Below, piece by piece: positions 1 to 32,512 of a stretch of 32,512 nt of DNA. The stretch comes from a virus. The stretch is from IMG/VR virus record IMGVR_UViG_3300012930_000010, positions 1 through 32,512 of that record; one strand, written 5' to 3'. Below the pieces are notes generated by a model that saw only the letters and a list, made by a program, of their open reading frames with translations, ran no database searches and was not told the origin of the DNA. The translations under genes were made by a program, and so were the position numbers. Within the stretch, counting starts at the first letter, position 1, and every line of letters starts with the position of its first letter.

Positions 1-123
1 CAGACGAAGATGCGCCGCGGCGTGCGCCAGTGCAGCGGCTCCTCGAGCACTTTGGGGTCAATGCCGAAGACGTTGCGGACTTCGCCGGTCCACCGATGTT
101 CGCCGGGATTATTGACCGTAGCG
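1..123. repeat. Terminal direct repeat, copy 1 (identical to 32390..32512); marks circular closure or terminal redundancy of a 32,389-bp genome
   Basis: Base-by-base reading: cagacgaagatgcgccgcgg...attgaccgtagcg occurs at both window ends. The repeat lies inside a coding sequence. Confidence 0.9.
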
Positions 124-266
124 AGTCCCTTGTACTGCGGCGTGTTGCGCAGCCGCGTGGCGGCCAGGCGCGCGGCGTAGCAGTTCGCGCAGCCGGGCGA
201 AATCTCCGTGCACCCAACGATGGGATTCCAGCTCGCGTCCGTCCACTCGATCGAAGTCTTACCCAT
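1..266 (-). CDS. Gp37/Gp68-family (DUF5131) protein, 5' part; the gene crosses the junction and continues at 32389..31762 (297 aa in total)
   Basis: ATG at 266. Translates [39 protein letters not shown]..., the typical family N-terminus with three Cys. It is in frame with ORF 31762..32439 through the repeat. TGATG overlap with the upstream gene. Confidence 0.85.
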
Positions 267-415
267 CACTCCGCCTTTTTCGTTGTCGCCAAAACAACGA
301 TGTCACCGATTTTGTGGATCTGATTTGCTTTGCCGCAGTTCGGGCAGTCGGAATATAGCTGTATCGTTTTGTCTTTGACTTTTTCGAGTTCCTTGATGGC
401 TTCTGAGATCGTCAC
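266..415 (-). CDS. Small hypothetical protein, 49 aa, with a CPNC motif
   Basis: GTG at 415 overlaps the TGA of the upstream gene (GTGA). The stop overlaps the ATG of the Gp37/68 gene. Upstream of 415 the track ORF 266..550 has only about 34% GC3, so it is not coding there. Confidence 0.55.
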
Positions 416-534
416 TGGCGCCTCAATTTCTCCGCCTGCATGCGGCTCATGTTGCGGATCACGTTCGCGCGCTTCGGGTTTTTGCTCTCGCTCTCCAGCC
501 AGCGCAGCTTCTTTTTTTTCTTCGAGGGCTTCAT
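412..534 (-). CDS. Small basic protein, 40 aa ([40 protein letters not shown])
   Basis: ATG at 534 in a TGATG overlap with the upstream stop. GC3 is about 90% in this frame against about 34% in the competing 266..550 frame. Confidence 0.6.
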   Translation of the reverse strand: MKPSKKKKKLRWLESESKNPKRANVIRNMSRMQAEKLRRQ

Positions 535-797
535 CAGTTGTTCTCCGCACGCACTTGGCGTTTGGCGGCGCGAATCTGTTCGATTTGTTTCCACTGCGGA
601 GAATTCCTCAACTCTTCGAGTTCGATGGGCAGAGGGCGCCGCAGGTTCATATCGCCATCGAAAAACGAAATCTCCATGCAGCGAAAACAGAGGCTCACGT
701 CTCCGGGTTTCTGTTTTGCTTTCCCGGCAACGTGCGAGGATCTGTCAATCTGGTATCCGCAGTGCGGGCACTGTTGCTTGGGAATCGCGAAACTCAC
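534..797 (-). CDS. Zinc-ribbon-like small protein, 87 aa (CPHC...CFRC)
   Basis: GTG at 797 overlaps the upstream TGA (GTGA). The N-terminal 60 aa of track ORF 534..977 overlap the neighbouring gene out of frame. Confidence 0.6.
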   Translation of the reverse strand: MSFAIPKQQCPHCGYQIDRSSHVAGKAKQKPGDVSLCFRCMEISFFDGDMNLRRPLPIELEELRNSPQWKQIEQIRAAKRQVRAENN

Positions 798-1090
798 GGC
801 TTCACCAGTTTGCGAATTTCTTCCAGGCGCGCGGCTTCGAAGGCCGTTAGGCAGCGATAGGTTTTGTACCCGCCGAAGCTGGATGCATCCAGCATCGCCA
901 GCACGTCCCGCATGGCTGCACGCGCACTGACAATCTGGCTTTCCAACATGGTCTGGAACATCTGCTGCGTGACGCACAGCAGGCGCAGCCGTTCCACCTG
1001 CAGCAGCGTCTCCGCGAGCTGCGCTTGCAGCCGGCGATAGGCGGGCAACCGTTTCGCTCTCTTTTTTTCGAAATAACTTTGGCGGTTCAC
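794..1090 (-). CDS. Hypothetical helical protein, 98 aa
   Basis: GTG at 1090 overlaps the Dam stop (GTGA), with GGAG 6 nt upstream. Sequence: NRQSYFEKKRAKRLPAYRRLQAQLAE... Confidence 0.6.
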   Translation of the reverse strand: MNRQSYFEKKRAKRLPAYRRLQAQLAETLLQVERLRLLCVTQQMFQTMLESQIVSARAAMRDVLAMLDASSFGGYKTYRCLTAFEAARLEEIRKLVKP

Positions 1091-1989
1091 CACAAGCTCC
1101 TTTGCGTTTGCGCGTCGACGGCGGCCTTGTTCAGCCACACGCATTCGGTGCGCGTTTTGTCACCCGTGTTTTGCGAGCAGAATTGCCCGCCGGTCCAGGA
1201 GATTGTTTTCCACGTCTTATAGAGGCGGGCGTAGAGCGGGCTGGCGTAGCTGGAAATCACCACCATGCCTTTGAGCGAGTGCAGCACGCTGGCCAGGTTG
1301 CAGTGGTCGCGGTCCGTCATTTCGTGGCGGTAGCGATGTTCCAGGCACGTGCCGTTGCCCACTTTGCGGACGCTCATGGGATACGGCGGATCGACGTAGT
1401 GCAGGCAGTCGGTACGGTCCATCTTGCGGAGAATTTCTTTGGCGTCGCGCTGCTCGATGGTGACGCCCTGCAGGCGCTCGCAAAACGATTCGACGTGATC
1501 CGGCCAGCCGGCCCAATCGCTCGCGGCGGTGGTGCCGGAGCGATTCGCGTTCCAGCGAAAACCGGACAGCATCGTGCTGGAGATTCGCGTGTTGAAGCCG
1601 GCGCGGCTCGCTTTCATCCGCGAAACTGAATCGGACCCCCAACCCATGTAAGCGCGAATCAGCGTGCGGCGCGCGCGCTCCACTTCGGAGCGGGTGTGTT
1701 TGTACGCCAGCAGGAATTCTTCGCGCGCAAACGGCGTGCGCCGCAGCAGGAGCTCGAGGCGTTTGGCGCGGCGCGGATTTTGCAGCACGCGGAAGACGTT
1801 CACCACTTCGCCGTCGAGGTCGTTGTAGATTTCGGAGTAGCAGCGATCTTTGAGCAGCAGCACGCTGCCGCCGCCTCCAAAGACTTCGGTGTAGACGCGA
1901 TGCGGCGGAAATATCTTGAGCAGCTCCGGCGCCAGCCGGAATTTTCCGCCGTGGTACCGCAGCACCGGCCGCGCGATGGTAGTGCTCAT
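1087..1989 (-). CDS. dam: DNA N6-adenine methyltransferase (Dam / D12 class), 300 aa
   Basis: LRYHGGKFRLAP near the N-terminus and the HYVDPPYP catalytic motif. ATGA overlap with the upstream C5-MTase gene. Confidence 0.85.
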   Translation of the reverse strand: MSTTIARPVLRYHGGKFRLAPELLKIFPPHRVYTEVFGGGGSVLLLKDRCYSEIYNDLDGEVVNVFRVLQNPRRAKRLELLLRRTPFAREEFLLAYKHTRSEVERARRTLIRAYMGWGSDSVSRMKASRAGFNTRISSTMLSGFRWNANRSGTTAASDWAGWPDHVESFCERLQGVTIEQRDAKEILRKMDRTDCLHYVDPPYPMSVRKVGNGTCLEHRYRHEMTDRDHCNLASVLHSLKGMVVISSYASPLYARLYKTWKTISWTGGQFCSQNTGDKTRTECVWLNKAAVDAQTQRSLW

Positions 1990-2663
1990 GCGAAACGCAC
2001 CTGGCGCGCGATGTATTCCGAATAGACCGGCGGGACCGCTTCGGCCATCTCTTTGCGCGTCATCCAATCGATGCCTAGCGCGCGGATCCCCTGCGGCTTC
2101 GTCCAATGCATAGAGCGGTTTTGTACGCTCTTGCATCCTGGACCGCCGCCGTGGCCCGTGATGATGAAAACTCGGTTGTCGTCAAATCTCCGCGTTGCGC
2201 CGCGAGGCGCGCAAGTGTGTTCCGGCCGGAGCCAAAAGAAGTTTGTTTCGAAGAGGCGATGCCGAATCAGCGGCAACCCAAACATCTGGCCACAGAGAAA
2301 CTGGTCGGTTTCGAGCGGAGAGCGCAACACGTTTTCGATGCACCAAGGTTTCCCCGTCGCACGCAGAGTGTTGCGGACCTGCGGAATCTGGTCGGGCCAC
2401 TGGTGCTTGCGGTGGCGATTCGTTCCATAGTTGGCGAGCGCGCTGTACCCCTTGCAGACTGGCGAAGCCCAAAGAAAATCGAATTCGCTCAGCCATTCGA
2501 AGTCCAGCTCGAAAACGCTGGCCTGCACGAAATTGAACGGGTAGTTTTTTTGCGGGTGGAGATCAACTCCGGTGATCTTCGCTTTCGGCCAGGCTCGATG
2601 AAGGCCCATTGCCGCGCCGCCGCCGCCGCAAAAGAGATCCAGAACGCGCTTGGGTGCATTCAT
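1986..2663 (-). CDS. DNA (cytosine-5) methyltransferase, short phage type, 225 aa
   Basis: Motif I is LDLFCGGGGAAMG, the PC-like motif is SPVCKGYS, and an ENV motif is present. ATGA overlaps at both ends. Confidence 0.8.
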   Translation of the reverse strand: MNAPKRVLDLFCGGGGAAMGLHRAWPKAKITGVDLHPQKNYPFNFVQASVFELDFEWLSEFDFLWASPVCKGYSALANYGTNRHRKHQWPDQIPQVRNTLRATGKPWCIENVLRSPLETDQFLCGQMFGLPLIRHRLFETNFFWLRPEHTCAPRGATRRFDDNRVFIITGHGGGPGCKSVQNRSMHWTKPQGIRALGIDWMTRKEMAEAVPPVYSEYIARQVRFA

Positions 2664-2911
2664 GCCTGGGGTGCCCAGCCGTTTTCTCGCGCGGCGTGCG
2701 CGCAGATCAGCATGTAATTGTCAGCGCTAGGATTTTTCTCCGGTGTGCACTCCGCGCAGCCAATCATCCCGATGGCGTGTTTGTTGGCGGTGAGAAAGTG
2801 CACCACGGGAGCGCCTTCGTTCAATACGTGGGGGCAGATCCCGTACCCTGGCTCAAGCGGGGCATCTGGCCGATGGGTGCACAAAACATAGGGGTAGCGG
2901 TGCCTCGGCAT
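2660..2911 (-). CDS. Cys/His-rich hypothetical protein, 83 aa
   Basis: ATG at 2911, high GC3, ATGA overlap with the next gene. Confidence 0.55.
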   Translation of the reverse strand: MPRHRYPYVLCTHRPDAPLEPGYGICPHVLNEGAPVVHFLTANKHAIGMIGCAECTPEKNPSADNYMLICAHAARENGWAPQA

Positions 2912-2917
2912 GGCTGT

Positions 2918-3490
2918 TTAGACCCCCACCTTGGAATCAGCGCTGGATATGGGCGGGGCTGTGGAAATACCGGGGCTAGGTGCGCTTGTTGGAATGCGCG
3001 ATTCCAGCCCCAGAGTGTCTGTTGGACTAAGACTCCACAGTTTTCGCATGCCGCGCACCGCGAGCGGCCGATCGAGCCGCTGGACGTCGCGCAGGATCCA
3101 TGCCCAGCGGCCGCCATCGTAATTGCCGAATTGTTTTTCCAGTTCCCAGCCATGTTTCGGCTGAAACCACTCTTTGAGTTGTTTCGCTTTGTACTCCACG
3201 AGCGGCGCCGGGAGGCAGGCGACTAACTGACAGACGCACACCACCGCGCCGCGGGGCAACGGGGTTTGTACTTGCAAACCCCGTTCTGAAAAAGTCAGCG
3301 GCGGAAACTCGAATCCCTTACTCCCCAAAATGAACGTGACGCGAGACAGCTCCGTGGGATCCGGCTGGCGCAGCGCCGCATGAATCGCCAGCAGCCCGCG
3401 GTAGCTGGTGTACCAGTCGCGCGTCTCCACTTCTTTCCAGCCGTAGGCAATCAGCGAAGCGTACGGCTCGTGCAGCGTCAGCGCCTTCAT
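2918..3490 (-). CDS. ASCH-domain protein, 190 aa
   Basis: MKALTLHEPYASLIAYGWKEVETRDWYTSYRGLLAIHAA...GAVVCVCQLVAC is the typical ASCH N-terminal pattern. ATGA overlap with the upstream gene. It contains hairpin copy A. Confidence 0.7.
   Translation of the reverse strand: MKALTLHEPYASLIAYGWKEVETRDWYTSYRGLLAIHAALRQPDPTELSRVTFILGSKGFEFPPLTFSERGLQVQTPLPRGAVVCVCQLVACLPAPLVEYKAKQLKEWFQPKHGWELEKQFGNYDGGRWAWILRDVQRLDRPLAVRGMRKLWSLSPTDTLGLESRIPTSAPSPGISTAPPISSADSKVGV
3258..3293 (+). repeat. TACTTR-loop hairpin element, copy A (AACGGGGTTTG-TACTTG-CAAACCCCGTT ctg AAAAA)
   Basis: Perfect 11-bp stem. Near-identical over about 33 nt to copy B. Lies inside the ASCH ORF, antisense to it. Confidence 0.8.
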
Positions 3491-3759
3491 CGTTTAGACT
3501 CGTAGAAAACGTGCCAGACAAAATCGCCGATGATGAGCGTGTTCAAGAGAGAAAGTTTTGGATTGTTCGGCAGCGGGTGCCCCGTGCCAATGATCCAGAT
3601 CCGCCAGCGCTCCGTCTCTTTGGTTTCCGAATCGCAAAGGCACCAAACGCAAATCGTGCCGTGCTGAACCTCGCAAGACATCGGTTGAGCGCCGCGCGGA
3701 GTGCTGATGTGCTGTTCCATGAGGTTCGACATCAGAGGGAACTTCCAAATCGTTTTCAC
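3487..3759 (-). CDS. Conserved small phage protein of unknown function, 90 aa
   Basis: GTG at 3759 with GGAGG 8 nt upstream. MKTIWKFPL...GTGHPLP...VWHVF resembles a widespread small phage protein family (recalled from memory, not verified). Confidence 0.65.
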   Translation of the reverse strand: MKTIWKFPLMSNLMEQHISTPRGAQPMSCEVQHGTICVWCLCDSETKETERWRIWIIGTGHPLPNNPKLSLLNTLIIGDFVWHVFYESKR

Positions 3760-4088
3760 GTCGCGAACCTCCGGTCGAAGGCCGCGGCGGTTATTCCCCG
3801 GCGCGTGCTTTTCGCAGCGCGTTGCGGCTCACCACGGCGCGCAGGCCGTCGCGAAACTCGATAGCGCAGGAATTCATCCTGCGGGAACGGATAAGGACAC
3901 GACACGGTTGCCCCTTGCGGCCGGGCAGGCCCGGGCGACTCCACCGGAACACAAACGGGTACTCGCAGTTGGAGTTCATCGCGCAGCCTCACTTGCCATT
4001 GCTGCAGGCGTTCCTCGGCGCGGTCCACCAGCTTGATGAGTTGGCGGATGGTCCACCGCCGCAGCCACAGCTTGATTTTTTGCTTCAT
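3756..4088 (-). CDS. Small hypothetical protein starting MKQKIKLWLRRWTIRQLIKLVDRAEERLQQWQ; the 3' end is unresolved because the ORF runs over the next gene
   Basis: ATG at 4088 in an ATGA overlap with GGAGA upstream. High GC3 for the first ~36 codons. After 3979 the product looks like off-frame read-through. Confidence 0.4.
   Translation of the reverse strand: MKQKIKLWLRRWTIRQLIKLVDRAEERLQQWQVRLRDELQLRVPVCVPVESPGPARPQGATVSCPYPFPQDEFLRYRVSRRPARRGEPQRAAKSTRRGITAAAFDRRFAT
3791..3979 (-). CDS. Small hypothetical protein, 62 aa
   Basis: ATG at 3979, GC3 about 75%. ...GRKGQPCRVLIRSRRMNSCAIEFRDGLRAVVSRNALRK looks like a real small phage protein. Confidence 0.6.
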   Translation of the reverse strand: MNSNCEYPFVFRWSRPGLPGRKGQPCRVLIRSRRMNSCAIEFRDGLRAVVSRNALRKARAGE

Positions 4089-4306
4089 GCTGTCTCCGGC
4101 ATCCCATAGACGCGCTGGTCTGAACGGCTCGCAATACCTATGATGAGATCGGGACGGCGAAATGTGATTCCACTCCACACCTTGCTGGTGGCGTTCCAGA
4201 TTCGAATTGAGTAGTCCGCACGATTCACATCTTCCGCAACGATTTTCCCGAGCTTCATCCCTCGCCTGTATTTCACGAGAACAATCTGATCTCGCTCGTA
4301 TTTCAT
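4085..4306 (-). CDS. Small hypothetical protein, 73 aa (MKYERDQIVLVKYRRGMKLGKIVAEDV...)
   Basis: ATGA overlaps at both ends. The N-terminal 135 aa of track ORF 4085..4711 are an out-of-frame overlap. Confidence 0.6.
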   Translation of the reverse strand: MKYERDQIVLVKYRRGMKLGKIVAEDVNRADYSIRIWNATSKVWSGITFRRPDLIIGIASRSDQRVYGMPETA

Positions 4307-4851
4307 AGAGTTGCCTCCGAGAAAAACGGCAGCGCCCCCTGGCGCGCGTTCGCCGTCAAGCGGTCGCGGCGCGCCTTTCGGCAATCCGCGCACGTCACGT
4401 GTTTTTTTTCCGGGTGCTCTGGATCCGGCTTCACTTCGTTTTTCTGGCAGTCCACGCAGATGCCTTCGCGCCGCAGCCGCGCCCGCCGCTCCTGCATGTA
4501 CTTGTTCAGGTGGTCGCGCCTGCTCATCGCGAAGCCTCGGTGGATCGGCTCGGCGGTTTCTTCCTCTTCGCGTTCGCCGGAGGCGCGCGACTTGAAATCG
4601 AATAGCGACGAAACCTTGCTGGGCATGTGGCGATCGAGAAACGCCACGATGAATTCGTGGTAGCTCTCCCAGATCGGTTTGCCGGCCAGGGCGCGCTGCA
4701 GCGTCTCCCACGAAAACGGTGCGCCCATCGAGAGTCTCAATTGCGGTAGCCCGATCGAGACGCCGAGCCGCTGCGCGTGTTCTCTCTGGAATTGCCGCAG
4801 GCGGCGGCAGTCCGCCTGAGAAAGAATTTTGGAAGTTCGGCCTCGGGTCAT
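4303..4851 (-). CDS. Hypothetical protein, 182 aa, with a C-terminal CxxC...CxxC basic domain
   Basis: ATGA overlaps at both ends. ...MSRRDHLNKYMQERRARLRREGICVDCQ...TCADCRKARRDRL. An internal in-frame ATG at 4527 could give a separate short product. Confidence 0.65.
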   Translation of the reverse strand: MTRGRTSKILSQADCRRLRQFQREHAQRLGVSIGLPQLRLSMGAPFSWETLQRALAGKPIWESYHEFIVAFLDRHMPSKVSSLFDFKSRASGEREEEETAEPIHRGFAMSRRDHLNKYMQERRARLRREGICVDCQKNEVKPDPEHPEKKHVTCADCRKARRDRLTANARQGALPFFSEATL

Positions 4852-5039
4852 GGTTTGGACTCCGACTTCGTTTCGACGATTTGCTTCTTCAACCGCCTGG
4901 CACTGACGAGCTGGTATCTCGCGACACTGGTAGGGCCGTCATCTTCGACTGCATCTTGCTCGCGCGTGTAAGCCAGAGGGTCAAAAATGCCGTTACTGGA
5001 ATCGCGCCTAACAAAAAGCACCTTCGGGAATTTGTCCAT
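4848..5039 (-). CDS. Small hypothetical protein, 63 aa
   Basis: ATG at 5039 with AGGAGG upstream. ATGA overlap with the next gene. Confidence 0.65.
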   Translation of the reverse strand: MDKFPKVLFVRRDSSNGIFDPLAYTREQDAVEDDGPTSVARYQLVSARRLKKQIVETKSESKP

Positions 5040-5050
5040 CGCTTTTCCTC

Positions 5051-5320
5051 CTAAACTACTTGCGCGTTCTGACGCGGCCGCAAACGCCCTTCGCGCACCA
5101 GCCGCTCGTACACTTCGACAACCTGCTCCGGAATCAAAACTGTTTCGAAAACGTGTCTCAGCAGCGCCAGGTGGTCTTCGTGAAGAATGTCGTCAAGTAC
5201 CGGCTCGATGCTTTCCAGTTCCTGAATGTACATTTCTTCGAGCTGGCGGTAGATCGGCGCTTCTTTCGGCACGTCGTTCATCAGCCGATCGAGCAGCCGC
5301 TGTTTGTTGTCCTGATTCAT
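5051..5320 (-). CDS. Small hypothetical acidic/helical protein, 89 aa (MNQDNKQRLLDRLMNDVPKE...)
   Basis: ATG at 5320 in an ATGA overlap with the upstream stop. The earlier track start at 5497 lies in the neighbour's frame. Confidence 0.6.
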   Translation of the reverse strand: MNQDNKQRLLDRLMNDVPKEAPIYRQLEEMYIQELESIEPVLDDILHEDHLALLRHVFETVLIPEQVVEVYERLVREGRLRPRQNAQVV

Positions 5321-5601
5321 TGGTGCGAAAACCATTTCATCCATCGCCAGCGATCGCGCAGCCAGCCAACGGACTGCAACACCGAGCCGGCCAGCACACC
5401 CCACAGAAATTCCCGGTGCAGACGCAGCAAGACAAGCACCGGCGGAAACAGCAGAAAAGCGAAACCCGCTAAAACAAACAACGCCAACGCGCACCACACC
5501 GAGATATAAAGTCGATCCTTGTGGATTCGCGCGCTGTCGTCAGCGCGGTCCACGATGTCCTGTTCGGTGAGCCGGTGTTGCTGGCCTTTGGGATAATTCA
5601 T
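5317..5601 (-). CDS. Small membrane protein, 94 aa, two predicted TM helices
   Basis: ATG at 5601 in an ATGA overlap. ISVWCALALFVLAGFAFLLFPPVLVLL and FLWGVLAGSVLQSVGWL are the hydrophobic stretches. Confidence 0.6.
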   Translation of the reverse strand: MNYPKGQQHRLTEQDIVDRADDSARIHKDRLYISVWCALALFVLAGFAFLLFPPVLVLLRLHREFLWGVLAGSVLQSVGWLRDRWRWMKWFSHQ

Positions 5602-5816
5602 GCGGCCTCGGATTTCGGAAGGTCCCGGCAAGGTGCGCAGAGCCATGTCCGCCGGTCGCCGGGATGCGTGGCGCGGCCCCGCGTAAAGCAAGGGACCTGG
5701 TAGCAAGCGCATTCTCGGCCGCAATCGGTGCAGGTGTGAGAGTGCAGCCCGAGGCGCGCGATGGCCACGGGCTGCATTTCTTCCGGAGTGAGCGGGATAT
5801 TTCGCAGGGCACTCAC
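5598..5816 (-). CDS. Cys-rich small protein, 72 aa
   Basis: GTG at 5816 in a GTGA overlap. HSHTCTDCGRECACYQVPC...WLCAPC. Confidence 0.55.
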   Translation of the reverse strand: MSALRNIPLTPEEMQPVAIARLGLHSHTCTDCGRECACYQVPCFTRGRATHPGDRRTWLCAPCRDLPKSEAA

Positions 5817-6040
5817 CAGTGCACCGGCCCGCGGCGCGGCCGCGCTTCGGTCACATTCCGCGCGCGCTGGATGCGGTCTTTCTCAAGCCACTTCGCGGCT
5901 TCTTCCGGAGTTAGAACTTTGTCGTTGATTCCGAGCAGGACGCGCGTCCACTCCCTATCTCTGGCGGTGCGGATGCGCTGCATAATTTCAGCGGGGGGTT
6001 CTGCGCTCTGTCTTGGTTTGCCAAAATACGAGGAGCGCAT
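5813..6040 (-). CDS. Small hypothetical protein, 75 aa (MRSSYFGKPRQSAEPPAEIMQRIRTARDREW...)
   Basis: ATG at 6040 in a TGATG overlap with the upstream reading frame. The rest of track ORF 5813..6568 upstream is non-coding or in another frame. Confidence 0.6.
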   Translation of the reverse strand: MRSSYFGKPRQSAEPPAEIMQRIRTARDREWTRVLLGINDKVLTPEEAAKWLEKDRIQRARNVTEARPRRGPVHW

Positions 6041-6297
6041 CACAGCGCCTCGGTCCTGGGCAAGCGGATGGCCCGCGCGCGCCGCGGCATGCCGAGGCGC
6101 GAGCCGGCACGGTACTTGAGTGTGTAGACAAATTTCTCGATGTACTCGATGCCTTCTAGCGCCGCCAGCGCGCTGGTCGAATCGTGGCGGCGTACCGCAC
6201 GATTGGCTTCGCGTTGCAGATCTTCCTTGAAGCCTAAAGCTGTCGATTCGATTTCCTAGATCGACAGCGGATGAACGGACGGGGACAGGGAGAGCAT
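6040..6297 (-). pseudogene. Early gene interrupted by one in-frame TAG (codon 14): MLSLSPSVHPLSI-TAG-EIESTALGFKEDLQREANRAVRRHDSTSALAALEGIEYIEKFVYTLKYRAGSRLGMPRRARAIRLPRTEAL
   Basis: ATG at 6297 with GGAGG 9 nt upstream. GC3 is about 85% before and about 73% after the TAG (6258..6256). There is no canonical start after the TAG. The TGA overlaps the ATG of the next gene. Confidence 0.5.
6239..6268. promoter_or_regulatory. 9-bp perfect inverted repeat (GCTGTCGAT / ATCGACAGC) with a 12-nt spacer that contains the in-frame TAG
   Basis: Arms at 6239..6247 and 6260..6268, read directly. Confidence 0.7.
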
Positions 6298-6501
6298 GGG
6301 CACAGACCTCCGGGAAGTTGGATTGGGTTGGAATTCCCGGCCGAGGGAGAATCGAGCACCGGCGGGGTACCGGGCGTGTTAGATGCTTATGGAGTAATGG
6401 GGATGCAGAGAAGAAACAGCGAACAAAGAAAGACCTAGTACTTAAATTATGTAAACTAGAAAATCGGGCTGGCTTTTCCGCTGAGTGTAGGTTCATGGGA
6501 G

Positions 6502-7044
6502 TCAGTTCTCTGCCGGGACGCAGTAAGTTTCTTGGGAGGTTGAAGTCAACTTCCAGCCATCTGGACAAGCTGCACAGTGACCGGAGAGGCAGTGCTTTTC
6601 GGTTTGCGGCTTCTGAATCATCGCCTGTTCAGGTATCACATACAGCCTAGCGGGCATCGGCTGGCCAACGAGTTCATTAGTTTCCGCGTTGATCCAGGCG
6701 AACGACAATCCGGAGTCTTTTGCAAACGGCTGAAGGGCGCCGGGCATCACCCAACGCACCTGCATTCCGCCGGCTTGTTTTGTCATCAGATCCAGCGCCG
6801 ACCCCAAACCAGGTCGCGCCATATTCAGCAGTTTCGTGTCGATCGCTGAGAGCGGCGCCGAACCTGGCTCCAGCAACGCGGTCCACACAGCGGGATGCGC
6901 CTGCTGGTCTAGAACCTGCTTGAAATAGTCCCTTTGCTCTTCACACGTCGCATCACGTGTTCCCGCCTTTTGAGCATTGCCGGCAACACCGACAGCCGCT
7001 ACACCAAACACCAGTCCCAAGAGGAATGCTTTCGGGTTGGTCAT
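6502..7044 (-). CDS. Secreted protein with an N-terminal signal peptide, 180 aa, function unknown
   Basis: ATG at 7044 in an ATGA overlap with the RHH gene. MTNPKAFLLGLVFGVAAVGVAGNAQ is signal-peptide-like. The C-terminus is Cys-rich. Confidence 0.65.
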   Translation of the reverse strand: MTNPKAFLLGLVFGVAAVGVAGNAQKAGTRDATCEEQRDYFKQVLDQQAHPAVWTALLEPGSAPLSAIDTKLLNMARPGLGSALDLMTKQAGGMQVRWVMPGALQPFAKDSGLSFAWINAETNELVGQPMPARLYVIPEQAMIQKPQTEKHCLSGHCAACPDGWKLTSTSQETYCVPAEN

Positions 7045-7196
7045 GGCTTGACACCGTTGCTCTTCCGCCGCGTCCACTCGTCTTCAATCAGCAGGCGGAT
7101 GAATTCCGTTTTGTCTCGGCGATCGGTTTTTGCCAGCTCATCCAGCTTCGCGTTGAGCGGTCCGGCCAGTTTGACGTGTACAGTGGTGGAAGCCAT
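7041..7196 (-). CDS. Ribbon-helix-helix (CopG/Arc-like) DNA-binding protein, 51 aa
   Basis: MASTTVHVKLAGPLNAKLDELAKTDRRDKTEFIRLLIEDEW shows a beta-strand, helix, helix pattern. It is the first gene after the promoter/operator region. Confidence 0.65.
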   Translation of the reverse strand: MASTTVHVKLAGPLNAKLDELAKTDRRDKTEFIRLLIEDEWTRRKSNGVKP

Positions 7197-7204
7197 CTTC
7201 TTCA

Positions 7205-7240
7205 CGACACCACAATATACCATGCGACACCACTTGTCAA
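7205..7240 (-). promoter_or_regulatory. Sigma70-like promoter: TTGACA (7240..7235), 15-nt spacer, extended -10 TGgTATATT (7222..7214), flanked by two direct CGACACCAC repeats (7205..7213, 7225..7233)
   Basis: Read on the minus strand 11-45 nt upstream of the RHH ATG. The repeats are 20 bp apart and bracket the -10. Confidence 0.55.
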
Positions 7241-7306
7241 GGACTATTTCGTGCGTGAGACAAATTATTTTCCGCAACTTGTGCAAAAAACCGCGTGGAC
7301 AGTGGC

Positions 7307-7646
7307 TGTCTCAGGGTGTCTCAGCACTTTGTCGCAGGCACAATAGAGACGATGTTGCAAACACAGATAGTTACCTTACGAAACGTCTCAGGACAAAACC
7401 TACTGTGATGGTCTATCTGTAAGAAAGAATGTAAGTTATTTTTGTTAGTGTGTCAGACTCCCCCTCTACTTCCTCTCTTTCACACCTTTCGGAATACACC
7501 GGGACACCCTCACCTGAGACAATTTCACCGTAAGTAGTTGCAGCGTCAATACTTAGTGCGTGTATCAGGGGTAAGAGCCTGAGACACTCTATTTTGTAAG
7601 GTTTTGAGGGCGAAAGATTTAGCGGTGTCGCAGGCGTTGTCTCAGG
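7307..7646. repeat. Iteron field: TGTC(T/G)CAGG in 8 copies. Direct at 7307, 7317, 7330, 7384, 7626 and 7638; inverted (CCTGAGACA) at 7513 and 7578.
   Basis: Counted by eye in the 410-bp lower-GC intergenic region between the helicase stop and the RHH promoter. Confidence 0.7.
7414..7449. other. AT-rich block in the centre of the iteron field (candidate DNA-unwinding element)
   Basis: tatctgtaagaaagaatgtaagttatttttgttagtg in an otherwise high-GC genome. Confidence 0.45.
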
Positions 7647-7705
7647 GAAAAAGGCTGCTACAGGATGGGCACGGTCAACTGATCTTGAGAAAAATATATG
7701 TTGGA

Positions 7706-9178
7706 TCAGAGGTCGTCGAGTTCGATCCAATATTGCGCGCTCGGGTTAGACTTCCACTTCTTCTCGTAGCGGTACGTCGTTGCGCGGCTGATGCCGACTT
7801 CCATCGCCAGGTCTGCGCCTGGCCTCATGCCGTTTCCGAAGTGTTCGAAACACGCCTGGATCTGCGCGTGTCGCGACGGCCGAGTGAGCCAGCAGGCCGC
7901 GTCGCGGTCCGTCGTCAAGCTCATCTCGAAGGGCACCAGCCATCGCGGCTGTTTGCTCTCTCCGCGAATTTTGTCGATGTCCACCAGCACGCGAAGTTGC
8001 TCTTCCCTTTTGTAGCCAGGCGGCCGCGTCAACTTCATCACGAAGTCCAGCATGTCCTCTTTTTCAGAGCCGCCGCGCTGCTCTCCGCCTTTGCCGGCGT
8101 GATGCAGGTAGATCACGGAGATCCCGCGTTGGTTTAGATCGAGAAACCATTCCGTGAGAGTGGCGGTGCGTTCCCCTTCACCTTCCTGCGACGTGGGCCA
8201 GAGCGTGGAAAGATTGTCTAGGATCAGAACTTCGTAGCCGCCGGCAAACAGCCGCTCCTCGATGATGCGGCGGTCGCGCGGCGAATTTATTTTTGGGCGC
8301 CAGCGCTTTTGGTAGTCCTTACACATCGTGCCGAAATTCTCTGCGCTCGGCACATCACTGCCGTGACCGCGAGCGATTTGTTGCGCGCGTTTCTGAATCT
8401 CTGAGCCGTGCATTTCCCCGTAGATGTACAGCACGCGATAGGCGCGGGAGATCGGCCAGTTCCCTCCCGCCCCGTTCACCCCACCAAAAAGAGTGGGACA
8501 ACCGAGCGCCAACTGCATGGCGATCTCCGTAGTGATAAAAGTTTTTCCCAGCCCGCGCCACGCCCAAATTTCTCCGGTGCCTCCCACAGTGAGCAGCGGC
8601 TCGATCGCGTATTCGAGCTTCGGCATCTCCATCGTGAGCAAATCGCGGAAGCTGACAACCACGGACGGATTGGCGGTGTTGGTACTTTGCTTCGAAAAGG
8701 TTTCCAGTTGGTTGGCCAGGTCGTCCGGCGAAGTGTAGCCCTCGATCGCGTCGGTCTGGATTTTATGCGTGTGATCGATGATGCGGCGGAGGCGGGATTT
8801 TTCTTTGACGATCTTCACGTAGTACGCGACATTGCTCAGCCGCGGCATGCCGTCCATCAGCGAAGCGATATATTCGCCGCCGCCGGCAGCATCGAGCTCG
8901 CGATTCTGCATGAGGTTCTCGACAATACTGACCGCTTCGATGGGCTGCTGCGCGTCGTCCAGGAAAAGCATGTTGCGGAACACGCGGCGGTTTTGTTCCA
9001 GGAAGAAGTCTTCGGGCACGAGCGTTTCTCGCGCCGTCTTCATCGGGGCGTTGTTGGCGCCGTTGTTGTCGATCAGGATCGCGCCGAGGATATTTCTCTC
9101 CGCGTCTAAATTCGAAGGCAGCTTTTTGGCGATGTCGTTGGGAAGAGGATGTGAGCGTTGAAAGGCGACGGTGGCCAT
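7706..9178 (-). CDS. Replicative helicase/initiator: DnaB N-terminal domain, RepA-like (AAA_25/RecA-type) ATPase, C-terminal HTH; 490 aa
   Basis: AERNILGAILIDN...NRRVFRNM...EYIASLMDGMP...YYVKIVKEKSRLRR is DnaB-N-like. Walker A is WRGLGKTF and Walker B is VLILDNLS. The C-terminus carries GISRATTYRYEKKWK. ATG at 9178 is preferred over the TTG at 9190. Confidence 0.85.
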   Translation of the reverse strand: MATVAFQRSHPLPNDIAKKLPSNLDAERNILGAILIDNNGANNAPMKTARETLVPEDFFLEQNRRVFRNMLFLDDAQQPIEAVSIVENLMQNRELDAAGGGEYIASLMDGMPRLSNVAYYVKIVKEKSRLRRIIDHTHKIQTDAIEGYTSPDDLANQLETFSKQSTNTANPSVVVSFRDLLTMEMPKLEYAIEPLLTVGGTGEIWAWRGLGKTFITTEIAMQLALGCPTLFGGVNGAGGNWPISRAYRVLYIYGEMHGSEIQKRAQQIARGHGSDVPSAENFGTMCKDYQKRWRPKINSPRDRRIIEERLFAGGYEVLILDNLSTLWPTSQEGEGERTATLTEWFLDLNQRGISVIYLHHAGKGGEQRGGSEKEDMLDFVMKLTRPPGYKREEQLRVLVDIDKIRGESKQPRWLVPFEMSLTTDRDAACWLTRPSRHAQIQACFEHFGNGMRPGADLAMEVGISRATTYRYEKKWKSNPSAQYWIELDDL

Positions 9179-9180
9179 AG

Positions 9181-9228
9181 TTAGCGGCAACTTTTCCTCT
9201 CGCGCGGCTTCTCCGGAGTTGCCGCTAA
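9181..9228. promoter_or_regulatory. 11-bp perfect inverted repeat (TTAGCGGCAAC / GTTGCCGCTAA, 26-nt spacer) abutting the helicase start codon
   Basis: Arms at 9181..9191 and 9218..9228. In the minus-strand mRNA the stem closes 2 nt before the ATG, and the purine-rich AGAGGAAAAG sits in the loop. Confidence 0.6.
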
Positions 9229-9283
9229 GCGAAAACCGGAAAAGCCGGCGAGAGAGCGTATCCGTGTGGCGGAAACGAGGACG

Positions 9284-9313
9284 AAATTACAAGCAAGGCA
9301 GAAACGCTGTCAA
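9284..9313 (-). promoter_or_regulatory. Candidate sigma70-like promoter for the helicase gene: TTGACA (9313..9308), 18-nt spacer, TAATTT (9289..9284)
   Basis: Read on the minus strand about 100 nt upstream of the helicase ATG. Confidence 0.4.
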
Positions 9314-9353
9314 GAACAATCGTGCAACGGGTGGTGTCGTTCTGGAAACACCG

Positions 9354-9506
9354 CTATATGTCGTGGCTGCGTCGCCGAGCCTGCACAAGATGCTCGCGCT
9401 CAAGCCGCTCCAAACGGCGCGAGGCGATAAAAGATTCAAGCAGAAGAATCAGCGTCAGCGAGTTGAGGAAAAATTGTATCGGATGATCGTTGATCCATTG
9501 TCCCAC
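9354..9506 (-). CDS. Possible small membrane protein, 50 aa (GQWINDHPIQFFLNSLTLILLLESFIASRRLERLEREH...)
   Basis: GTG at 9506 with GAGGT 6 nt upstream; GC3 only about 60%. Confidence 0.3.
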   Translation of the reverse strand: MGQWINDHPIQFFLNSLTLILLLESFIASRRLERLEREHLVQARRRSHDI

Positions 9507-9522
9507 TTTCTACCTCGCAGTT

Positions 9523-10935
9523 CTAGTTCGGCCCCACGGTCACTTCGTCTTCGGTCATGTACGCGCGCGCGTCCGCCAGCACTTCGTGCCAGCGCGGATC
9601 TTCCACCAACAGTTTTAATACGGGATCCTGCGAAAAAAACTGCGTGATGGTTTGCTCGGGATAGTTCACCAGGTCCTTGGCGAGATCCGGCTTCACGTCT
9701 TCGAGAAACGTGGCGATGGCGGAACCGCTCGCGCCGTAGCGCATCATGTTCACCACTTGCACCTTCATCCCTTCGTCGTATTGCTCCTGCGAGACGGGAG
9801 CTGGCGCGGGCTGCGCCGCGGGCATCACTTCGACGGCCGGTGCGGATGCGGCGCCGTCGCGCGGCTCCAAATGCAATCCGCCTTCGACATGAATCGCTGG
9901 CGCTGGCGGAGCGGCGGCGGCCGGTTGCGCTGCTGGCTGTGCTTGCGGCTGCTGTCGGTCGATCGGCACAACCCGCAACGCTTCCGCAGTGCGTGCCCGG
10001 GCCTGCGCTTCGTTCGCGCGGGCTTGCGCCACGTTCGCCGGCGACGTTTGTTTGAACGTGTCGAGAATATCCGGCAAGTGCTGCGTGACGGCCTGCACCG
10101 CCGCGGCTTTCCAATCTTTCGGCTCTCCGCCGCCGTTACCACGAATTTTTTCCACCACTTCGAAGATGGCGGAAAGTTTTGTCAGCTCTTCCAAGGGGTT
10201 CGGAGGATTCAGCAACTTTTCGACGAGCTTCGCAATGAGCGCATCGCCGAGCGAACCTAAGCCGCCGCCGGCAGCCGGCGCGCGCAGATTCGCGAGTTTC
10301 TCCGCCGCCGAGAGCAGAGCATTCACTTGCGCCGTTGGGTCCGCGGCGACCGGAGTTTGTTTCGTGACGATCTCCATCGCGCGTTCGCTGGCCTTCGTGA
10401 GCATATCGATGACGTGCTCCGAGCCGTTGGATTGTCCCTGATTCGATTCCCTGCTGCGTTGCAGTTCTTCGCGCAGCACGGAGATAAATTCTTTCTGGAA
10501 GTCCGCGTTCCCGCCAAGGCCGTTGCCATTGCCGTTGGTCGTTGCCGGCGGGATCTCGCGGCTGCGGTCATAGATCGGATCGCCTTCGATGTCAAAATTG
10601 TGCGTCTTGAAATAGTGGCCGTTCTTGCAGAGGTCCATGCGGAATTTTCCGCCGCCCCAGCGCTTCTTCACGTCGGCATACGTGATCGGCGCGAAGAACG
10701 TCCAGAGATAACCCTTCGATCCGGCGACGCCAGGCACTTTCGGTTCCAGGCGTTGGAGCTCGAGGTGATAAATTTTCTCCCACTCATTGCCGGGAATCTT
10801 CATCAAGTCGCTGATAAACCAGCCCGGCTCTTTTTCTTCACGCTCTAGCGGCTTTTCCGGCTCCGCTGGCGTCTCGGGATTCTGCGGAGCGAGATTGATG
10901 ACGGTCGTTGGCTGCGTCTGCAGGCGTTTTGGCAC
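9523..10935 (-). CDS. Large hypothetical protein, 470 aa, with Ala/Pro/Gln-rich low-complexity middle regions
   Basis: Long ORF with a GTG start at 10935, the first gene of the leftward arm. No motif I can name (...RWGGGKFRMDLCKNGHYF...). Confidence 0.7.
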   Translation of the reverse strand: MPKRLQTQPTTVINLAPQNPETPAEPEKPLEREEKEPGWFISDLMKIPGNEWEKIYHLELQRLEPKVPGVAGSKGYLWTFFAPITYADVKKRWGGGKFRMDLCKNGHYFKTHNFDIEGDPIYDRSREIPPATTNGNGNGLGGNADFQKEFISVLREELQRSRESNQGQSNGSEHVIDMLTKASERAMEIVTKQTPVAADPTAQVNALLSAAEKLANLRAPAAGGGLGSLGDALIAKLVEKLLNPPNPLEELTKLSAIFEVVEKIRGNGGGEPKDWKAAAVQAVTQHLPDILDTFKQTSPANVAQARANEAQARARTAEALRVVPIDRQQPQAQPAAQPAAAAPPAPAIHVEGGLHLEPRDGAASAPAVEVMPAAQPAPAPVSQEQYDEGMKVQVVNMMRYGASGSAIATFLEDVKPDLAKDLVNYPEQTITQFFSQDPVLKLLVEDPRWHEVLADARAYMTEDEVTVGPN

Positions 10936-11179
10936 TGTGCTGTTCTTTCTTCGAGTGTTGCGAACCGTCTGTGTCTATACCACCACTGGGAGTCCGTGTA
11001 AACACGTACATTCCGTGAGTCGTCCGTAATTTGCACGTGCGGAGCGGGAACGACATCCGGCACGGACAACTGTTTGCCCTTTCTCCTCTCTCAAGCGATG
11101 GTGAGCGCAGGCGGCAGTTGTTCAGCCGGTAGGGACCGCCTGTAAACCATCTCAAGTTTGCGAACCACTCTGCCGGCGA

Positions 11180-11213
11180 TTTTTTGTTATGGCGGGCTGC
11201 AAGTACAGCCCGC
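11180..11213 (-). repeat. TACTTR-loop hairpin element, copy E (minus orientation: GCGGGCTG-TACTTG-CAGCCCGC cataac AAAAAA)
   Basis: 8-bp stem in the divergent intergenic region 10936..11229. The stem is nearly identical to copy H. Confidence 0.75.
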
Positions 11214-11229
11214 ACCTGGCAACCGATGA

Positions 11230-12264
11230 ATGAAGCTCACACGCATTCCGCATCTCGAAGGCGATCCGGGAGTTCAGCAGACTATCCGGCAGATGTGCCG
11301 GCTGATCGCCAAGGGCAAACAGGATCCGCAAGTTCACGAACTCGCGGCGCAGATTCTCCGCTGCGCGCGAGTGGCGGCCTACGATTGGACCGGCGAAGCG
11401 GAAGCCATCTTTCATTGGTGGCACAAGAACATTCGCTTCACGCGCGACGTGGACGGCCACGAGACGCTGCACGCGCCGGCGGACATCTTGCGGCTGGGGA
11501 TCGGCGACTGCGACGACTTTACGGTGGGAATTTGCTCGCTGCTGAAAACCATCGGCGCGGATTGCCACATCGTGACGATCGCTGTGGATCCCGAGGGCGA
11601 GTTCTCGCACGTGTATCCGGAAGTGATTTTGCCCAGCGGCCGCTCGATCGCACTGGACGCGGCGCGGCAATCCGCGGCATTCGGGAAATCTCCGGAGCGT
11701 TGGACGCGCAAACGGATCTGGTCTGTGGATTCCGGGGAGTACGCTGACATGGGCCGCCTCGGCAGACTTTCTTCTTTGGGCGACGGCCGTCAAAGCATCG
11801 CACCAGGCCAAGGACCGCAGGGCGCCTGGCGCGCCAATGTCTATCCGCCATTCCGCGTCGCTGCTCGCGAAATGACTGGCAGCTACCTCAGCGCTTTTCC
11901 CGTCGCGCCCCCACACCAACAATTCAAGCGGCCGCCGATTGGCTTTGGAAATTACGGCGTGCCGGCCGCGCGTCGCGCACTCGCGGATTTCAGTCGCGGC
12001 GATCTGCGCCGAACGCTCGGCGACGTTGATTGGGGCGCCATCACGCAAGCGATCACCGCCGGCACCACCGGAGCGGCGAACATCATCACTGCGGAGCGCG
12101 CTTCGCCGTACAACTTAGTTCCCACCACGTCGATGGCGCAGGGTGCGCGTTCTCCAATCCTGCCTCTGACTCAGGTCGCCGCATCGCCATTCGGTTCGAT
12201 CAGCCCGACGATGATTCTGCTCGGGCTCGGCGCCGTCGCGTTGATCGCCGCGGAGAGGCGCTGA
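11230..12264 (+). CDS. Transglutaminase-like (papain-fold Cys protease superfamily) protein with a C-terminal TM anchor, 344 aa
   Basis: GIGDCDDFTVGICSLL (Cys), FSHVYPEV (His), ALD (Asp). DMGRLGRLSSLGDG motif. C-terminal ISPTMILLGLGAVALIAAERR. Confidence 0.75.
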   Translation: MKLTRIPHLEGDPGVQQTIRQMCRLIAKGKQDPQVHELAAQILRCARVAAYDWTGEAEAIFHWWHKNIRFTRDVDGHETLHAPADILRLGIGDCDDFTVGICSLLKTIGADCHIVTIAVDPEGEFSHVYPEVILPSGRSIALDAARQSAAFGKSPERWTRKRIWSVDSGEYADMGRLGRLSSLGDGRQSIAPGQGPQGAWRANVYPPFRVAAREMTGSYLSAFPVAPPHQQFKRPPIGFGNYGVPAARRALADFSRGDLRRTLGDVDWGAITQAITAGTTGAANIITAERASPYNLVPTTSMAQGARSPILPLTQVAASPFGSISPTMILLGLGAVALIAAERR

Positions 12265-12974
12265 TGCCGTACCTGGTCGCAGCTCGCAAGCCGTCGATGG
12301 GCCGCATGGGCATCGTCATGGCCAACGGCGCTGCCACTACTGCTCGATCGAACATGATTTTGTATAGTCGTCCACGTCCGCTGCCGGTGGGCGACGGATC
12401 CGTGGGACCGATCGTGACTGGTCCTTACACCTACACTCCCCCAACCGGGAGCTTGCCGCCGAATCCGCCATCGATTCCTTTGCCACTGCCAGGTCCCCTG
12501 CCCGTGTGGCGTCCTCCTCCCCCGGTGCTGGTGACTTCCGCTCCGGATCTGCCCACTTTCAACACCGGCAGTCCTGTTCCGGCCGGTTATCCCACCAGCC
12601 AAATTTTTGTCGATCCGAATGGCGGCTTCTGGCAGTACAGCGCTTCGCAAAATAAATGGATGAATGTTGGCACATCGTACAACACCGGTGCGACATCGAT
12701 TCCGCCGGCAGTGCCCACAGGATCCACACCGAGCGCGCCAACTTCTCTCACCACGCCGACAACGGCGCCGGCGCCAGTGAATGTCAGCGTAGCCGCGCCG
12801 AGCTCCTCGTATCAGGAAATTTTGGATTGGCTCCAGGAAGACACGCTTGCATCAACCATCGGCTTCACTTCGATTCCCAATTGGATCGTTGTGGCCGCTG
12901 CAGGCGCTTTGGCCTGGAAATTTTCGCAGCCGACTCCTCGCAGCCGAAATCCTCGGAAAAGGCGGAGGCGCTAG
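12264..12974 (+). CDS. Proline-rich tail-anchored membrane protein, 236 aa
   Basis: ATG overlaps the upstream TGA, with GGAGAGG upstream. MPYLVAARKPSMGRMG... C-terminal NWIVVAAAGALAWKF followed by a basic tail. Confidence 0.75.
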   Translation: MPYLVAARKPSMGRMGIVMANGAATTARSNMILYSRPRPLPVGDGSVGPIVTGPYTYTPPTGSLPPNPPSIPLPLPGPLPVWRPPPPVLVTSAPDLPTFNTGSPVPAGYPTSQIFVDPNGGFWQYSASQNKWMNVGTSYNTGATSIPPAVPTGSTPSAPTSLTTPTTAPAPVNVSVAAPSSSYQEILDWLQEDTLASTIGFTSIPNWIVVAAAGALAWKFSQPTPRSRNPRKRRRR

Positions 12975-12975
12975 T

Positions 12976-13006
12976 CGCCCGTACTTACGGGCGCCAGCAA
13001 AACAAA
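12976..13006 (+). repeat. TACTTR-loop hairpin element, copy F (CGCCCG-TACTTA-CGGGCG ccagc AAAACAAAA)
   Basis: Begins 2 nt after the TAG stop of the upstream gene. The A-rich tail runs into the next ATG. Confidence 0.7.
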
Positions 13007-13690
13007 ATGTACTTGATGGATTCCAGCGCGCCGGCAGTGAGCAACACGAAGTGGCGTCTTCGCGGCATGGGCCGCCTCGGACTCTCTCCGGTGCGTTTGC
13101 CGAATCTCGGCGCATCGAGCACTGCGCAAAGCTGGCGCATGCGCGGGCTTCGCGGACTGGGCCGTCTCGGCGACGCCGGCAATTGCGTCTACTACGGCGC
13201 CGATGGCGTCACCGTTGAGTCGATCGACACTAACACCGACGTGGTGGAGTGCGCGGGCAACGGCGGCGCCTGGAACGCTGTACCGATTTTGAATATGCCA
13301 GTGATTCCTGGCGTGCAAAATCCGAGTCCGGTTGCTGGCAGCGCTTCGAACGGCCGCATCACTACGGTGCCGGCCACAACTCCTTCGAATAATCCGCTCG
13401 ACTATAGATCACCGCAAGAAGCCATCGCGGCCAACTTGGATCCCAATGCAGTGATGGCGGCCTGGACGAAAGCGCTCGCGCGTTTTCCAAGTCCACAAGC
13501 GGCCATCTCCGCGGGCGTTCCTCCTGGTGTCGTGAATCAACTTTGGCAGCAGAGCCAGGTGAACGCCGCAAACACCGCCGCGGCTTCGAAAGGATCGCTT
13601 TTCGGGTCTGGAACTCTCGGTTACGTAGCGATGGGGGCCACCGCATTATTGCTTCTCTCCGCTCTGGCCGGCGGAAAGGGACGGCGCTAA
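13007..13690 (+). CDS. Tail-anchored membrane protein, 227 aa, motif-family member
   Basis: MYLMDSSAPAVSNTKWRLRGMGRLG...MRGLRGLGRLGD... C-terminal LGYVAMGATALLLLSALAGGKGRR. An alternative ATG lies at 13016. Confidence 0.75.
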   Translation: MYLMDSSAPAVSNTKWRLRGMGRLGLSPVRLPNLGASSTAQSWRMRGLRGLGRLGDAGNCVYYGADGVTVESIDTNTDVVECAGNGGAWNAVPILNMPVIPGVQNPSPVAGSASNGRITTVPATTPSNNPLDYRSPQEAIAANLDPNAVMAAWTKALARFPSPQAAISAGVPPGVVNQLWQQSQVNAANTAAASKGSLFGSGTLGYVAMGATALLLLSALAGGKGRR

Positions 13691-14017
13691 ATGTACGTCA
13701 CCGATAGCGGATGCCCCACCGGCTACTTTCCCATCAACACAAAATGGGGAGGGACTTCTACGCTGAGCGGAATTTTGCCGGGTGGCGGCCTGCGCGCGCT
13801 GGGTTATTTCCGGCCAAACTTCGCGATGGCGCGCGGCATGTATCCAGGCGGCGGGCATTCCTGGAATTCGATGGGCCAACTGGAAGTCGATCCGACGATT
13901 CTGGGTTTGGGAATCGGCGCTCTGGCGCTCGGCGTGTTTCTGTTGGGAAGAAAACATCCGAAGAGGTCGCGCCGCCGCGGCCGTGGGCGGCTACGCAGAG
14001 CACTTGCGGAGAGTTGA
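13691..14017 (+). CDS. Small tail-anchored membrane protein, 108 aa, motif-family member
   Basis: ATG directly after the TAA. MYVTDSGCPTGYFPINTKWGG...GLRALG...SMGQLE. TM ILGLGIGALALGVFLLG followed by an Arg-rich tail. Confidence 0.7.
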   Translation: MYVTDSGCPTGYFPINTKWGGTSTLSGILPGGGLRALGYFRPNFAMARGMYPGGGHSWNSMGQLEVDPTILGLGIGALALGVFLLGRKHPKRSRRRGRGRLRRALAES

Positions 14018-14039
14018 GAAGCTAATGAATCGAGAACTT

Positions 14040-14153
14040 CTATTTCTTGGCAGTCGAGGAGTTTCGAAGCCATCGCTCAATCTGCATCCCTGCATAGATT
14101 ATGGATGGTACCAGAACAAAAATTATCAGCACCGCCCACATGCGCACTGTCAT
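14040..14153 (-). CDS. Possible antisense micro-gene: 37-aa hydrophobic peptide MTVRMWAVLIIFVLVPSIIYAGMQIERWLRNSSTAKK
   Basis: ATG at 14153 preceded by AGGTAAGGA. It fills a 165-bp lower-GC gap in the plus-strand operon. The competing plus-strand ORF 14025..14180 has lower GC3. Confidence 0.3.
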   Translation of the reverse strand: MTVRMWAVLIIFVLVPSIIYAGMQIERWLRNSSTAKK

Positions 14154-14182
14154 GTCCTTACCTCTCTGGGGGAAATCTAGTC

Positions 14183-14899
14183 GTGTATCTACTCCCCAAT
14201 TCGGCTGCTGTCAATAACCGCAAGTGGAATCTCGGGCGGATGGGCTGCAACTGCTCTTCGCGCGGCATTGGCGTGCCGCCACAGAAGCGTATGGGCCAAC
14301 TCGGCGATACTCCGGGCGTTCCCGCGGGGACTGTTCTCGCCTACACCGCGAGCTGGAAAGACTCTCCGCTTCAAATCAACACTCCCGATGCGGTGCAAGC
14401 CACGATCCAGGCGAACCTGGCGCAGCAATACGGCATCGTCATCGACAATCAGGTCCACTCGCAGAGCGACTATCTACATTTCAGCGGTCCGCAGAGCATG
14501 ACCTTGCAGGTGCACACCACGAGCGACTACGGCGCTCCTGGCGACATTCAATCGCTCATCGATGGCGCGATCTACGCCGCTACAAATGCCCACGTAGCGC
14601 AAGGCATGCCTTCCTCCACGATTCGCATCGTGCAAGCGGCCGCGCCTGGTCAAGTATCTCTGACTGCGCAATTGCCGGCCAGCACCAACGCCGCATTTAT
14701 GGCCGCCCAAGCCGGCTACGATGACGCGGTGGCACGTGGCGACATGGCCAGTGCCGCTCAGTTTGCCGCGCAGATCCAAAACATTACAGGCACCAACCCG
14801 TCCGGTGCGGGCGCCGGCGTCATGGCGTGGCTCTCGAACAATTGGGTATGGCTTGCTGCTGGCGGCGTCGGACTGGTCGTCGTGAAGGAGCTGCTGTGA
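14183..14899 (+). CDS. Tail-anchored membrane protein, 238 aa, motif-family member
   Basis: GTG at 14183 with GGGGGA upstream. (M)YLLPNSAAVNNRKWNLGRMG...KRMGQLGD has an N-terminus homologous to 13007. C-terminal WVWLAAGGVGLVVVKELL. Confidence 0.7.
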   Translation: MYLLPNSAAVNNRKWNLGRMGCNCSSRGIGVPPQKRMGQLGDTPGVPAGTVLAYTASWKDSPLQINTPDAVQATIQANLAQQYGIVIDNQVHSQSDYLHFSGPQSMTLQVHTTSDYGAPGDIQSLIDGAIYAATNAHVAQGMPSSTIRIVQAAAPGQVSLTAQLPASTNAAFMAAQAGYDDAVARGDMASAAQFAAQIQNITGTNPSGAGAGVMAWLSNNWVWLAAGGVGLVVVKELL

Positions 14900-15510
14900 A
14901 GAAAGCCTTGCTCACTTCCCTGCTCTTCTCGCTGCTGTCGCCGCTGCCAAGTCTTTGTCAACGTTCGCCCGTAAGTACGGGCGCGGCGCAGCACTGCGGT
15001 GTGGAACGCTGGCCGGTGAAGACACTCACGGATCCCGCTGGTGAAACGGTTGCCTCCGCTTCCCCCACCCTGGGAACAGTCGCGGAGCTCGTGATGGTGG
15101 GCGCCCCTTCGCGTAAGCAATTGCTTGCCGCCACGAGCTCGCGATTCGCGCACGAGAAAATCGTGTACCGCGTCTCCGTCGCCGTCATCGGCGACAAAGA
15201 GGAAGCGGACTCGGATTTCCATATCGTGCTCGCCGCGCCGGGCAACCACTCAACGATGCTGATCGCAGAAATTCCCAGCGGCTCCTGCACCGGCCCGCAG
15301 CGCGCAAACTTTTTCAACGATCTTCGAGCGCAGTTCGCGAAGGACTTCGGGAAGCCTGCGGCCGGGAAGCTGCGGAGACTGGCGCAACCTGTAGCCGCGT
15401 GCGTAACGGGAGTGGGCTTCTTCGATTTTCTGCACGGGCAGGATGGCGTCGCGCCGAACGGTTTCGAGCTGCATCCGGTGCTCTCGATCGTGAAAGGACC
15501 GTGCCGGTGA
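14896..15510 (+). CDS. Secreted protein with a signal peptide, 204 aa
   Basis: GTG at 14896 in a GTGA overlap with GAAGGAG upstream. (M)KKALLTSLLFSLLSPLPSLC...GVERWPVKTLTD... Confidence 0.7.
   Translation: MKKALLTSLLFSLLSPLPSLCQRSPVSTGAAQHCGVERWPVKTLTDPAGETVASASPTLGTVAELVMVGAPSRKQLLAATSSRFAHEKIVYRVSVAVIGDKEEADSDFHIVLAAPGNHSTMLIAEIPSGSCTGPQRANFFNDLRAQFAKDFGKPAAGKLRRLAQPVAACVTGVGFFDFLHGQDGVAPNGFELHPVLSIVKGPCR
14966..14983 (-). repeat. TACTTR-loop hairpin element, copy G (exact reverse complement of the 18-nt core of copy F)
   Basis: cgcccgtaagtacgggcg, inside the coding sequence of 14896..15510, with no A-run. Confidence 0.65.
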
Positions 15511-16418
15511 GCGCGCTAGCCACAATGCGACTGCAAAACCCCGCGCGCGGCAAACGTAAGGCTCCCGTTTCCGGGGCGCGCGGGAAGAGAAATGTTGGCG
15601 AGCTGCTCATCTTCGGCAACCCGCGCCGGAAAGGCGCGTCTGGAAATAAGTCGAAAGGTTTCGGCAATCACAAGCCCGGATGCCCGTGCAAATTCTGCGA
15701 TCGAGCGGCGAAGCTGCAAAGCGGGGAGCTGAAACCGCCGAAGCTGCCAAACCGCAAGAAGAAAAACTCCAAGAAGCTCGACGCCCAGCGTGGAGCTCGA
15801 GAGCGCTCCAGCCGGATCCGTACGGCGCGCCTCAATCCGAAAAAGAAACAGAAGAGATCCACGCGCGGCCGAAGACGTGCGGACCGGCGCAACAATCCCA
15901 GCGAAACGAAACAAGCGGTGCGGCTCTTCCAGGGCTTCCACGGTCACGATCCCAAAGAGATCGCGGAGAAGCACGTCTCCGCCGCGGTGCGCCTCGATTA
16001 CACCGCCCTGGGCGACCTGAAGTACCTGGTGGTGGAAACGCCGCTCGGCAAAGAAGCGACGTTCACCTTCGAGGATGACGGCGTGAAGCTGGCGAGCTCG
16101 CCGGATGGCAAACAGCTCTACTGCATCGGCGGCGACCAGAACATTTTGCCGCTGCTCGATGAACGTTCGCGAGAAAAAGATTTCATCGATCTGGGCGACG
16201 GCCTCGAGGTCGCGTATCTGGCGCGCAAAGTCCACGGAGAATTCCGCCCCGTCGAGTACTTCCACGAATTCGGGGAACTGAACGGCGCGCACCCGCGGCT
16301 GATGTTCGACAAGCTGCGCAAAAACATTTTCTTTATCGGCGGCGACTACTTCATCGACGTGAACATGCGCGCGCCAGGCACGCCGCTCGGCAAAGTTTCG
16401 CCGGGCATCGAAAACTGA
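15507..16418 (+). CDS. Protein with a highly basic N-terminal ~130 aa (repeated basic-NP motifs) and a conserved-looking C-terminal domain, 303 aa
   Basis: GTG at 15507 (GTGA overlap) or ATG at 15525. LQNPARGKRK, FGNPRRKG, RLNPKKKQKR, RRNNPSETKQAVRLFQGFHG...YFHEFGE...FFIGGDYFID... Confidence 0.7.
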   Translation: MSALATMRLQNPARGKRKAPVSGARGKRNVGELLIFGNPRRKGASGNKSKGFGNHKPGCPCKFCDRAAKLQSGELKPPKLPNRKKKNSKKLDAQRGARERSSRIRTARLNPKKKQKRSTRGRRRADRRNNPSETKQAVRLFQGFHGHDPKEIAEKHVSAAVRLDYTALGDLKYLVVETPLGKEATFTFEDDGVKLASSPDGKQLYCIGGDQNILPLLDERSREKDFIDLGDGLEVAYLARKVHGEFRPVEYFHEFGELNGAHPRLMFDKLRKNIFFIGGDYFIDVNMRAPGTPLGKVSPGIEN

Positions 16419-16434
16419 GAGAGGGAGAAAACTT

Positions 16435-16581
16435 ATGGCTAAATTGAAAACAGAATCGATCTCACCGACCACCCCCGCAGCGGCGCCGAAGGACTCTGCT
16501 CCTCAAACGCATTCGAAAGAGTGTGGCGACGTGGGAATCACCGGAGAGCACGGCGACTTGGGAACGAACGCCGCGAAATAA
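16435..16581 (+). CDS. Small hypothetical protein, 48 aa (not in the ORF track)
   Basis: ATG at 16435 with GAGAGGGAGA 5 nt upstream. MAKLKTESISPTTPAAAPKDSAPQTHSKECGDVGITGEHGDLGTNAAK. The stop lies in the stem-loop CGCGAAA-TAAA-TTTCGCG. Confidence 0.5.
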   Translation: MAKLKTESISPTTPAAAPKDSAPQTHSKECGDVGITGEHGDLGTNAAK

Positions 16582-16602
16582 ATTTCGCGATCGACACCAT
16601 GC

Positions 16603-17487
16603 ATGTACGGCACACCACAATTCGCGCAGCGAGGGCCAGGCACCTATCTAACGGGTGCGCCGCTCTCGCGTTCACCGCGTCGGCGGTTGCGGCGCTTCTC
16701 CGGATTCGGCTCGCTGACTCCGGACCAGGCCACGGAACAAATCTTTCCGGCGGCGCAGGTGAGGAGCGGAGCGGGACACAACCAATCGATACGCGACCAA
16801 ATCCTGCAATCCGCGAATGCCGGCCAGATCCTCAATGCCCAGGGCTCGCCAGCGTACATGCCGGGGACGGGCCAATGCTCCGGCGCGAGTCTACTGAAGC
16901 CGGCGATCACCGGAACGGTGGGGAGTCTGGCACTGCACTTTGCTCCGCAAGCCTTTGCGGCCGGGCCGATCGTAGGCGGCATCGTCGTGGGCATTGCGGC
17001 AATCAGCGAACTGTTTACCGTGATCTTCGGCCATCACGCCGCAGCTATCAAGAAAGAGCAGAGCGTCCTTTGCGCGGCGACGCCGGCGGCCAATCAATCG
17101 CTTCAGCTGATCGACCAGGCGGTGCAGCAGGGGCAGGCCACTCCGCAGGACGCCATCACGGCGCTGGGCAACGTGGTGTCCGGCTTTCAGCAAGCCGTCG
17201 CGTCGATCATTCATGGCGCCAACCCGATGTCCAGCGGCGAATGCAACGCGGCGTGCGTGATTCTCTCCGAACTGCGCGCCATCGTGCTGCTGAAGCAATC
17301 GCAGTATCAGGATCTCGCCGCGCAGCAGTCCACCAACCCGGTAGGCGCAGCGCTCGCGCCAGTTACAGCCGCGTTCGCGCCGGTCAGCCAGGCGGTGCAA
17401 TCGGTGCAAGCGGCCGCCGCGTCCGCGGGCTTGCCCGCGTGGCTGGTGCCGGCTGCGGGATTTTTTCTTTTGTGGAAGTTGCTGTAG
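16603..17487 (+). CDS. Membrane protein, 294 aa, motif-family member
   Basis: MYGTPQFAQRG...RRLRRFSGFGSL... Internal TM AAGPIVGGIVVGIAAISELFTVIF and C-terminal LPAWLVPAAGFFLLWKLL. The overlapping track ORF 16521..17495 is an Arg-rich shadow frame. Confidence 0.75.
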   Translation: MYGTPQFAQRGPGTYLTGAPLSRSPRRRLRRFSGFGSLTPDQATEQIFPAAQVRSGAGHNQSIRDQILQSANAGQILNAQGSPAYMPGTGQCSGASLLKPAITGTVGSLALHFAPQAFAAGPIVGGIVVGIAAISELFTVIFGHHAAAIKKEQSVLCAATPAANQSLQLIDQAVQQGQATPQDAITALGNVVSGFQQAVASIIHGANPMSSGECNAACVILSELRAIVLLKQSQYQDLAAQQSTNPVGAALAPVTAAFAPVSQAVQSVQAAAASAGLPAWLVPAAGFFLLWKLL

Positions 17488-17517
17488 GGCCCTGAATCAA
17501 AAATCCTGTCCACGGGT

Positions 17518-17551
17518 GCGGGTTGTACTTGCGGCCCGCCCTGAAAAAAAA
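17518..17551 (+). repeat. TACTTR-loop hairpin element, copy H (GCGGGTTG-TACTTG-CGGCCCGC cctg AAAAAAAA)
   Basis: 8-bp stem including two T-G (G-U) pairs that work only in plus-sense RNA. The A-run runs into the GGAGA Shine-Dalgarno of the next gene. Confidence 0.75.
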
Positions 17552-17565
17552 GGAGAAGCAAAAAT

Positions 17566-18297
17566 ATGAGCACAACGCAACTCACGATGACGCCGGCGGA
17601 CCTCTTCAAGTACCAGAATGATTTGGTGCGCACCGGGAAACATTTGCCGCTGGGCCGCATGCGCACCATCGCGGTGGGGCCGTGCGACACCTACAAGCCT
17701 CCGGCGGACGATCCCATCATCAGCGGCTACGGATCGCAGCCGCAGCGCAACGCCCGCGGCCGCATGCTGGATTTCAGCGGTCAATGGTTGCCGATCGCCC
17801 AGGCCGCGGACAAGTCCATGATCCTGGTCACTGCGCCGCTGATTCGCAAAGACGGCTACGTGGGATTGCCAGACCTGGTGGATCCGCTGTGGCGCGCCGC
17901 CGACTACACCGAAGAAGAAGCCGCGAATCCCGATTGCGATGCGGACTGCCGCAAGCAGTGGGACATCACGCGGACAGGCGAAAAAGTTCAGCACGTGCAC
18001 ATTCAACTGCGCGCCGGCAAAGACACGCCGCGCATGATTCCGCAGCGCCTGGAAGACCGCACCAACGATAGGCTGCAGGGCACAAACTTTCTCGTCTTTC
18101 AACCCGTGCTGCGCATCACCTACCAACCGGAAGAACTGAAAGCCGGCGACCAGCACAGCTTCAAGCCCGCGGAGTGGAAAATCGAATTTCGTCCGGACAT
18201 GGGAGGAGTGCACGCGGCATTCCTGGTGGATCCCACAAACGGCGAGTGTCACTTTTTTGGCGGCGTCCCGATTTTCGGAGGCGACACCAAGGGGTAG
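17566..18297 (+). CDS. Hypothetical structural-arm protein, 243 aa
   Basis: ATG with AAGGAGA upstream; clean ORF; no recognisable motif. Confidence 0.75.
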   Translation: MSTTQLTMTPADLFKYQNDLVRTGKHLPLGRMRTIAVGPCDTYKPPADDPIISGYGSQPQRNARGRMLDFSGQWLPIAQAADKSMILVTAPLIRKDGYVGLPDLVDPLWRAADYTEEEAANPDCDADCRKQWDITRTGEKVQHVHIQLRAGKDTPRMIPQRLEDRTNDRLQGTNFLVFQPVLRITYQPEELKAGDQHSFKPAEWKIEFRPDMGGVHAAFLVDPTNGECHFFGGVPIFGGDTKG

Positions 18298-18333
18298 TGG
18301 GGTTTGTACTTGCAAACCCCGCGCTGAAAAAAA
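18297..18333 (+). repeat. TACTTR-loop hairpin element, copy B (GTGGGGTTTG-TACTTG-CAAACCCCGC gctg AAAAAAA)
   Basis: 10-bp stem with one G-U pair. Starts at the last base of the upstream TAG stop. Confidence 0.8.
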
Positions 18334-18401
18334 GAGTTTCGGCAAGAAGCACGGTGACGGTTCGCCGCGTGTCCTCTGCCGATTAAAAGGGGAAGAGCCA
18401 C

Positions 18402-19247
18402 ATGCCAAAAGTAAAGCTTGTGAATCCATCCCGGACGCGCCGCCGGCGCGCGTCCCGCAACGCGCGAAAGCGCCGCATGCCCGCAGGGCTTAAACGCTAC
18501 TGGGCAAGCGTGCGTCGAGCCGCGGCGCAAAAAAATGCTGGCGGAGGACACATGAAAACGAAAAGAAGGCGGCGTAGCCGAGCCCGTGCCTCGCGCCGGC
18601 GCAAGAGCTATCGTCGTCGTAGTAACCCGATGTATGCCTTGGCGGCTCCCAGGCGGCGGCATCACCGTCGCCGCGGCAGCAGCCATCGGCGGCATCGCCG
18701 GCGCAATCCTGGACTGCAATCCTTCACCAGCGGCGGCATGCTGCAAACCGTTGGCGGAGCGGCGATCGGCTTCTTCGGAAGCAATGCGCTGCCCGCGCTG
18801 ATTCCGCAGCTCGCGCAGTACAACACCGGCGTTACCGGCTATGCCATTCAAGCCGTCTCGGGCTTGGCTCTGAGCTGGGGATTGAAGCGCTTCCTCGGCA
18901 AAGGCTGGGGCACCGGCGCCCTCATCGGCACCGGCCTCTCGATCCTGCTGCGCATCGTGAAGGACCATGCGATGAGCACCGGCTCGGTCGCTTCCGCGGC
19001 GATGAGCGGAGACCTGGCGTACTACGTGGACGACCGCTTCCCGTTCGCGCAGGGCGCTGGCGGGCCATACGGCAACTTCCCCGGCAACGCCTCGCTTGCC
19101 AATCCGCCCTTCCCGGCCACGTCGGCCGCGGCGGTGCGCGCTGGCGCGGCGGCCGCTTCGGCGGCTTTGCCGGCTGCGGCAATGCATGGCATCGCCACGG
19201 GCCGCTGGGGAGTCAATTCCGCCGGCGACATGAGCCGTTGGACGTAG
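18402..19247 (+). CDS. Protamine-like Arg-rich N-terminus (~110 aa, basic-NP motifs) fused to a Gly-rich membrane domain, 281 aa
   Basis: AAGGGGAAGAG upstream. LVNPSRTRRRRASRNARKRR...RRRSNPMY...HRRHRRRNPGL, then GGAAIGFFGSNALPALIP and GWGTGALIGTGLSILLRIV. Confidence 0.75.
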   Translation: MPKVKLVNPSRTRRRRASRNARKRRMPAGLKRYWASVRRAAAQKNAGGGHMKTKRRRRSRARASRRRKSYRRRSNPMYALAAPRRRHHRRRGSSHRRHRRRNPGLQSFTSGGMLQTVGGAAIGFFGSNALPALIPQLAQYNTGVTGYAIQAVSGLALSWGLKRFLGKGWGTGALIGTGLSILLRIVKDHAMSTGSVASAAMSGDLAYYVDDRFPFAQGAGGPYGNFPGNASLANPPFPATSAAAVRAGAAAASAALPAAAMHGIATGRWGVNSAGDMSRWT

Positions 19248-19313
19248 CTTCTCTCTTTCTTTCCGGTGCGGTGCGAGATGGGCGCCGCACCGGAGAGTGA
19301 TCTTCTCGGGTTT

Positions 19314-19347
19314 CAGGGTTTGTACTTACAAACCATGAGCCGAAAAA
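19314..19347 (+). repeat. TACTTR-loop hairpin element, copy C (CAGGGTTTG-TACTTA-CAAACCATG agccg AAAAA)
   Basis: 9-position stem with one mismatch. Shares the 5' flank CGGGTTTCAGGGTTTGTACTTACAAACC with copy D. Confidence 0.7.
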
Positions 19348-19419
19348 GACTTGGTTTGCAGGCACTGGCAGCCGCGATCCGGCGCCGGAACTTAGATCAC
19401 AGAAAGCGAGAATTCGAAA

Positions 19420-20187
19420 ATGAGAAACTTCGAAGCCGCCGGACGCGCAGGCAAGAGTCATCGCCACGTTCGGCGCATGGAGAAAATCAGTTCGTACGAG
19501 CTAGGCAGGCCCCACGCGCCGCGGTTGCGGAATCCCAACACGGGCATTCCGGAATTCGTGGTGTGGAGTCTGTTCGATATTTACGCCGTCGCTGCCGGCG
19601 GCACGATGGGCAAGCTGTCGCTCTACACCGTGCAGCAGGGCGCCAACTACAACTTCAACGGCGTGACCGCGTTCGCGAAAGGCGAGCAGCACGTTTCGCT
19701 GGTGCAGCCTGGCCAGCTCGAATCGAGCTACACGTTCATCGTGCGCGCGCTCTCCGTCTACGTGCAGGGTCAGCAGGGCACCGCGCATCCCGCGGTGCAT
19801 CGTGAAGATCTCGAAAACCTGCTGGGCTCGCTGGTGAAGTTCCGCATCAACAAAAAAGAATACTTCATCGGCATTCCGGCATGGCTGCCCGGAGGCGGCG
19901 GCCAGGTGACGCTGGGCTTCGGCTCGCTCACCGTGCCCACCGCCAGCTTCACCAACACCAACGGCTGGCAGGAGACCGATAACGTCTACGCGCTTCCCGG
20001 CGGGCAGTACATCAATCCGCAGGAAACGTTTGACTGCATCATCGATCCATCCACCAACGCGCTCGTTGGCGGCGGCACCGGCGCTCCCACCGCGCTGGCC
20101 GCGGCCGGCTTCCCCACTGGCGTACCCGCCGCGGGACTCTGCGCGTGGTTCCGCCAGGATGGGCAACTGATTCGCGTCGCGCAGTAG
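19420..20187 (+). CDS. Beta-rich protein, candidate major capsid protein, 255 aa (alternative start 19477)
   Basis: ...YTFIVRALSVYVQG...LVKFRINKKEYFIGIPAWLPGGGG...ETFDCIIDP...LCAWFRQDGQLIRVAQ. Alternating beta pattern, followed by a hairpin. The functional call is inference only. Confidence 0.6.
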   Translation: MRNFEAAGRAGKSHRHVRRMEKISSYELGRPHAPRLRNPNTGIPEFVVWSLFDIYAVAAGGTMGKLSLYTVQQGANYNFNGVTAFAKGEQHVSLVQPGQLESSYTFIVRALSVYVQGQQGTAHPAVHREDLENLLGSLVKFRINKKEYFIGIPAWLPGGGGQVTLGFGSLTVPTASFTNTNGWQETDNVYALPGGQYINPQETFDCIIDPSTNALVGGGTGAPTALAAAGFPTGVPAAGLCAWFRQDGQLIRVAQ

Positions 20188-20232
20188 AGCTGGAACGTCG
20201 CGAGTTGAAGTCCTTTGGACAGGACACCTGCG

Positions 20233-20273
20233 AGGGTCCGGATTGAATGGGGATAGGGCAAGCCGGACCCTTT
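20233..20273 (+). terminator. Terminator/attenuator-like hairpin after the putative capsid gene (AGGGTCCGG ... CCGGACCCT, 21-nt loop, then TTT)
   Basis: 9-bp perfect GC-rich stem with a short T-tract. Confidence 0.35.
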
Positions 20274-20313
20274 GCAGACTCACTTCTTTAGAAACGAAAT
20301 TTTGGGGGATGCC

Positions 20314-20616
20314 ATGCAAGCAGGCAATCGCGTGATGGTTTATGACAGTCCGGGTTTTCCGGTGGATCACTATCTATACGCCACGGTGCTAACGCCATCC
20401 GATGCCGGCGCGCTGGTCATCGTCGATCATCCGGGGAATCTCGCGCATGGCGTGCAGCGCTTCGTGCCCGCCAACAAAATTCTCACCGCCGTCGACGTGA
20501 AGAAGAAAGCGGACGGTCTCCGGGCGGAGCTCGCCCAGCAGCGCGATGCGGACAAGCGCAAAACCTTGATGGACCACATCAAGGGCTTCGAGTTCATGGC
20601 CGAGCAGTTGGCGTAA
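20314..20616 (+). CDS. Small hypothetical protein, 100 aa
   Basis: ATG at 20314 with GGGGGA upstream. MQAGNRVMVYDSPGFPVDHYLYATVL..., with a helical C-terminus. Confidence 0.65.
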   Translation: MQAGNRVMVYDSPGFPVDHYLYATVLTPSDAGALVIVDHPGNLAHGVQRFVPANKILTAVDVKKKADGLRAELAQQRDADKRKTLMDHIKGFEFMAEQLA

Positions 20617-20649
20617 GCGTAGCGAAGAAAAAAACGAGGGAGAAATGTC

Positions 20650-21135
20650 ATGACTCAGACTTGTCAAGCTTGCCGGGGAAACGCGATCGTCGCCACGCCC
20701 TCGGGAGGCGTCATAAAGTGTCCTGTCTGCCAGGGCATAGGGCAAATTTCCGGCGACCTGACCGACCAGCTTTTCTGGTATTTGTTTTCGCCGGCGCAGC
20801 TCAGCGCCAACCAGCAAGGCGTTTTGAACACCATCACGGTGGACAACGACGCGGATTTCCGCATTCGCTGGCTGATCGTGAGTTCCACCGGGCTCTTCAG
20901 CGTGGAGATCAAGGATCTCTATGCCGGCGGCGCTCCCTGGATGCCCACGCCCGTCAACGGGGAAAACTTTGCCGGCACCGCGCAGTTGCCCTTCGTGCTG
21001 CCAAAGCCTTACCCGGTTTACAAAGGCTCGTCGCTGCAGGCGAAGTTCAACGACCGCAGTGGCGCGCCCAACACGATTCAGCTCTGCTTGGTGGGCTACA
21101 AGATCGACAAGCTGCCCTCCGGCCCGAGCAACTGA
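20650..21135 (+). CDS. DnaJ-type zinc finger (CxxCxG...CxxCxGxG) fused to a beta-sandwich domain, 161 aa
   Basis: GAGGGAGA upstream. TCQACRGNA...KCPVCQGIGQ, then DADFRIRWLIVSSTGLFSVEIKD...FAGTAQLPFVLPKPYPVYKGSSLQAKFNDRSGAPNTIQLCLVGYK. Confidence 0.75.
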   Translation: MTQTCQACRGNAIVATPSGGVIKCPVCQGIGQISGDLTDQLFWYLFSPAQLSANQQGVLNTITVDNDADFRIRWLIVSSTGLFSVEIKDLYAGGAPWMPTPVNGENFAGTAQLPFVLPKPYPVYKGSSLQAKFNDRSGAPNTIQLCLVGYKIDKLPSGPSN

Positions 21136-21214
21136 ACGACGTGGACCGGCCGAACGTTTGTGTAGGGCCGCATGAGTACGAAGCTGTCAGTACCTGCATC
21201 GGGAAAATCTTCGA

Positions 21215-21811
21215 ATGCAGGAATTGCTGGAACTGGACGCGGAAACAGCCGGCACGCCAGTTTCTAAAGTTTCAGGCGGGCAAGCGGCTGACCAGGAGAT
21301 CCACACGACGATGATTCCTGCACAGCCAACGCCGGCCGATCCCATCGCGCAGCTTCTCACCTACCGCAGTTTTTACGGCAGCGAAGATCATCTGCCACTC
21401 GAAGCGCTGCTCGATGAGATCGACGCCATCGTGCCCTATTGGTTTCCGCTTTACGATTCCGCTACTTCTCTGCCCTCCGGCTCGCTCGGCGCGCAGCAGA
21501 CTGACCGCGGCCAGGTGATTGCCCAGGAAGATTGCTGGATCTGGTCGCTGATCGCCAGCGCGAGCGTTGCCGGAAATAGTTTCGTGGTGCAGCTCTTTGA
21601 CACCGAGCGCGAAATAACTTTCATGGACGAAGACGTGTTCGTAGGCAACGCGGCCGGCACAGCGCTTCGCCAATTCTTTTTGAAGTCTCCGATCCATATT
21701 CCCATCGGCGGGCAAATCGAATCGCGTGTCATCAACCTGGCGGCTGTGGCCAACGCCATCCAGATTATCGGTTTCGGCGTGCGGCCGGATTCGCGAAAGA
21801 AGATCACCTAG
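21215..21811 (+). CDS. Beta-sandwich protein, paralogue of the C-terminal domain of 20650..21135, 198 aa (alternative start 21311)
   Basis: QEDCWIWSLIASASVAGNSFVVQLFDTERE...NAAGTALRQFFLKSPIHIPIGGQIESRVINLAAVANAIQIIGFGVR aligns position-for-position with the 20650 protein. Confidence 0.7.
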   Translation: MQELLELDAETAGTPVSKVSGGQAADQEIHTTMIPAQPTPADPIAQLLTYRSFYGSEDHLPLEALLDEIDAIVPYWFPLYDSATSLPSGSLGAQQTDRGQVIAQEDCWIWSLIASASVAGNSFVVQLFDTEREITFMDEDVFVGNAAGTALRQFFLKSPIHIPIGGQIESRVINLAAVANAIQIIGFGVRPDSRKKIT

Positions 21812-21828
21812 GGGAAAGGAAACGGGTT

Positions 21829-21861
21829 TCAGGGTTTGTACTTACAAACCCTGACATAAAA
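21829..21861 (+). repeat. TACTTR-loop hairpin element, copy D (TCAGGGTTTG-TACTTA-CAAACCCTGA cat AAAAA)
   Basis: Perfect 10-bp stem. The A-run abuts the ATG at 21862, with no Shine-Dalgarno. Confidence 0.8.
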
Positions 21862-22392
21862 ATGTCCACAATGTCACCCACAGTCTTCCAGGGCCGCCGC
21901 TTCGTGAAGAAGCCCAATAGCGCGATCCTCACGCCTTCCTGCGCCGTCACCGTGCCGCAGCTCCCGGTGCAGAACTTCATGCCGCCAGGCGGCAAGCCGT
22001 TTGAGTTTGCAGCCGGCGTGGCGCTGCCGGCGATCGGCGCGACGGTCACGGTGCTGAGCTTCACCGTGCCGCGCGGCCAAAACGGTTTCGTCCGGCGCAT
22101 CGCCAACGTGTTCGTGGGCGGCGGCTTCACGGATTTTTCCGGCTCGATCGTGTGGCAAATTCTGCTGGACCAGGTGAAGAACGTGGTCGCTCCGGGCTTT
22201 GACAATATCGTGGCATCACTCGGCGCGGTTTCGAATCCATCGAACATCGACGGGATCCACGTGATGGAGAATTCCACCGTCGCCCTGATCGTGAAAAACA
22301 TTTCGGTGGTCGTGAGCGGCCAACTGATTGGTGGCCGTCTCGGTGGTTCGTTCCACCCAGTTCCGCAGGAACCGCCGAACCTCGCGTTCTGA
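21862..22392 (+). CDS. Beta-rich structural-like protein, 176 aa
   Basis: ...TVTVLSFTVPRGQNGFVRRIANVFVGGGF...IVWQILLD...GIHVMENSTVALIVKNISVVVSGQLIGGRLGG. Looser resemblance to the two upstream paralogues. Confidence 0.7.
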   Translation: MSTMSPTVFQGRRFVKKPNSAILTPSCAVTVPQLPVQNFMPPGGKPFEFAAGVALPAIGATVTVLSFTVPRGQNGFVRRIANVFVGGGFTDFSGSIVWQILLDQVKNVVAPGFDNIVASLGAVSNPSNIDGIHVMENSTVALIVKNISVVVSGQLIGGRLGGSFHPVPQEPPNLAF

Positions 22393-22402
22393 TTTTGTAG
22401 AG

Positions 22403-22434
22403 GCCGGGGCTTCAGCCCGGCATGGGATAACAAA
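22403..22434 (+). repeat. Diverged hairpin (GCCGGG-gcttcag-CCCGGC, then atgggATAACAAAA) in the same post-stop, pre-ATG position as the TACTTR elements
   Basis: The 3' arm CAGCCCGGC and the ATAACAAAA tail resemble copy E, but the loop differs. Confidence 0.4.
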
Positions 22435-23913
22435 ATGGCAGACCGATTCAAAAGCGGTGACCCGGTAAAGGTGATGCTCTCGAAAAAGCACACTCTCGCG
22501 GCCGACGATGAGATGGTGGAGCACGCGGCAAAATTCGTGCGCTATCTCCCCGATGAATGGGCCGAAGTGGAGCTCGACTCGCATCACTCGATCGATGCCG
22601 GCCGCAAAGTGTTCACCCTCAGCGTGCCGATCTCGCAGCTCGTCGCCGCAGTGCTTCTGCTCTTCCTGTTCGTGGCGCCAGCCAACGCGCAGTTTCTCGG
22701 TTACACTTCGCCGCAAACCGTCAACGCAAAAGTATTCAGCGGACAAACCACCGCGGCGGTCACTCCGTCCAGCTTCGTAAACAATTGTGCCCCCACCAAC
22801 GGCGCGCCGTGCTCCATCCCTAACATCGGCCAGAGCATCCATTCGGTGACCTACAGCATTTCGAGCCCCTGCACCGTTGGTTTCTTTATGGACCTGCGCC
22901 TGGAGGCGTCCAACGACGGCACGAATTGGTTTTCGATTTCGCAAGACGGCACGGACCAAAACAGCGGTTCGGTGCAAGGTTCCAGCAGCGCTGGACTGAC
23001 TGCGATCGGCTCGTATGCCGGCTATCGCCTGAATCTCGTCTCGATCTCTTGCCTGAATGGCGGCACACCGTCGGTCACCGCGTTTTATTCCGGCACGTCG
23101 ACGTCGGCGCCCGCGCCTGCGGACCTTTTCTATCAAAGCAACCCGTACCGCAAGCTGATCCTGCAAAATCAGCCGACGACGAACGCCGTCACGCAGCCGG
23201 CCGTCACCATCGGCGCGCCCAACGGCAACACTGCCGGCGCGCTTTATATTTCGTGCTTCATCGCCGCGAACGGCTCCACCACTTCGTGCCCCGCTGCCAT
23301 GACCGTCACCGTGACGGGCTTCATTGCGTTCGGCGCATCGATCGGCGGCGGCGGTGGGGGTAACATCACGTCGGGATTCAATGTCTACGGCATCAATCCC
23401 ACCGTCGCGCCCGTCACGCAGATTTTCAGTGTGCCGGCGATCAGCATGACCTTTAGTTTCGGCGGCACGGGCACCGCCGGCGTGAGCTGGTCGATCTACT
23501 ACCTCTCGAACTCCACTCCGAGTTCCAATTTCGTCGCCGATCCATGCGCCACTTCCGGCAGCGTGAAGAAAAACGTCTCGATAAATATCACCACCGGCGC
23601 CACCACGTTGCTCGTGCTGGGCGTCGTCCAGCAAACGACTTACGTTTGCGAAATAACGCTGGACATGACTGCCACGGCTGCGACCGCCGATACAATTTTC
23701 TTCGAGCAAGGGTCTGGCGCGACCTGCACCGCACCAGCAGTTCTCTCGGGAACGTTCAGCAGTGGTTTACTTTCTGCTGGCGCCACCGTCATTCCGATTG
23801 GGAGCGGCACTTCCACAATCTTAAGTGGAACGACGGGCTTCAGTCTCTGCGCGGTGAGTGCAGTGGGAACGACGCCGAATATCGCGCTGCATTTCGTCTA
23901 CGTGCAGCAGTGA
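22435..23913 (+). CDS. Large beta-rich Ser/Thr/Gly-rich protein with an internal signal-anchor, 492 aa (spike or fibre-like)
   Basis: N-terminal ~65-aa soluble domain, then LVAAVLLLFLFVAPANA-QF, then ~400 aa of beta-rich, low-charge sequence. Confidence 0.75.
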   Translation: MADRFKSGDPVKVMLSKKHTLAADDEMVEHAAKFVRYLPDEWAEVELDSHHSIDAGRKVFTLSVPISQLVAAVLLLFLFVAPANAQFLGYTSPQTVNAKVFSGQTTAAVTPSSFVNNCAPTNGAPCSIPNIGQSIHSVTYSISSPCTVGFFMDLRLEASNDGTNWFSISQDGTDQNSGSVQGSSSAGLTAIGSYAGYRLNLVSISCLNGGTPSVTAFYSGTSTSAPAPADLFYQSNPYRKLILQNQPTTNAVTQPAVTIGAPNGNTAGALYISCFIAANGSTTSCPAAMTVTVTGFIAFGASIGGGGGGNITSGFNVYGINPTVAPVTQIFSVPAISMTFSFGGTGTAGVSWSIYYLSNSTPSSNFVADPCATSGSVKKNVSINITTGATTLLVLGVVQQTTYVCEITLDMTATAATADTIFFEQGSGATCTAPAVLSGTFSSGLLSAGATVIPIGSGTSTILSGTTGFSLCAVSAVGTTPNIALHFVYVQQ

Positions 23914-23927
23914 CCGGGGGGAGACCC

Positions 23928-26333
23928 ATGCTTGGGAGATGCATCGTTCGCCACCGGATAGCGCTAGTCATCCTCTTTTTTTTCGCGCTGAGTCATCTGG
24001 TCGATTGGGGACCGTTCAACCTGCTGGTGACTTTCGCGCAGACCACGCAGGTTACCGGCCAGGTGAAAGACGTGAACGGCATCCCGTACGCCGGCGCGTC
24101 GATGCGAGCTGGCCTGGTGTTCGCTGGCACGCCGGTCAGCAATCCCACCGTCACGATCAGCACGCTTTCGCAGTGCCGCGCCAACGGCTTCGGCTCCGCG
24201 CCCTGCCAGGTGCCGTTTAATCCCAGCAACGGACCCTTCACGCTCGACGGCACCGGAAACATTCCCGGCGGCGGCATCACGCTGCAAGACAATGCGCTGG
24301 TGACGCCCGCGGGAACGCAGTGGGCTTTCTCGGTCAGCACCCCCGGCGCACCGCCGCCCCTCGGCACCGGTCCACAAACGTGCAGCTCCACGCTGACGGT
24401 CACCGGCGCTTCGCAATCGGTTTCCCCTAGTTTCATCGCTTGCCCCGCGCTCAGTACGGCCAGTGCCGCAACGGGAGGACTAGTCTCCGTAACAGGCGTT
24501 TACCTTAGCCCTAGTTGTATAGGTAACACACCGCCTTGCATTAATATCCCCACCGGCGGCGGATGCTACACAGGCACCAACCCGCAGGGAGGCACCGGGC
24601 CGCAGACCAGCAACTCTAGCGGATTGATCACCTTTAGCAGTGGCTTCCCGACGAATCCACCGCCGCAGATCGGGCAACTTGCTTGGGTCATGCAGATCCC
24701 TCCGAGCTCCGCCGCGAGCATGGGGAATTTTTGCGACACTCAGTACAACGCGAACATCGAGAGCCTGAACTACGTCGAAACCGTTTTGTGTGGCAACACG
24801 TTTCAGAACGGCGGGCTCCCTATAACGATCACGGCCATCAACCCCGGCGTGTCCCTCACGCTCTCGCGCAACTGCAACAGCACCCAAAACGGGACGAATG
24901 CCATCCTCTTCTACGCGCCGAATATCTATTCGCAGATGGTCCTCGCCTGCGAGAACCTCGTTGGCGGGGTCGCCCTTGGCGGGGTGAACGTTCATCTCGC
25001 TCTAGGACTCTACTCGTTGGACAACACTGGAAACGGGACGCAAAGCGCCTGCGGATGCGTGCAGCTCGTCGGCTGCACTCCGAACACCTATGTAAACGGC
25101 GGATTGAGCGGTGAGAACGTCGGCCTGACGCAGATCTATACGCCGCCCTGGTACAACCACAACGGCGACCTGGGGACAATCTTGGCTGGCGGGAACGTCC
25201 ATGACATTTTAATAGATGGGCAATGGGTTAACATCGCAGCCGCTGGAAATCACGGAACTGTTTGGGATGGGACCGGCTGCGGGTCGTACAACTTTGCCAT
25301 CGTTGGCTACAATCTCGCGGGCGCAGGCGGCGTCTCCGAAACGATTTATGCCAATAGCAGCGTGAGCCCGTTGACCAACTCGTGTGAGATGCGTAACTTC
25401 TACATCGCCACCGCCGACAGCGCACTTGCTTTGCAAGGTGGCGGTGGGACTGGCACGCAAGGCAACTTTCAAAATGCAGTGATCATTTCACGGAACCCGG
25501 CTTTTATATGCCCCTTTGCCGCCTCTGGTAACGGAACGTACAATATCAATGGGGGATACTATAGCTCGTCCGGGCGCAACCGCGCGGGGGGAACGGGCGG
25601 CGTGATCGCCTGCCCGGAAGATTCGCAAAACCCTACCGGCGACAAATTCATCATCAGCAACGCGGCCCTTTGCATGACCAACGGGACGAACATCCCGGCT
25701 ATTAATTTCACCGAAACGTCCGGCTCGGTTGTCCTGAACAACGTCACCGTTAACTCTTCTCCGTCTTGCACTCCTGGCGCCAACGCTGGAGGGATCACCA
25801 CAGCCAGCGGAGTCACCGTCCAGATGGAGCAAAGCACGATTAAAGCCACCGGGACGGGCAACACGGTCAACAATCCGGCAGGCGCAACGTTCTTCGACGG
25901 CATCAACAATACTTTTTCTGGTGGAGCTGGCTATACCGGCGCGGGTGTGCTGAACGCCGATGCTCACGCCGTCAAAGGTTCCTGCACCGGCACGGTGACG
26001 GCCTCTTCCACGCTGGGGCTCTATGGGACCGGTCCGAATGAAACGCTCACCCCTTGCACGTCGGCGGCGATCGGCACCGGGCTGGTCGTCAGCGGCGCCC
26101 GCACTTTGTTTGCGCTGAACTGCACGGCATCCGCGGCGGGGATCTCCGCTTCCGATGTCTGCATCGTCTTGCAGAATGGCGCCAACGTCGGAAGCTGCTC
26201 GCTCAATGCGGTGACTACCTGCACCGCAGCTCTAAACGTCGCACTAGCCGATGGTGACCGCATCTCTCTTGAAATCACCACCGGTGTGGCCGACACGCTG
26301 GCCAACGTCAAAGCTATCGCGGACTGGAACTAA
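23928..26333 (+). CDS. Large receptor-binding/spike-like protein, 801 aa: N-terminal TM or signal, Ig/carboxypeptidase-regulatory-like segment, Gly/Asn/Thr-rich beta-helix-like body
   Basis: ATG at 23928 with GGGGGA upstream; the track start at 23544 overlaps the previous gene out of frame. RIALVILFFFALSHLV, VTGQVKDVNGIPYAGASMRAG, then repetitive GxNxT-type strands. Confidence 0.75.
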   Translation: MLGRCIVRHRIALVILFFFALSHLVDWGPFNLLVTFAQTTQVTGQVKDVNGIPYAGASMRAGLVFAGTPVSNPTVTISTLSQCRANGFGSAPCQVPFNPSNGPFTLDGTGNIPGGGITLQDNALVTPAGTQWAFSVSTPGAPPPLGTGPQTCSSTLTVTGASQSVSPSFIACPALSTASAATGGLVSVTGVYLSPSCIGNTPPCINIPTGGGCYTGTNPQGGTGPQTSNSSGLITFSSGFPTNPPPQIGQLAWVMQIPPSSAASMGNFCDTQYNANIESLNYVETVLCGNTFQNGGLPITITAINPGVSLTLSRNCNSTQNGTNAILFYAPNIYSQMVLACENLVGGVALGGVNVHLALGLYSLDNTGNGTQSACGCVQLVGCTPNTYVNGGLSGENVGLTQIYTPPWYNHNGDLGTILAGGNVHDILIDGQWVNIAAAGNHGTVWDGTGCGSYNFAIVGYNLAGAGGVSETIYANSSVSPLTNSCEMRNFYIATADSALALQGGGGTGTQGNFQNAVIISRNPAFICPFAASGNGTYNINGGYYSSSGRNRAGGTGGVIACPEDSQNPTGDKFIISNAALCMTNGTNIPAINFTETSGSVVLNNVTVNSSPSCTPGANAGGITTASGVTVQMEQSTIKATGTGNTVNNPAGATFFDGINNTFSGGAGYTGAGVLNADAHAVKGSCTGTVTASSTLGLYGTGPNETLTPCTSAAIGTGLVVSGARTLFALNCTASAAGISASDVCIVLQNGANVGSCSLNAVTTCTAALNVALADGDRISLEITTGVADTLANVKAIADWN

Positions 26334-26335
26334 AA

Positions 26336-26659
26336 TTGAATGGCCCCCGGTATGAAGCCAGCGAGACTGTCGAAGGGCGATTGGCGGCGGTGGTGAAGGA
26401 GCTTCTCCACACCATCGAGGAACGCAATCGCCGCGAAAAACGCCACGACATCGTGGACTATGCTGACATCCGCGAAGCCCTCCGCCCCTACGTGCAAAAA
26501 GAAATCGTCCACGCGCGCATCCAGGAAGTGACCGCCGCCCGCAACGAAGGCCGCAACCGACTAGTAGCCCGAGAAGCCGCGCTCCAGCAAGAACTGGCTA
26601 CCCTGGAAGGCCAGATTGTTGCCAGGAAACCAGCCCAAAAAAGCGAAGGTCCACGGTGA
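26336..26659 (+). CDS. Coiled-coil hypothetical protein, 107 aa (TTG start)
   Basis: Only a TTG at 26336 opens the frame, 2 nt after the upstream TAA. GTGA overlap with the next gene. Confidence 0.55.
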   Translation: MNGPRYEASETVEGRLAAVVKELLHTIEERNRREKRHDIVDYADIREALRPYVQKEIVHARIQEVTAARNEGRNRLVAREAALQQELATLEGQIVARKPAQKSEGPR

Positions 26660-26898
26660 ACGAAGCCACTGTAGCGTTGCTGGTATTTTTGCTGGGCGTG
26701 GCCTTCGCCGCCGGCGCTTACGCCGCCAGCGCGCGCGCCGCTCGCAAACAAATCAACGGCCTGGGCGGCCGCGTGAACCGCGTGCAGCACGATGCCAACC
26801 GCCGCATCGATCGCGTCACCCTGGCGATGGTGCACATCTGCCCGGACGCCAAGCGCGAAGAGCTGCTGAAAATCCTGCTGGAGGAAAAACAAGAGTGA
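26656..26898 (+). CDS. Small N-terminally anchored membrane protein, 80 aa
   Basis: GTG in a GTGA overlap; TVALLVFLLGVAFAAGAYAA. Confidence 0.6.
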   Translation: MNEATVALLVFLLGVAFAAGAYAASARAARKQINGLGGRVNRVQHDANRRIDRVTLAMVHICPDAKREELLKILLEEKQE

Positions 26899-27014
26899 TC
26901 GTCGCCCTCTGGATTCTCGCCTGCGTCCTGTTTGTGGTTTGGGCGCGCGGGGATCTCCCGCGGGTGCTGCGGCGAATCGAAGATTTCCTGTACTGGCTGC
27001 GACGCAGGAAATAA
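26895..27014 (+). CDS. Small membrane protein, 39 aa
   Basis: GTG in a GTGA overlap; IVALWILACVLFVVWARG followed by a basic tail. Confidence 0.5.
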   Translation: MIVALWILACVLFVVWARGDLPRVLRRIEDFLYWLRRRK

Positions 27015-27017
27015 TTA

Positions 27018-27056
27018 AATTGTGCTTCTTGATTTGCACCGCGCAGCGAGTATAGA
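27018..27056 (+). promoter_or_regulatory. 17-nt motif AATTGTGCTTCTTGATT (copy 1), readable as -35 TTGATT, 16-nt spacer, -10 TATAGA
   Basis: Identical 17-mer at 29169..29185; intergenic. Confidence 0.45.
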
Positions 27057-27081
27057 CAGTGGCAACGCATGGACACACTAG

Positions 27082-27128
27082 CGGGGCAGGCGGCTCATCA
27101 ACCGAGAGACTCAGCCTGCCCCGTTTCT
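27082..27128 (+). terminator. Intrinsic-terminator-like hairpin (CGGGGCAGGC ... GCCTGCCCCG, 22-nt loop, then TTTCT)
   Basis: 10-bp perfect GC-rich stem. It lies between motif copy 1 and the SD/ATG at 27156. Confidence 0.45.
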
Positions 27129-27155
27129 AAGTTGGAAAGAGAAAATAGAAAACCA

Positions 27156-27449
27156 ATGGCTCTCGCCCGCTACTCCGCAAAAATCGATTCCGACAATCGC
27201 GTGCGCGTGATCCACATCTTCGTGGGCGATAGCGAGAGCGCCGTCGACGCTGCCCAGCAAAAACACGCCGATGGCTGCAAAGCCTACGGCCCGGCCGTCA
27301 AAGAAGAAAAAACCATCGACATCGACGTGGAAGTGGACGACCTGCCGGAAGGCGACGAAGAGTCCCTGCTGGAATTTCTGGAGATCGATCCCGGCGATGA
27401 ACCCGAAACCGCCGATGACGATGACGACGACGAAGAGGACGACGAATGA
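27156..27449 (+). CDS. Small acidic protein with a poly-Asp/Glu tail, 97 aa
   Basis: ATG at 27156 with GGAAAGAG upstream. MALARYSAKIDSDNRVRVIHIFVGD...ETADDDDDDEEDDE. Confidence 0.65.
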   Translation: MALARYSAKIDSDNRVRVIHIFVGDSESAVDAAQQKHADGCKAYGPAVKEEKTIDIDVEVDDLPEGDEESLLEFLEIDPGDEPETADDDDDDEEDDE

Positions 27450-28018
27450 GGCGGCCGATGCGGCCAACTCGGCGGCTCGGCGATCTTGGGCTGCTCTCGC
27501 CCGCGGACATCCAGGTGTACGCAGCGAACGCCGGCTTCTCCGGACAGGATCTGGCGACGGCCGTGGCCATCGCGCTGGCGGAAAGTTTTCCCTCCGGCAA
27601 TCCGAACAGCTACAACCCGGAAACGAAAGCTGCCGGCGGCACTCCGCAGGGGCAAGGCTCGTATGGCCTCTGGCAAATTTATTTGAAGAAGCATCCGGAG
27701 TTCGCCGGCGCCAATCTCTACGATCCGCAGACCAACGCGAACGCCGCGTATTCCATTTATTCGCGCCGCGGCGGCTTCTCCGATTGGTCCACCTACACCA
27801 GCGGCGACTATGCGCAGTACCTTCCCTCGATCCCGCCGGCATCATCTGTTCCGTTGACGCTCGACGCCAGCACCGGCCAGCCGATCGACGACTCGACTCC
27901 CACTCCCCTGCTCACTCCCGCGCAAGCAAATCTTTTGTCCGCCGCATCCTCCAATCCGCTTTACGCCGCAGTGGCTCTCGGCGTCGGCGCCGCGATCCTC
28001 TGGGACGTGCTCTCGTGA
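27446..28018 (+). CDS. Lysozyme-like lytic transglycosylase with an N-terminal RRLGDLGLL motif and a C-terminal TM anchor, 190 aa
   Basis: ATGA overlap. AIALAES (catalytic Glu context), SYGLWQI, AAYSIY. C-terminal LYAAVALGVGAAILWDVLS. Confidence 0.7.
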   Translation: MRRPMRPTRRLGDLGLLSPADIQVYAANAGFSGQDLATAVAIALAESFPSGNPNSYNPETKAAGGTPQGQGSYGLWQIYLKKHPEFAGANLYDPQTNANAAYSIYSRRGGFSDWSTYTSGDYAQYLPSIPPASSVPLTLDASTGQPIDDSTPTPLLTPAQANLLSAASSNPLYAAVALGVGAAILWDVLS

Positions 28019-28161
28019 GCGACACGAAAACCTGCCACGGTTGCGATGGCAAAGGTTGGGTCACTGTCGAAGACATAGTGAATGGCGTCTTCGGTGCAGA
28101 CGTTCGTCGAATTCCAAAAAAATGCCCGGTCTGCGACGGCAAGGGGAAAATCCCACAATGA
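28015..28161 (+). CDS. Stand-alone DnaJ-type zinc-finger mini-protein, 48 aa (CHGCDGKG ... CPVCDGKG)
   Basis: GTG in a GTGA overlap and ATGA overlap with the next gene; not in the ORF track as a separate gene. Confidence 0.6.
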   Translation: MSDTKTCHGCDGKGWVTVEDIVNGVFGADVRRIPKKCPVCDGKGKIPQ

Positions 28162-28763
28162 ACGACGCCGCCGAACGCGAGCTGATGACGCGGATCCAGA
28201 AACAGTACGGGCCGCTGCTCGTGTCCACCCAAACCGCCAGCGGGGTCCCCGCGGCGTTCTTTGCCGCGCTGATCGCCAACGAGACGGGAGGCAAACCCGA
28301 TGCCACGCGCTTCGAGCCAGGTGTGTTTACAGCTCTCGCGGAAGTTCTGCTGGGACGAAAAGCGCATTATGGGAGCCTCGGCGCACAGGATCTCGCTCCG
28401 TGGGTCGATCCAGCAGCGGGACAGGCTGGAATCCAGGCTGCCGTCGCTGTTACTGTCCTCAAAAAGCTTGCGGACCTTGCGACTAGCTGGGGCCTCACAC
28501 AGATCATGGGCTATGAAGCCGTCGCGTTTCACCTGATCGATGGCGTGGCGGCGCTGGCTTCGCCGGTCACATCGATGGCCCGCACCACGATCATGCTGAA
28601 AGAGTTTGCGCGTCGCAACAATCTCGACGTGTCCAAGAATTTTCCTGAACTCTTCGATTGCTGGAACACCGGACGGCCGCACGCGCCCACCGCGGATCCC
28701 ACGTATATCCCCGATGGCCTCGCGCGCATGGCGCTCTATCACTCGCTGGAATCCGACGTATGA
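28158..28763 (+). CDS. Second lysozyme-like/transglycosylase-family enzyme (soluble), 201 aa
   Basis: ATG at 28158. ALIANETGGKPDA (Glu), SWGLTQIMGYEA. Confidence 0.6.
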   Translation: MNDAAERELMTRIQKQYGPLLVSTQTASGVPAAFFAALIANETGGKPDATRFEPGVFTALAEVLLGRKAHYGSLGAQDLAPWVDPAAGQAGIQAAVAVTVLKKLADLATSWGLTQIMGYEAVAFHLIDGVAALASPVTSMARTTIMLKEFARRNNLDVSKNFPELFDCWNTGRPHAPTADPTYIPDGLARMALYHSLESDV

Positions 28764-28966
28764 GCCCTCAACTGCAATTGCTGCTGGACGCCACGGAGAA
28801 CACCGGCGCGGATTTTCTTTTTGGTTTGCTGGCATTCGCTACGCTGGCTTGTGCCGTGGCGATCTTGCTCTTCGCGGGCCTCGCGCTGCGCACCGCCTGG
28901 CGCTGGCTCGCCGGCCACACCTGGCGCGATGCCATCGTGGCCGCGGAGCGCCGAGCGCTACGATAA
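28760..28966 (+). CDS. Small membrane protein, 68 aa (holin or spanin-like position)
   Basis: ATGA overlap; FLFGLLAFATLACAVAILLFAGLAL. Confidence 0.6.
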   Translation: MSPQLQLLLDATENTGADFLFGLLAFATLACAVAILLFAGLALRTAWRWLAGHTWRDAIVAAERRALR

Positions 28967-28967
28967 A

Positions 28968-29183
28968 ATGCCCATCGTGGGAATAGCTGAACGGTTCGAA
29001 GCCGGCGTCACTCGATGCTATATATGCCGCAGGCTGCTCGAAGAGAAATTTTTAGTAGTCATCCCGGACATCCACGCAGGAAATTCTGTTTGTCTTCACT
29101 TCTGTCATGAGAATTGCTCACCCGTAGCCGTTCGCGAAACCGCCACGCATCGAGCAAACAATCCTCCGAATTGTGCTTCTTGA
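28968..29183 (+). CDS. Possible Cys-rich small protein, 71 aa
   Basis: ATG 1 nt after the upstream TAA. CYIC...CLHFCHENC. GC3 is only about 50%. Its last codons are motif copy 2. Confidence 0.3.
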   Translation: MPIVGIAERFEAGVTRCYICRRLLEEKFLVVIPDIHAGNSVCLHFCHENCSPVAVRETATHRANNPPNCAS

Positions 29184-29211
29184 TTCCGAATTCCCCGTGT
29201 GAGTAACTCAC
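29169..29211 (+). promoter_or_regulatory. 17-nt motif AATTGTGCTTCTTGATT (copy 2), readable as -35 TTGATT, 17-nt spacer, extended -10 TGaGTAACT; overlaps the 13-nt palindrome GTGAGTAACTCAC (29199..29211)
   Basis: Read directly; 23 nt upstream of the AGGAGA-ATG at 29234. Confidence 0.45.
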
Positions 29212-29233
29212 CAACGAAATAGGAGACACTTCA

Positions 29234-30127
29234 ATGGCCGCAGAAAACGTCCTGGCAACGCAAATCACCCTCGGGCTGCTCGGCTCCGGCGCGTTGCAGC
29301 TCCTCAAGAAAAGTTCGCTGGTCACCTTCGTGGACCAGCATTCGAAAGTGTTCAATCACGTGTTTTTGCTGGCCACGTCCGCCGCCGGCGCCCTGGGCGT
29401 GCACACCGCGTGGAACGCTTCGCAGCATTCGCTGGTGATCACCGGGCTGGACTTCGCCACCATCGCCGCATCGTTCTGGATCTGGGGCAAGCAATGGGCG
29501 GTGCAGTACCTAGTGCACCGCGGCGCGTTCGGCGCGGTCGCCGCCAGTCCCGCAGTTCCTGTTTCGAATCCGTCGCTATCGGTCAGCGGCAGCACAATCG
29601 GCGGCAACCTCGGCAAACCGATCGCGCGCATGCGCCTCGGTTTGAAGCTGGCGTTCGCGTTCACTTTTTTTGCCGTGCTCGCTTCCCTGCTCTTTGCCGG
29701 ATGCGCCGCGCAAAAGCCGGTGACTGCTGGCCAGTTGAATCAGACCGTCACCACGGTAATCGCCGATGCCGGCACCGTGGCGATCTCCGCCGAGCAAGCG
29801 TATCAGGCGGGAAAGATTCCGCAGACCGACGCCGCGCGCACCGCCATCAATGACCTGGGCGCCGCCTATGAACAATCCAAGCGGCTCTTCTCCCTGGTGC
29901 TGATTACCGAAGCCGCCTACAACGCCAAAGAGTCCGCGCAGATGCAAGCGTGCCAGCCGGCGAGCTCGCAGGGCGGCCTCGTTTCGGATCCCGCGAATTG
30001 CCAGGCGGCCACGCAAATCGTCCGCACCGCGAAAACTTCTGTGGATACCGCGCAAGCGAACCTCTCCGCATCGCTGCAGGCGCTCACCACGAAAACCGCC
30101 GCGGTCAAGGCGCTTCCCGTCCAATGA
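29234..30127 (+). CDS. Membrane protein, 297 aa: N-terminal multi-TM (holin-like) part, then an internal lipoprotein-type signal (MRLGLKLAFAFTFFAVLASLLFAGC)
   Basis: AGGAGA upstream. In-frame internal ATG at 29630 followed by a lipobox-like LFAGC. Confidence 0.7.
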   Translation: MAAENVLATQITLGLLGSGALQLLKKSSLVTFVDQHSKVFNHVFLLATSAAGALGVHTAWNASQHSLVITGLDFATIAASFWIWGKQWAVQYLVHRGAFGAVAASPAVPVSNPSLSVSGSTIGGNLGKPIARMRLGLKLAFAFTFFAVLASLLFAGCAAQKPVTAGQLNQTVTTVIADAGTVAISAEQAYQAGKIPQTDAARTAINDLGAAYEQSKRLFSLVLITEAAYNAKESAQMQACQPASSQGGLVSDPANCQAATQIVRTAKTSVDTAQANLSASLQALTTKTAAVKALPVQ

Positions 30128-30444
30128 AACTGATCCGCTTCGCTCTCGTAAGCCTCACCAGTGGGGAAACCGATCTCGGCGGCTACGTGGACGCCAGCGA
30201 TGTGGTTTCCTGGAACGTGTGGAATATCCCCGACGACGTGAACGCGGGGCCGAACATTCACCGCAGGATGCGCGGCAAAAGCCTGGTGGCGTTGAACCTG
30301 CGCGGCGGCATTTGCCACTGGACGACGGAGAGCTTCGACGAAGTGAGCGCCAAACTCCTCGAGGCGCGCGGCCAGGCCGCCGACGCCAAAGCCCACAAAG
30401 AATTAGCCGATGGCGCCAAGCTAGAAAAATCGCGTTTCGCTTGA
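30124..30444 (+). CDS. Hypothetical protein, 106 aa
   Basis: ATGA overlap; MKLIRFALVSLTSGETDLGGYVDASDVVSWNVW... Confidence 0.65.
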   Translation: MKLIRFALVSLTSGETDLGGYVDASDVVSWNVWNIPDDVNAGPNIHRRMRGKSLVALNLRGGICHWTTESFDEVSAKLLEARGQAADAKAHKELADGAKLEKSRFA

Positions 30445-30457
30445 GGGGTACTACACG

Positions 30458-30829
30458 ATGAAGATTTTCAACGTCAGCCTGCGCGTGCAGATCACACAGA
30501 TCGCGCAGATCCCGGACAACCCCGAATCTCCCTCTCCGCAAGAGAAACAGCCCTTCAACGATGACCCGTTGGACAAGCAAGAAAAAATAATGAACAAGTA
30601 TTTCGACCGTCTGGCCGCGTTCCAGGGGCCGGTCGGCGGTGTCGTGTTCGCAACGGAGAGCGAAGGCGCTTCGATGAATCGCAGCGTCAAAGTGCAGGCG
30701 GAAACCTTCGAGGACCTCGCCGCCATCCTGCAAAAGTTTAGTGACACTCTGAAGCACATCCCCGAAGTTGACAGCTCGCTGCTGAAAGTGGCGATGCCGA
30801 CGATGCCGGCAACTCCATCGTTCGGGTAA
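30458..30829 (+). CDS. Hypothetical protein, 123 aa
   Basis: GAGGGG upstream; clean ORF. Confidence 0.65.
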   Translation: MKIFNVSLRVQITQIAQIPDNPESPSPQEKQPFNDDPLDKQEKIMNKYFDRLAAFQGPVGGVVFATESEGASMNRSVKVQAETFEDLAAILQKFSDTLKHIPEVDSSLLKVAMPTMPATPSFG

Positions 30830-30833
30830 CACT

Positions 30834-31262
30834 ATGGAACCGAAACAGGCCGCATTCGAGGGTTGGGCGATCGTGGAAATCTTCGGCCATCAGAAGGCCA
30901 TCGGTTTCGTGACGACGGAGGCGTTTGGCTCCGCCGTGCTCTTTCGAGTGGACAGTCCGGAATTGCCAGAGCGCGAATATACGCTTCCGCGTCCGCAGTT
31001 CACCAGCGACGGCAATGGTTCGAGAGAATGGACTCCCGCCGGCGCAAAAGTGAAACGCATGGCGGCCGGCGCGTCTTCGCAGCTTTTGGGGCCAGGCTCG
31101 ATTTATCGCCTGATTCCCTGCACCGAAGAGACAGCGCGCACCGCGATCGAGGAATTGATTTCGCCGCCGCTGATTTTGCTGGAACTCCCGCCAAAGCCAG
31201 AGCCATTGAAAGTGACCTGGCCGGAGGATGATTCACGAGATCCAATAGCGGCTGACAACTAG
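30834..31262 (+). CDS. Conserved-looking hypothetical protein, 142 aa
   Basis: GWAIVEIFGHQKAIGFVTTEAFGSAVLFRVDSP resembles a recurrent phage small-protein N-terminus (recalled from memory, not verified). Confidence 0.65.
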   Translation: MEPKQAAFEGWAIVEIFGHQKAIGFVTTEAFGSAVLFRVDSPELPEREYTLPRPQFTSDGNGSREWTPAGAKVKRMAAGASSQLLGPGSIYRLIPCTEETARTAIEELISPPLILLELPPKPEPLKVTWPEDDSRDPIAADN

Positions 31263-31425
31263 CAATTTGTCGGCTGCGGGAGAGTTAACCCACTAGAAAG
31301 GGGAGTCGTTGGTTTCGCAGTTCTGAATCTTAGTAGACGATGGCGACGGTCATCGGGCAAAACGGATCCAGAGAAGCCAGCGGCTCCCCACGAATTTTCT
31401 TTCGACTGTGAACTGGAGGCTTCCC

Positions 31426-31674
31426 GTGGAACTGCAATTCATTCTGGCGCTGCTCAGCATCGGCGCGAAGTACCTGCAAGGGCTAAAAAATAAAGGCGCG
31501 CAGACCGCCGGCAACGTGATCGACCTGGTGGACCAGGCTACACTGGCGGTGTTGCAGGAAAACGCCAAGGTGAAGGGTTTGACGATCGATTGGGCGGATC
31601 CAGACGCGGTGCAGGCGTTCATCGCCACGCTGCCCGCATTCACGCCGATCCCTTCAAAGGACTCGACAAAGTAA
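31426..31674 (+). CDS. Small hypothetical protein, 82 aa
   Basis: GTG at 31426 with GGAGG 7 nt upstream, preferred over the track start at 31408. Confidence 0.6.
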   Translation: MELQFILALLSIGAKYLQGLKNKGAQTAGNVIDLVDQATLAVLQENAKVKGLTIDWADPDAVQAFIATLPAFTPIPSKDSTK

Positions 31675-31712
31675 GACCCCTGTCGGGAGAAGATGAGCTG
31701 GGAAGTCAGCTA

Positions 31713-31763
31713 AAGAAGCGGCCGCCTTCGGTGGTTCGACCATCGCGGCCGCTTCTTTTTTTT
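31713..31763 (+). terminator. Strong rho-independent terminator at the convergence of the two arms (AAGAAGCGGCCGC ... GCGGCCGCTTCTT, then a T-run)
   Basis: 13-bp stem with an inner 5-bp stem, followed by T6-T8. The T-run overlaps the TAA of the convergent Gp37/68 gene. Confidence 0.8.
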
Positions 31764-32512
31764 ATTTCGGGAATTCGTTCCACTCGCGGCCATCGAGCAG
31801 CCGGCCGGCCTTTTTCTTGCCTATTTTTGTTAGCCAATCACCGGACTCCGTTTTCATAAACTGCGGGCCAACGTGCTCCTCTGGACCCGCTGCAAAGGGC
31901 GGTCCCCACGCACCCCACTGTTTGAAAAAGAACGGGACGCCGGCAGCCTGGCACTGGTCGCGCAGCGAGCGCGCCCAATCCGGATGCATCGGCCGCGCGT
32001 TTGTCCCGCTCTCTCCGCCGCACACCACCCAATCGATCTTTGGGTCACTCGCGTCTTTACGGTGCATCACTACCTCCGTAAGTCCGCGGCCTATAAACGA
32101 ACATTGGATCGGGCCGAGCAGCGGCTCGGCGGAGATCCAGCGCACCGCCGCCGGCGTCGCCAGCAGCAGCGGGATCCGTTCATCGGCGAAGTGCTGATTC
32201 TCCACGCTCACGCCCAGCCAGATATTTTTCAGGGGCCAAGTGATTCCAGACCATTTGAAAAACTCGATCATCCTGTCAGGGCGTTTTGTGAGGATTTGAA
32301 ACGTATGCTGCGGACATTTCCCCATCGTCCGCCAAATCTTACCAATCTCAGAAAACTCTATGCTTTCGTGGAATAGATCGCCCATGTCGCAGACGAAGAT
32401 GCGCCGCGGCGTGCGCCAGTGCAGCGGCTCCTCGAGCACTTTGGGGTCAATGCCGAAGACGTTGCGGACTTCGCCGGTCCACCGATGTTCGCCGGGATTA
32501 TTGACCGTAGCG
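31762..32512 (-). CDS. Gp37/Gp68-family (DUF5131) protein, 3' part (same gene as 1..266)
   Basis: ...[22 protein letters not shown]...ILTKRP...WLGVSVENQ...ISAEPLLGP...DWVVCGGESG...PFFFKQWG are hallmark blocks of the family. The track's M at 32439 is an internal GTG. Confidence 0.85.
   Translation of the reverse strand, partial: ATVNNPGEHRWTGEVRNVFGIDPKVLEEPLHWRTPRRIFVCDMGDLFHESIEFSEIGKIWRTMGKCPQHTFQILTKRPDRMIEFFKWSGITWPLKNIWLGVSVENQHFADERIPLLLATPAAVRWISAEPLLGPIQCSFIGRGLTEVVMHRKDASDPKIDWVVCGGESGTNARPMHPDWARSLRDQCQAAGVPFFFKQWGAWGPPFAAGPEEHVGPQFMKTESGDWLTKIGKKKAGRLLDGREWNEFPK
32390..32512. repeat. Terminal direct repeat, copy 2 (identical to 1..123)
   Basis: Same 123 nt as the window start. 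Confidence 0.9.

Follow-up and report, generated by a model that had tools for sequence, protein, structure and literature searches.

The window analysed here is the complete stretch of 32,512 nt of the viral record IMGVR_UViG_3300012930_000010, and it carries eight hairpins that share a TACTTR loop (Table 1). The hexamer occurs 19 times when both strands are considered, as compared to 5.6 +/- 2.5 times in dinucleotide shuffles (none of 100 shuffles reached 19), and it forms the loop of an uninterrupted hairpin in 8 of these 19 occurrences; the longest perfect hairpins of the window are found among these copies. A covariance model built from the eight window copies and related copies identified exactly eight members, with scores of 35-49 bits, and the next match (18 bits) was one of the eight read on its reverse strand. 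The model and the shuffles thus agree with an earlier note on this DNA, which had described a family of at least eight stem-loops. The same note had listed a diverged member at 22403, which scored 7.8 bits (E = 4) and was rejected, and had placed the family within 11180-22434, a range that holds seven of the copies and leaves out copy A at 3258. A hairpin with an ACTTA loop at 23631 was also rejected as a family member.

Table 1. Copies of the TACTTR hairpin in the window, with stem length, covariance model (CM) score and gene context
Copy	Unit	Hairpin	Strand	Stem type	Stem (bp)	CM (bits)	Context
A	3253..3293	3258-3285	+	GGGGTTTG	11	48.7	Antisense within ASCH-like ORF 2918-3490(-); codes for residues 66-80, in frame
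E	11181..11221	11213-11192	-	GCGGGCTG	8	44.5	In a divergent intergenic region; antisense to the gene with ATG at 11230, from which it lies 9 nt upstream
F	12966..13006	12976-12993	+	CGCCCG	6	41.9	Follows stop at 12974; A-rich tail adjoins ATG at 13007
G	14953..14993	14983-14966	-	CGCCCG	6	35.2	Antisense within ORF 14896-15510(+), past the signal-peptide-like N-terminus
H	17510..17550	17518-17539	+	GCGGGTTG/CGGCCCGC	8, including two T-G	42.1	Between stop at 17487 and SD/ATG at 17566
B	18291..18331	18297-18322	+	GGGGTTTG	10, including one T-G	47.0	Begins at the stop codon of gene 17566-18297
C	19307..19347	19317-19334	+	GGTTTG	6 (longer if one mismatch is allowed)	46.0	Upstream of a capsid-like gene
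D	21823..21863	21829-21854	+	TCAGGGTTTG (host consensus type)	10	49.1	Between stop at 21811 and ATG at 21862; tail runs into the ATG

Folded as RNA, the eight copies have predicted energies of -13.8 to -21.4 kcal/mol, and their predicted minimum-energy fold closes an ACUU tetraloop with a U-G or U-A pair. In a 16-sequence alignment, 90% of the cells were paired, versus only 29-49% in slid registers, and 7 of the 10 pairs changed on both sides, as expected from the co-varying stems around a constant loop that had been proposed. Copies F and G share an identical 18-nt core; copy G carries no A-run after the hairpin. A different hairpin, located at about 19262-19297, is conserved across the virus family with compensatory changes.

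Six of the eight copies are intergenic. The proposal that the copies sit between a stop codon and the next start holds for F, H, B, C and D, and all five of these late-operon copies are co-oriented with transcription; it does not hold for E, nor for A and G, which lie inside ORFs. The ORF around copy A has a PHROG/ASCH match, and the one around copy G has coding potential and starts with a GTG that overlaps the preceding stop (GTGA). The core of the element has no stop codons in the frames used by these two copies.

The tails are A-rich in one direction, and in the other a T-run precedes the stem. A T-run 3' of the stem is absent from both strands of all eight copies, and a terminator scan flagged none of them, in accordance with the earlier view that these are not canonical intrinsic terminators. 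No promoter-like or terminator-like consensus was found at the copies. Rfam gave no match for the whole window at gathering thresholds, and at E values up to 10, with one host tandem array included, it returned only chance-level matches of miRNA type. The sequence of the element was not found in any paper in our literature search, and the impression that no element with this loop had been described is thus borne out.

Each repeated unit is 38-41 nt long: the (C)GGGT(T) foot at its 5' end is followed by a stem of 6-11 bp that pairs perfectly and is free in sequence, by the TACTTR loop and by a tail that reads C-N-T/A followed by A-rich sequence. Genome assemblies of Acidobacteriota (Terriglobia) contain this unit in over 120 stretches. 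For the 18-mer GGTTTGTACTTRCAAACC, which matched more than 120 stretches in all, about 109 of the 120 matches listed are from Acidobacteriota MAGs, with at least 16 loci in MAG CAVVWI01; this search covers one 18-mer subtype alone, and the copy count is a lower bound. The genomes concerned are of the Ca. Acidoferrum, Acidiferrum and Sulfotelmatobacter type, all from soil members of the class Terriglobia. Host copies occur in both orientations, some in tandem arrays of 38-39 nt, and the 38-nt unit of one array (L014) matches copy D. They adjoin housekeeping genes such as alaS in many genera, and 102 of 112 lie outside well-scoring ORFs, as judged from crude gene calls.

The consensus of 131 copies, cCGGGTT-TCAGGGTTTG-TACTTR-CAAACCCTGA-gcTaAAAa, has the foot and tail of the window copies. 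Within the host foot, C-G-G-G-T-T, the three G positions are conserved at 85-93% and the two T positions at about 80%; the window copies carry CGGGT or CAGGT. The search pattern itself largely imposes the constant loop of the host set; among roughly 20 unselected host copies, about 7 show loop variants. Copy D is identical at 42 of 42 positions to a copy in an Acidobacteriota MAG (locus L107) and copy C at 39 of 42 to a host copy, while C and D match each other at only 35 of 42. Apart from the variant peculiar to copy H, all stem types of the window recur in host genomes; CGCCCG and GCGGGCTG were both found at host loci, the latter, which is the stem of copy E, at L031 and also in other viral contigs. 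Copy density is about 0.25/kb in the virus (8 in 32.4 kb) versus roughly 0.03/kb in host loci when only unselected copies are counted, a difference of about 9 times. These host copies also bear on the T-G pairs of the window, which had been offered as a sign of plus-sense RNA. The argument is weak, because G-T wobble is tolerated in single-stranded DNA hairpins as well; mismatches in host copies outside the consensus position were 21 G-T versus 14 A-C.

Comparison with related viruses showed that the element is dispensable in these relatives. The syntenic genome L005 lacks 31-55 nt, corresponding to foot, hairpin and A-tail, at each of the junctions E, F, H, B and D. Junctions F and D instead have overlapping stop and start codons in L005 (TGATG and GTGA, respectively), the window having about 32 extra nt at F; roughly 41 nt are missing at the site orthologous to copy E. 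Copy H is a clean extra segment of 38 nt with respect to L005 and L128, and copy B is missing from both. Since the indel boundaries include the A-run, it belongs to the repeated unit, and is not the lead-in of the flanking gene start that it had been taken for. No copies were found in the syntenic relatives L005, L127 and L128, nor in the more distant family members L153-L155, although the earlier note had expected related genomes to keep them; L129 and L130 carry copies at positions other than those of the window, and positions also differ in L134. As a conserved cis-regulatory element of the virus family the repeat fails, with no orthologous positions that show compensatory changes. It does occur in distant relatives (L133/L134; L001/L132/L139) and in unrelated viral contigs (L002, L131, L135-L138, L140). 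One viral-contig copy has a compensatory C-G closing pair, and several contigs carry two to four copies with differing stem types.

A recent event concerns copy C. Three genomes (L146, L147 and L148) that are 99.5-99.98% identical to the window all lack it, as do the outgroups L005, L127 and L129. Copy C is a clean 39-nt insertion (19308-19346) without target-site duplication, acquired within the last ~0.05% of sequence divergence; insertion of the repeat into this virus is ongoing. The sites of insertion show no shared target motif.

The hairpins had been interpreted as cis-regulatory RNA of the late operon, conserved by virus need and acting as the site of a virus-encoded RNA-binding regulator, as antiterminator or terminator, or as hairpin promoter. 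Their stability, fixed loop and co-varying stems, and the placement of five sense-oriented copies exactly between late genes, are what such signals would look like, but we consider all of these forms, taken jointly, extremely unlikely. The copies are missing from six related genomes, copy C even from three that are at least 99.5% identical, and identical units abound in bacterial chromosomes beside housekeeping genes. In addition, three of the eight are antisense to local genes, two of these inside ORFs, the copies lack the consensus features of promoters or terminators, and the hairpin that the family does conserve is another one. As far as comparisons of sequences can tell, a virus-specific regulatory role is largely refuted.

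In our view, the eight hairpins are likely to belong to a REP-like, non-autonomous mobile palindrome whose source is the host, a soil Acidobacteriota of the class Terriglobia, and not the virus. REP and REPIN sequences mobilised by RAYT (TnpAREP) enzymes are likewise palindromic units of 20-40 nt with a short unpaired 5' foot (PMC2817692, PMC3116915, PMC8266576, PMC6006769). They are numerous in a chromosome, lie mostly outside genes, in either orientation and in clusters, and show several stem classes per genome, occasional in-frame insertions into genes and no target duplication. The TACTTR unit shares the short stem-loop (38-41 nt, stem of 6-11 bp, -14 to -21 kcal/mol), the high chromosomal copy number, the mostly extragenic location (by the crude host gene calls, and for 6 of 8 window copies) and the insertion polymorphism without target-site duplication, seen for copy C and, as unit-sized indels, at five junctions with respect to L005.

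It differs from REPs in its foot, (C)GGGT(T), the REP tag GTAG or GT[AG]G being absent from the 131 host copies and the window copies, in its TACTTR hexaloop, and in an A-rich 3' tail that is part of the unit. Its arrays are direct, with a 38-nt period, whereas REPs form alternating BIMEs or inverted REPIN pairs, and its copies reside in virus genomes, where they are apparently active. A REPtron is not known for it either. We examined a small sample of the RAYT paralogues, seven genes (Y1_Tnp, PF01797), two in host loci and five more reached via homologues (L095, L115, L141, L142 with two genes, L144 and L145), and found neither a cognate transposase nor any TACTTR element within 450 nt of them; all seven are flanked by a different family of GC-rich hairpins with TTCA or TTTA loops. 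A cognate enzyme may be encoded elsewhere.

Other short elements share some of these features. Rickettsia palindromic elements reportedly measure 100-150 bp and typically lie inside genes; here the unit is about 40 nt and 2 of 8 copies are inside ORFs. Small phage modules have also been noted: the PeSL (promoter-early stem-loop) cassettes of T4-type phages are reportedly specific to phages and contain a phage early promoter, and MPMEs are said to be ultra-small mobile elements of mycobacteriophages, of about 440 bp with inverted ends. Both are short, intergenic and variably present between close relatives, as is the TACTTR unit, but neither is known to be shared with host chromosomes. Intrinsic terminators and N4-type hairpin promoters are GC-rich intergenic stem-loops as well; our elements differ from them in having no T-run 3' of the stem and in being dispensable in relatives, and the ORFs scanned in the 32-kb genome included no gene for a giant virion RNA polymerase. 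In-frame insertion that does not destroy the gene, as for copies A and G, is a trait of the Rickettsia elements as well. It is also known for REPs, which have been found inserted in frame within ORFs, among them tnpAREP genes (PMC6006769). The CGTC-tagged palindromic repeats are REP-like too, with a perfect stem of 8-9 bp, a loop of 4-5 nt of few fixed types, short unpaired tails and no associated transposase gene; they obey their own loop and stem rules and are not reported from viruses (Di Nocera et al. 2013, PMC3733652). Their features (a CGTC, TGTC or CCTC tag, A-T at stem positions 1-2, a CCA tail) are absent from our consensus and window copies.

A host mobile palindrome of this kind would move as a folded single-stranded DNA hairpin, mobilised by a host HUH tyrosine enzyme (Y1; RAYT or IS200-like). 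The enzyme would read the loop and foot and need an intact stem of any sequence, a requirement that would explain the constant loop and the co-varying stems; group-3 TnpAREP enzymes of S. maltophilia and Marinomonas recognise specific loop bases together with a perfect stem (PMC8266576). Replicating virus DNA would serve as target, and selection would leave only those copies that fall at gene junctions or at tolerant in-frame positions. Several observations count against a mobile host palindrome: none of the RAYT genes examined is cognate, the window has no recognisable Y1 enzyme, the GTAG tag and a shared target motif are absent, the loop of the host set owes much of its constancy to the search pattern, and the late-operon copies are all co-oriented and denser than those of host loci.

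Two other routes of spread were weighed. Homologous or illegitimate recombination, through gene conversion involving host DNA or through the shuffling of cassettes seen for PeSL elements, would make the repeats scars or hot spots, and could account for the variation at junction B (GGGGTTTG-type copy in the window, GCGGGCTG-type copy at another position of the junction in L129, unrelated sequence in L128), for the module of copy A, which is at the same place but inverted in the relative L004 with the ORF still open, and for a GGTTTG just downstream in the copy C target. We regard it as improbable: each indel corresponds precisely to one unit of 38-41 nt, with which host flanks were not co-transferred, sites H, F, D and E are without flanking homology, and host loci and unrelated viruses carry copies at many sites that have no relation to one another. 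The reverse direction, with the virus family encoding the mobilising activity or seeding host genomes during infection or lysogeny, is very unlikely. The high density of copies, the viral contigs with several stem types and the lack of a known function for most viral proteins are compatible with it, but no recognisable Y1 enzyme, HUH/Y1 motif or Pfam transposase was detected in the window and no integrase in the ORFs scanned, the element is missing from most of the virus family, and host copies are dispersed among housekeeping genes in many genera.

A mobile palindrome may nevertheless do useful work once transcribed. In late-operon transcripts, the hairpins would form stable RNA structures, each with an unstructured A-rich 3' tail. 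As a secondary role, they may protect the upstream mRNA or give the next gene a leader that has no Shine-Dalgarno sequence; they may also act as a processing or stability signal. That the portable element, of host origin, is kept for this work in the virus and in host operons, with the hairpin shielding the upstream cistron from 3' exonucleases and the tail offering an unstructured ribosome landing site, is a possibility that we put forward tentatively, as an addition to the mobile palindrome and not its replacement. Protection of mRNA from 3' exonucleases has been shown for some E. coli REPs. A preprint assigns E. coli REPs a regulatory role in the 3'UTR (bioRxiv 10.64898/2026.03.23.713779). 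In the window, the sense orientation of the five late copies and the tails of D and F, which replace an ancestral overlapping stop/start and stand directly before the ATG with no SD, point in this direction. In host loci, by the crude gene calls, a gene start lies at most 120 nt downstream in sense for 34 of 102 copies versus 19 of 102 in antisense, and nine gene starts fall within 15 nt of a copy. The orientation biases are weak, however (p about 0.05-0.06 in unadjusted sign tests), close relatives manage without the element at the same junctions, and copies A, E and G are antisense. Co-orientation, together with a density exceeding that of host loci, could reflect selection for function rather than pure parasitism.

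The hairpins belong to a repeat that is widely dispersed over the chromosomes of soil Acidobacteria, and the host of this virus is probably an acidobacterium; the copies thus probably name the host, rather than represent a control signal specific to the virus. A bolder reading, which we offer as speculation, is that the TACTTR loop and GGGT foot, in place of a GTAG tag, define an undescribed REP-like class that is active at present, prefers replicating virus genomes to host DNA and is kept there in sense orientation between late genes, as a portable cassette for RNA stabilisation and translation leadership. If this is true, viruses could carry such repeats between Acidobacteria, and the repeat would offer a route, from sequence alone, by which uncultivated soil viruses could be assigned to Terriglobia hosts.

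The window contains 19 TACTTR hexamers where 5.6 would be expected, and eight of them are loops of hairpins whose stems of 6–11 bp are unbroken; the longest perfect hairpins of the window belong to this set (copies A to H in the table). Predicted folding energies lie between -13.8 and -21.4 kcal/mol, and a U-G or U-A pair closes an ACUU tetraloop. A covariance model (R1) was built from an alignment (A3) of the eight window copies with eight copies from related sequences. In A3, 90% of cells are paired, as compared to 29–49% in slid registers, and 7 of 10 pairs show changes on both sides. When run on the window, the model returned exactly the eight copies (35–49 bits), the next match reaching 18 bits on the reverse strand. 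An eight-member hairpin family with co-varying stems, as the earlier note had described it, is thus confirmed; the hairpin at 22403, which had been counted as a diverged copy, is not a member according to the model, and a further hairpin at 23631 was excluded by it.

Copies of the TACTTR element and other features of the window
Feature	Coordinates	Strand	Location
Terminal direct repeat	1-123 and 32390-32512		window ends
Copy A	3258-3285	+	antisense within ORF (ASCH-like gene)
Sigma-70-like promoter	10975-11012	-	upstream of gene 9523-10935
Copy E	11213-11192	-	antisense, 9 nt upstream of first plus-strand gene
Copy F	12976-12993	+	sense, between plus-strand genes
Copy G	14983-14966	-	antisense within ORF
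Copy H	17518-17539	+	sense, between plus-strand genes
Copy B	18297-18322	+	sense, between plus-strand genes
Non-coding conserved segment	18352-18378	+	junction after copy B
Conserved family hairpin	~19262-19297	+	between gene 18402-19247 and capsid-like gene
Copy C	19317-19334	+	sense, between plus-strand genes
Capsid-like gene	19420-20187	+	
Copy D	21829-21854	+	sense, between plus-strand genes
TTCA-loop hairpin	22403-22421	+	

We scanned one genome per prokaryotic species with the query GGTTTGTACTTRCAAACC and obtained at least 120 matching stretches; approximately 109 of the 120 matches listed came from Acidobacteriota assemblies, including Ca. Acidoferrum, Ca. Acidiferrum, Ca. Sulfotelmatobacter and Terriglobales, and a single MAG accounted for at least 16 loci among the matches listed. 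The consensus of 131 host copies reads cCGGGTT-TCAGGGTTTG-TACTTR-CAAACCCTGA-gcTaAAAa, and host tandem arrays repeat with a 38-nt period, which defines the length of the unit. The constant loop in this set is largely a product of the pattern used in the search; of about 20 unselected host copies, seven carry a variant loop. The 8-kb host pieces also hold copies with GCGGGCTG, CGCCCG and CGCCTG stems around the same loop, the first two being the stem types of copy E and copies F and G. Copy D is identical to a host copy in L107 over 42 of 42 positions, and 39 of 42 positions agree between copy C and a host copy in L064, versus 35 of 42 between C and D. By a rough gene model, 102 of 112 host copies are intergenic, with ordinary genes, alaS among them, as neighbours; they occur in both orientations, with a mild excess of gene starts just downstream on the sense strand (34/102 versus 19/102). 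Judged from these sequence comparisons, the element belongs to the host, Terriglobia (Acidobacteriota).

The look-up of exact matches to the capsid-like protein led to three assemblies from other samples (L146, L147/L149 and L148/L150) that are 99.5–99.98% identical to the window over 6–21 kb. Within the stretches covered, they carry all copies but C. Window positions 19308-19346 (GGGTTTCAGGGTTTGTACTTACAAACCATGAGCCGAAAA) are absent from all three, and the flanks of the empty site (...TCTTCTC/A(A/G)ACTTGG...) are joined directly, with no duplication of the target. The site is likewise empty in the outgroups L005, L127 and L129, which identifies copy C as an insertion in the lineage of the window. 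We found no target motif common to the insertion sites. Virus genomes with an identity of 99.5% or more thus differ in the presence of copy C, which we read as direct evidence of ongoing activity.

More distant comparisons concern the other copies. The syntenic IMG/VR relative L005/L006, whose proteins are 40–88% identical to those of the window over positions 7700-24500, has no TACTTR hairpin. At each orthologous junction the window holds 31–55 extra bases with respect to L005, in which a short GGGT-type foot is followed by the hairpin, then by a few bases and the A-run, and the A-run is therefore part of the repeat; at junctions F and D, L005 has overlapping stop and start codons (TGATG and GTGA). 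Relatives L127 and L128 and the distant family members L153, L154 and L155 also lack copies, and L152, another distant member, has one decayed copy. L130 carries a single copy, in junction 22392/22435, and at junction B the copy is of the GCGGGCTG type in L129 versus GGGGTTTG in the window. The suggestion that the elements are a conserved regulatory feature of the virus family does not hold, since L005, L127, L128 and L153–L155 are devoid of them. Other IMG/VR contigs have one to four copies each, with the stem types of the window; the carriers comprise related contigs (L001/L132/L139 and L133/L134) and unrelated ones (L002, L131, L135–L138 and L140), and the copy in L135 shows a compensatory C-G closing pair with the loop unchanged. 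Near-identity searches of GenBank phages with window positions 11000-23000, and of GenBank phages and PLSDB plasmids with the 45-nt unit, gave no match.

Two cases involve orientation. The module of copy A (about 50 nt; window 3225-3345 versus 3385-3500 in L004) is inverted in the close relative L004, at the same site of the ASCH-like gene, with conserved flanks and an open reading frame in both; this reflects either a single inversion event or insertions that happened twice independently. The 18-nt cores of copies F and G are identical but oppositely oriented and lie 2 kb from each other; as a long-range inverted repeat, they could in principle lead to inversion of the intervening segment, and the arrangement is the same in L146. 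Copies in the window showed no orientation trend with respect to a possible origin of replication or to GC skew.

The elements had been proposed to be viral regulatory RNAs, a reading that our data do not support. Searches of Rfam at gathering and permissive thresholds gave no meaningful match. As had been anticipated, the copies are not intrinsic terminators, none being called in a terminator scan; a promoter role was rejected, with incorrect hexamer spacing within the unit and no sigma-70-like promoter called at any copy. A strand-specific excess of G-T over A-C pairs, considered as a sign of selection at the RNA level, was not convincing outside the consensus position. Copy E lies upstream of a good sigma-70-like minus-strand promoter read by eye (TTTACA-17 nt-TATAGA), and thus outside the transcript of gene 9523-10935. 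Besides its mobility, the element may, when transcribed, act secondarily as RNA: each of the five late intergenic copies is oriented in the sense direction, the A-rich tails of D and F have replaced translational coupling and directly precede an ATG without a Shine-Dalgarno sequence, and the virus carries 0.25 copies/kb, a density about ninefold higher than for unselected copies in the host pieces (about 25 in 0.94 Mb). Close relatives do without the elements, and any such role would thus be dispensable.

As a candidate for a genuine cis-regulatory structure of the virus, the TACTTR repeats are surpassed by a GC-rich hairpin, CCGGTGCGGTG-CGAGATGGG-CGCCGCACCGG, located just upstream of copy C and preceded by a pyrimidine-rich run. 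Eight viruses of the family retain it, with differing stems, compensatory changes in 11 of 14 pairs and an invariant ATGG in the loop.

REP-type repeats (repetitive extragenic palindromes) are usually described as chromosomal residents that are inherited vertically, and we know of no such elements in Acidobacteriota. A literature search with the element sequence found no paper. The element has the properties of REP-like interspersed palindromes: its unit is short and present in many chromosomal copies, preferentially outside genes, it comes in several stem classes and in clusters, and it inserts without duplication, occasionally in frame within genes (PMC2817692, PMC3116915, PMC3733652, PMC6006769); no Acidobacteria repeat sequences were present in the supplements of PMC6006769. 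Unlike canonical REPs, it lacks the GTAG tag. Group-3 REP transposases need specific loop bases and an unbroken stem (PMC8266576), and an HUH tyrosine enzyme recognizing a folded single strand would fit a constant loop with free but perfect stems.

The window encodes no recognizable HUH tyrosine enzyme. An HUH/Y-motif scan of 0.94 Mb of host DNA yielded two RAYTs (REP-associated tyrosine transposases, PF01797), and the seven RAYT genes examined, these two and homologues (loci L095, L115 and L141–L145), are flanked by a different family of GC-rich hairpins with TTCA/TTTA loops, of which 60 copies with stems of at least 7 bp occur in the 0.94 Mb. Between inverted element pairs of host loci L015, L020 and L063, where a REPtron would place a transposase, only ordinary genes were found. 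The window hairpin at 22403 (GCCGGGGC-TTCA-GCCCGGC) resembles the RAYT-flanking family, with one bulged G. In host loci L013, L020, L030, L035, L036 and L055, a TACTTR unit sits within a larger palindrome, in its loop (CCCCGGACT ... AGTCTGGGG); the outer palindrome resembles the hairpins that flank RAYT genes, and these are thus nested or composite repeats. Because no enzyme is found in the window, the sampled RAYTs are flanked by other hairpins and the GTAG tag is absent, we class the element as REP-like by its behaviour, without regarding its membership of the REP/RAYT systems as proven. This REP-like repeat of Terriglobia, defined by its loop and not described before, is in active insertion into the genome of a virus.

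The window is a complete genome of ~32.4 kb (about 32,389 bp), circular or terminally redundant, as follows from the exact 123-nt direct repeat at its ends and the continuity of both the DUF5131 gene and L004 synteny across them. Minus-strand genes run from 31762 through the ends to 10935; their products include two DNA methyltransferases, an ASCH-like protein, a DnaB-like helicase and DUF5131. Of the plus-strand genes (11230-31674), all but those for a transglutaminase-like domain and for lysozyme-like proteins were without match in PHROGs and Pfam, and none was recognizable as a terminase, portal, HK97-type capsid or tail gene. Taken over nearly all ORFs, the matches were limited to those named, including an SLT lysozyme, and a weak RHH, with no RNA-binding regulator, RNA polymerase, integrase or transposase recognized. 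The window has no tRNA genes. The non-coding segment after copy B (GGTGACGGTTCGCCGCGTGTCCTCTG) is kept in L005 and L128. The best-conserved viral protein (255 aa, capsid-like) has about 119 homologous clusters, many on 30–34 kb contigs. Its AlphaFold model (pLDDT 72.5) is all-beta, with weak matches to jelly-roll capsid proteins of SPV1 (E = 5e-3), PBCV-1, iridovirus and CRESS viruses; PDB sequence searches with three viral proteins gave no match. This may be an undescribed group of non-tailed viruses, at family level, that infect Acidobacteria.

What appeared to be a new viral regulatory RNA is an interspersed repeat of the host, seen in the act of entering a viral genome. Co-varying hairpin families in a virus genome do not by themselves attest to a viral regulatory system, and host chromosomes need to be checked first. 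With its constant loop, freely varying stem and GGGT foot, the element provides a concrete substrate for finding the mobilizing enzyme. By sequence alone, the element links an uncultivated family of soil viruses (~30–34 kb, with no recognizable tailed-phage genes) to Acidobacteriota (Terriglobia), a host assignment for a family that is otherwise unclassifiable.

Follow-up and report, generated by a model that had tools for sequence, protein, structure and literature searches.

Why five to seven membrane-anchored proteins of one virus, although otherwise unrelated, should bear the same short N-terminal leader is the question raised by positions 11230 to 17487 of the window, i.e., of the whole stretch of DNA analysed (32,512 nucleotides), which represents a complete genome of 32.4 kb. 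The region from g1 to g8 is best explained as the membrane-protein module of a tailless virus of around 32 kb, with leader, variable body, and C-terminal membrane anchor as its general plan. These tailless soil viruses of around 32 kb constitute a previously undescribed and essentially uncharted family. The leader has the appearance of a signal for assembly or processing, and no signal of such kind is, to our knowledge, yet known for membrane-containing bacterial viruses.

Organization of the leader-bearing proteins

Leaders of the family measure 15 to 60 residues and comprise an M-(x)-Y-φ start, an Arg-rich stretch, and an [LM]-x-G-[LMI]-G-[QD]-[DS] motif, which in the window mostly takes the form [LM]-G-R-[LM]-G. 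The Gly-φ-Gly motif is located where the leader joins the protein body. All genes described here are situated on the plus strand. The Pro-rich, tail-anchored g2 (12264..12974), with a weakly hydrophobic anchor and an RKRRRR tail, bears the leader MPYLVAARKPSMGRMG at 12264-12311, and its orthologues start with MYLQGHRRMNGMGL, MAYLVRGAMQGLG, or MYLLPSG…KWRGLGI. In the likewise tail-anchored g3 (13007..13690), the leader MYLMDSSAPAVSNTKWRLRGMGRLG (13007-13081) is followed by a second copy, RMRGLRGLGRLGD (13136-13174); MYLLP…KW… and LRGLGD or ALGQD are retained in the orthologues. The leader of g4 (13691..14017, 108 aa), MYVTDSG…NTKWGG and then GLRALG, is followed by NSMGQLEVDP (13865-13894), which passes directly into the TM helix (13895-13948) and a basic helical tail; orthologues exhibit LSGLGQ, LSGMGDD, or MSGLGQD around 8 residues ahead of this helix. 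The tail-anchored g5 (14183..14899) has a GTG start and the leader (M)YLLPNSAAVNNRKWNLGRMG-CNCS-…QKRMGQLGD (14183-14308), right after which the conserved body PGVPAGTVLAYTASW begins; the PGVPAGT… body is reached within 5-8 residues of the motif, and most of its 54 homologues begin with MYLM/LP…NNRKWNLGR[ML]G. The public gene call for g5 (P0237) omits the leader. Finally, g8 (16603..17487) contains three hydrophobic segments and the leader MYGTPQF…RRRLRRFSGFGSL, followed by a conserved TPDQA… body; its orthologues show MYLAAQ…, MYLVPNS…RRRRLLGQGG, or …RRRLGMGRLG.

The peptides quoted in the original prediction were all found where it had placed them in g1, g2, g3, g4, g5, g8, and the transglycosylase SLT, including QKRMGQLGD in g5, RRFSGFGSL in g8, and RRLGDLGLL in SLT. 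Its K-W-x-L-G-R-M-G signature is present in the window but limited to this clade, the family consensus being broader. The instances in g4 and g8 of the window are weak alone and supported mainly by orthologues. A single C-terminal TM helix, proposed for almost all bearers, does not apply to g8 with its three hydrophobic segments, and the anchor of g2 is weakly hydrophobic.

Enrichment, conservation, and portability of the leader

In the six-frame translation, [ML]G.[LM]G occurs nine times, in coding frames throughout (9/9) and in seven cases within proteins named in the original prediction. In descriptive figures, which are not p-values since homologous sequences are non-independent, the motif is around 10-fold above composition expectation: in the window, the five proteins of the module contain 10 matches versus 0.71 expected from residue shuffles (0/5000 shuffles reach 10), φ-x-G-φ-G has 46 matches versus 3.5±1.9 expected (11 genomes), and G[LMI]G[QD] 30 versus 2.4±1.5 (12 genomes), whereas G[AVFWY]G, used as a control, shows no enrichment (49 versus 47.6 expected, 12 genomes). 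The shuffled-sequence comparison thus bears out the proposed enrichment. Conservation was also seen: in every related genome examined, the g2, g3, g4, g5, and g8 orthologues show both the M-(x)-Y-φ start and the motif, and orthologues retaining the motif come from over 12 diverged genomes.

Concerning the bodies of g2, g3, g4, g5, and g8, profile-profile comparison of the families detected no homology among them; matches are restricted to the leader (with low hhalign probabilities of 18-19%) or to the C-terminal anchor, where the motifs GISTxTLLL and G[IV]PN are also held in common. In relatives, a leader of around 45 residues, identical in kind, is found on differing bodies (P0277, P0288, P0289, P0290). 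The idea of a short peptide common to otherwise unrelated proteins is upheld by these confined matches and by the portability of the leader. The leader-bearing genes are adjacent and translationally coupled, and within the window alone, motif and C-terminal hydrophobic segments are weakly associated (Fisher p between 0.03 and 0.23 according to the threshold).

Within the motif region, the following residue is Q in 13/75 and D in 16/75 instances, with Gln in many of them (e.g., GLGQD, MGQLG) and D in g3, g1, and SLT of the window. Some proteins (g3 of L035 and L040) possess 3-4 motif copies, around 36-40 residues apart and each following a helix, and in other members (e.g., L022, L054) the motif is sparse.

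The enzymes g1 and SLT

The protein g1 (11230..12264, 344 aa) is a membrane-anchored enzyme of the transglutaminase fold (E 6e-7 for Pfam PF01841, passing the gathering cut-off). It consists of a catalytic core (residues 1-175; pLDDT >90 in the AF2 model), a disordered tether (178-322, low confidence), and a C-terminal TM helix (326-342), with Cys94, His127, and Asp143 invariant among 39 diverse homologues. The motif is found twice in the low-confidence tether linking core and anchor. Site i, DMGRLGRLSSLGDG (11746..11787), lies immediately after the core, and its column across the 39-homologue family reads D-φ-x-G-φ-x-G (e.g., DMRGMGN, DVQGLNG); site ii, RRTLGD (12007..12024), is situated in the disordered tether just ahead of a conserved pre-anchor helix, after which comes the TM anchor, and nearly all 39 homologues retain R-x-[LM]-G-[QD]-D (e.g., RGLGQD, RRLGQD). 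The tether is not docked into the active site in the AF2 model.

A peptidase-type domain was found in the genome only in g1, the sole candidate peptidase: g9, g7, and the 470-aa protein lack an invariant Cys/His/Ser set pointing to another protease, and neither a prohead-protease homologue nor an adenain (clan CE) protease was found in the genome. Foldseek matches of g1 comprise 3ISR, PNGase, LapG (4u65_E), and PeiW/PeiP, the latter being virus-encoded pseudomurein endoisopeptidases. Since the fold also matches PeiW/PeiP and PNGase, g1 may, like the neighbouring SLT, be an entry or exit enzyme acting on the cell wall, and a cell-wall peptidase is equally compatible with the predicted fold.

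SLT (27446..28018) is an SLT_3 lytic transglycosylase (Pfam PF18896, E 5e-20) with a C-terminal TM helix. Its N-terminus, MRRPMRPTRRLGDLGLL, places the motif directly before the catalytic domain, and its relatives keep an N-terminal φ-G-x-L-G-D (e.g., TLGVLGDLASIMA, RLGMLGDLASIMA). A muramidase-like protein is encoded in the same genome, and a lysis-like cluster (27.4-30.1 kb) is separate from the membrane-protein block.

Candidate capsid protein and genomic setting

The candidate major capsid protein (19420..20187, 255 aa), considered here as context and standing outside the motif family, has a predicted single jelly-roll fold and 119 homologues, many of them from contigs of 29-34 kb. The top Foldseek matches of its AF2 model (pLDDT 72) are jelly-roll capsid proteins (SPV1 6oj0, E 3e-3; CRESS-virus capsids, E 4e-5), at low TM-scores of 0.2-0.4. 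Among related genomes, capsid protein identity is just 49-90%. A packaging ATPase was not recognisable in the genome, and the PHROGs search gave no match for the structural proteins; Arg-rich core-like proteins are encoded (g7 and g10), and there are basic candidates for DNA condensation. All relatives keep a structural gene order in which the membrane-protein block follows the early genes and precedes the capsid genes, and from this gene order we infer a virion location of the leader-bearing proteins. The predicted jelly-roll capsid protein, the block of tail-anchored proteins, and the TM-anchored transglycosylase fit a virion with an internal membrane.

Possible functions of the leader

The original prediction offered both a targeting and a cleavage reading and named no enzyme; as a whole it is partly supported, namely by the portable N-terminal module and by the setting. 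We tentatively favour, at somewhat less than even probability, a leader that serves as a virion-targeting signal and ends in a putative processing site, probably cut by g1. The conserved N-terminus would direct or tether the tail-anchored proteins, including the two enzymes, to the interface of capsid and membrane while the particle forms; the Gly-φ-Gly element would be a maturation cleavage site; and the likely protease would be g1, whose Cys-His-Asp triad would lie on the same side of the anchor as the motifs and which carries the motif twice in its own tether. The architecture, the enrichment and conservation of the motif, the portability of the leader, the intact g1 triad, and the disordered tether were seen in the analysis, whereas targeting, cleavage, and protease identity are proposed. 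Enrichment and specificity of the motif, its junction position, conservation, portability, the unrelated bodies, and g1 as the one protein with a peptidase-type domain and an invariant triad were counted in favour of this combined role, and φ-x-G-φ-G conforms to (M/I/L)XGX↓G, a site rule of the adenovirus protease. Gly at P2/P1' is a frequent requirement of papain-fold enzymes, as for PLpro (LXGG), for C39 peptidases on double-glycine leaders, and for LapG, a protease of transglutaminase-like type which cleaves at a site of small residues. Counted against cleavage were the sparse motif of some members, the strongly conserved leader elements M-Y-L, N-x-K-W, and YRPNQA (g4), which would be odd for a discarded propeptide, and a loose recognition rule, suggested by the alternation of Q and D after the motif and by register shifts (MGRLG versus MRGMG).

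The main rival, which is possible though doubtful, is an uncleaved docking peptide: the φ-Gly-φ-Gly turn and the M-Y-φ N-terminus would fit into a pocket that recurs on the inside of the capsid shell or on a scaffold, and would so fasten the membrane vesicle and the enzymes anchored in it to the capsid, comparable to the binding of encapsulin shells by cargo-loading peptides. Portability on unrelated bodies and the strongly conserved extreme N-terminus agree with this, as does the membrane anchor of every bearer, since tethering of membrane to capsid would be accounted for by a capsid-binding peptide common to all. Regularly spaced copies after helices look more like a repeated binding unit than a cleavage site and suit avidity for a symmetric shell, and encapsulin targeting peptides are also short Gly/Leu motifs (GSL-type). 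However, the shell protein is jelly-roll-like instead of having the HK97 fold of encapsulins, and docking requires neither the exact position at the junction of leader and body nor the match to a cysteine-protease site rule. An explanation without a dedicated signal, by which tandem gene duplication left the shared ends behind and the Gly-φ-Gly and Arg-rich composition is that of flexible membrane-proximal linkers in a set of small paralogous membrane proteins, appears unlikely: gene adjacency and coupling, the shared anchor motifs expected of paralogues, the low leader probabilities, and the weakness of the association with C-terminal hydrophobic segments within the window speak for it, whereas the enrichment is specific to L/M/I between glycines, motif and start were retained though the bodies diverged past detection, the leader was re-assorted onto other bodies, and the motif stands at conserved positions in the non-paralogous enzymes g1 and SLT.

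Still less probable is a role in the host envelope instead of the virion (lysis, entry blocking, or cell-wall remodelling), with the motif binding a host component and g1 and SLT acting as cell-wall hydrolases. Tail-anchored and basic-tailed proteins occur commonly as lysis factors, and the PeiW/PeiP match of g1 as well as SLT with the muramidase-like protein would suit such a role; yet the block keeps its place between early and capsid genes in all relatives, five to seven such proteins per genome are typical of internal-membrane viruses and not of lysis cassettes, and the lysis-like cluster exists elsewhere. That g1 is a true transglutaminase, with G-φ-G-Q as the glutamine donor cross-linking membrane proteins to capsid lysines, is very improbable: despite the fold, the intact triad, and the frequent Gln after the motif, a glutamine donor would be expected to be invariant, whereas D is at least as frequent at this position and occupies it in three proteins of the window.

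Comparison with known systems

The gene content is similar to that of PRD1-type internal-membrane phages and Portogloboviridae (SPV1) in the tailless particle plan (here predicted) and the many small membrane proteins. SLT resembles PRD1 P7, a lytic transglycosylase of virion type that is anchored by a TM helix at its C-terminus, and in the PDB the capsid protein matches the jelly-roll protein of SPV1 best, albeit weakly (TM-scores 0.3-0.4); SPV1 likewise has no recognisable packaging ATPase and possesses basic DNA-condensing candidates. However, there is no sequence homology to either group, nothing in PHROGs for the structural proteins, and we know of no shared leader motif in them. In encapsulins, too, a short Gly/Leu peptide, possibly in several copies, marks diverse proteins for one shell, but it is mostly C-terminal and the shell has the HK97 fold, whereas the present leader stands at the N-terminus of membrane proteins, and the shell fold differs. 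The C39 double-glycine leaders and LapG, the latter among the structural neighbours of g1, share an N-terminal, often helical leader, a Gly-containing site, and a cysteine peptidase of papain or transglutaminase fold; their roles are export or adhesin release, not virion assembly, and their site is GG, or TAAG for LapG.

The T4 capsid-targeting sequence (IPI-III, Alt; removed by the prohead protease) is a conserved N-terminal peptide including Met1 on unrelated cargo, directs it into the assembling particle, and ends at a consensus processing site, both roles being proposed here; in T4, the head has the HK97 fold, there is a scaffolding core, and the site is (L/I)xE, whereas the present viruses have a jelly-roll-like capsid protein, membrane-anchored cargo, and a Gly-based site, with no prohead-protease homologue found. 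In adenovirus maturation, the substrates of the protease AVP are pIIIa, pVI, pVII, pVIII, pX, and pTP. AVP sites are (M/I/L)XGG↓X or (M/I/L)XGX↓G, with pVI cut at IVGL↓G (PMC4246237). Here, adenain is lacking, the candidate protease has a transglutaminase fold, cleavage is putative, the bearers are membrane-anchored, and the motif requires L/M/I in the P1 position, with a preference for Q/D thereafter. Despite these differences, in both cases one short Gly-containing site is common to several unrelated proteins (virion precursors in adenovirus), φ-x-G-φ-G is an exact fit to the second of the AVP rules, and Arg-rich core-like proteins (here g7 and g10) are also encoded.

Occurrence and enrichment of the motif

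The proteins concerned are a membrane-anchored protein of transglutaminase fold (g1, 11230-12264), the membrane proteins g2 (12264-12974), g3 (13007-13690), g4 (13691-14017), g5 (14183-14899), and g8 (16603-17487), and an SLT_3 lytic transglycosylase (27446-28018), and all peptides quoted for them in the original prediction are found in the window sequence. That g5 starts with GTG at 14183 is backed by orthologues in which the corresponding start codon is ATG. In public annotation, g5 (P0237, 219 aa) is called from an internal Met and lacks the GTG-initiated 19-residue leader start (cf. window 14183-14899), such that automated annotation hides the signature.

Translation in six frames yields nine matches to [ML]G.[LM]G, all nine situated in coding frames and seven of them in proteins named in the original prediction. 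Five module proteins of the window contain 10 motif matches, compared with 0.71 expected from residue shuffles (0 of 5000 shuffles reach 10). For comparison, 58 related metagenome loci were fetched and the module was curated in 11-12 genomes, the capsid proteins of which are 49-90% identical to that of the window. In the curated genomes, φ-x-G-φ-G was found 46 times (3.5±1.9 expected), φ-G-x-φ-G 24 times (3.6±1.9 expected), and G[LMI]G[QD] 30 times (2.4±1.5 expected); the control G[AVFWY]G, with 49 matches vs 47.6, is at expectation, and the adenovirus-type patterns [MIL].G.G and [MIL].GG occur 86 and 51 times, respectively, vs 28.5 expected for each, all of these counts being a description rather than a test, since orthologues are not independent. 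Chance or composition as the source of the motif is ruled out by the shuffles and the control. Both the excess over shuffled sequence and the retention of the motif in related genomes, on which the original prediction had been made to depend, were thus found. The association of the motif with a C-terminal hydrophobic segment is weak and threshold-dependent when the window alone is considered.

Structure of the leader

A motif profile anchored on G-φ-G outside transmembrane (TM) helices comprises 75 instances. It is Arg-rich upstream, with L/M at position -2 in 42 of the 75 and R/S at -1, followed by G, L/M/I, and G, by D or Q at +3 (29 of 75), and by D at +4; the residues after the motif are polar or acidic. 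Peptides containing it are, e.g., WRLRGMGRLGLS, QKRMGQLGDTPG, and RRLSGLGQDAS. In the window, as in L001 and L004, which are closely related to it, most instances have the register-shifted form [LM]-G-R-[LM]-G, and the shift is visible within the g1 column, where some members have DMGRLG and others DMRGMG.

Concerning the extreme N-terminus, the orthologues of g2, g3, g4, g5, and g8 start with M-(x)-Y-[LVYF] in every genome, often followed by P (e.g., MYLLP, MYLMP, MAYL, MPYF, MNYY, MYLW). The N-x-K-W piece is found in one clade only. The leader has a length of about 20-50 residues, and two enzymes are among the proteins that bear it. In g5, the conserved PGVPAGT-L-Y-A-W body begins within a few residues of the motif; in g4, the motif lies about 8 residues ahead of the TM helix, in g8 upstream of the conserved TPDQAAQ body, and in the lytic transglycosylase ahead of the catalytic domain, where relatives keep TLGVLGD or RLGMLGD. 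Leaders of the g5 type additionally possess a conserved CxC (GCNCS, GCDCP, GCGNCPSKGLGCASC) between two Gly-φ-Gly sites (window 14246-14281; 4933-5646 in locus L017; 4577-5083 in locus L035), which may serve in metal binding, disulfide formation, or acylation; the context of the LGC/CxC segment does not fit a lipobox.

Sec, Tat, and lipoprotein signal peptides were rejected, the leaders having no hydrophobic h-region and the hydrophobic stretches being C-terminal only. A constraint of RNA or translation initiation behind M-Y-L is unlikely, given that different synonymous codons are in use (TAC/TAT; CTG/TTG/CTA) and that g8, which lacks translational coupling, still has an M-Y-L-type start. The protein at 14896-15510, situated between g5 and g7, exhibits a signal-peptide-like N-terminus (MKKALLTSLLFSLLSPLPSLC…); its absence from the same slot in the closest relative, L001, makes an acquired accessory gene probable.

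A candidate outside the module, a 470-aa protein on the minus strand (9523-10935), was not accepted as a member of the motif family, its K-E-[LM]-G-[LV]-[IL]-G being part of a helical repeat that is not kept in all relatives. The protein itself is conserved and has a central Ala/Pro/Gln-rich region and, in several relatives, such helical repeats. Neither PDB nor Pfam yielded a relative of this protein, which could be a scaffold-like or assembly protein.

Bodies, anchors, and portability of the leader

Profile-profile comparison (hhalign) across the g2, g3, g4, g5, and g8 families detected no mutual homology of the protein bodies. The matches are confined to the C-terminal anchor (g2 vs a g3 variant, 95% probability over 40 residues) or to the first 40-80 residues (g3 vs g5 and g5 vs g8, about 18% probability), so that the description of these proteins as otherwise unrelated is borne out: only leader or anchor align. 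Among 54 homologues of g5, several match in the leader only (around 45 residues; 68-80% identity over 17-20% of the query) and continue with different bodies and then the usual anchor. In P0277, the leader is joined to a g3-like Cys-rich insert, in P0288 to a coiled-coil body with further internal motifs, and in P0289 and P0290 to other bodies. Judged by these sequence comparisons, the leader behaves as a portable module.

The C-terminal anchors are patterned as well, with G-I-S-T-x-T-L-L-L or G-[IV]-P-N, the helix, and then G-R-R (window 12199-12261 and 13616-13687, with equivalents in the related loci L017, L021, L022, and L044). In their succession of G-I-S-T or G-[IV]-P-N, TM helix, and RR they resemble the tripartite C-terminal sorting signals of sortases and exosortases; domain scans of the viral genome found no sortase- or exosortase-like gene in it.

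The transglutaminase-fold protein

The transglutaminase-like core of g1 (11230-12264, plus strand) matches PF01841 with 30.1 bits (curated cut-off 23, E 6e-7), and this domain is precomputed for 116 of 117 homologues, all 117 from the same virus family. A PDB profile match was obtained to 3ISR (E 3e-4), and the triad C94, H127, D143 is invariant in 39 diverse sequences. The AlphaFold (AF2) model has a confident transglutaminase-like core at residues 1-175 (pLDDT >90) and the TM helix at residues 326-342, with a disordered stretch of low confidence (residues 178-322) between them. Both motif sites lie in the disordered part, the one straight after the catalytic core and the other, R-x-[LM]-G-[QD]-D, which is kept almost universally, ahead of a conserved helix and the anchor. 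Owing to the low confidence of residues 178-322, the model is uninformative on a docking of this tether in the active site.

Structural neighbours of g1 are the putative cysteine proteases 3ISR and 3KD4, PNGase, LapG, TglA, PeiW, and PeiP. LapG is an adhesin-releasing protease, and PeiW and PeiP are virus-encoded pseudomurein endoisopeptidases; going by these neighbours, g1 may process proteins or may act as a peptidase on the cell wall. No other peptidase-like protein emerged when 40 proteins were scanned with Pfam and PHROGs. As regards conserved soluble proteins, PDB profile searches found no relatives of g7, g9, and the 470-aa protein, none of which has an invariant Cys/His/Ser set hinting at a protease.

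Genome organization and capsid candidate

An exact terminal direct repeat of 123 nt (window 1-123 = 32390-32512) indicates one complete genome of around 32.39 kb, circular or terminally redundant, with a GC-content of about 60%. The minus-strand block (1-10.9 kb) encodes two DNA methyltransferases, an ASCH protein, a DnaB-like helicase (7706-9190), and the 470-aa protein of unknown function. The plus-strand block, from 11230 onward, is hardly recognised by Pfam or PHROGs and gave three matches only, namely g1, the lytic transglycosylase with its C-terminal TM helix (27446-28018; E 5e-20), and, weakly, a muramidase-like protein (28158-28763). PHROGs has no matching family for any of the structural proteins, and domain scans of the window proteins found no terminase, portal, or prohead protease. 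An FtsK/HerA-type packaging ATPase, a trait of Varidnaviria, was likewise not found, the sole Walker A motif across six frames being that of the DnaB-like helicase.

The capsid candidate, a protein of 255 aa (19420-20187), has 119 homologues, many of them on soil and peat metagenome contigs of 29-34 kb. Its AF2 model is a β-sandwich (pLDDT 72), the best structural matches of which are jelly-roll capsid proteins, including the major capsid protein of SPV1 (6oj0, E 3e-3) and the capsids of satellite viruses and CRESS viruses (E down to 4e-5), all with low TM-scores of 0.2-0.4. On the basis of these matches, the element is treated as a tailless virus; it probably has a jelly-roll capsid, as modelled, and probably an internal membrane, with the capsid fold as the weakest link. 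Downstream of the capsid-like gene, two β-rich proteins (20650-21135 and 21215-21811) are paralogues (hhalign 98%, E 6e-14), the former with an extra N-terminal CxxC…CxxC zinc-finger-like segment. No relation of either to the capsid candidate was detected; a role as additional capsid or vertex proteins is probable.

Possible DNA condensers are g7 (about 15522-16418) and g10 (18402-19247), both Arg-rich, cf. SPV1, an archaeal virus that has no packaging ATPase. In combining a jelly-roll-like capsid with Arg-rich core proteins and the lack of a packaging ATPase, the family resembles the archaeal portogloboviruses, which, if true, matters for virus evolution. Furthermore, a 41-nt element is present in four copies (3253-3293, 18291-18331, 19307-19347, and 21823-21863), three of which are situated in gaps directly upstream of g10, of the capsid-like gene, and of the gene at 21862. 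It consists of an 8-bp stem (GGGGTTTG-TACTTG-CAAACCCC) followed by CTGAAAAA, has an exact core that is rare among relatives, and could act as an RNA hairpin between cistrons or as a regulatory site.

Two related contigs only are present in IMG/VR, nothing in the phage collection matches the window, and no description of the virus group or of the motif was found in the literature; the virus family appears to be without earlier description. As to the host, the window contains no tRNAs, and the genome collection contains MAG-binned whole viral contigs only. One family member with the full module, L064 (JGI Ga0533580_0000039), lies within a contig of 240,334 bp, so that integration as a provirus is probable for at least part of the family. 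The leader also draws attention to a virus family hardly visible to current tools.

Possible function of the leader

To our knowledge, neither a shared sorting or processing signal for the membrane proteins of prokaryotic viruses with an internal membrane nor the way in which these proteins are chosen for that membrane has been established. We tentatively favour, at somewhat less than even confidence, a model in which the leader would serve as a signal in the assembly of tail-anchored viral membrane proteins and the Gly-φ-Gly element at its end would be a processing site, probably cut by g1; virion location, internal membrane, targeting function, cleavage, and identity of the protease are each what we infer here. 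A short Gly-containing site common to many unrelated virion proteins is a hallmark of viral maturation proteases, and peptidases of papain and transglutaminase fold often need Gly near the scissile bond (PLpro, C39 peptidases, LapG), for which reasons processing by g1 is proposed. It is further proposed because the position of the motif coincides exactly with the junctions of leader and body and because g1 is tethered on the same side of the anchor as the sites and carries sites itself. The family motif also satisfies the adenovirus rule (M/I/L)XGX↓G, and pVI is cut at IVGL↓G (PMC4246237). In its specific version, a widespread, unclassified family of soil bacterial viruses would mature its internal-membrane proteins in the manner of adenoviruses: five to seven tail-anchored proteins, and the protease too, would each lose a shared N-terminal targeting leader through cleavage at [LM]-x-G-[LMI]↓G by a membrane-tethered cysteine protease of the g1 type; this version is possible though doubtful. 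If true, it would be the first propeptide and maturation-protease system of a membrane-containing prokaryotic virus, convergent with adenain in site specificity on a different fold.

The main rival is an uncleaved docking peptide that would tie the membrane and the enzymes to the shell in the style of encapsulin cargo peptides; the conserved content of the leader and the recurrence of a helix followed by the motif, 3-4 times at regular spacing, in certain g3 proteins are in its favour, and it, too, is possible yet rather unlikely. That the shared ends reflect paralogy and carry no signal is improbable in our estimate, the occurrence of the leader on different bodies being the strongest argument for a function of its own. 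Less probable still is that these are envelope proteins directed at the host. A role of the motif as glutamine donor for cross-linking, to which the transglutaminase fold might point, is largely rejected and very improbable, since Q is not conserved. Returning to the assembly and processing signal, a simple, searchable leader motif that marks a whole set of membrane proteins, including two enzymes, turns it into a concrete, testable hypothesis.

Comparison with known systems

The organization is similar to adenain-type maturation in that sites of the form (M/I/L)XGX-G or (M/I/L)XGG-X occur in several proteins. Despite this similarity, adenain-type maturation uses a cysteine protease of clan CE (adenain/Ulp1 fold), of which none is found in the 40 scanned proteins, whereas the sole peptidase-like protein here has a transglutaminase fold. 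The capsid-targeting sequence of T4, a conserved N-terminal peptide on unrelated packaged proteins, has its parallel in the leader, both combining a conserved N-terminus with a site; here it is present on g2, g3, g4, g5, and g8 in all genomes, with a presumed location in the virion. T4, however, possesses an HK97-fold head and a prohead protease cutting at (L/I)xE, whereas the capsid candidate is jelly-roll-like and no prohead protease was found. In encapsulin cargo loading, an HK97-fold shell gene lies beside the cargo; here, there is no encapsulin or HK97 match, and the shell candidate is again jelly-roll-like. As the defining enzyme or shell folds were looked for and not found, the leader system is a member of none of these systems, while it follows the logic of adenovirus sites, the T4 targeting sequence, encapsulin peptides, and double-glycine leaders.

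Follow-up and report, generated by a model that had tools for sequence, protein, structure and literature searches.

Gene content of the region

The region between positions 19,420 and 26,333 belongs to the late arm of IMG/VR record IMGVR_UViG_3300012930_000010, the whole 32,512-nucleotide stretch of which is referred to here as the window. From the direct repeat at its ends we conclude that the window is a complete, circularly assembled genome of 32,389 bp; related contigs have been assembled repeatedly at 30-34 kb. The features of the region, and those elsewhere in the window that bear on it, are as follows.

1..123, no strand: direct terminal repeat (exact 123-bp identity with 32390-32512)
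7706..9190, minus strand: DnaB-type replicative helicase, the sole P-loop NTPase (Pfam DnaB 2.7e-23, AAA_25 5e-19)
9523..10935, minus: conserved 470-aa protein (alignment with relatives)
11230..12264, plus: tail-anchored transglutaminase-core protein, homologue of SSIP-1 gp34 (Pfam, HMM, BLASTP)
13007..13690, 13691..14017 and 14105..14899, plus: three paralogous tail-anchored membrane proteins (family HMMs cross-match)
15525..16418, plus: protein with a basic N-terminal half and a globular domain (orthologues in all 32-kb relatives)
16603..17487, plus: membrane protein with a C-terminal anchor (orthologues in all 32-kb relatives)
17566..18297, plus: 243-aa protein (orthologues in all 32-kb relatives)
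18402..19247, plus: polybasic protein, then Gly-rich hydrophobic segments (composition)
19420..20187, plus: 255-aa protein, the predicted major capsid protein, of single jelly-roll type (AlphaFold2 model, Foldseek)
20234..20270, plus: GC-rich stem-loop GGGTCCGG...CCGGACCC, just 3' of the capsid gene
20272..20616, plus: small 114-aa gene (position compared among relatives)
20650..21135, plus: paralogue A, 161 aa, an N-terminal CxxC...CxxC zinc ribbon, then a predicted jelly-roll domain of ~115 aa (hhalign, P0153 model)
21215..21811, plus: predicted jelly-roll paralogue B, 198 aa (hhalign, BLASTP, P0153 alignment)
21862..22392, plus: conserved core structural protein, 176 aa (orthologues in all relatives)
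22435..23913, plus: 492-aa protein with a Ser/Thr/Gly-rich outer part (transmembrane scan)
23928..26333, plus: 801-aa protein, transmembrane or signal segment near the N-terminus (transmembrane scan, gene calls)
27446..28018, plus: lytic transglycosylase-like enzyme with a C-terminal membrane anchor (Pfam SLT_3 5e-20)

The predicted capsid protein and its family

The 255-aa protein, which a preliminary description of this DNA had singled out as beta-rich and as a major-capsid candidate, is indeed beta-rich and is modelled by AlphaFold2 (72 sequences; pLDDT 75.6, pTM 0.70) as a jelly-roll, with a basic, disordered N-terminal arm spanning residues 1-38. Such an arm is typical of capsid proteins. 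The top solved-structure neighbour of the model in a Foldseek search of the PDB is the capsid protein of the portoglobovirus SPV1 (6oj0; E 1.5e-3), a weak match with a TM-score of about 0.3, and the other PDB neighbours are capsid proteins of SPMV, PBCV-1 and SGIV as well as P23-77 VP17, the last also weak (E 1.8e-2) and lacking sequence similarity. In the BFVD, 36 matches fall below 1e-3 and nearly all are capsid proteins. Fold modelling covered this protein and P0153, a fused paralogue protein from the relatives; both models are of moderate confidence with low Foldseek TM-scores (0.3-0.45), and no HK97 protein is found among the fold neighbours of either, the choice between jelly-roll and HK97 folds raised for 19420 thus falling to the jelly-roll. 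On this modelling, the predicted product of 19420-20187 is a capsid protein of the single jelly-roll type that carries a basic arm at its N-terminus.

This is also the best-conserved late protein (119 clusters at 47% identity or above), and its family amounts to 266 clusters at 50% identity clustering, none of which has a Pfam or PHROG match and all of which are absent from GenBank phages. Members of the family come from metagenome assemblies held at JGI, ENA and SRA and fall into MAG bins of several bacterial phyla; viral-flagged contigs in IMG/VR are few (2 loci for the capsid profile and 0 for the 190-aa subgroup). Two relatives are embedded in larger contigs, one of 4.5 Mb and another of 240 kb, and are therefore regarded as proviruses. 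In addition, elements of 13-14 kb that encode a rolling-circle Rep protein (Rep_1) have a five-gene structural core in common with the window; their 18402-like, capsid, 20650-like and 21862-like genes stand in the same order, and a 9523-like gene is also present.

The attenuator-like hairpin reported downstream of the capsid gene is present, but the copy in the window is weak and not significant alone (z -1.16); it is at the equivalent site in seven of eight related genomes that a strong hairpin is found (z -2.9 to -5.8), with its position kept and its sequence different in each. No T-run terminator was found at 20234-20270, and the stem-loop is possibly an attenuator or mRNA stabiliser. The positionally conserved hairpin would be an expression signal and is counted in favour of the interpretation given below. 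The small gene that follows, at 20272, has shifted location within the family: the window and its closest relative, L001, are the only genomes that carry it 3' of the capsid gene, and in L002, L004 and L011 its homologues precede the 15525-type gene.

Paralogues A and B and the 21862 protein

The C-terminal domain of the 20650 protein and the 21215 protein had been described as paralogues, and this is borne out by an hhalign comparison of the two families (probability 97.3%, E 1.7e-11, 109 columns) and by transitive BLASTP links via orthologues. The two are paralogous small proteins, and jelly-rolls according to the models. The Anti-TRAP zinc-ribbon match of 20650 is weak, and for 21215 other gene callers use an alternative ATG near 21311, giving a product of 166 aa, a length also found among cluster members. 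Some relatives encode both types fused in natural chains of 280-295 aa, because of which the two proteins are taken to act as a pair. In the fused P0153, the N-terminal domain shares 51% identity with the 20650 protein, and the C-terminal domain aligns with 21215-type orthologues (37-41% identical). The P0153 model has two tandem sandwiches of 7-8 strands each, the mutual orientation of which is uncertain (pTM 0.50); at this pTM and a TM-score of about 0.3 the protein is no more than a possible double jelly-roll of capsid type. Its structural neighbours are PNGase F-type glycanases, PHM, the STIV capsid protein, XepA and botulinum HA70; the PNGase F and PHM families are themselves tandem (double) jelly-roll proteins (PMC8812541).

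The 21862 protein had been taken for a looser relative of this pair, a view that does not hold, as hhalign links it with neither the paralogues nor the capsid protein (probability <2%). Its orthologues occur in every relative, the 13-14 kb group included (E 5e-15), and it is a candidate vertex or minor capsid protein.

Membrane-anchored, basic and lytic proteins

Both large proteins at the end of the region possess the membrane anchors ascribed to them, as N-proximal transmembrane segments at residues 64-80 (22435-23913) and 11-27 (23928-26333). The start of the latter gene is at 23928 rather than 23544, as it follows the preceding stop and agrees with public gene calls. The 22435 protein has no match in Pfam, PHROG or PDB and an orthologue only in L001; the 23928 protein has no PDB match and its counterparts in relatives measure 764-1397 aa, with Ig-like domains in adjoining late proteins of some relatives. 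Both genes fall in the most variable region among relatives and, being membrane-anchored and fast-evolving, their products are likely host-recognition spikes: 22435 is a candidate variable host-recognition spike and 23928 a candidate large variable spike or receptor-binding protein.

Upstream of the capsid gene, the 18402 protein contains 52 Lys/Arg against 5 Asp/Glu residues, with 24 Lys/Arg among the first 60, and its gene is always the immediate upstream neighbour of the capsid gene, as it also is in the 13-14 kb group; it is a candidate DNA-condensing link from genome to membrane. The C-terminal parts of the 17566 and 15525 proteins are weakly related (hhalign 74%, E 2.7e-5).

The transmembrane scan places C-terminal anchors in six proteins (11230, 13007, 13691, 14105, 16603 and 27446), rather than the eight or more counted previously, and finds five or six further membrane proteins anchored at other positions. 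An LGR[LMF]G motif occurs in the 13007, 14105 and 11230 proteins. Of the two muralytic enzymes originally proposed, the membrane-anchored SLT_3 protein stands (transmembrane segment 174-190, with SLT genes of relatives in the equivalent position), but the 11230 product is a transglutaminase-core protein (Pfam Transglut_core 6e-7; C-terminal transmembrane segment 324-340) and may be a cysteine protease instead.

Comparison with known tailless viruses

The Salisaeta phage SSIP-1 is a tailless icosahedral virus with an internal membrane (PMC6356626, PMC6260650). Like the window it has circular double-stranded DNA and a late arm rich in proteins without a database match, and its virion protein gp34, a clear homologue of the 11230 protein, combines a transglutaminase-core domain with a C-terminal anchor as that protein does (family HMM 2e-20; BLASTP 32% identity over 124 aa, E 3e-17). 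Its gp47 gene, downstream of the capsid genes, is weakly similar to the jelly-roll paralogues of the window (E 4.4e-4, hhalign probability 34%), with NGEN and LP.P...G.K motifs in common. SSIP-1 has two paralogous capsid-sized proteins, gp45 and gp46, which reviews describe as two types of single beta-barrel capsid protein (PMC6356626, PMC4958249); sequence similarity between these proteins and the window capsid protein is not significant (E 0.014). The SSIP-1 genome measures 43.8 kb, and three of its products are missing from the window: an integrase, a structural protein of 2319 aa and gp40, a separate AAA_25 ATPase of the virion. SSIP-1 is a virus of a halophile, whereas the window family comes from metagenome assemblies, and relatives of SSIP-1 are absent from the phage and IMG/VR collections.

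SPV1 also has circular double-stranded DNA, condensed by protein, and single jelly-roll shell proteins over an inner membrane (PMC8459092). It infects archaea, however, whereas the window carries a peptidoglycan-cleaving SLT enzyme, and its 20-kb genome encodes no replication proteins and has no sequence similarity to the window. The Helvetiavirae (now in realm Singelaviria), which include Thermus phage P23-77 and the haloarchaeal SH1 and HHIV-2, lack a tail, have an internal membrane and encode two or more single jelly-roll structural proteins in adjoining genes, but their conserved FtsK-HerA packaging ATPase, encoded beside the capsid genes (PMC8812541), has no counterpart in the window. PRD1 (Tectiviridae), PM2 (Corticoviridae) and FLiP have the general virion plan inferred for the window, and double jelly-roll bacterial viruses likewise carry membrane proteins and a muralytic enzyme in the late operon. 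Unlike in these viruses, the most conserved capsid candidate of the window is a single jelly-roll, and the two jelly-roll domains that its relatives encode as a fused protein are separate genes.

Interpretation

Region 19420-26333 is probably the virion-module core of an uncultured tailless bacterial virus whose complete, circular double-stranded DNA genome measures ~32.4 kb. The view that a jelly-roll, internal-membrane virus fits better than a tailed phage is supported, on computation, by the predicted folds, the gene absences and the gp34 homology, and every test run favoured it.

A six-frame Walker-A scan of the window gave one match in a real gene, the helicase, in accord with its designation as the only P-loop NTPase. 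A packaging ATPase is thus likely absent from the genome, no dedicated one being recognisable. The absence had been judged unusual even for such viruses; it is likely real, but has precedent: SPV1 and FLiP, both jelly-roll viruses, are likewise without the enzyme (PMC8812541). Full certainty is precluded because SSIP-1 gp40, annotated as a structural protein, and the window helicase are both AAA_25 proteins (5e-11 for gp40). There is accordingly a small but real probability that a tailless jelly-roll virus packages its genome actively, by means of the AAA_25 domain of 7706-9190 or a host enzyme, making the apparent lack merely a matter of annotation. The ATPase domain of the helicase does align with gp40 (22% identity over 171 aa, E 6e-4), including Walker A, Walker B and a later motif. 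However, the N-terminal domain of the 7706-9190 protein is clearly of DnaB type, its gene lies in the early leftward arm beside replication and modification genes, and the 13-14 kb relatives have the structural core and no P-loop protein on the contigs seen, which may be incomplete; the two polybasic proteins near the capsid gene fit condensation instead.

It is rather improbable that the element is enveloped, pleomorphic or vesicle-forming and has no icosahedral shell, its jelly-rolls serving as surface spikes or carbohydrate binders. Plasmaviruses, pleolipoviruses and vesicle-forming plasmids provide models for such an element, and the dozen or so membrane proteins of the late arm, the missing packaging ATPase, the chromosomal integration of some relatives and the fact that the fused paralogue model is as close to sugar-handling tandem jelly-roll proteins (PNGase F-type glycanases, botulinum HA70) as to capsid proteins all agree with it. 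Yet capsid proteins make up the great majority of the fold neighbours of the 255-aa model, the protein has the basic arm, a homologue of an icosahedral phage virion protein is present, and the muralytic enzyme and holin-like proteins suggest exit by lysis, not budding.

That the window is a tailed phage with capsid, portal, terminase and tail genes too divergent to be recognised is very unlikely, even though most late genes match nothing in any database searched. No terminase, portal, tail, HK97 or FtsK/HerA match was obtained with Pfam for ~44 candidate genes or with PHROGs for most late-arm proteins (11230-26333) and three further downstream, and NCBIfam gave no tailed-phage hallmark for ten late-arm proteins, in agreement with the lack of terminase, portal and tail genes noted at the outset; no gene in the window resembles a tape measure or tube. 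Only four proteins exceed 400 aa, namely the helicase, the two variable membrane-anchored proteins and the 9523 product. The last, suggested as a possible cryptic portal or terminase, is probably neither: it is built of two small domains, an N-terminal one bearing an RYGGGxFR...I.G.P motif and a helical C-terminal one, with a low-complexity linker between them, and its P-loop-like GVAGSKG stretch is not conserved, being deleted in two relatives. It has no Pfam, PHROG or PDB match, and in the 13-14 kb group its N-terminal domain (E 4e-8) is encoded on the same strand as the structural genes and 3' of them. The window appears to have no space left for concealed tailed-phage genes, its best-conserved late protein is modelled as a jelly-roll and not as HK97, and the 11230 protein is homologous to a virion protein of a tailless phage.

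That the window is a satellite or defective element borrowing a helper phage's capsid or packaging functions is scarcely credible: the lack of a recognisable packaging enzyme and the few IMG/VR viral-flagged contigs would suit it, but the window itself encodes capsid candidates, spikes, a lysis enzyme and a replication helicase, genomes from many samples agree in size and gene order, and gene searches found no integrase or helper-interference genes.

The probable tailless jelly-roll virus represented by the window would be a member of a large lineage named in no database, with SSIP-1 as its sole cultured distant relative. By comparison with SSIP-1, SPV1 and PRD1-type viruses, its virion would be an icosahedral shell over an internal lipid membrane studded with tail-anchored proteins, within which the circular genome would be condensed by the polybasic 18402 and 15525 proteins and the basic arm of the capsid protein. 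The genome may be enclosed during assembly of the membrane and shell, in the manner of SPV1, rather than pumped into a preformed shell, and the exit of progeny would be aided by the membrane-anchored SLT enzyme together with the small membrane proteins encoded at 26.6-30 kb.

Genome completeness and organization

The two ends of the window (32,512 bases, ca. 60% G+C) are an exact 123-bp direct repeat, which marks it as a complete genome assembled as a circle of 32,389 bp. Its genes, referred to here by their start coordinates, are organized in a leftward early arm (ca. 0.8-10.9 kb) and a rightward late arm (11.2-31.7 kb), and the gene map matches the public calls on identical contigs, which likewise begin the last large gene at 23928, not at 23544.

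Features of the early arm and of the circular junction.
Early arm, D12 adenine methylase
Early arm, cytosine-methylase-like protein
Early arm, ASCH protein
Early arm, DUF7352 protein
7706-9190, early arm, leftward, DnaB-type helicase
9523-10935, early arm, leftward, conserved 470-aa protein
31762-32439, on into 1 to ca. 300, leftward, DUF5131 (phage Gp37/Gp68-like) gene, spanning the circular junction

The DUF5131 gene crosses the assembly junction and as a consequence looks truncated in the linear window. No tRNA genes (tRNA search) and no Rfam matches were found across the whole window, and a promoter and terminator consensus scan gave no more sites than expected by chance. The segment between the early genes and the helicase (5000-7730), which shows a weak coding signal, a fall in G+C to 0.52 at 7-8 kb and only short repeats and palindromes, may be the site of a replication origin or of regulatory elements.

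A jelly-roll capsid candidate

The 255-aa capsid candidate encoded by 19420-20187 has 119 homologue clusters at ≥47% identity, most of them on 30-34 kb contigs. Its AlphaFold2 model (72 sequences; pLDDT 75.6, pTM 0.70) has approximately ten strands and a single helix, and its basic arm is disordered. In a Foldseek comparison with solved structures, the top matches are capsid chains of Sulfolobus polyhedral virus 1 (SPV1; 6oj0, E 1.5e-3, probability 0.99, TM ca. 0.3), followed by satellite panicum mosaic virus, PBCV-1, SGIV and, as a weak match, P23-77 VP17 (E 1.8e-2), while predicted viral structures (BFVD) give 36 matches below 1e-3, nearly all to capsid proteins from small viruses with DNA or RNA genomes. 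As the TM-scores are low (0.3-0.45), the capsid assignment is one of fold class, not of family. HK97 proteins are absent from the 50 PDB and 50 BFVD neighbors of this model, 19420 being the best-conserved late protein and the one so compared, and the fold is predicted to be the jelly-roll anticipated in the preliminary description. The attenuator-like hairpin reported to follow the gene is present but weak in the window (z -1.2); seven of eight relatives have a strong hairpin at the corresponding position, its sequence differing in each.

A 114-aa gene (20272-20616) separates the capsid gene from 20650 in the window and in one relative (L001) only, and its homologue lies several kb upstream in L002, L004 and L011; the gene has therefore moved within the family.

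No recognizable hallmarks of tailed phages (Caudoviricetes) or satellites

Searches of Pfam with ca. 44 candidate proteins, of PHROGs with most late-arm proteins and of NCBIfam with ten late-arm proteins (zero matches for these ten) returned no terminase, portal, tail, HK97 capsid or FtsK-HerA match, which bears out the earlier claim that TerL/TerS, portal, tail and FtsK/HerA genes are lacking. Nor did any gene tested match a capsid protein in Pfam or PHROGs, and there is no long helical ORF resembling a tape measure. Only one unexplained protein, 9523, exceeds 400 aa, and the arrangement of its domains resembles neither a large terminase nor a portal; the idea that it is a cryptic terminase was dropped, its GVAGSKG stretch being deleted in two relatives. 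A six-frame Walker-A scan matched a single real gene, the helicase at 7706-9190, in agreement with its description as the only P-loop NTPase. In GenBank phages, neither megablast with late-arm DNA nor tblastn with the capsid and 20650 proteins gave a match, and PDB sequences were likewise searched in vain with profiles of the capsid, 20650/21215, 9523 and 21862 families and of both large spike candidates; no SPV1 protein was found with the capsid profile. The window is also unlike a satellite (PICI, P4-like or PLE): it encodes its own capsid, spike and lysis genes, and no integrase or satellite marker was detected in it with Pfam.

Predicted paralogous jelly-roll proteins and their fused form

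Together with 19420, genes 20650 and 21215 make up the three predicted jelly-roll proteins of the window. Pairwise BLASTP relates 20650 and 21215 weakly (E 2e-4); their proposed paralogy is upheld by profile comparison (97.3% probability, E 1.7e-11, 109 columns) and by orthologues that bridge both families. By contrast with that claim, 21862, described earlier as a looser relative, has no detectable relation to anything else. The possibility that 21862, 17566 or 15525 is distantly paralogous to the capsid protein or to 20650 was likewise rejected (hhalign probability <2%).

A search with the paralogue profile recovered 165 relatives, which fall into three size classes; naturally fused proteins of 280-295 aa were found as well, with a 20650-type domain preceding a complete 21215-type protein. 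This fusion in relatives argues that the products of 20650 and 21215 act together in the window, be it as putative lattice capsomers, vertices or spikes. The relative L016 has, in order, a capsid gene, a single-domain paralogue, a fused two-domain gene and a 21862-like gene; the paralogue domain occurs three times in L003, L010 and L016, twice in the window and once in a group of 13-14 kb relatives. The model of the fused protein (pLDDT 73.6, pTM 0.50) consists of two 7-8-stranded sandwiches and a disordered linker. Its structural neighbors, at a TM of ca. 0.2-0.3 that is to be read with the pTM of 0.50, are PNGase F-type glycanases, peptidylglycine hydroxylating monooxygenase (PHM), botulinum HA70, SID1, the STIV capsid protein (E 1.5e-3) and XepA. 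The PNGase F and PHM families have been described as cellular double jelly-roll proteins, and XepA as a neighbor of the SPV1 capsid protein (Krupovic et al., PMC8812541).

Membrane, spike and lysis proteins

A hydropathy scan places C-terminal membrane anchors in six proteins (11230, 13007, 13691, 14105, 16603 and 27446) rather than in the eight or more first claimed, and finds further membrane segments N-proximally in 22435, 23928 and 26656, as well as in 28760 and 29234. In the late arm, six membrane proteins are tail-anchored and another five or six are not; together with the homology of one of them to a virion protein of SSIP-1 (below), they speak indirectly for a lipid membrane in the virion. 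The N-proximal segments of 22435 and 23928 agree with the description of these as two large, membrane-anchored, spike-like proteins. Of the two muralytic enzymes proposed, 27446 is clear (SLT_3, 5e-20), whereas 11230 is a transglutaminase-core protein and a candidate protease. The 18402 product is highly basic (52 K/R versus 5 D/E), and 15525 is also strongly basic. The C-terminal parts of 17566-18297 and 15525-16418 look weakly related (hhalign 74%, E 2.7e-5, 77 columns) and would thus add another pair of paralogues to the structural module.

The paralogous tail-anchored proteins repeatedly show, close to the N-terminus, a short LGR[LMF]G motif that could be a processing or docking site; W-x or basic residues often stand before it.

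Occurrences of the LGR[LMF]G motif.
11230-12264, residue 174
13007-13690, residues 21 and 51
14105-14899, residue 43
Orthologues in L001, L003, L004, L009, L010 and L011

The spike regions of relatives carry add-on domains (Ig-like ASH/HYDIN, SBBP repeats, GDSL-lipase-like) that differ from one relative to another, a variety that fits rapid exchange of host-recognition modules.

Spike regions with add-on domains.
L009, 18434-20689
L010, 17042-20562
L016, 12894-15704

Homology of 11230 to a virion protein of the membrane-containing phage SSIP-1

The Salisaeta phage SSIP-1 is tailless and icosahedral (T=49), with an internal membrane, a circular 44-kb genome and a capsid described as having two types of single beta-barrel protein (PMC6356626, PMC6260650, PMC4958249). 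Searching the window family profiles against SSIP-1 (L017, JN880423) showed a clear homology, at the level of sequence, between the tail-anchored late protein 11230 and the virion protein gp34 (HMM E 2e-20; BLASTP 32% over 124 aa, E 3e-17), the two being alike in their transglutaminase core and C-terminal membrane anchor. A relation of the 20650/21215 family to the virion protein gp47 is suggested by an hhalign match (E 4.4e-4, probability 34%) and by common NGEN and LP.P...G.K motifs. In SSIP-1, gp47 directly follows gp45 and gp46, which are paralogous, capsid-sized proteins; the capsid profile gave a non-significant match to these (E 0.014), and the best-superposing BFVD neighbor of the capsid model, I1ZBH9, has the same length as gp46 (211 aa). 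Counterparts of gp40, gp43 and the SSIP-1 integrase were not found in the window, and SSIP-1 proteins had no relatives in phage or IMG/VR collections.

A wider family with different replication modules

When 1.84 billion representatives were searched with the capsid profile without a filter, the domain was identified in 266 clusters at 50% identity (71 below 1e-10; 180-300 aa) from JGI, ENA, NCBI and SRA-derived (Logan) assemblies. The homology of distant members to the window family is unquestionable (hhalign 100%); the family is absent from Pfam, PHROGs and GenBank phages, and 50 distant homologues had no match in Pfam or PHROGs. No description of the family was found in the literature; two newly described types of element that turned up there, Charybdis and the Dehalococcoides IME1, are of another kind. 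The scan of genome collections yielded two MAG contigs only, both Dormibacterota-type. MAG bins point to Dormibacterota and other phyla, an assignment that is unreliable for circular contigs of ca. 31 kb.

Provirus-like relatives.
L012, ENA ERZ25039538 contig_1979, 1264932-1285711 of 4,512,595 bp
L003, JGI Ga0533580_0000039, 110452-131249 of 240,334 bp

L012, with a distant member of the capsid family, lies within a 4.5-Mb contig and L003 in the middle of a 240-kb contig; both have the same gene order and thus appear to be integrated proviruses. The window itself has no recognizable integrase.

A subgroup with capsid proteins of ca. 190 aa resides on 13-14 kb contigs with a Rep_1 rolling-circle initiator; these contigs, which may be incomplete, contain no P-loop motif. 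The order of an 18402-like polybasic protein, the capsid protein, a single 20650-like protein (whole-domain match, E 3e-7) and a 21862-like protein (E 5e-15) is kept, and a protein with the N-terminal domain of 9523 (E 4e-8) is encoded as well. These shared genes therefore constitute a five-gene structural core joined to quite different replication modules. The 13-14 kb elements also carry a gene for a collagen-like repeat protein and two tandem 155-aa genes (6451-6923 and 6937-7409 in L014; 77% DNA identity), which again point to duplication of genes in the structural arm of the subgroup.

Genome packaging

Neither the window nor the late arm of any of nine relatives encodes a recognizable dedicated packaging ATPase. 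Such an enzyme is also missing in SPV1 and FLiP (PMC8812541), and in SPV1 a protein-coated genome is enclosed within the membrane (PMC8459092). Condensation of the genome instead of pumping is supported by the basic proteins 18402 and 15525 and by the basic arm of the capsid protein. Conceivably, the helicase (7706-9190) could double as a packaging enzyme: SSIP-1 gp40 (24775-25737), annotated only as structural, has a Walker A motif and a Pfam AAA_25 domain (5e-11), the same Pfam family as the helicase ATPase domain, to which it aligns weakly (E 6e-4). In SSIP-1 the packaging enzyme is likely to be gp40, which is RecA/DnaB-like and not of the FtsK-HerA type; the DnaB N-terminal domain and the genome position of the window helicase argue for a role in replication.

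Relation to known virus groups and implications

Compared with Helvetiavirae/Singelaviria, which have two vertical single jelly-roll capsid proteins and an FtsK-HerA ATPase beside the capsid genes, the window has three predicted jelly-roll proteins, no such ATPase in it or in the nine late arms, and only the weak P23-77 VP17 match. Compared with the prokaryotic double jelly-roll viruses of Bamfordvirae (Tectiviridae, Corticoviridae and others), the window has separate single-domain genes, while the fused form of its relatives matches tandem jelly-rolls at the low TM stated. Portogloboviridae are resembled in the single jelly-roll capsid protein (a weak fold match to SPV1), the circular genome and the lack of an ATPase besides the helicase, but no homologue of VP1, VP4 or VP10 emerged when PDB sequences were searched with the capsid profile, and a peptidoglycan enzyme (SLT_3) suggests that the host is a bacterium rather than an archaeon (Sulfolobales) as in that family.

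The preliminary observation is thus right in essence, with corrections to four of its points: 21862, the number of anchors, the second muralytic enzyme and the hairpin strength. Its reading as a tailless jelly-roll virus that probably contains a membrane is supported by predicted folds, by genome comparison and by one solid homology to SSIP-1. The window is best filed as a new, large, unnamed lineage within a known kind of virus, with a particle predicted from its genes. A more speculative and rather improbable proposal is that the lineage is a bacterial counterpart, at family rank or higher, of the portogloboviruses, with a single jelly-roll shell over a membrane, a polybasic-condensed genome and no motor, which spans 13-14 kb rolling-circle Rep elements to 32-kb DnaB genomes and carries the small jelly-roll gene in one, two or three copies as well as fused. 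If true, it would offer a living series for the origin of double jelly-rolls from single ones.

Tailless, membrane-containing phages are seldom isolated, and standard virus-detection pipelines miss most of them because the usual marker genes are absent. The capsid and paralogue profiles are ready markers for finding such viruses in other data, and SSIP-1, until now an orphan isolate, gains a set of probable relatives. The routes by which jelly-roll capsids, double jelly-roll proteins and packaging ATPases were acquired are a matter of debate. In the group described here, one structural core is combined with strongly differing replication modules and lacks a dedicated packaging ATPase, and one of its jelly-roll genes is seen in both unfused and fused form.
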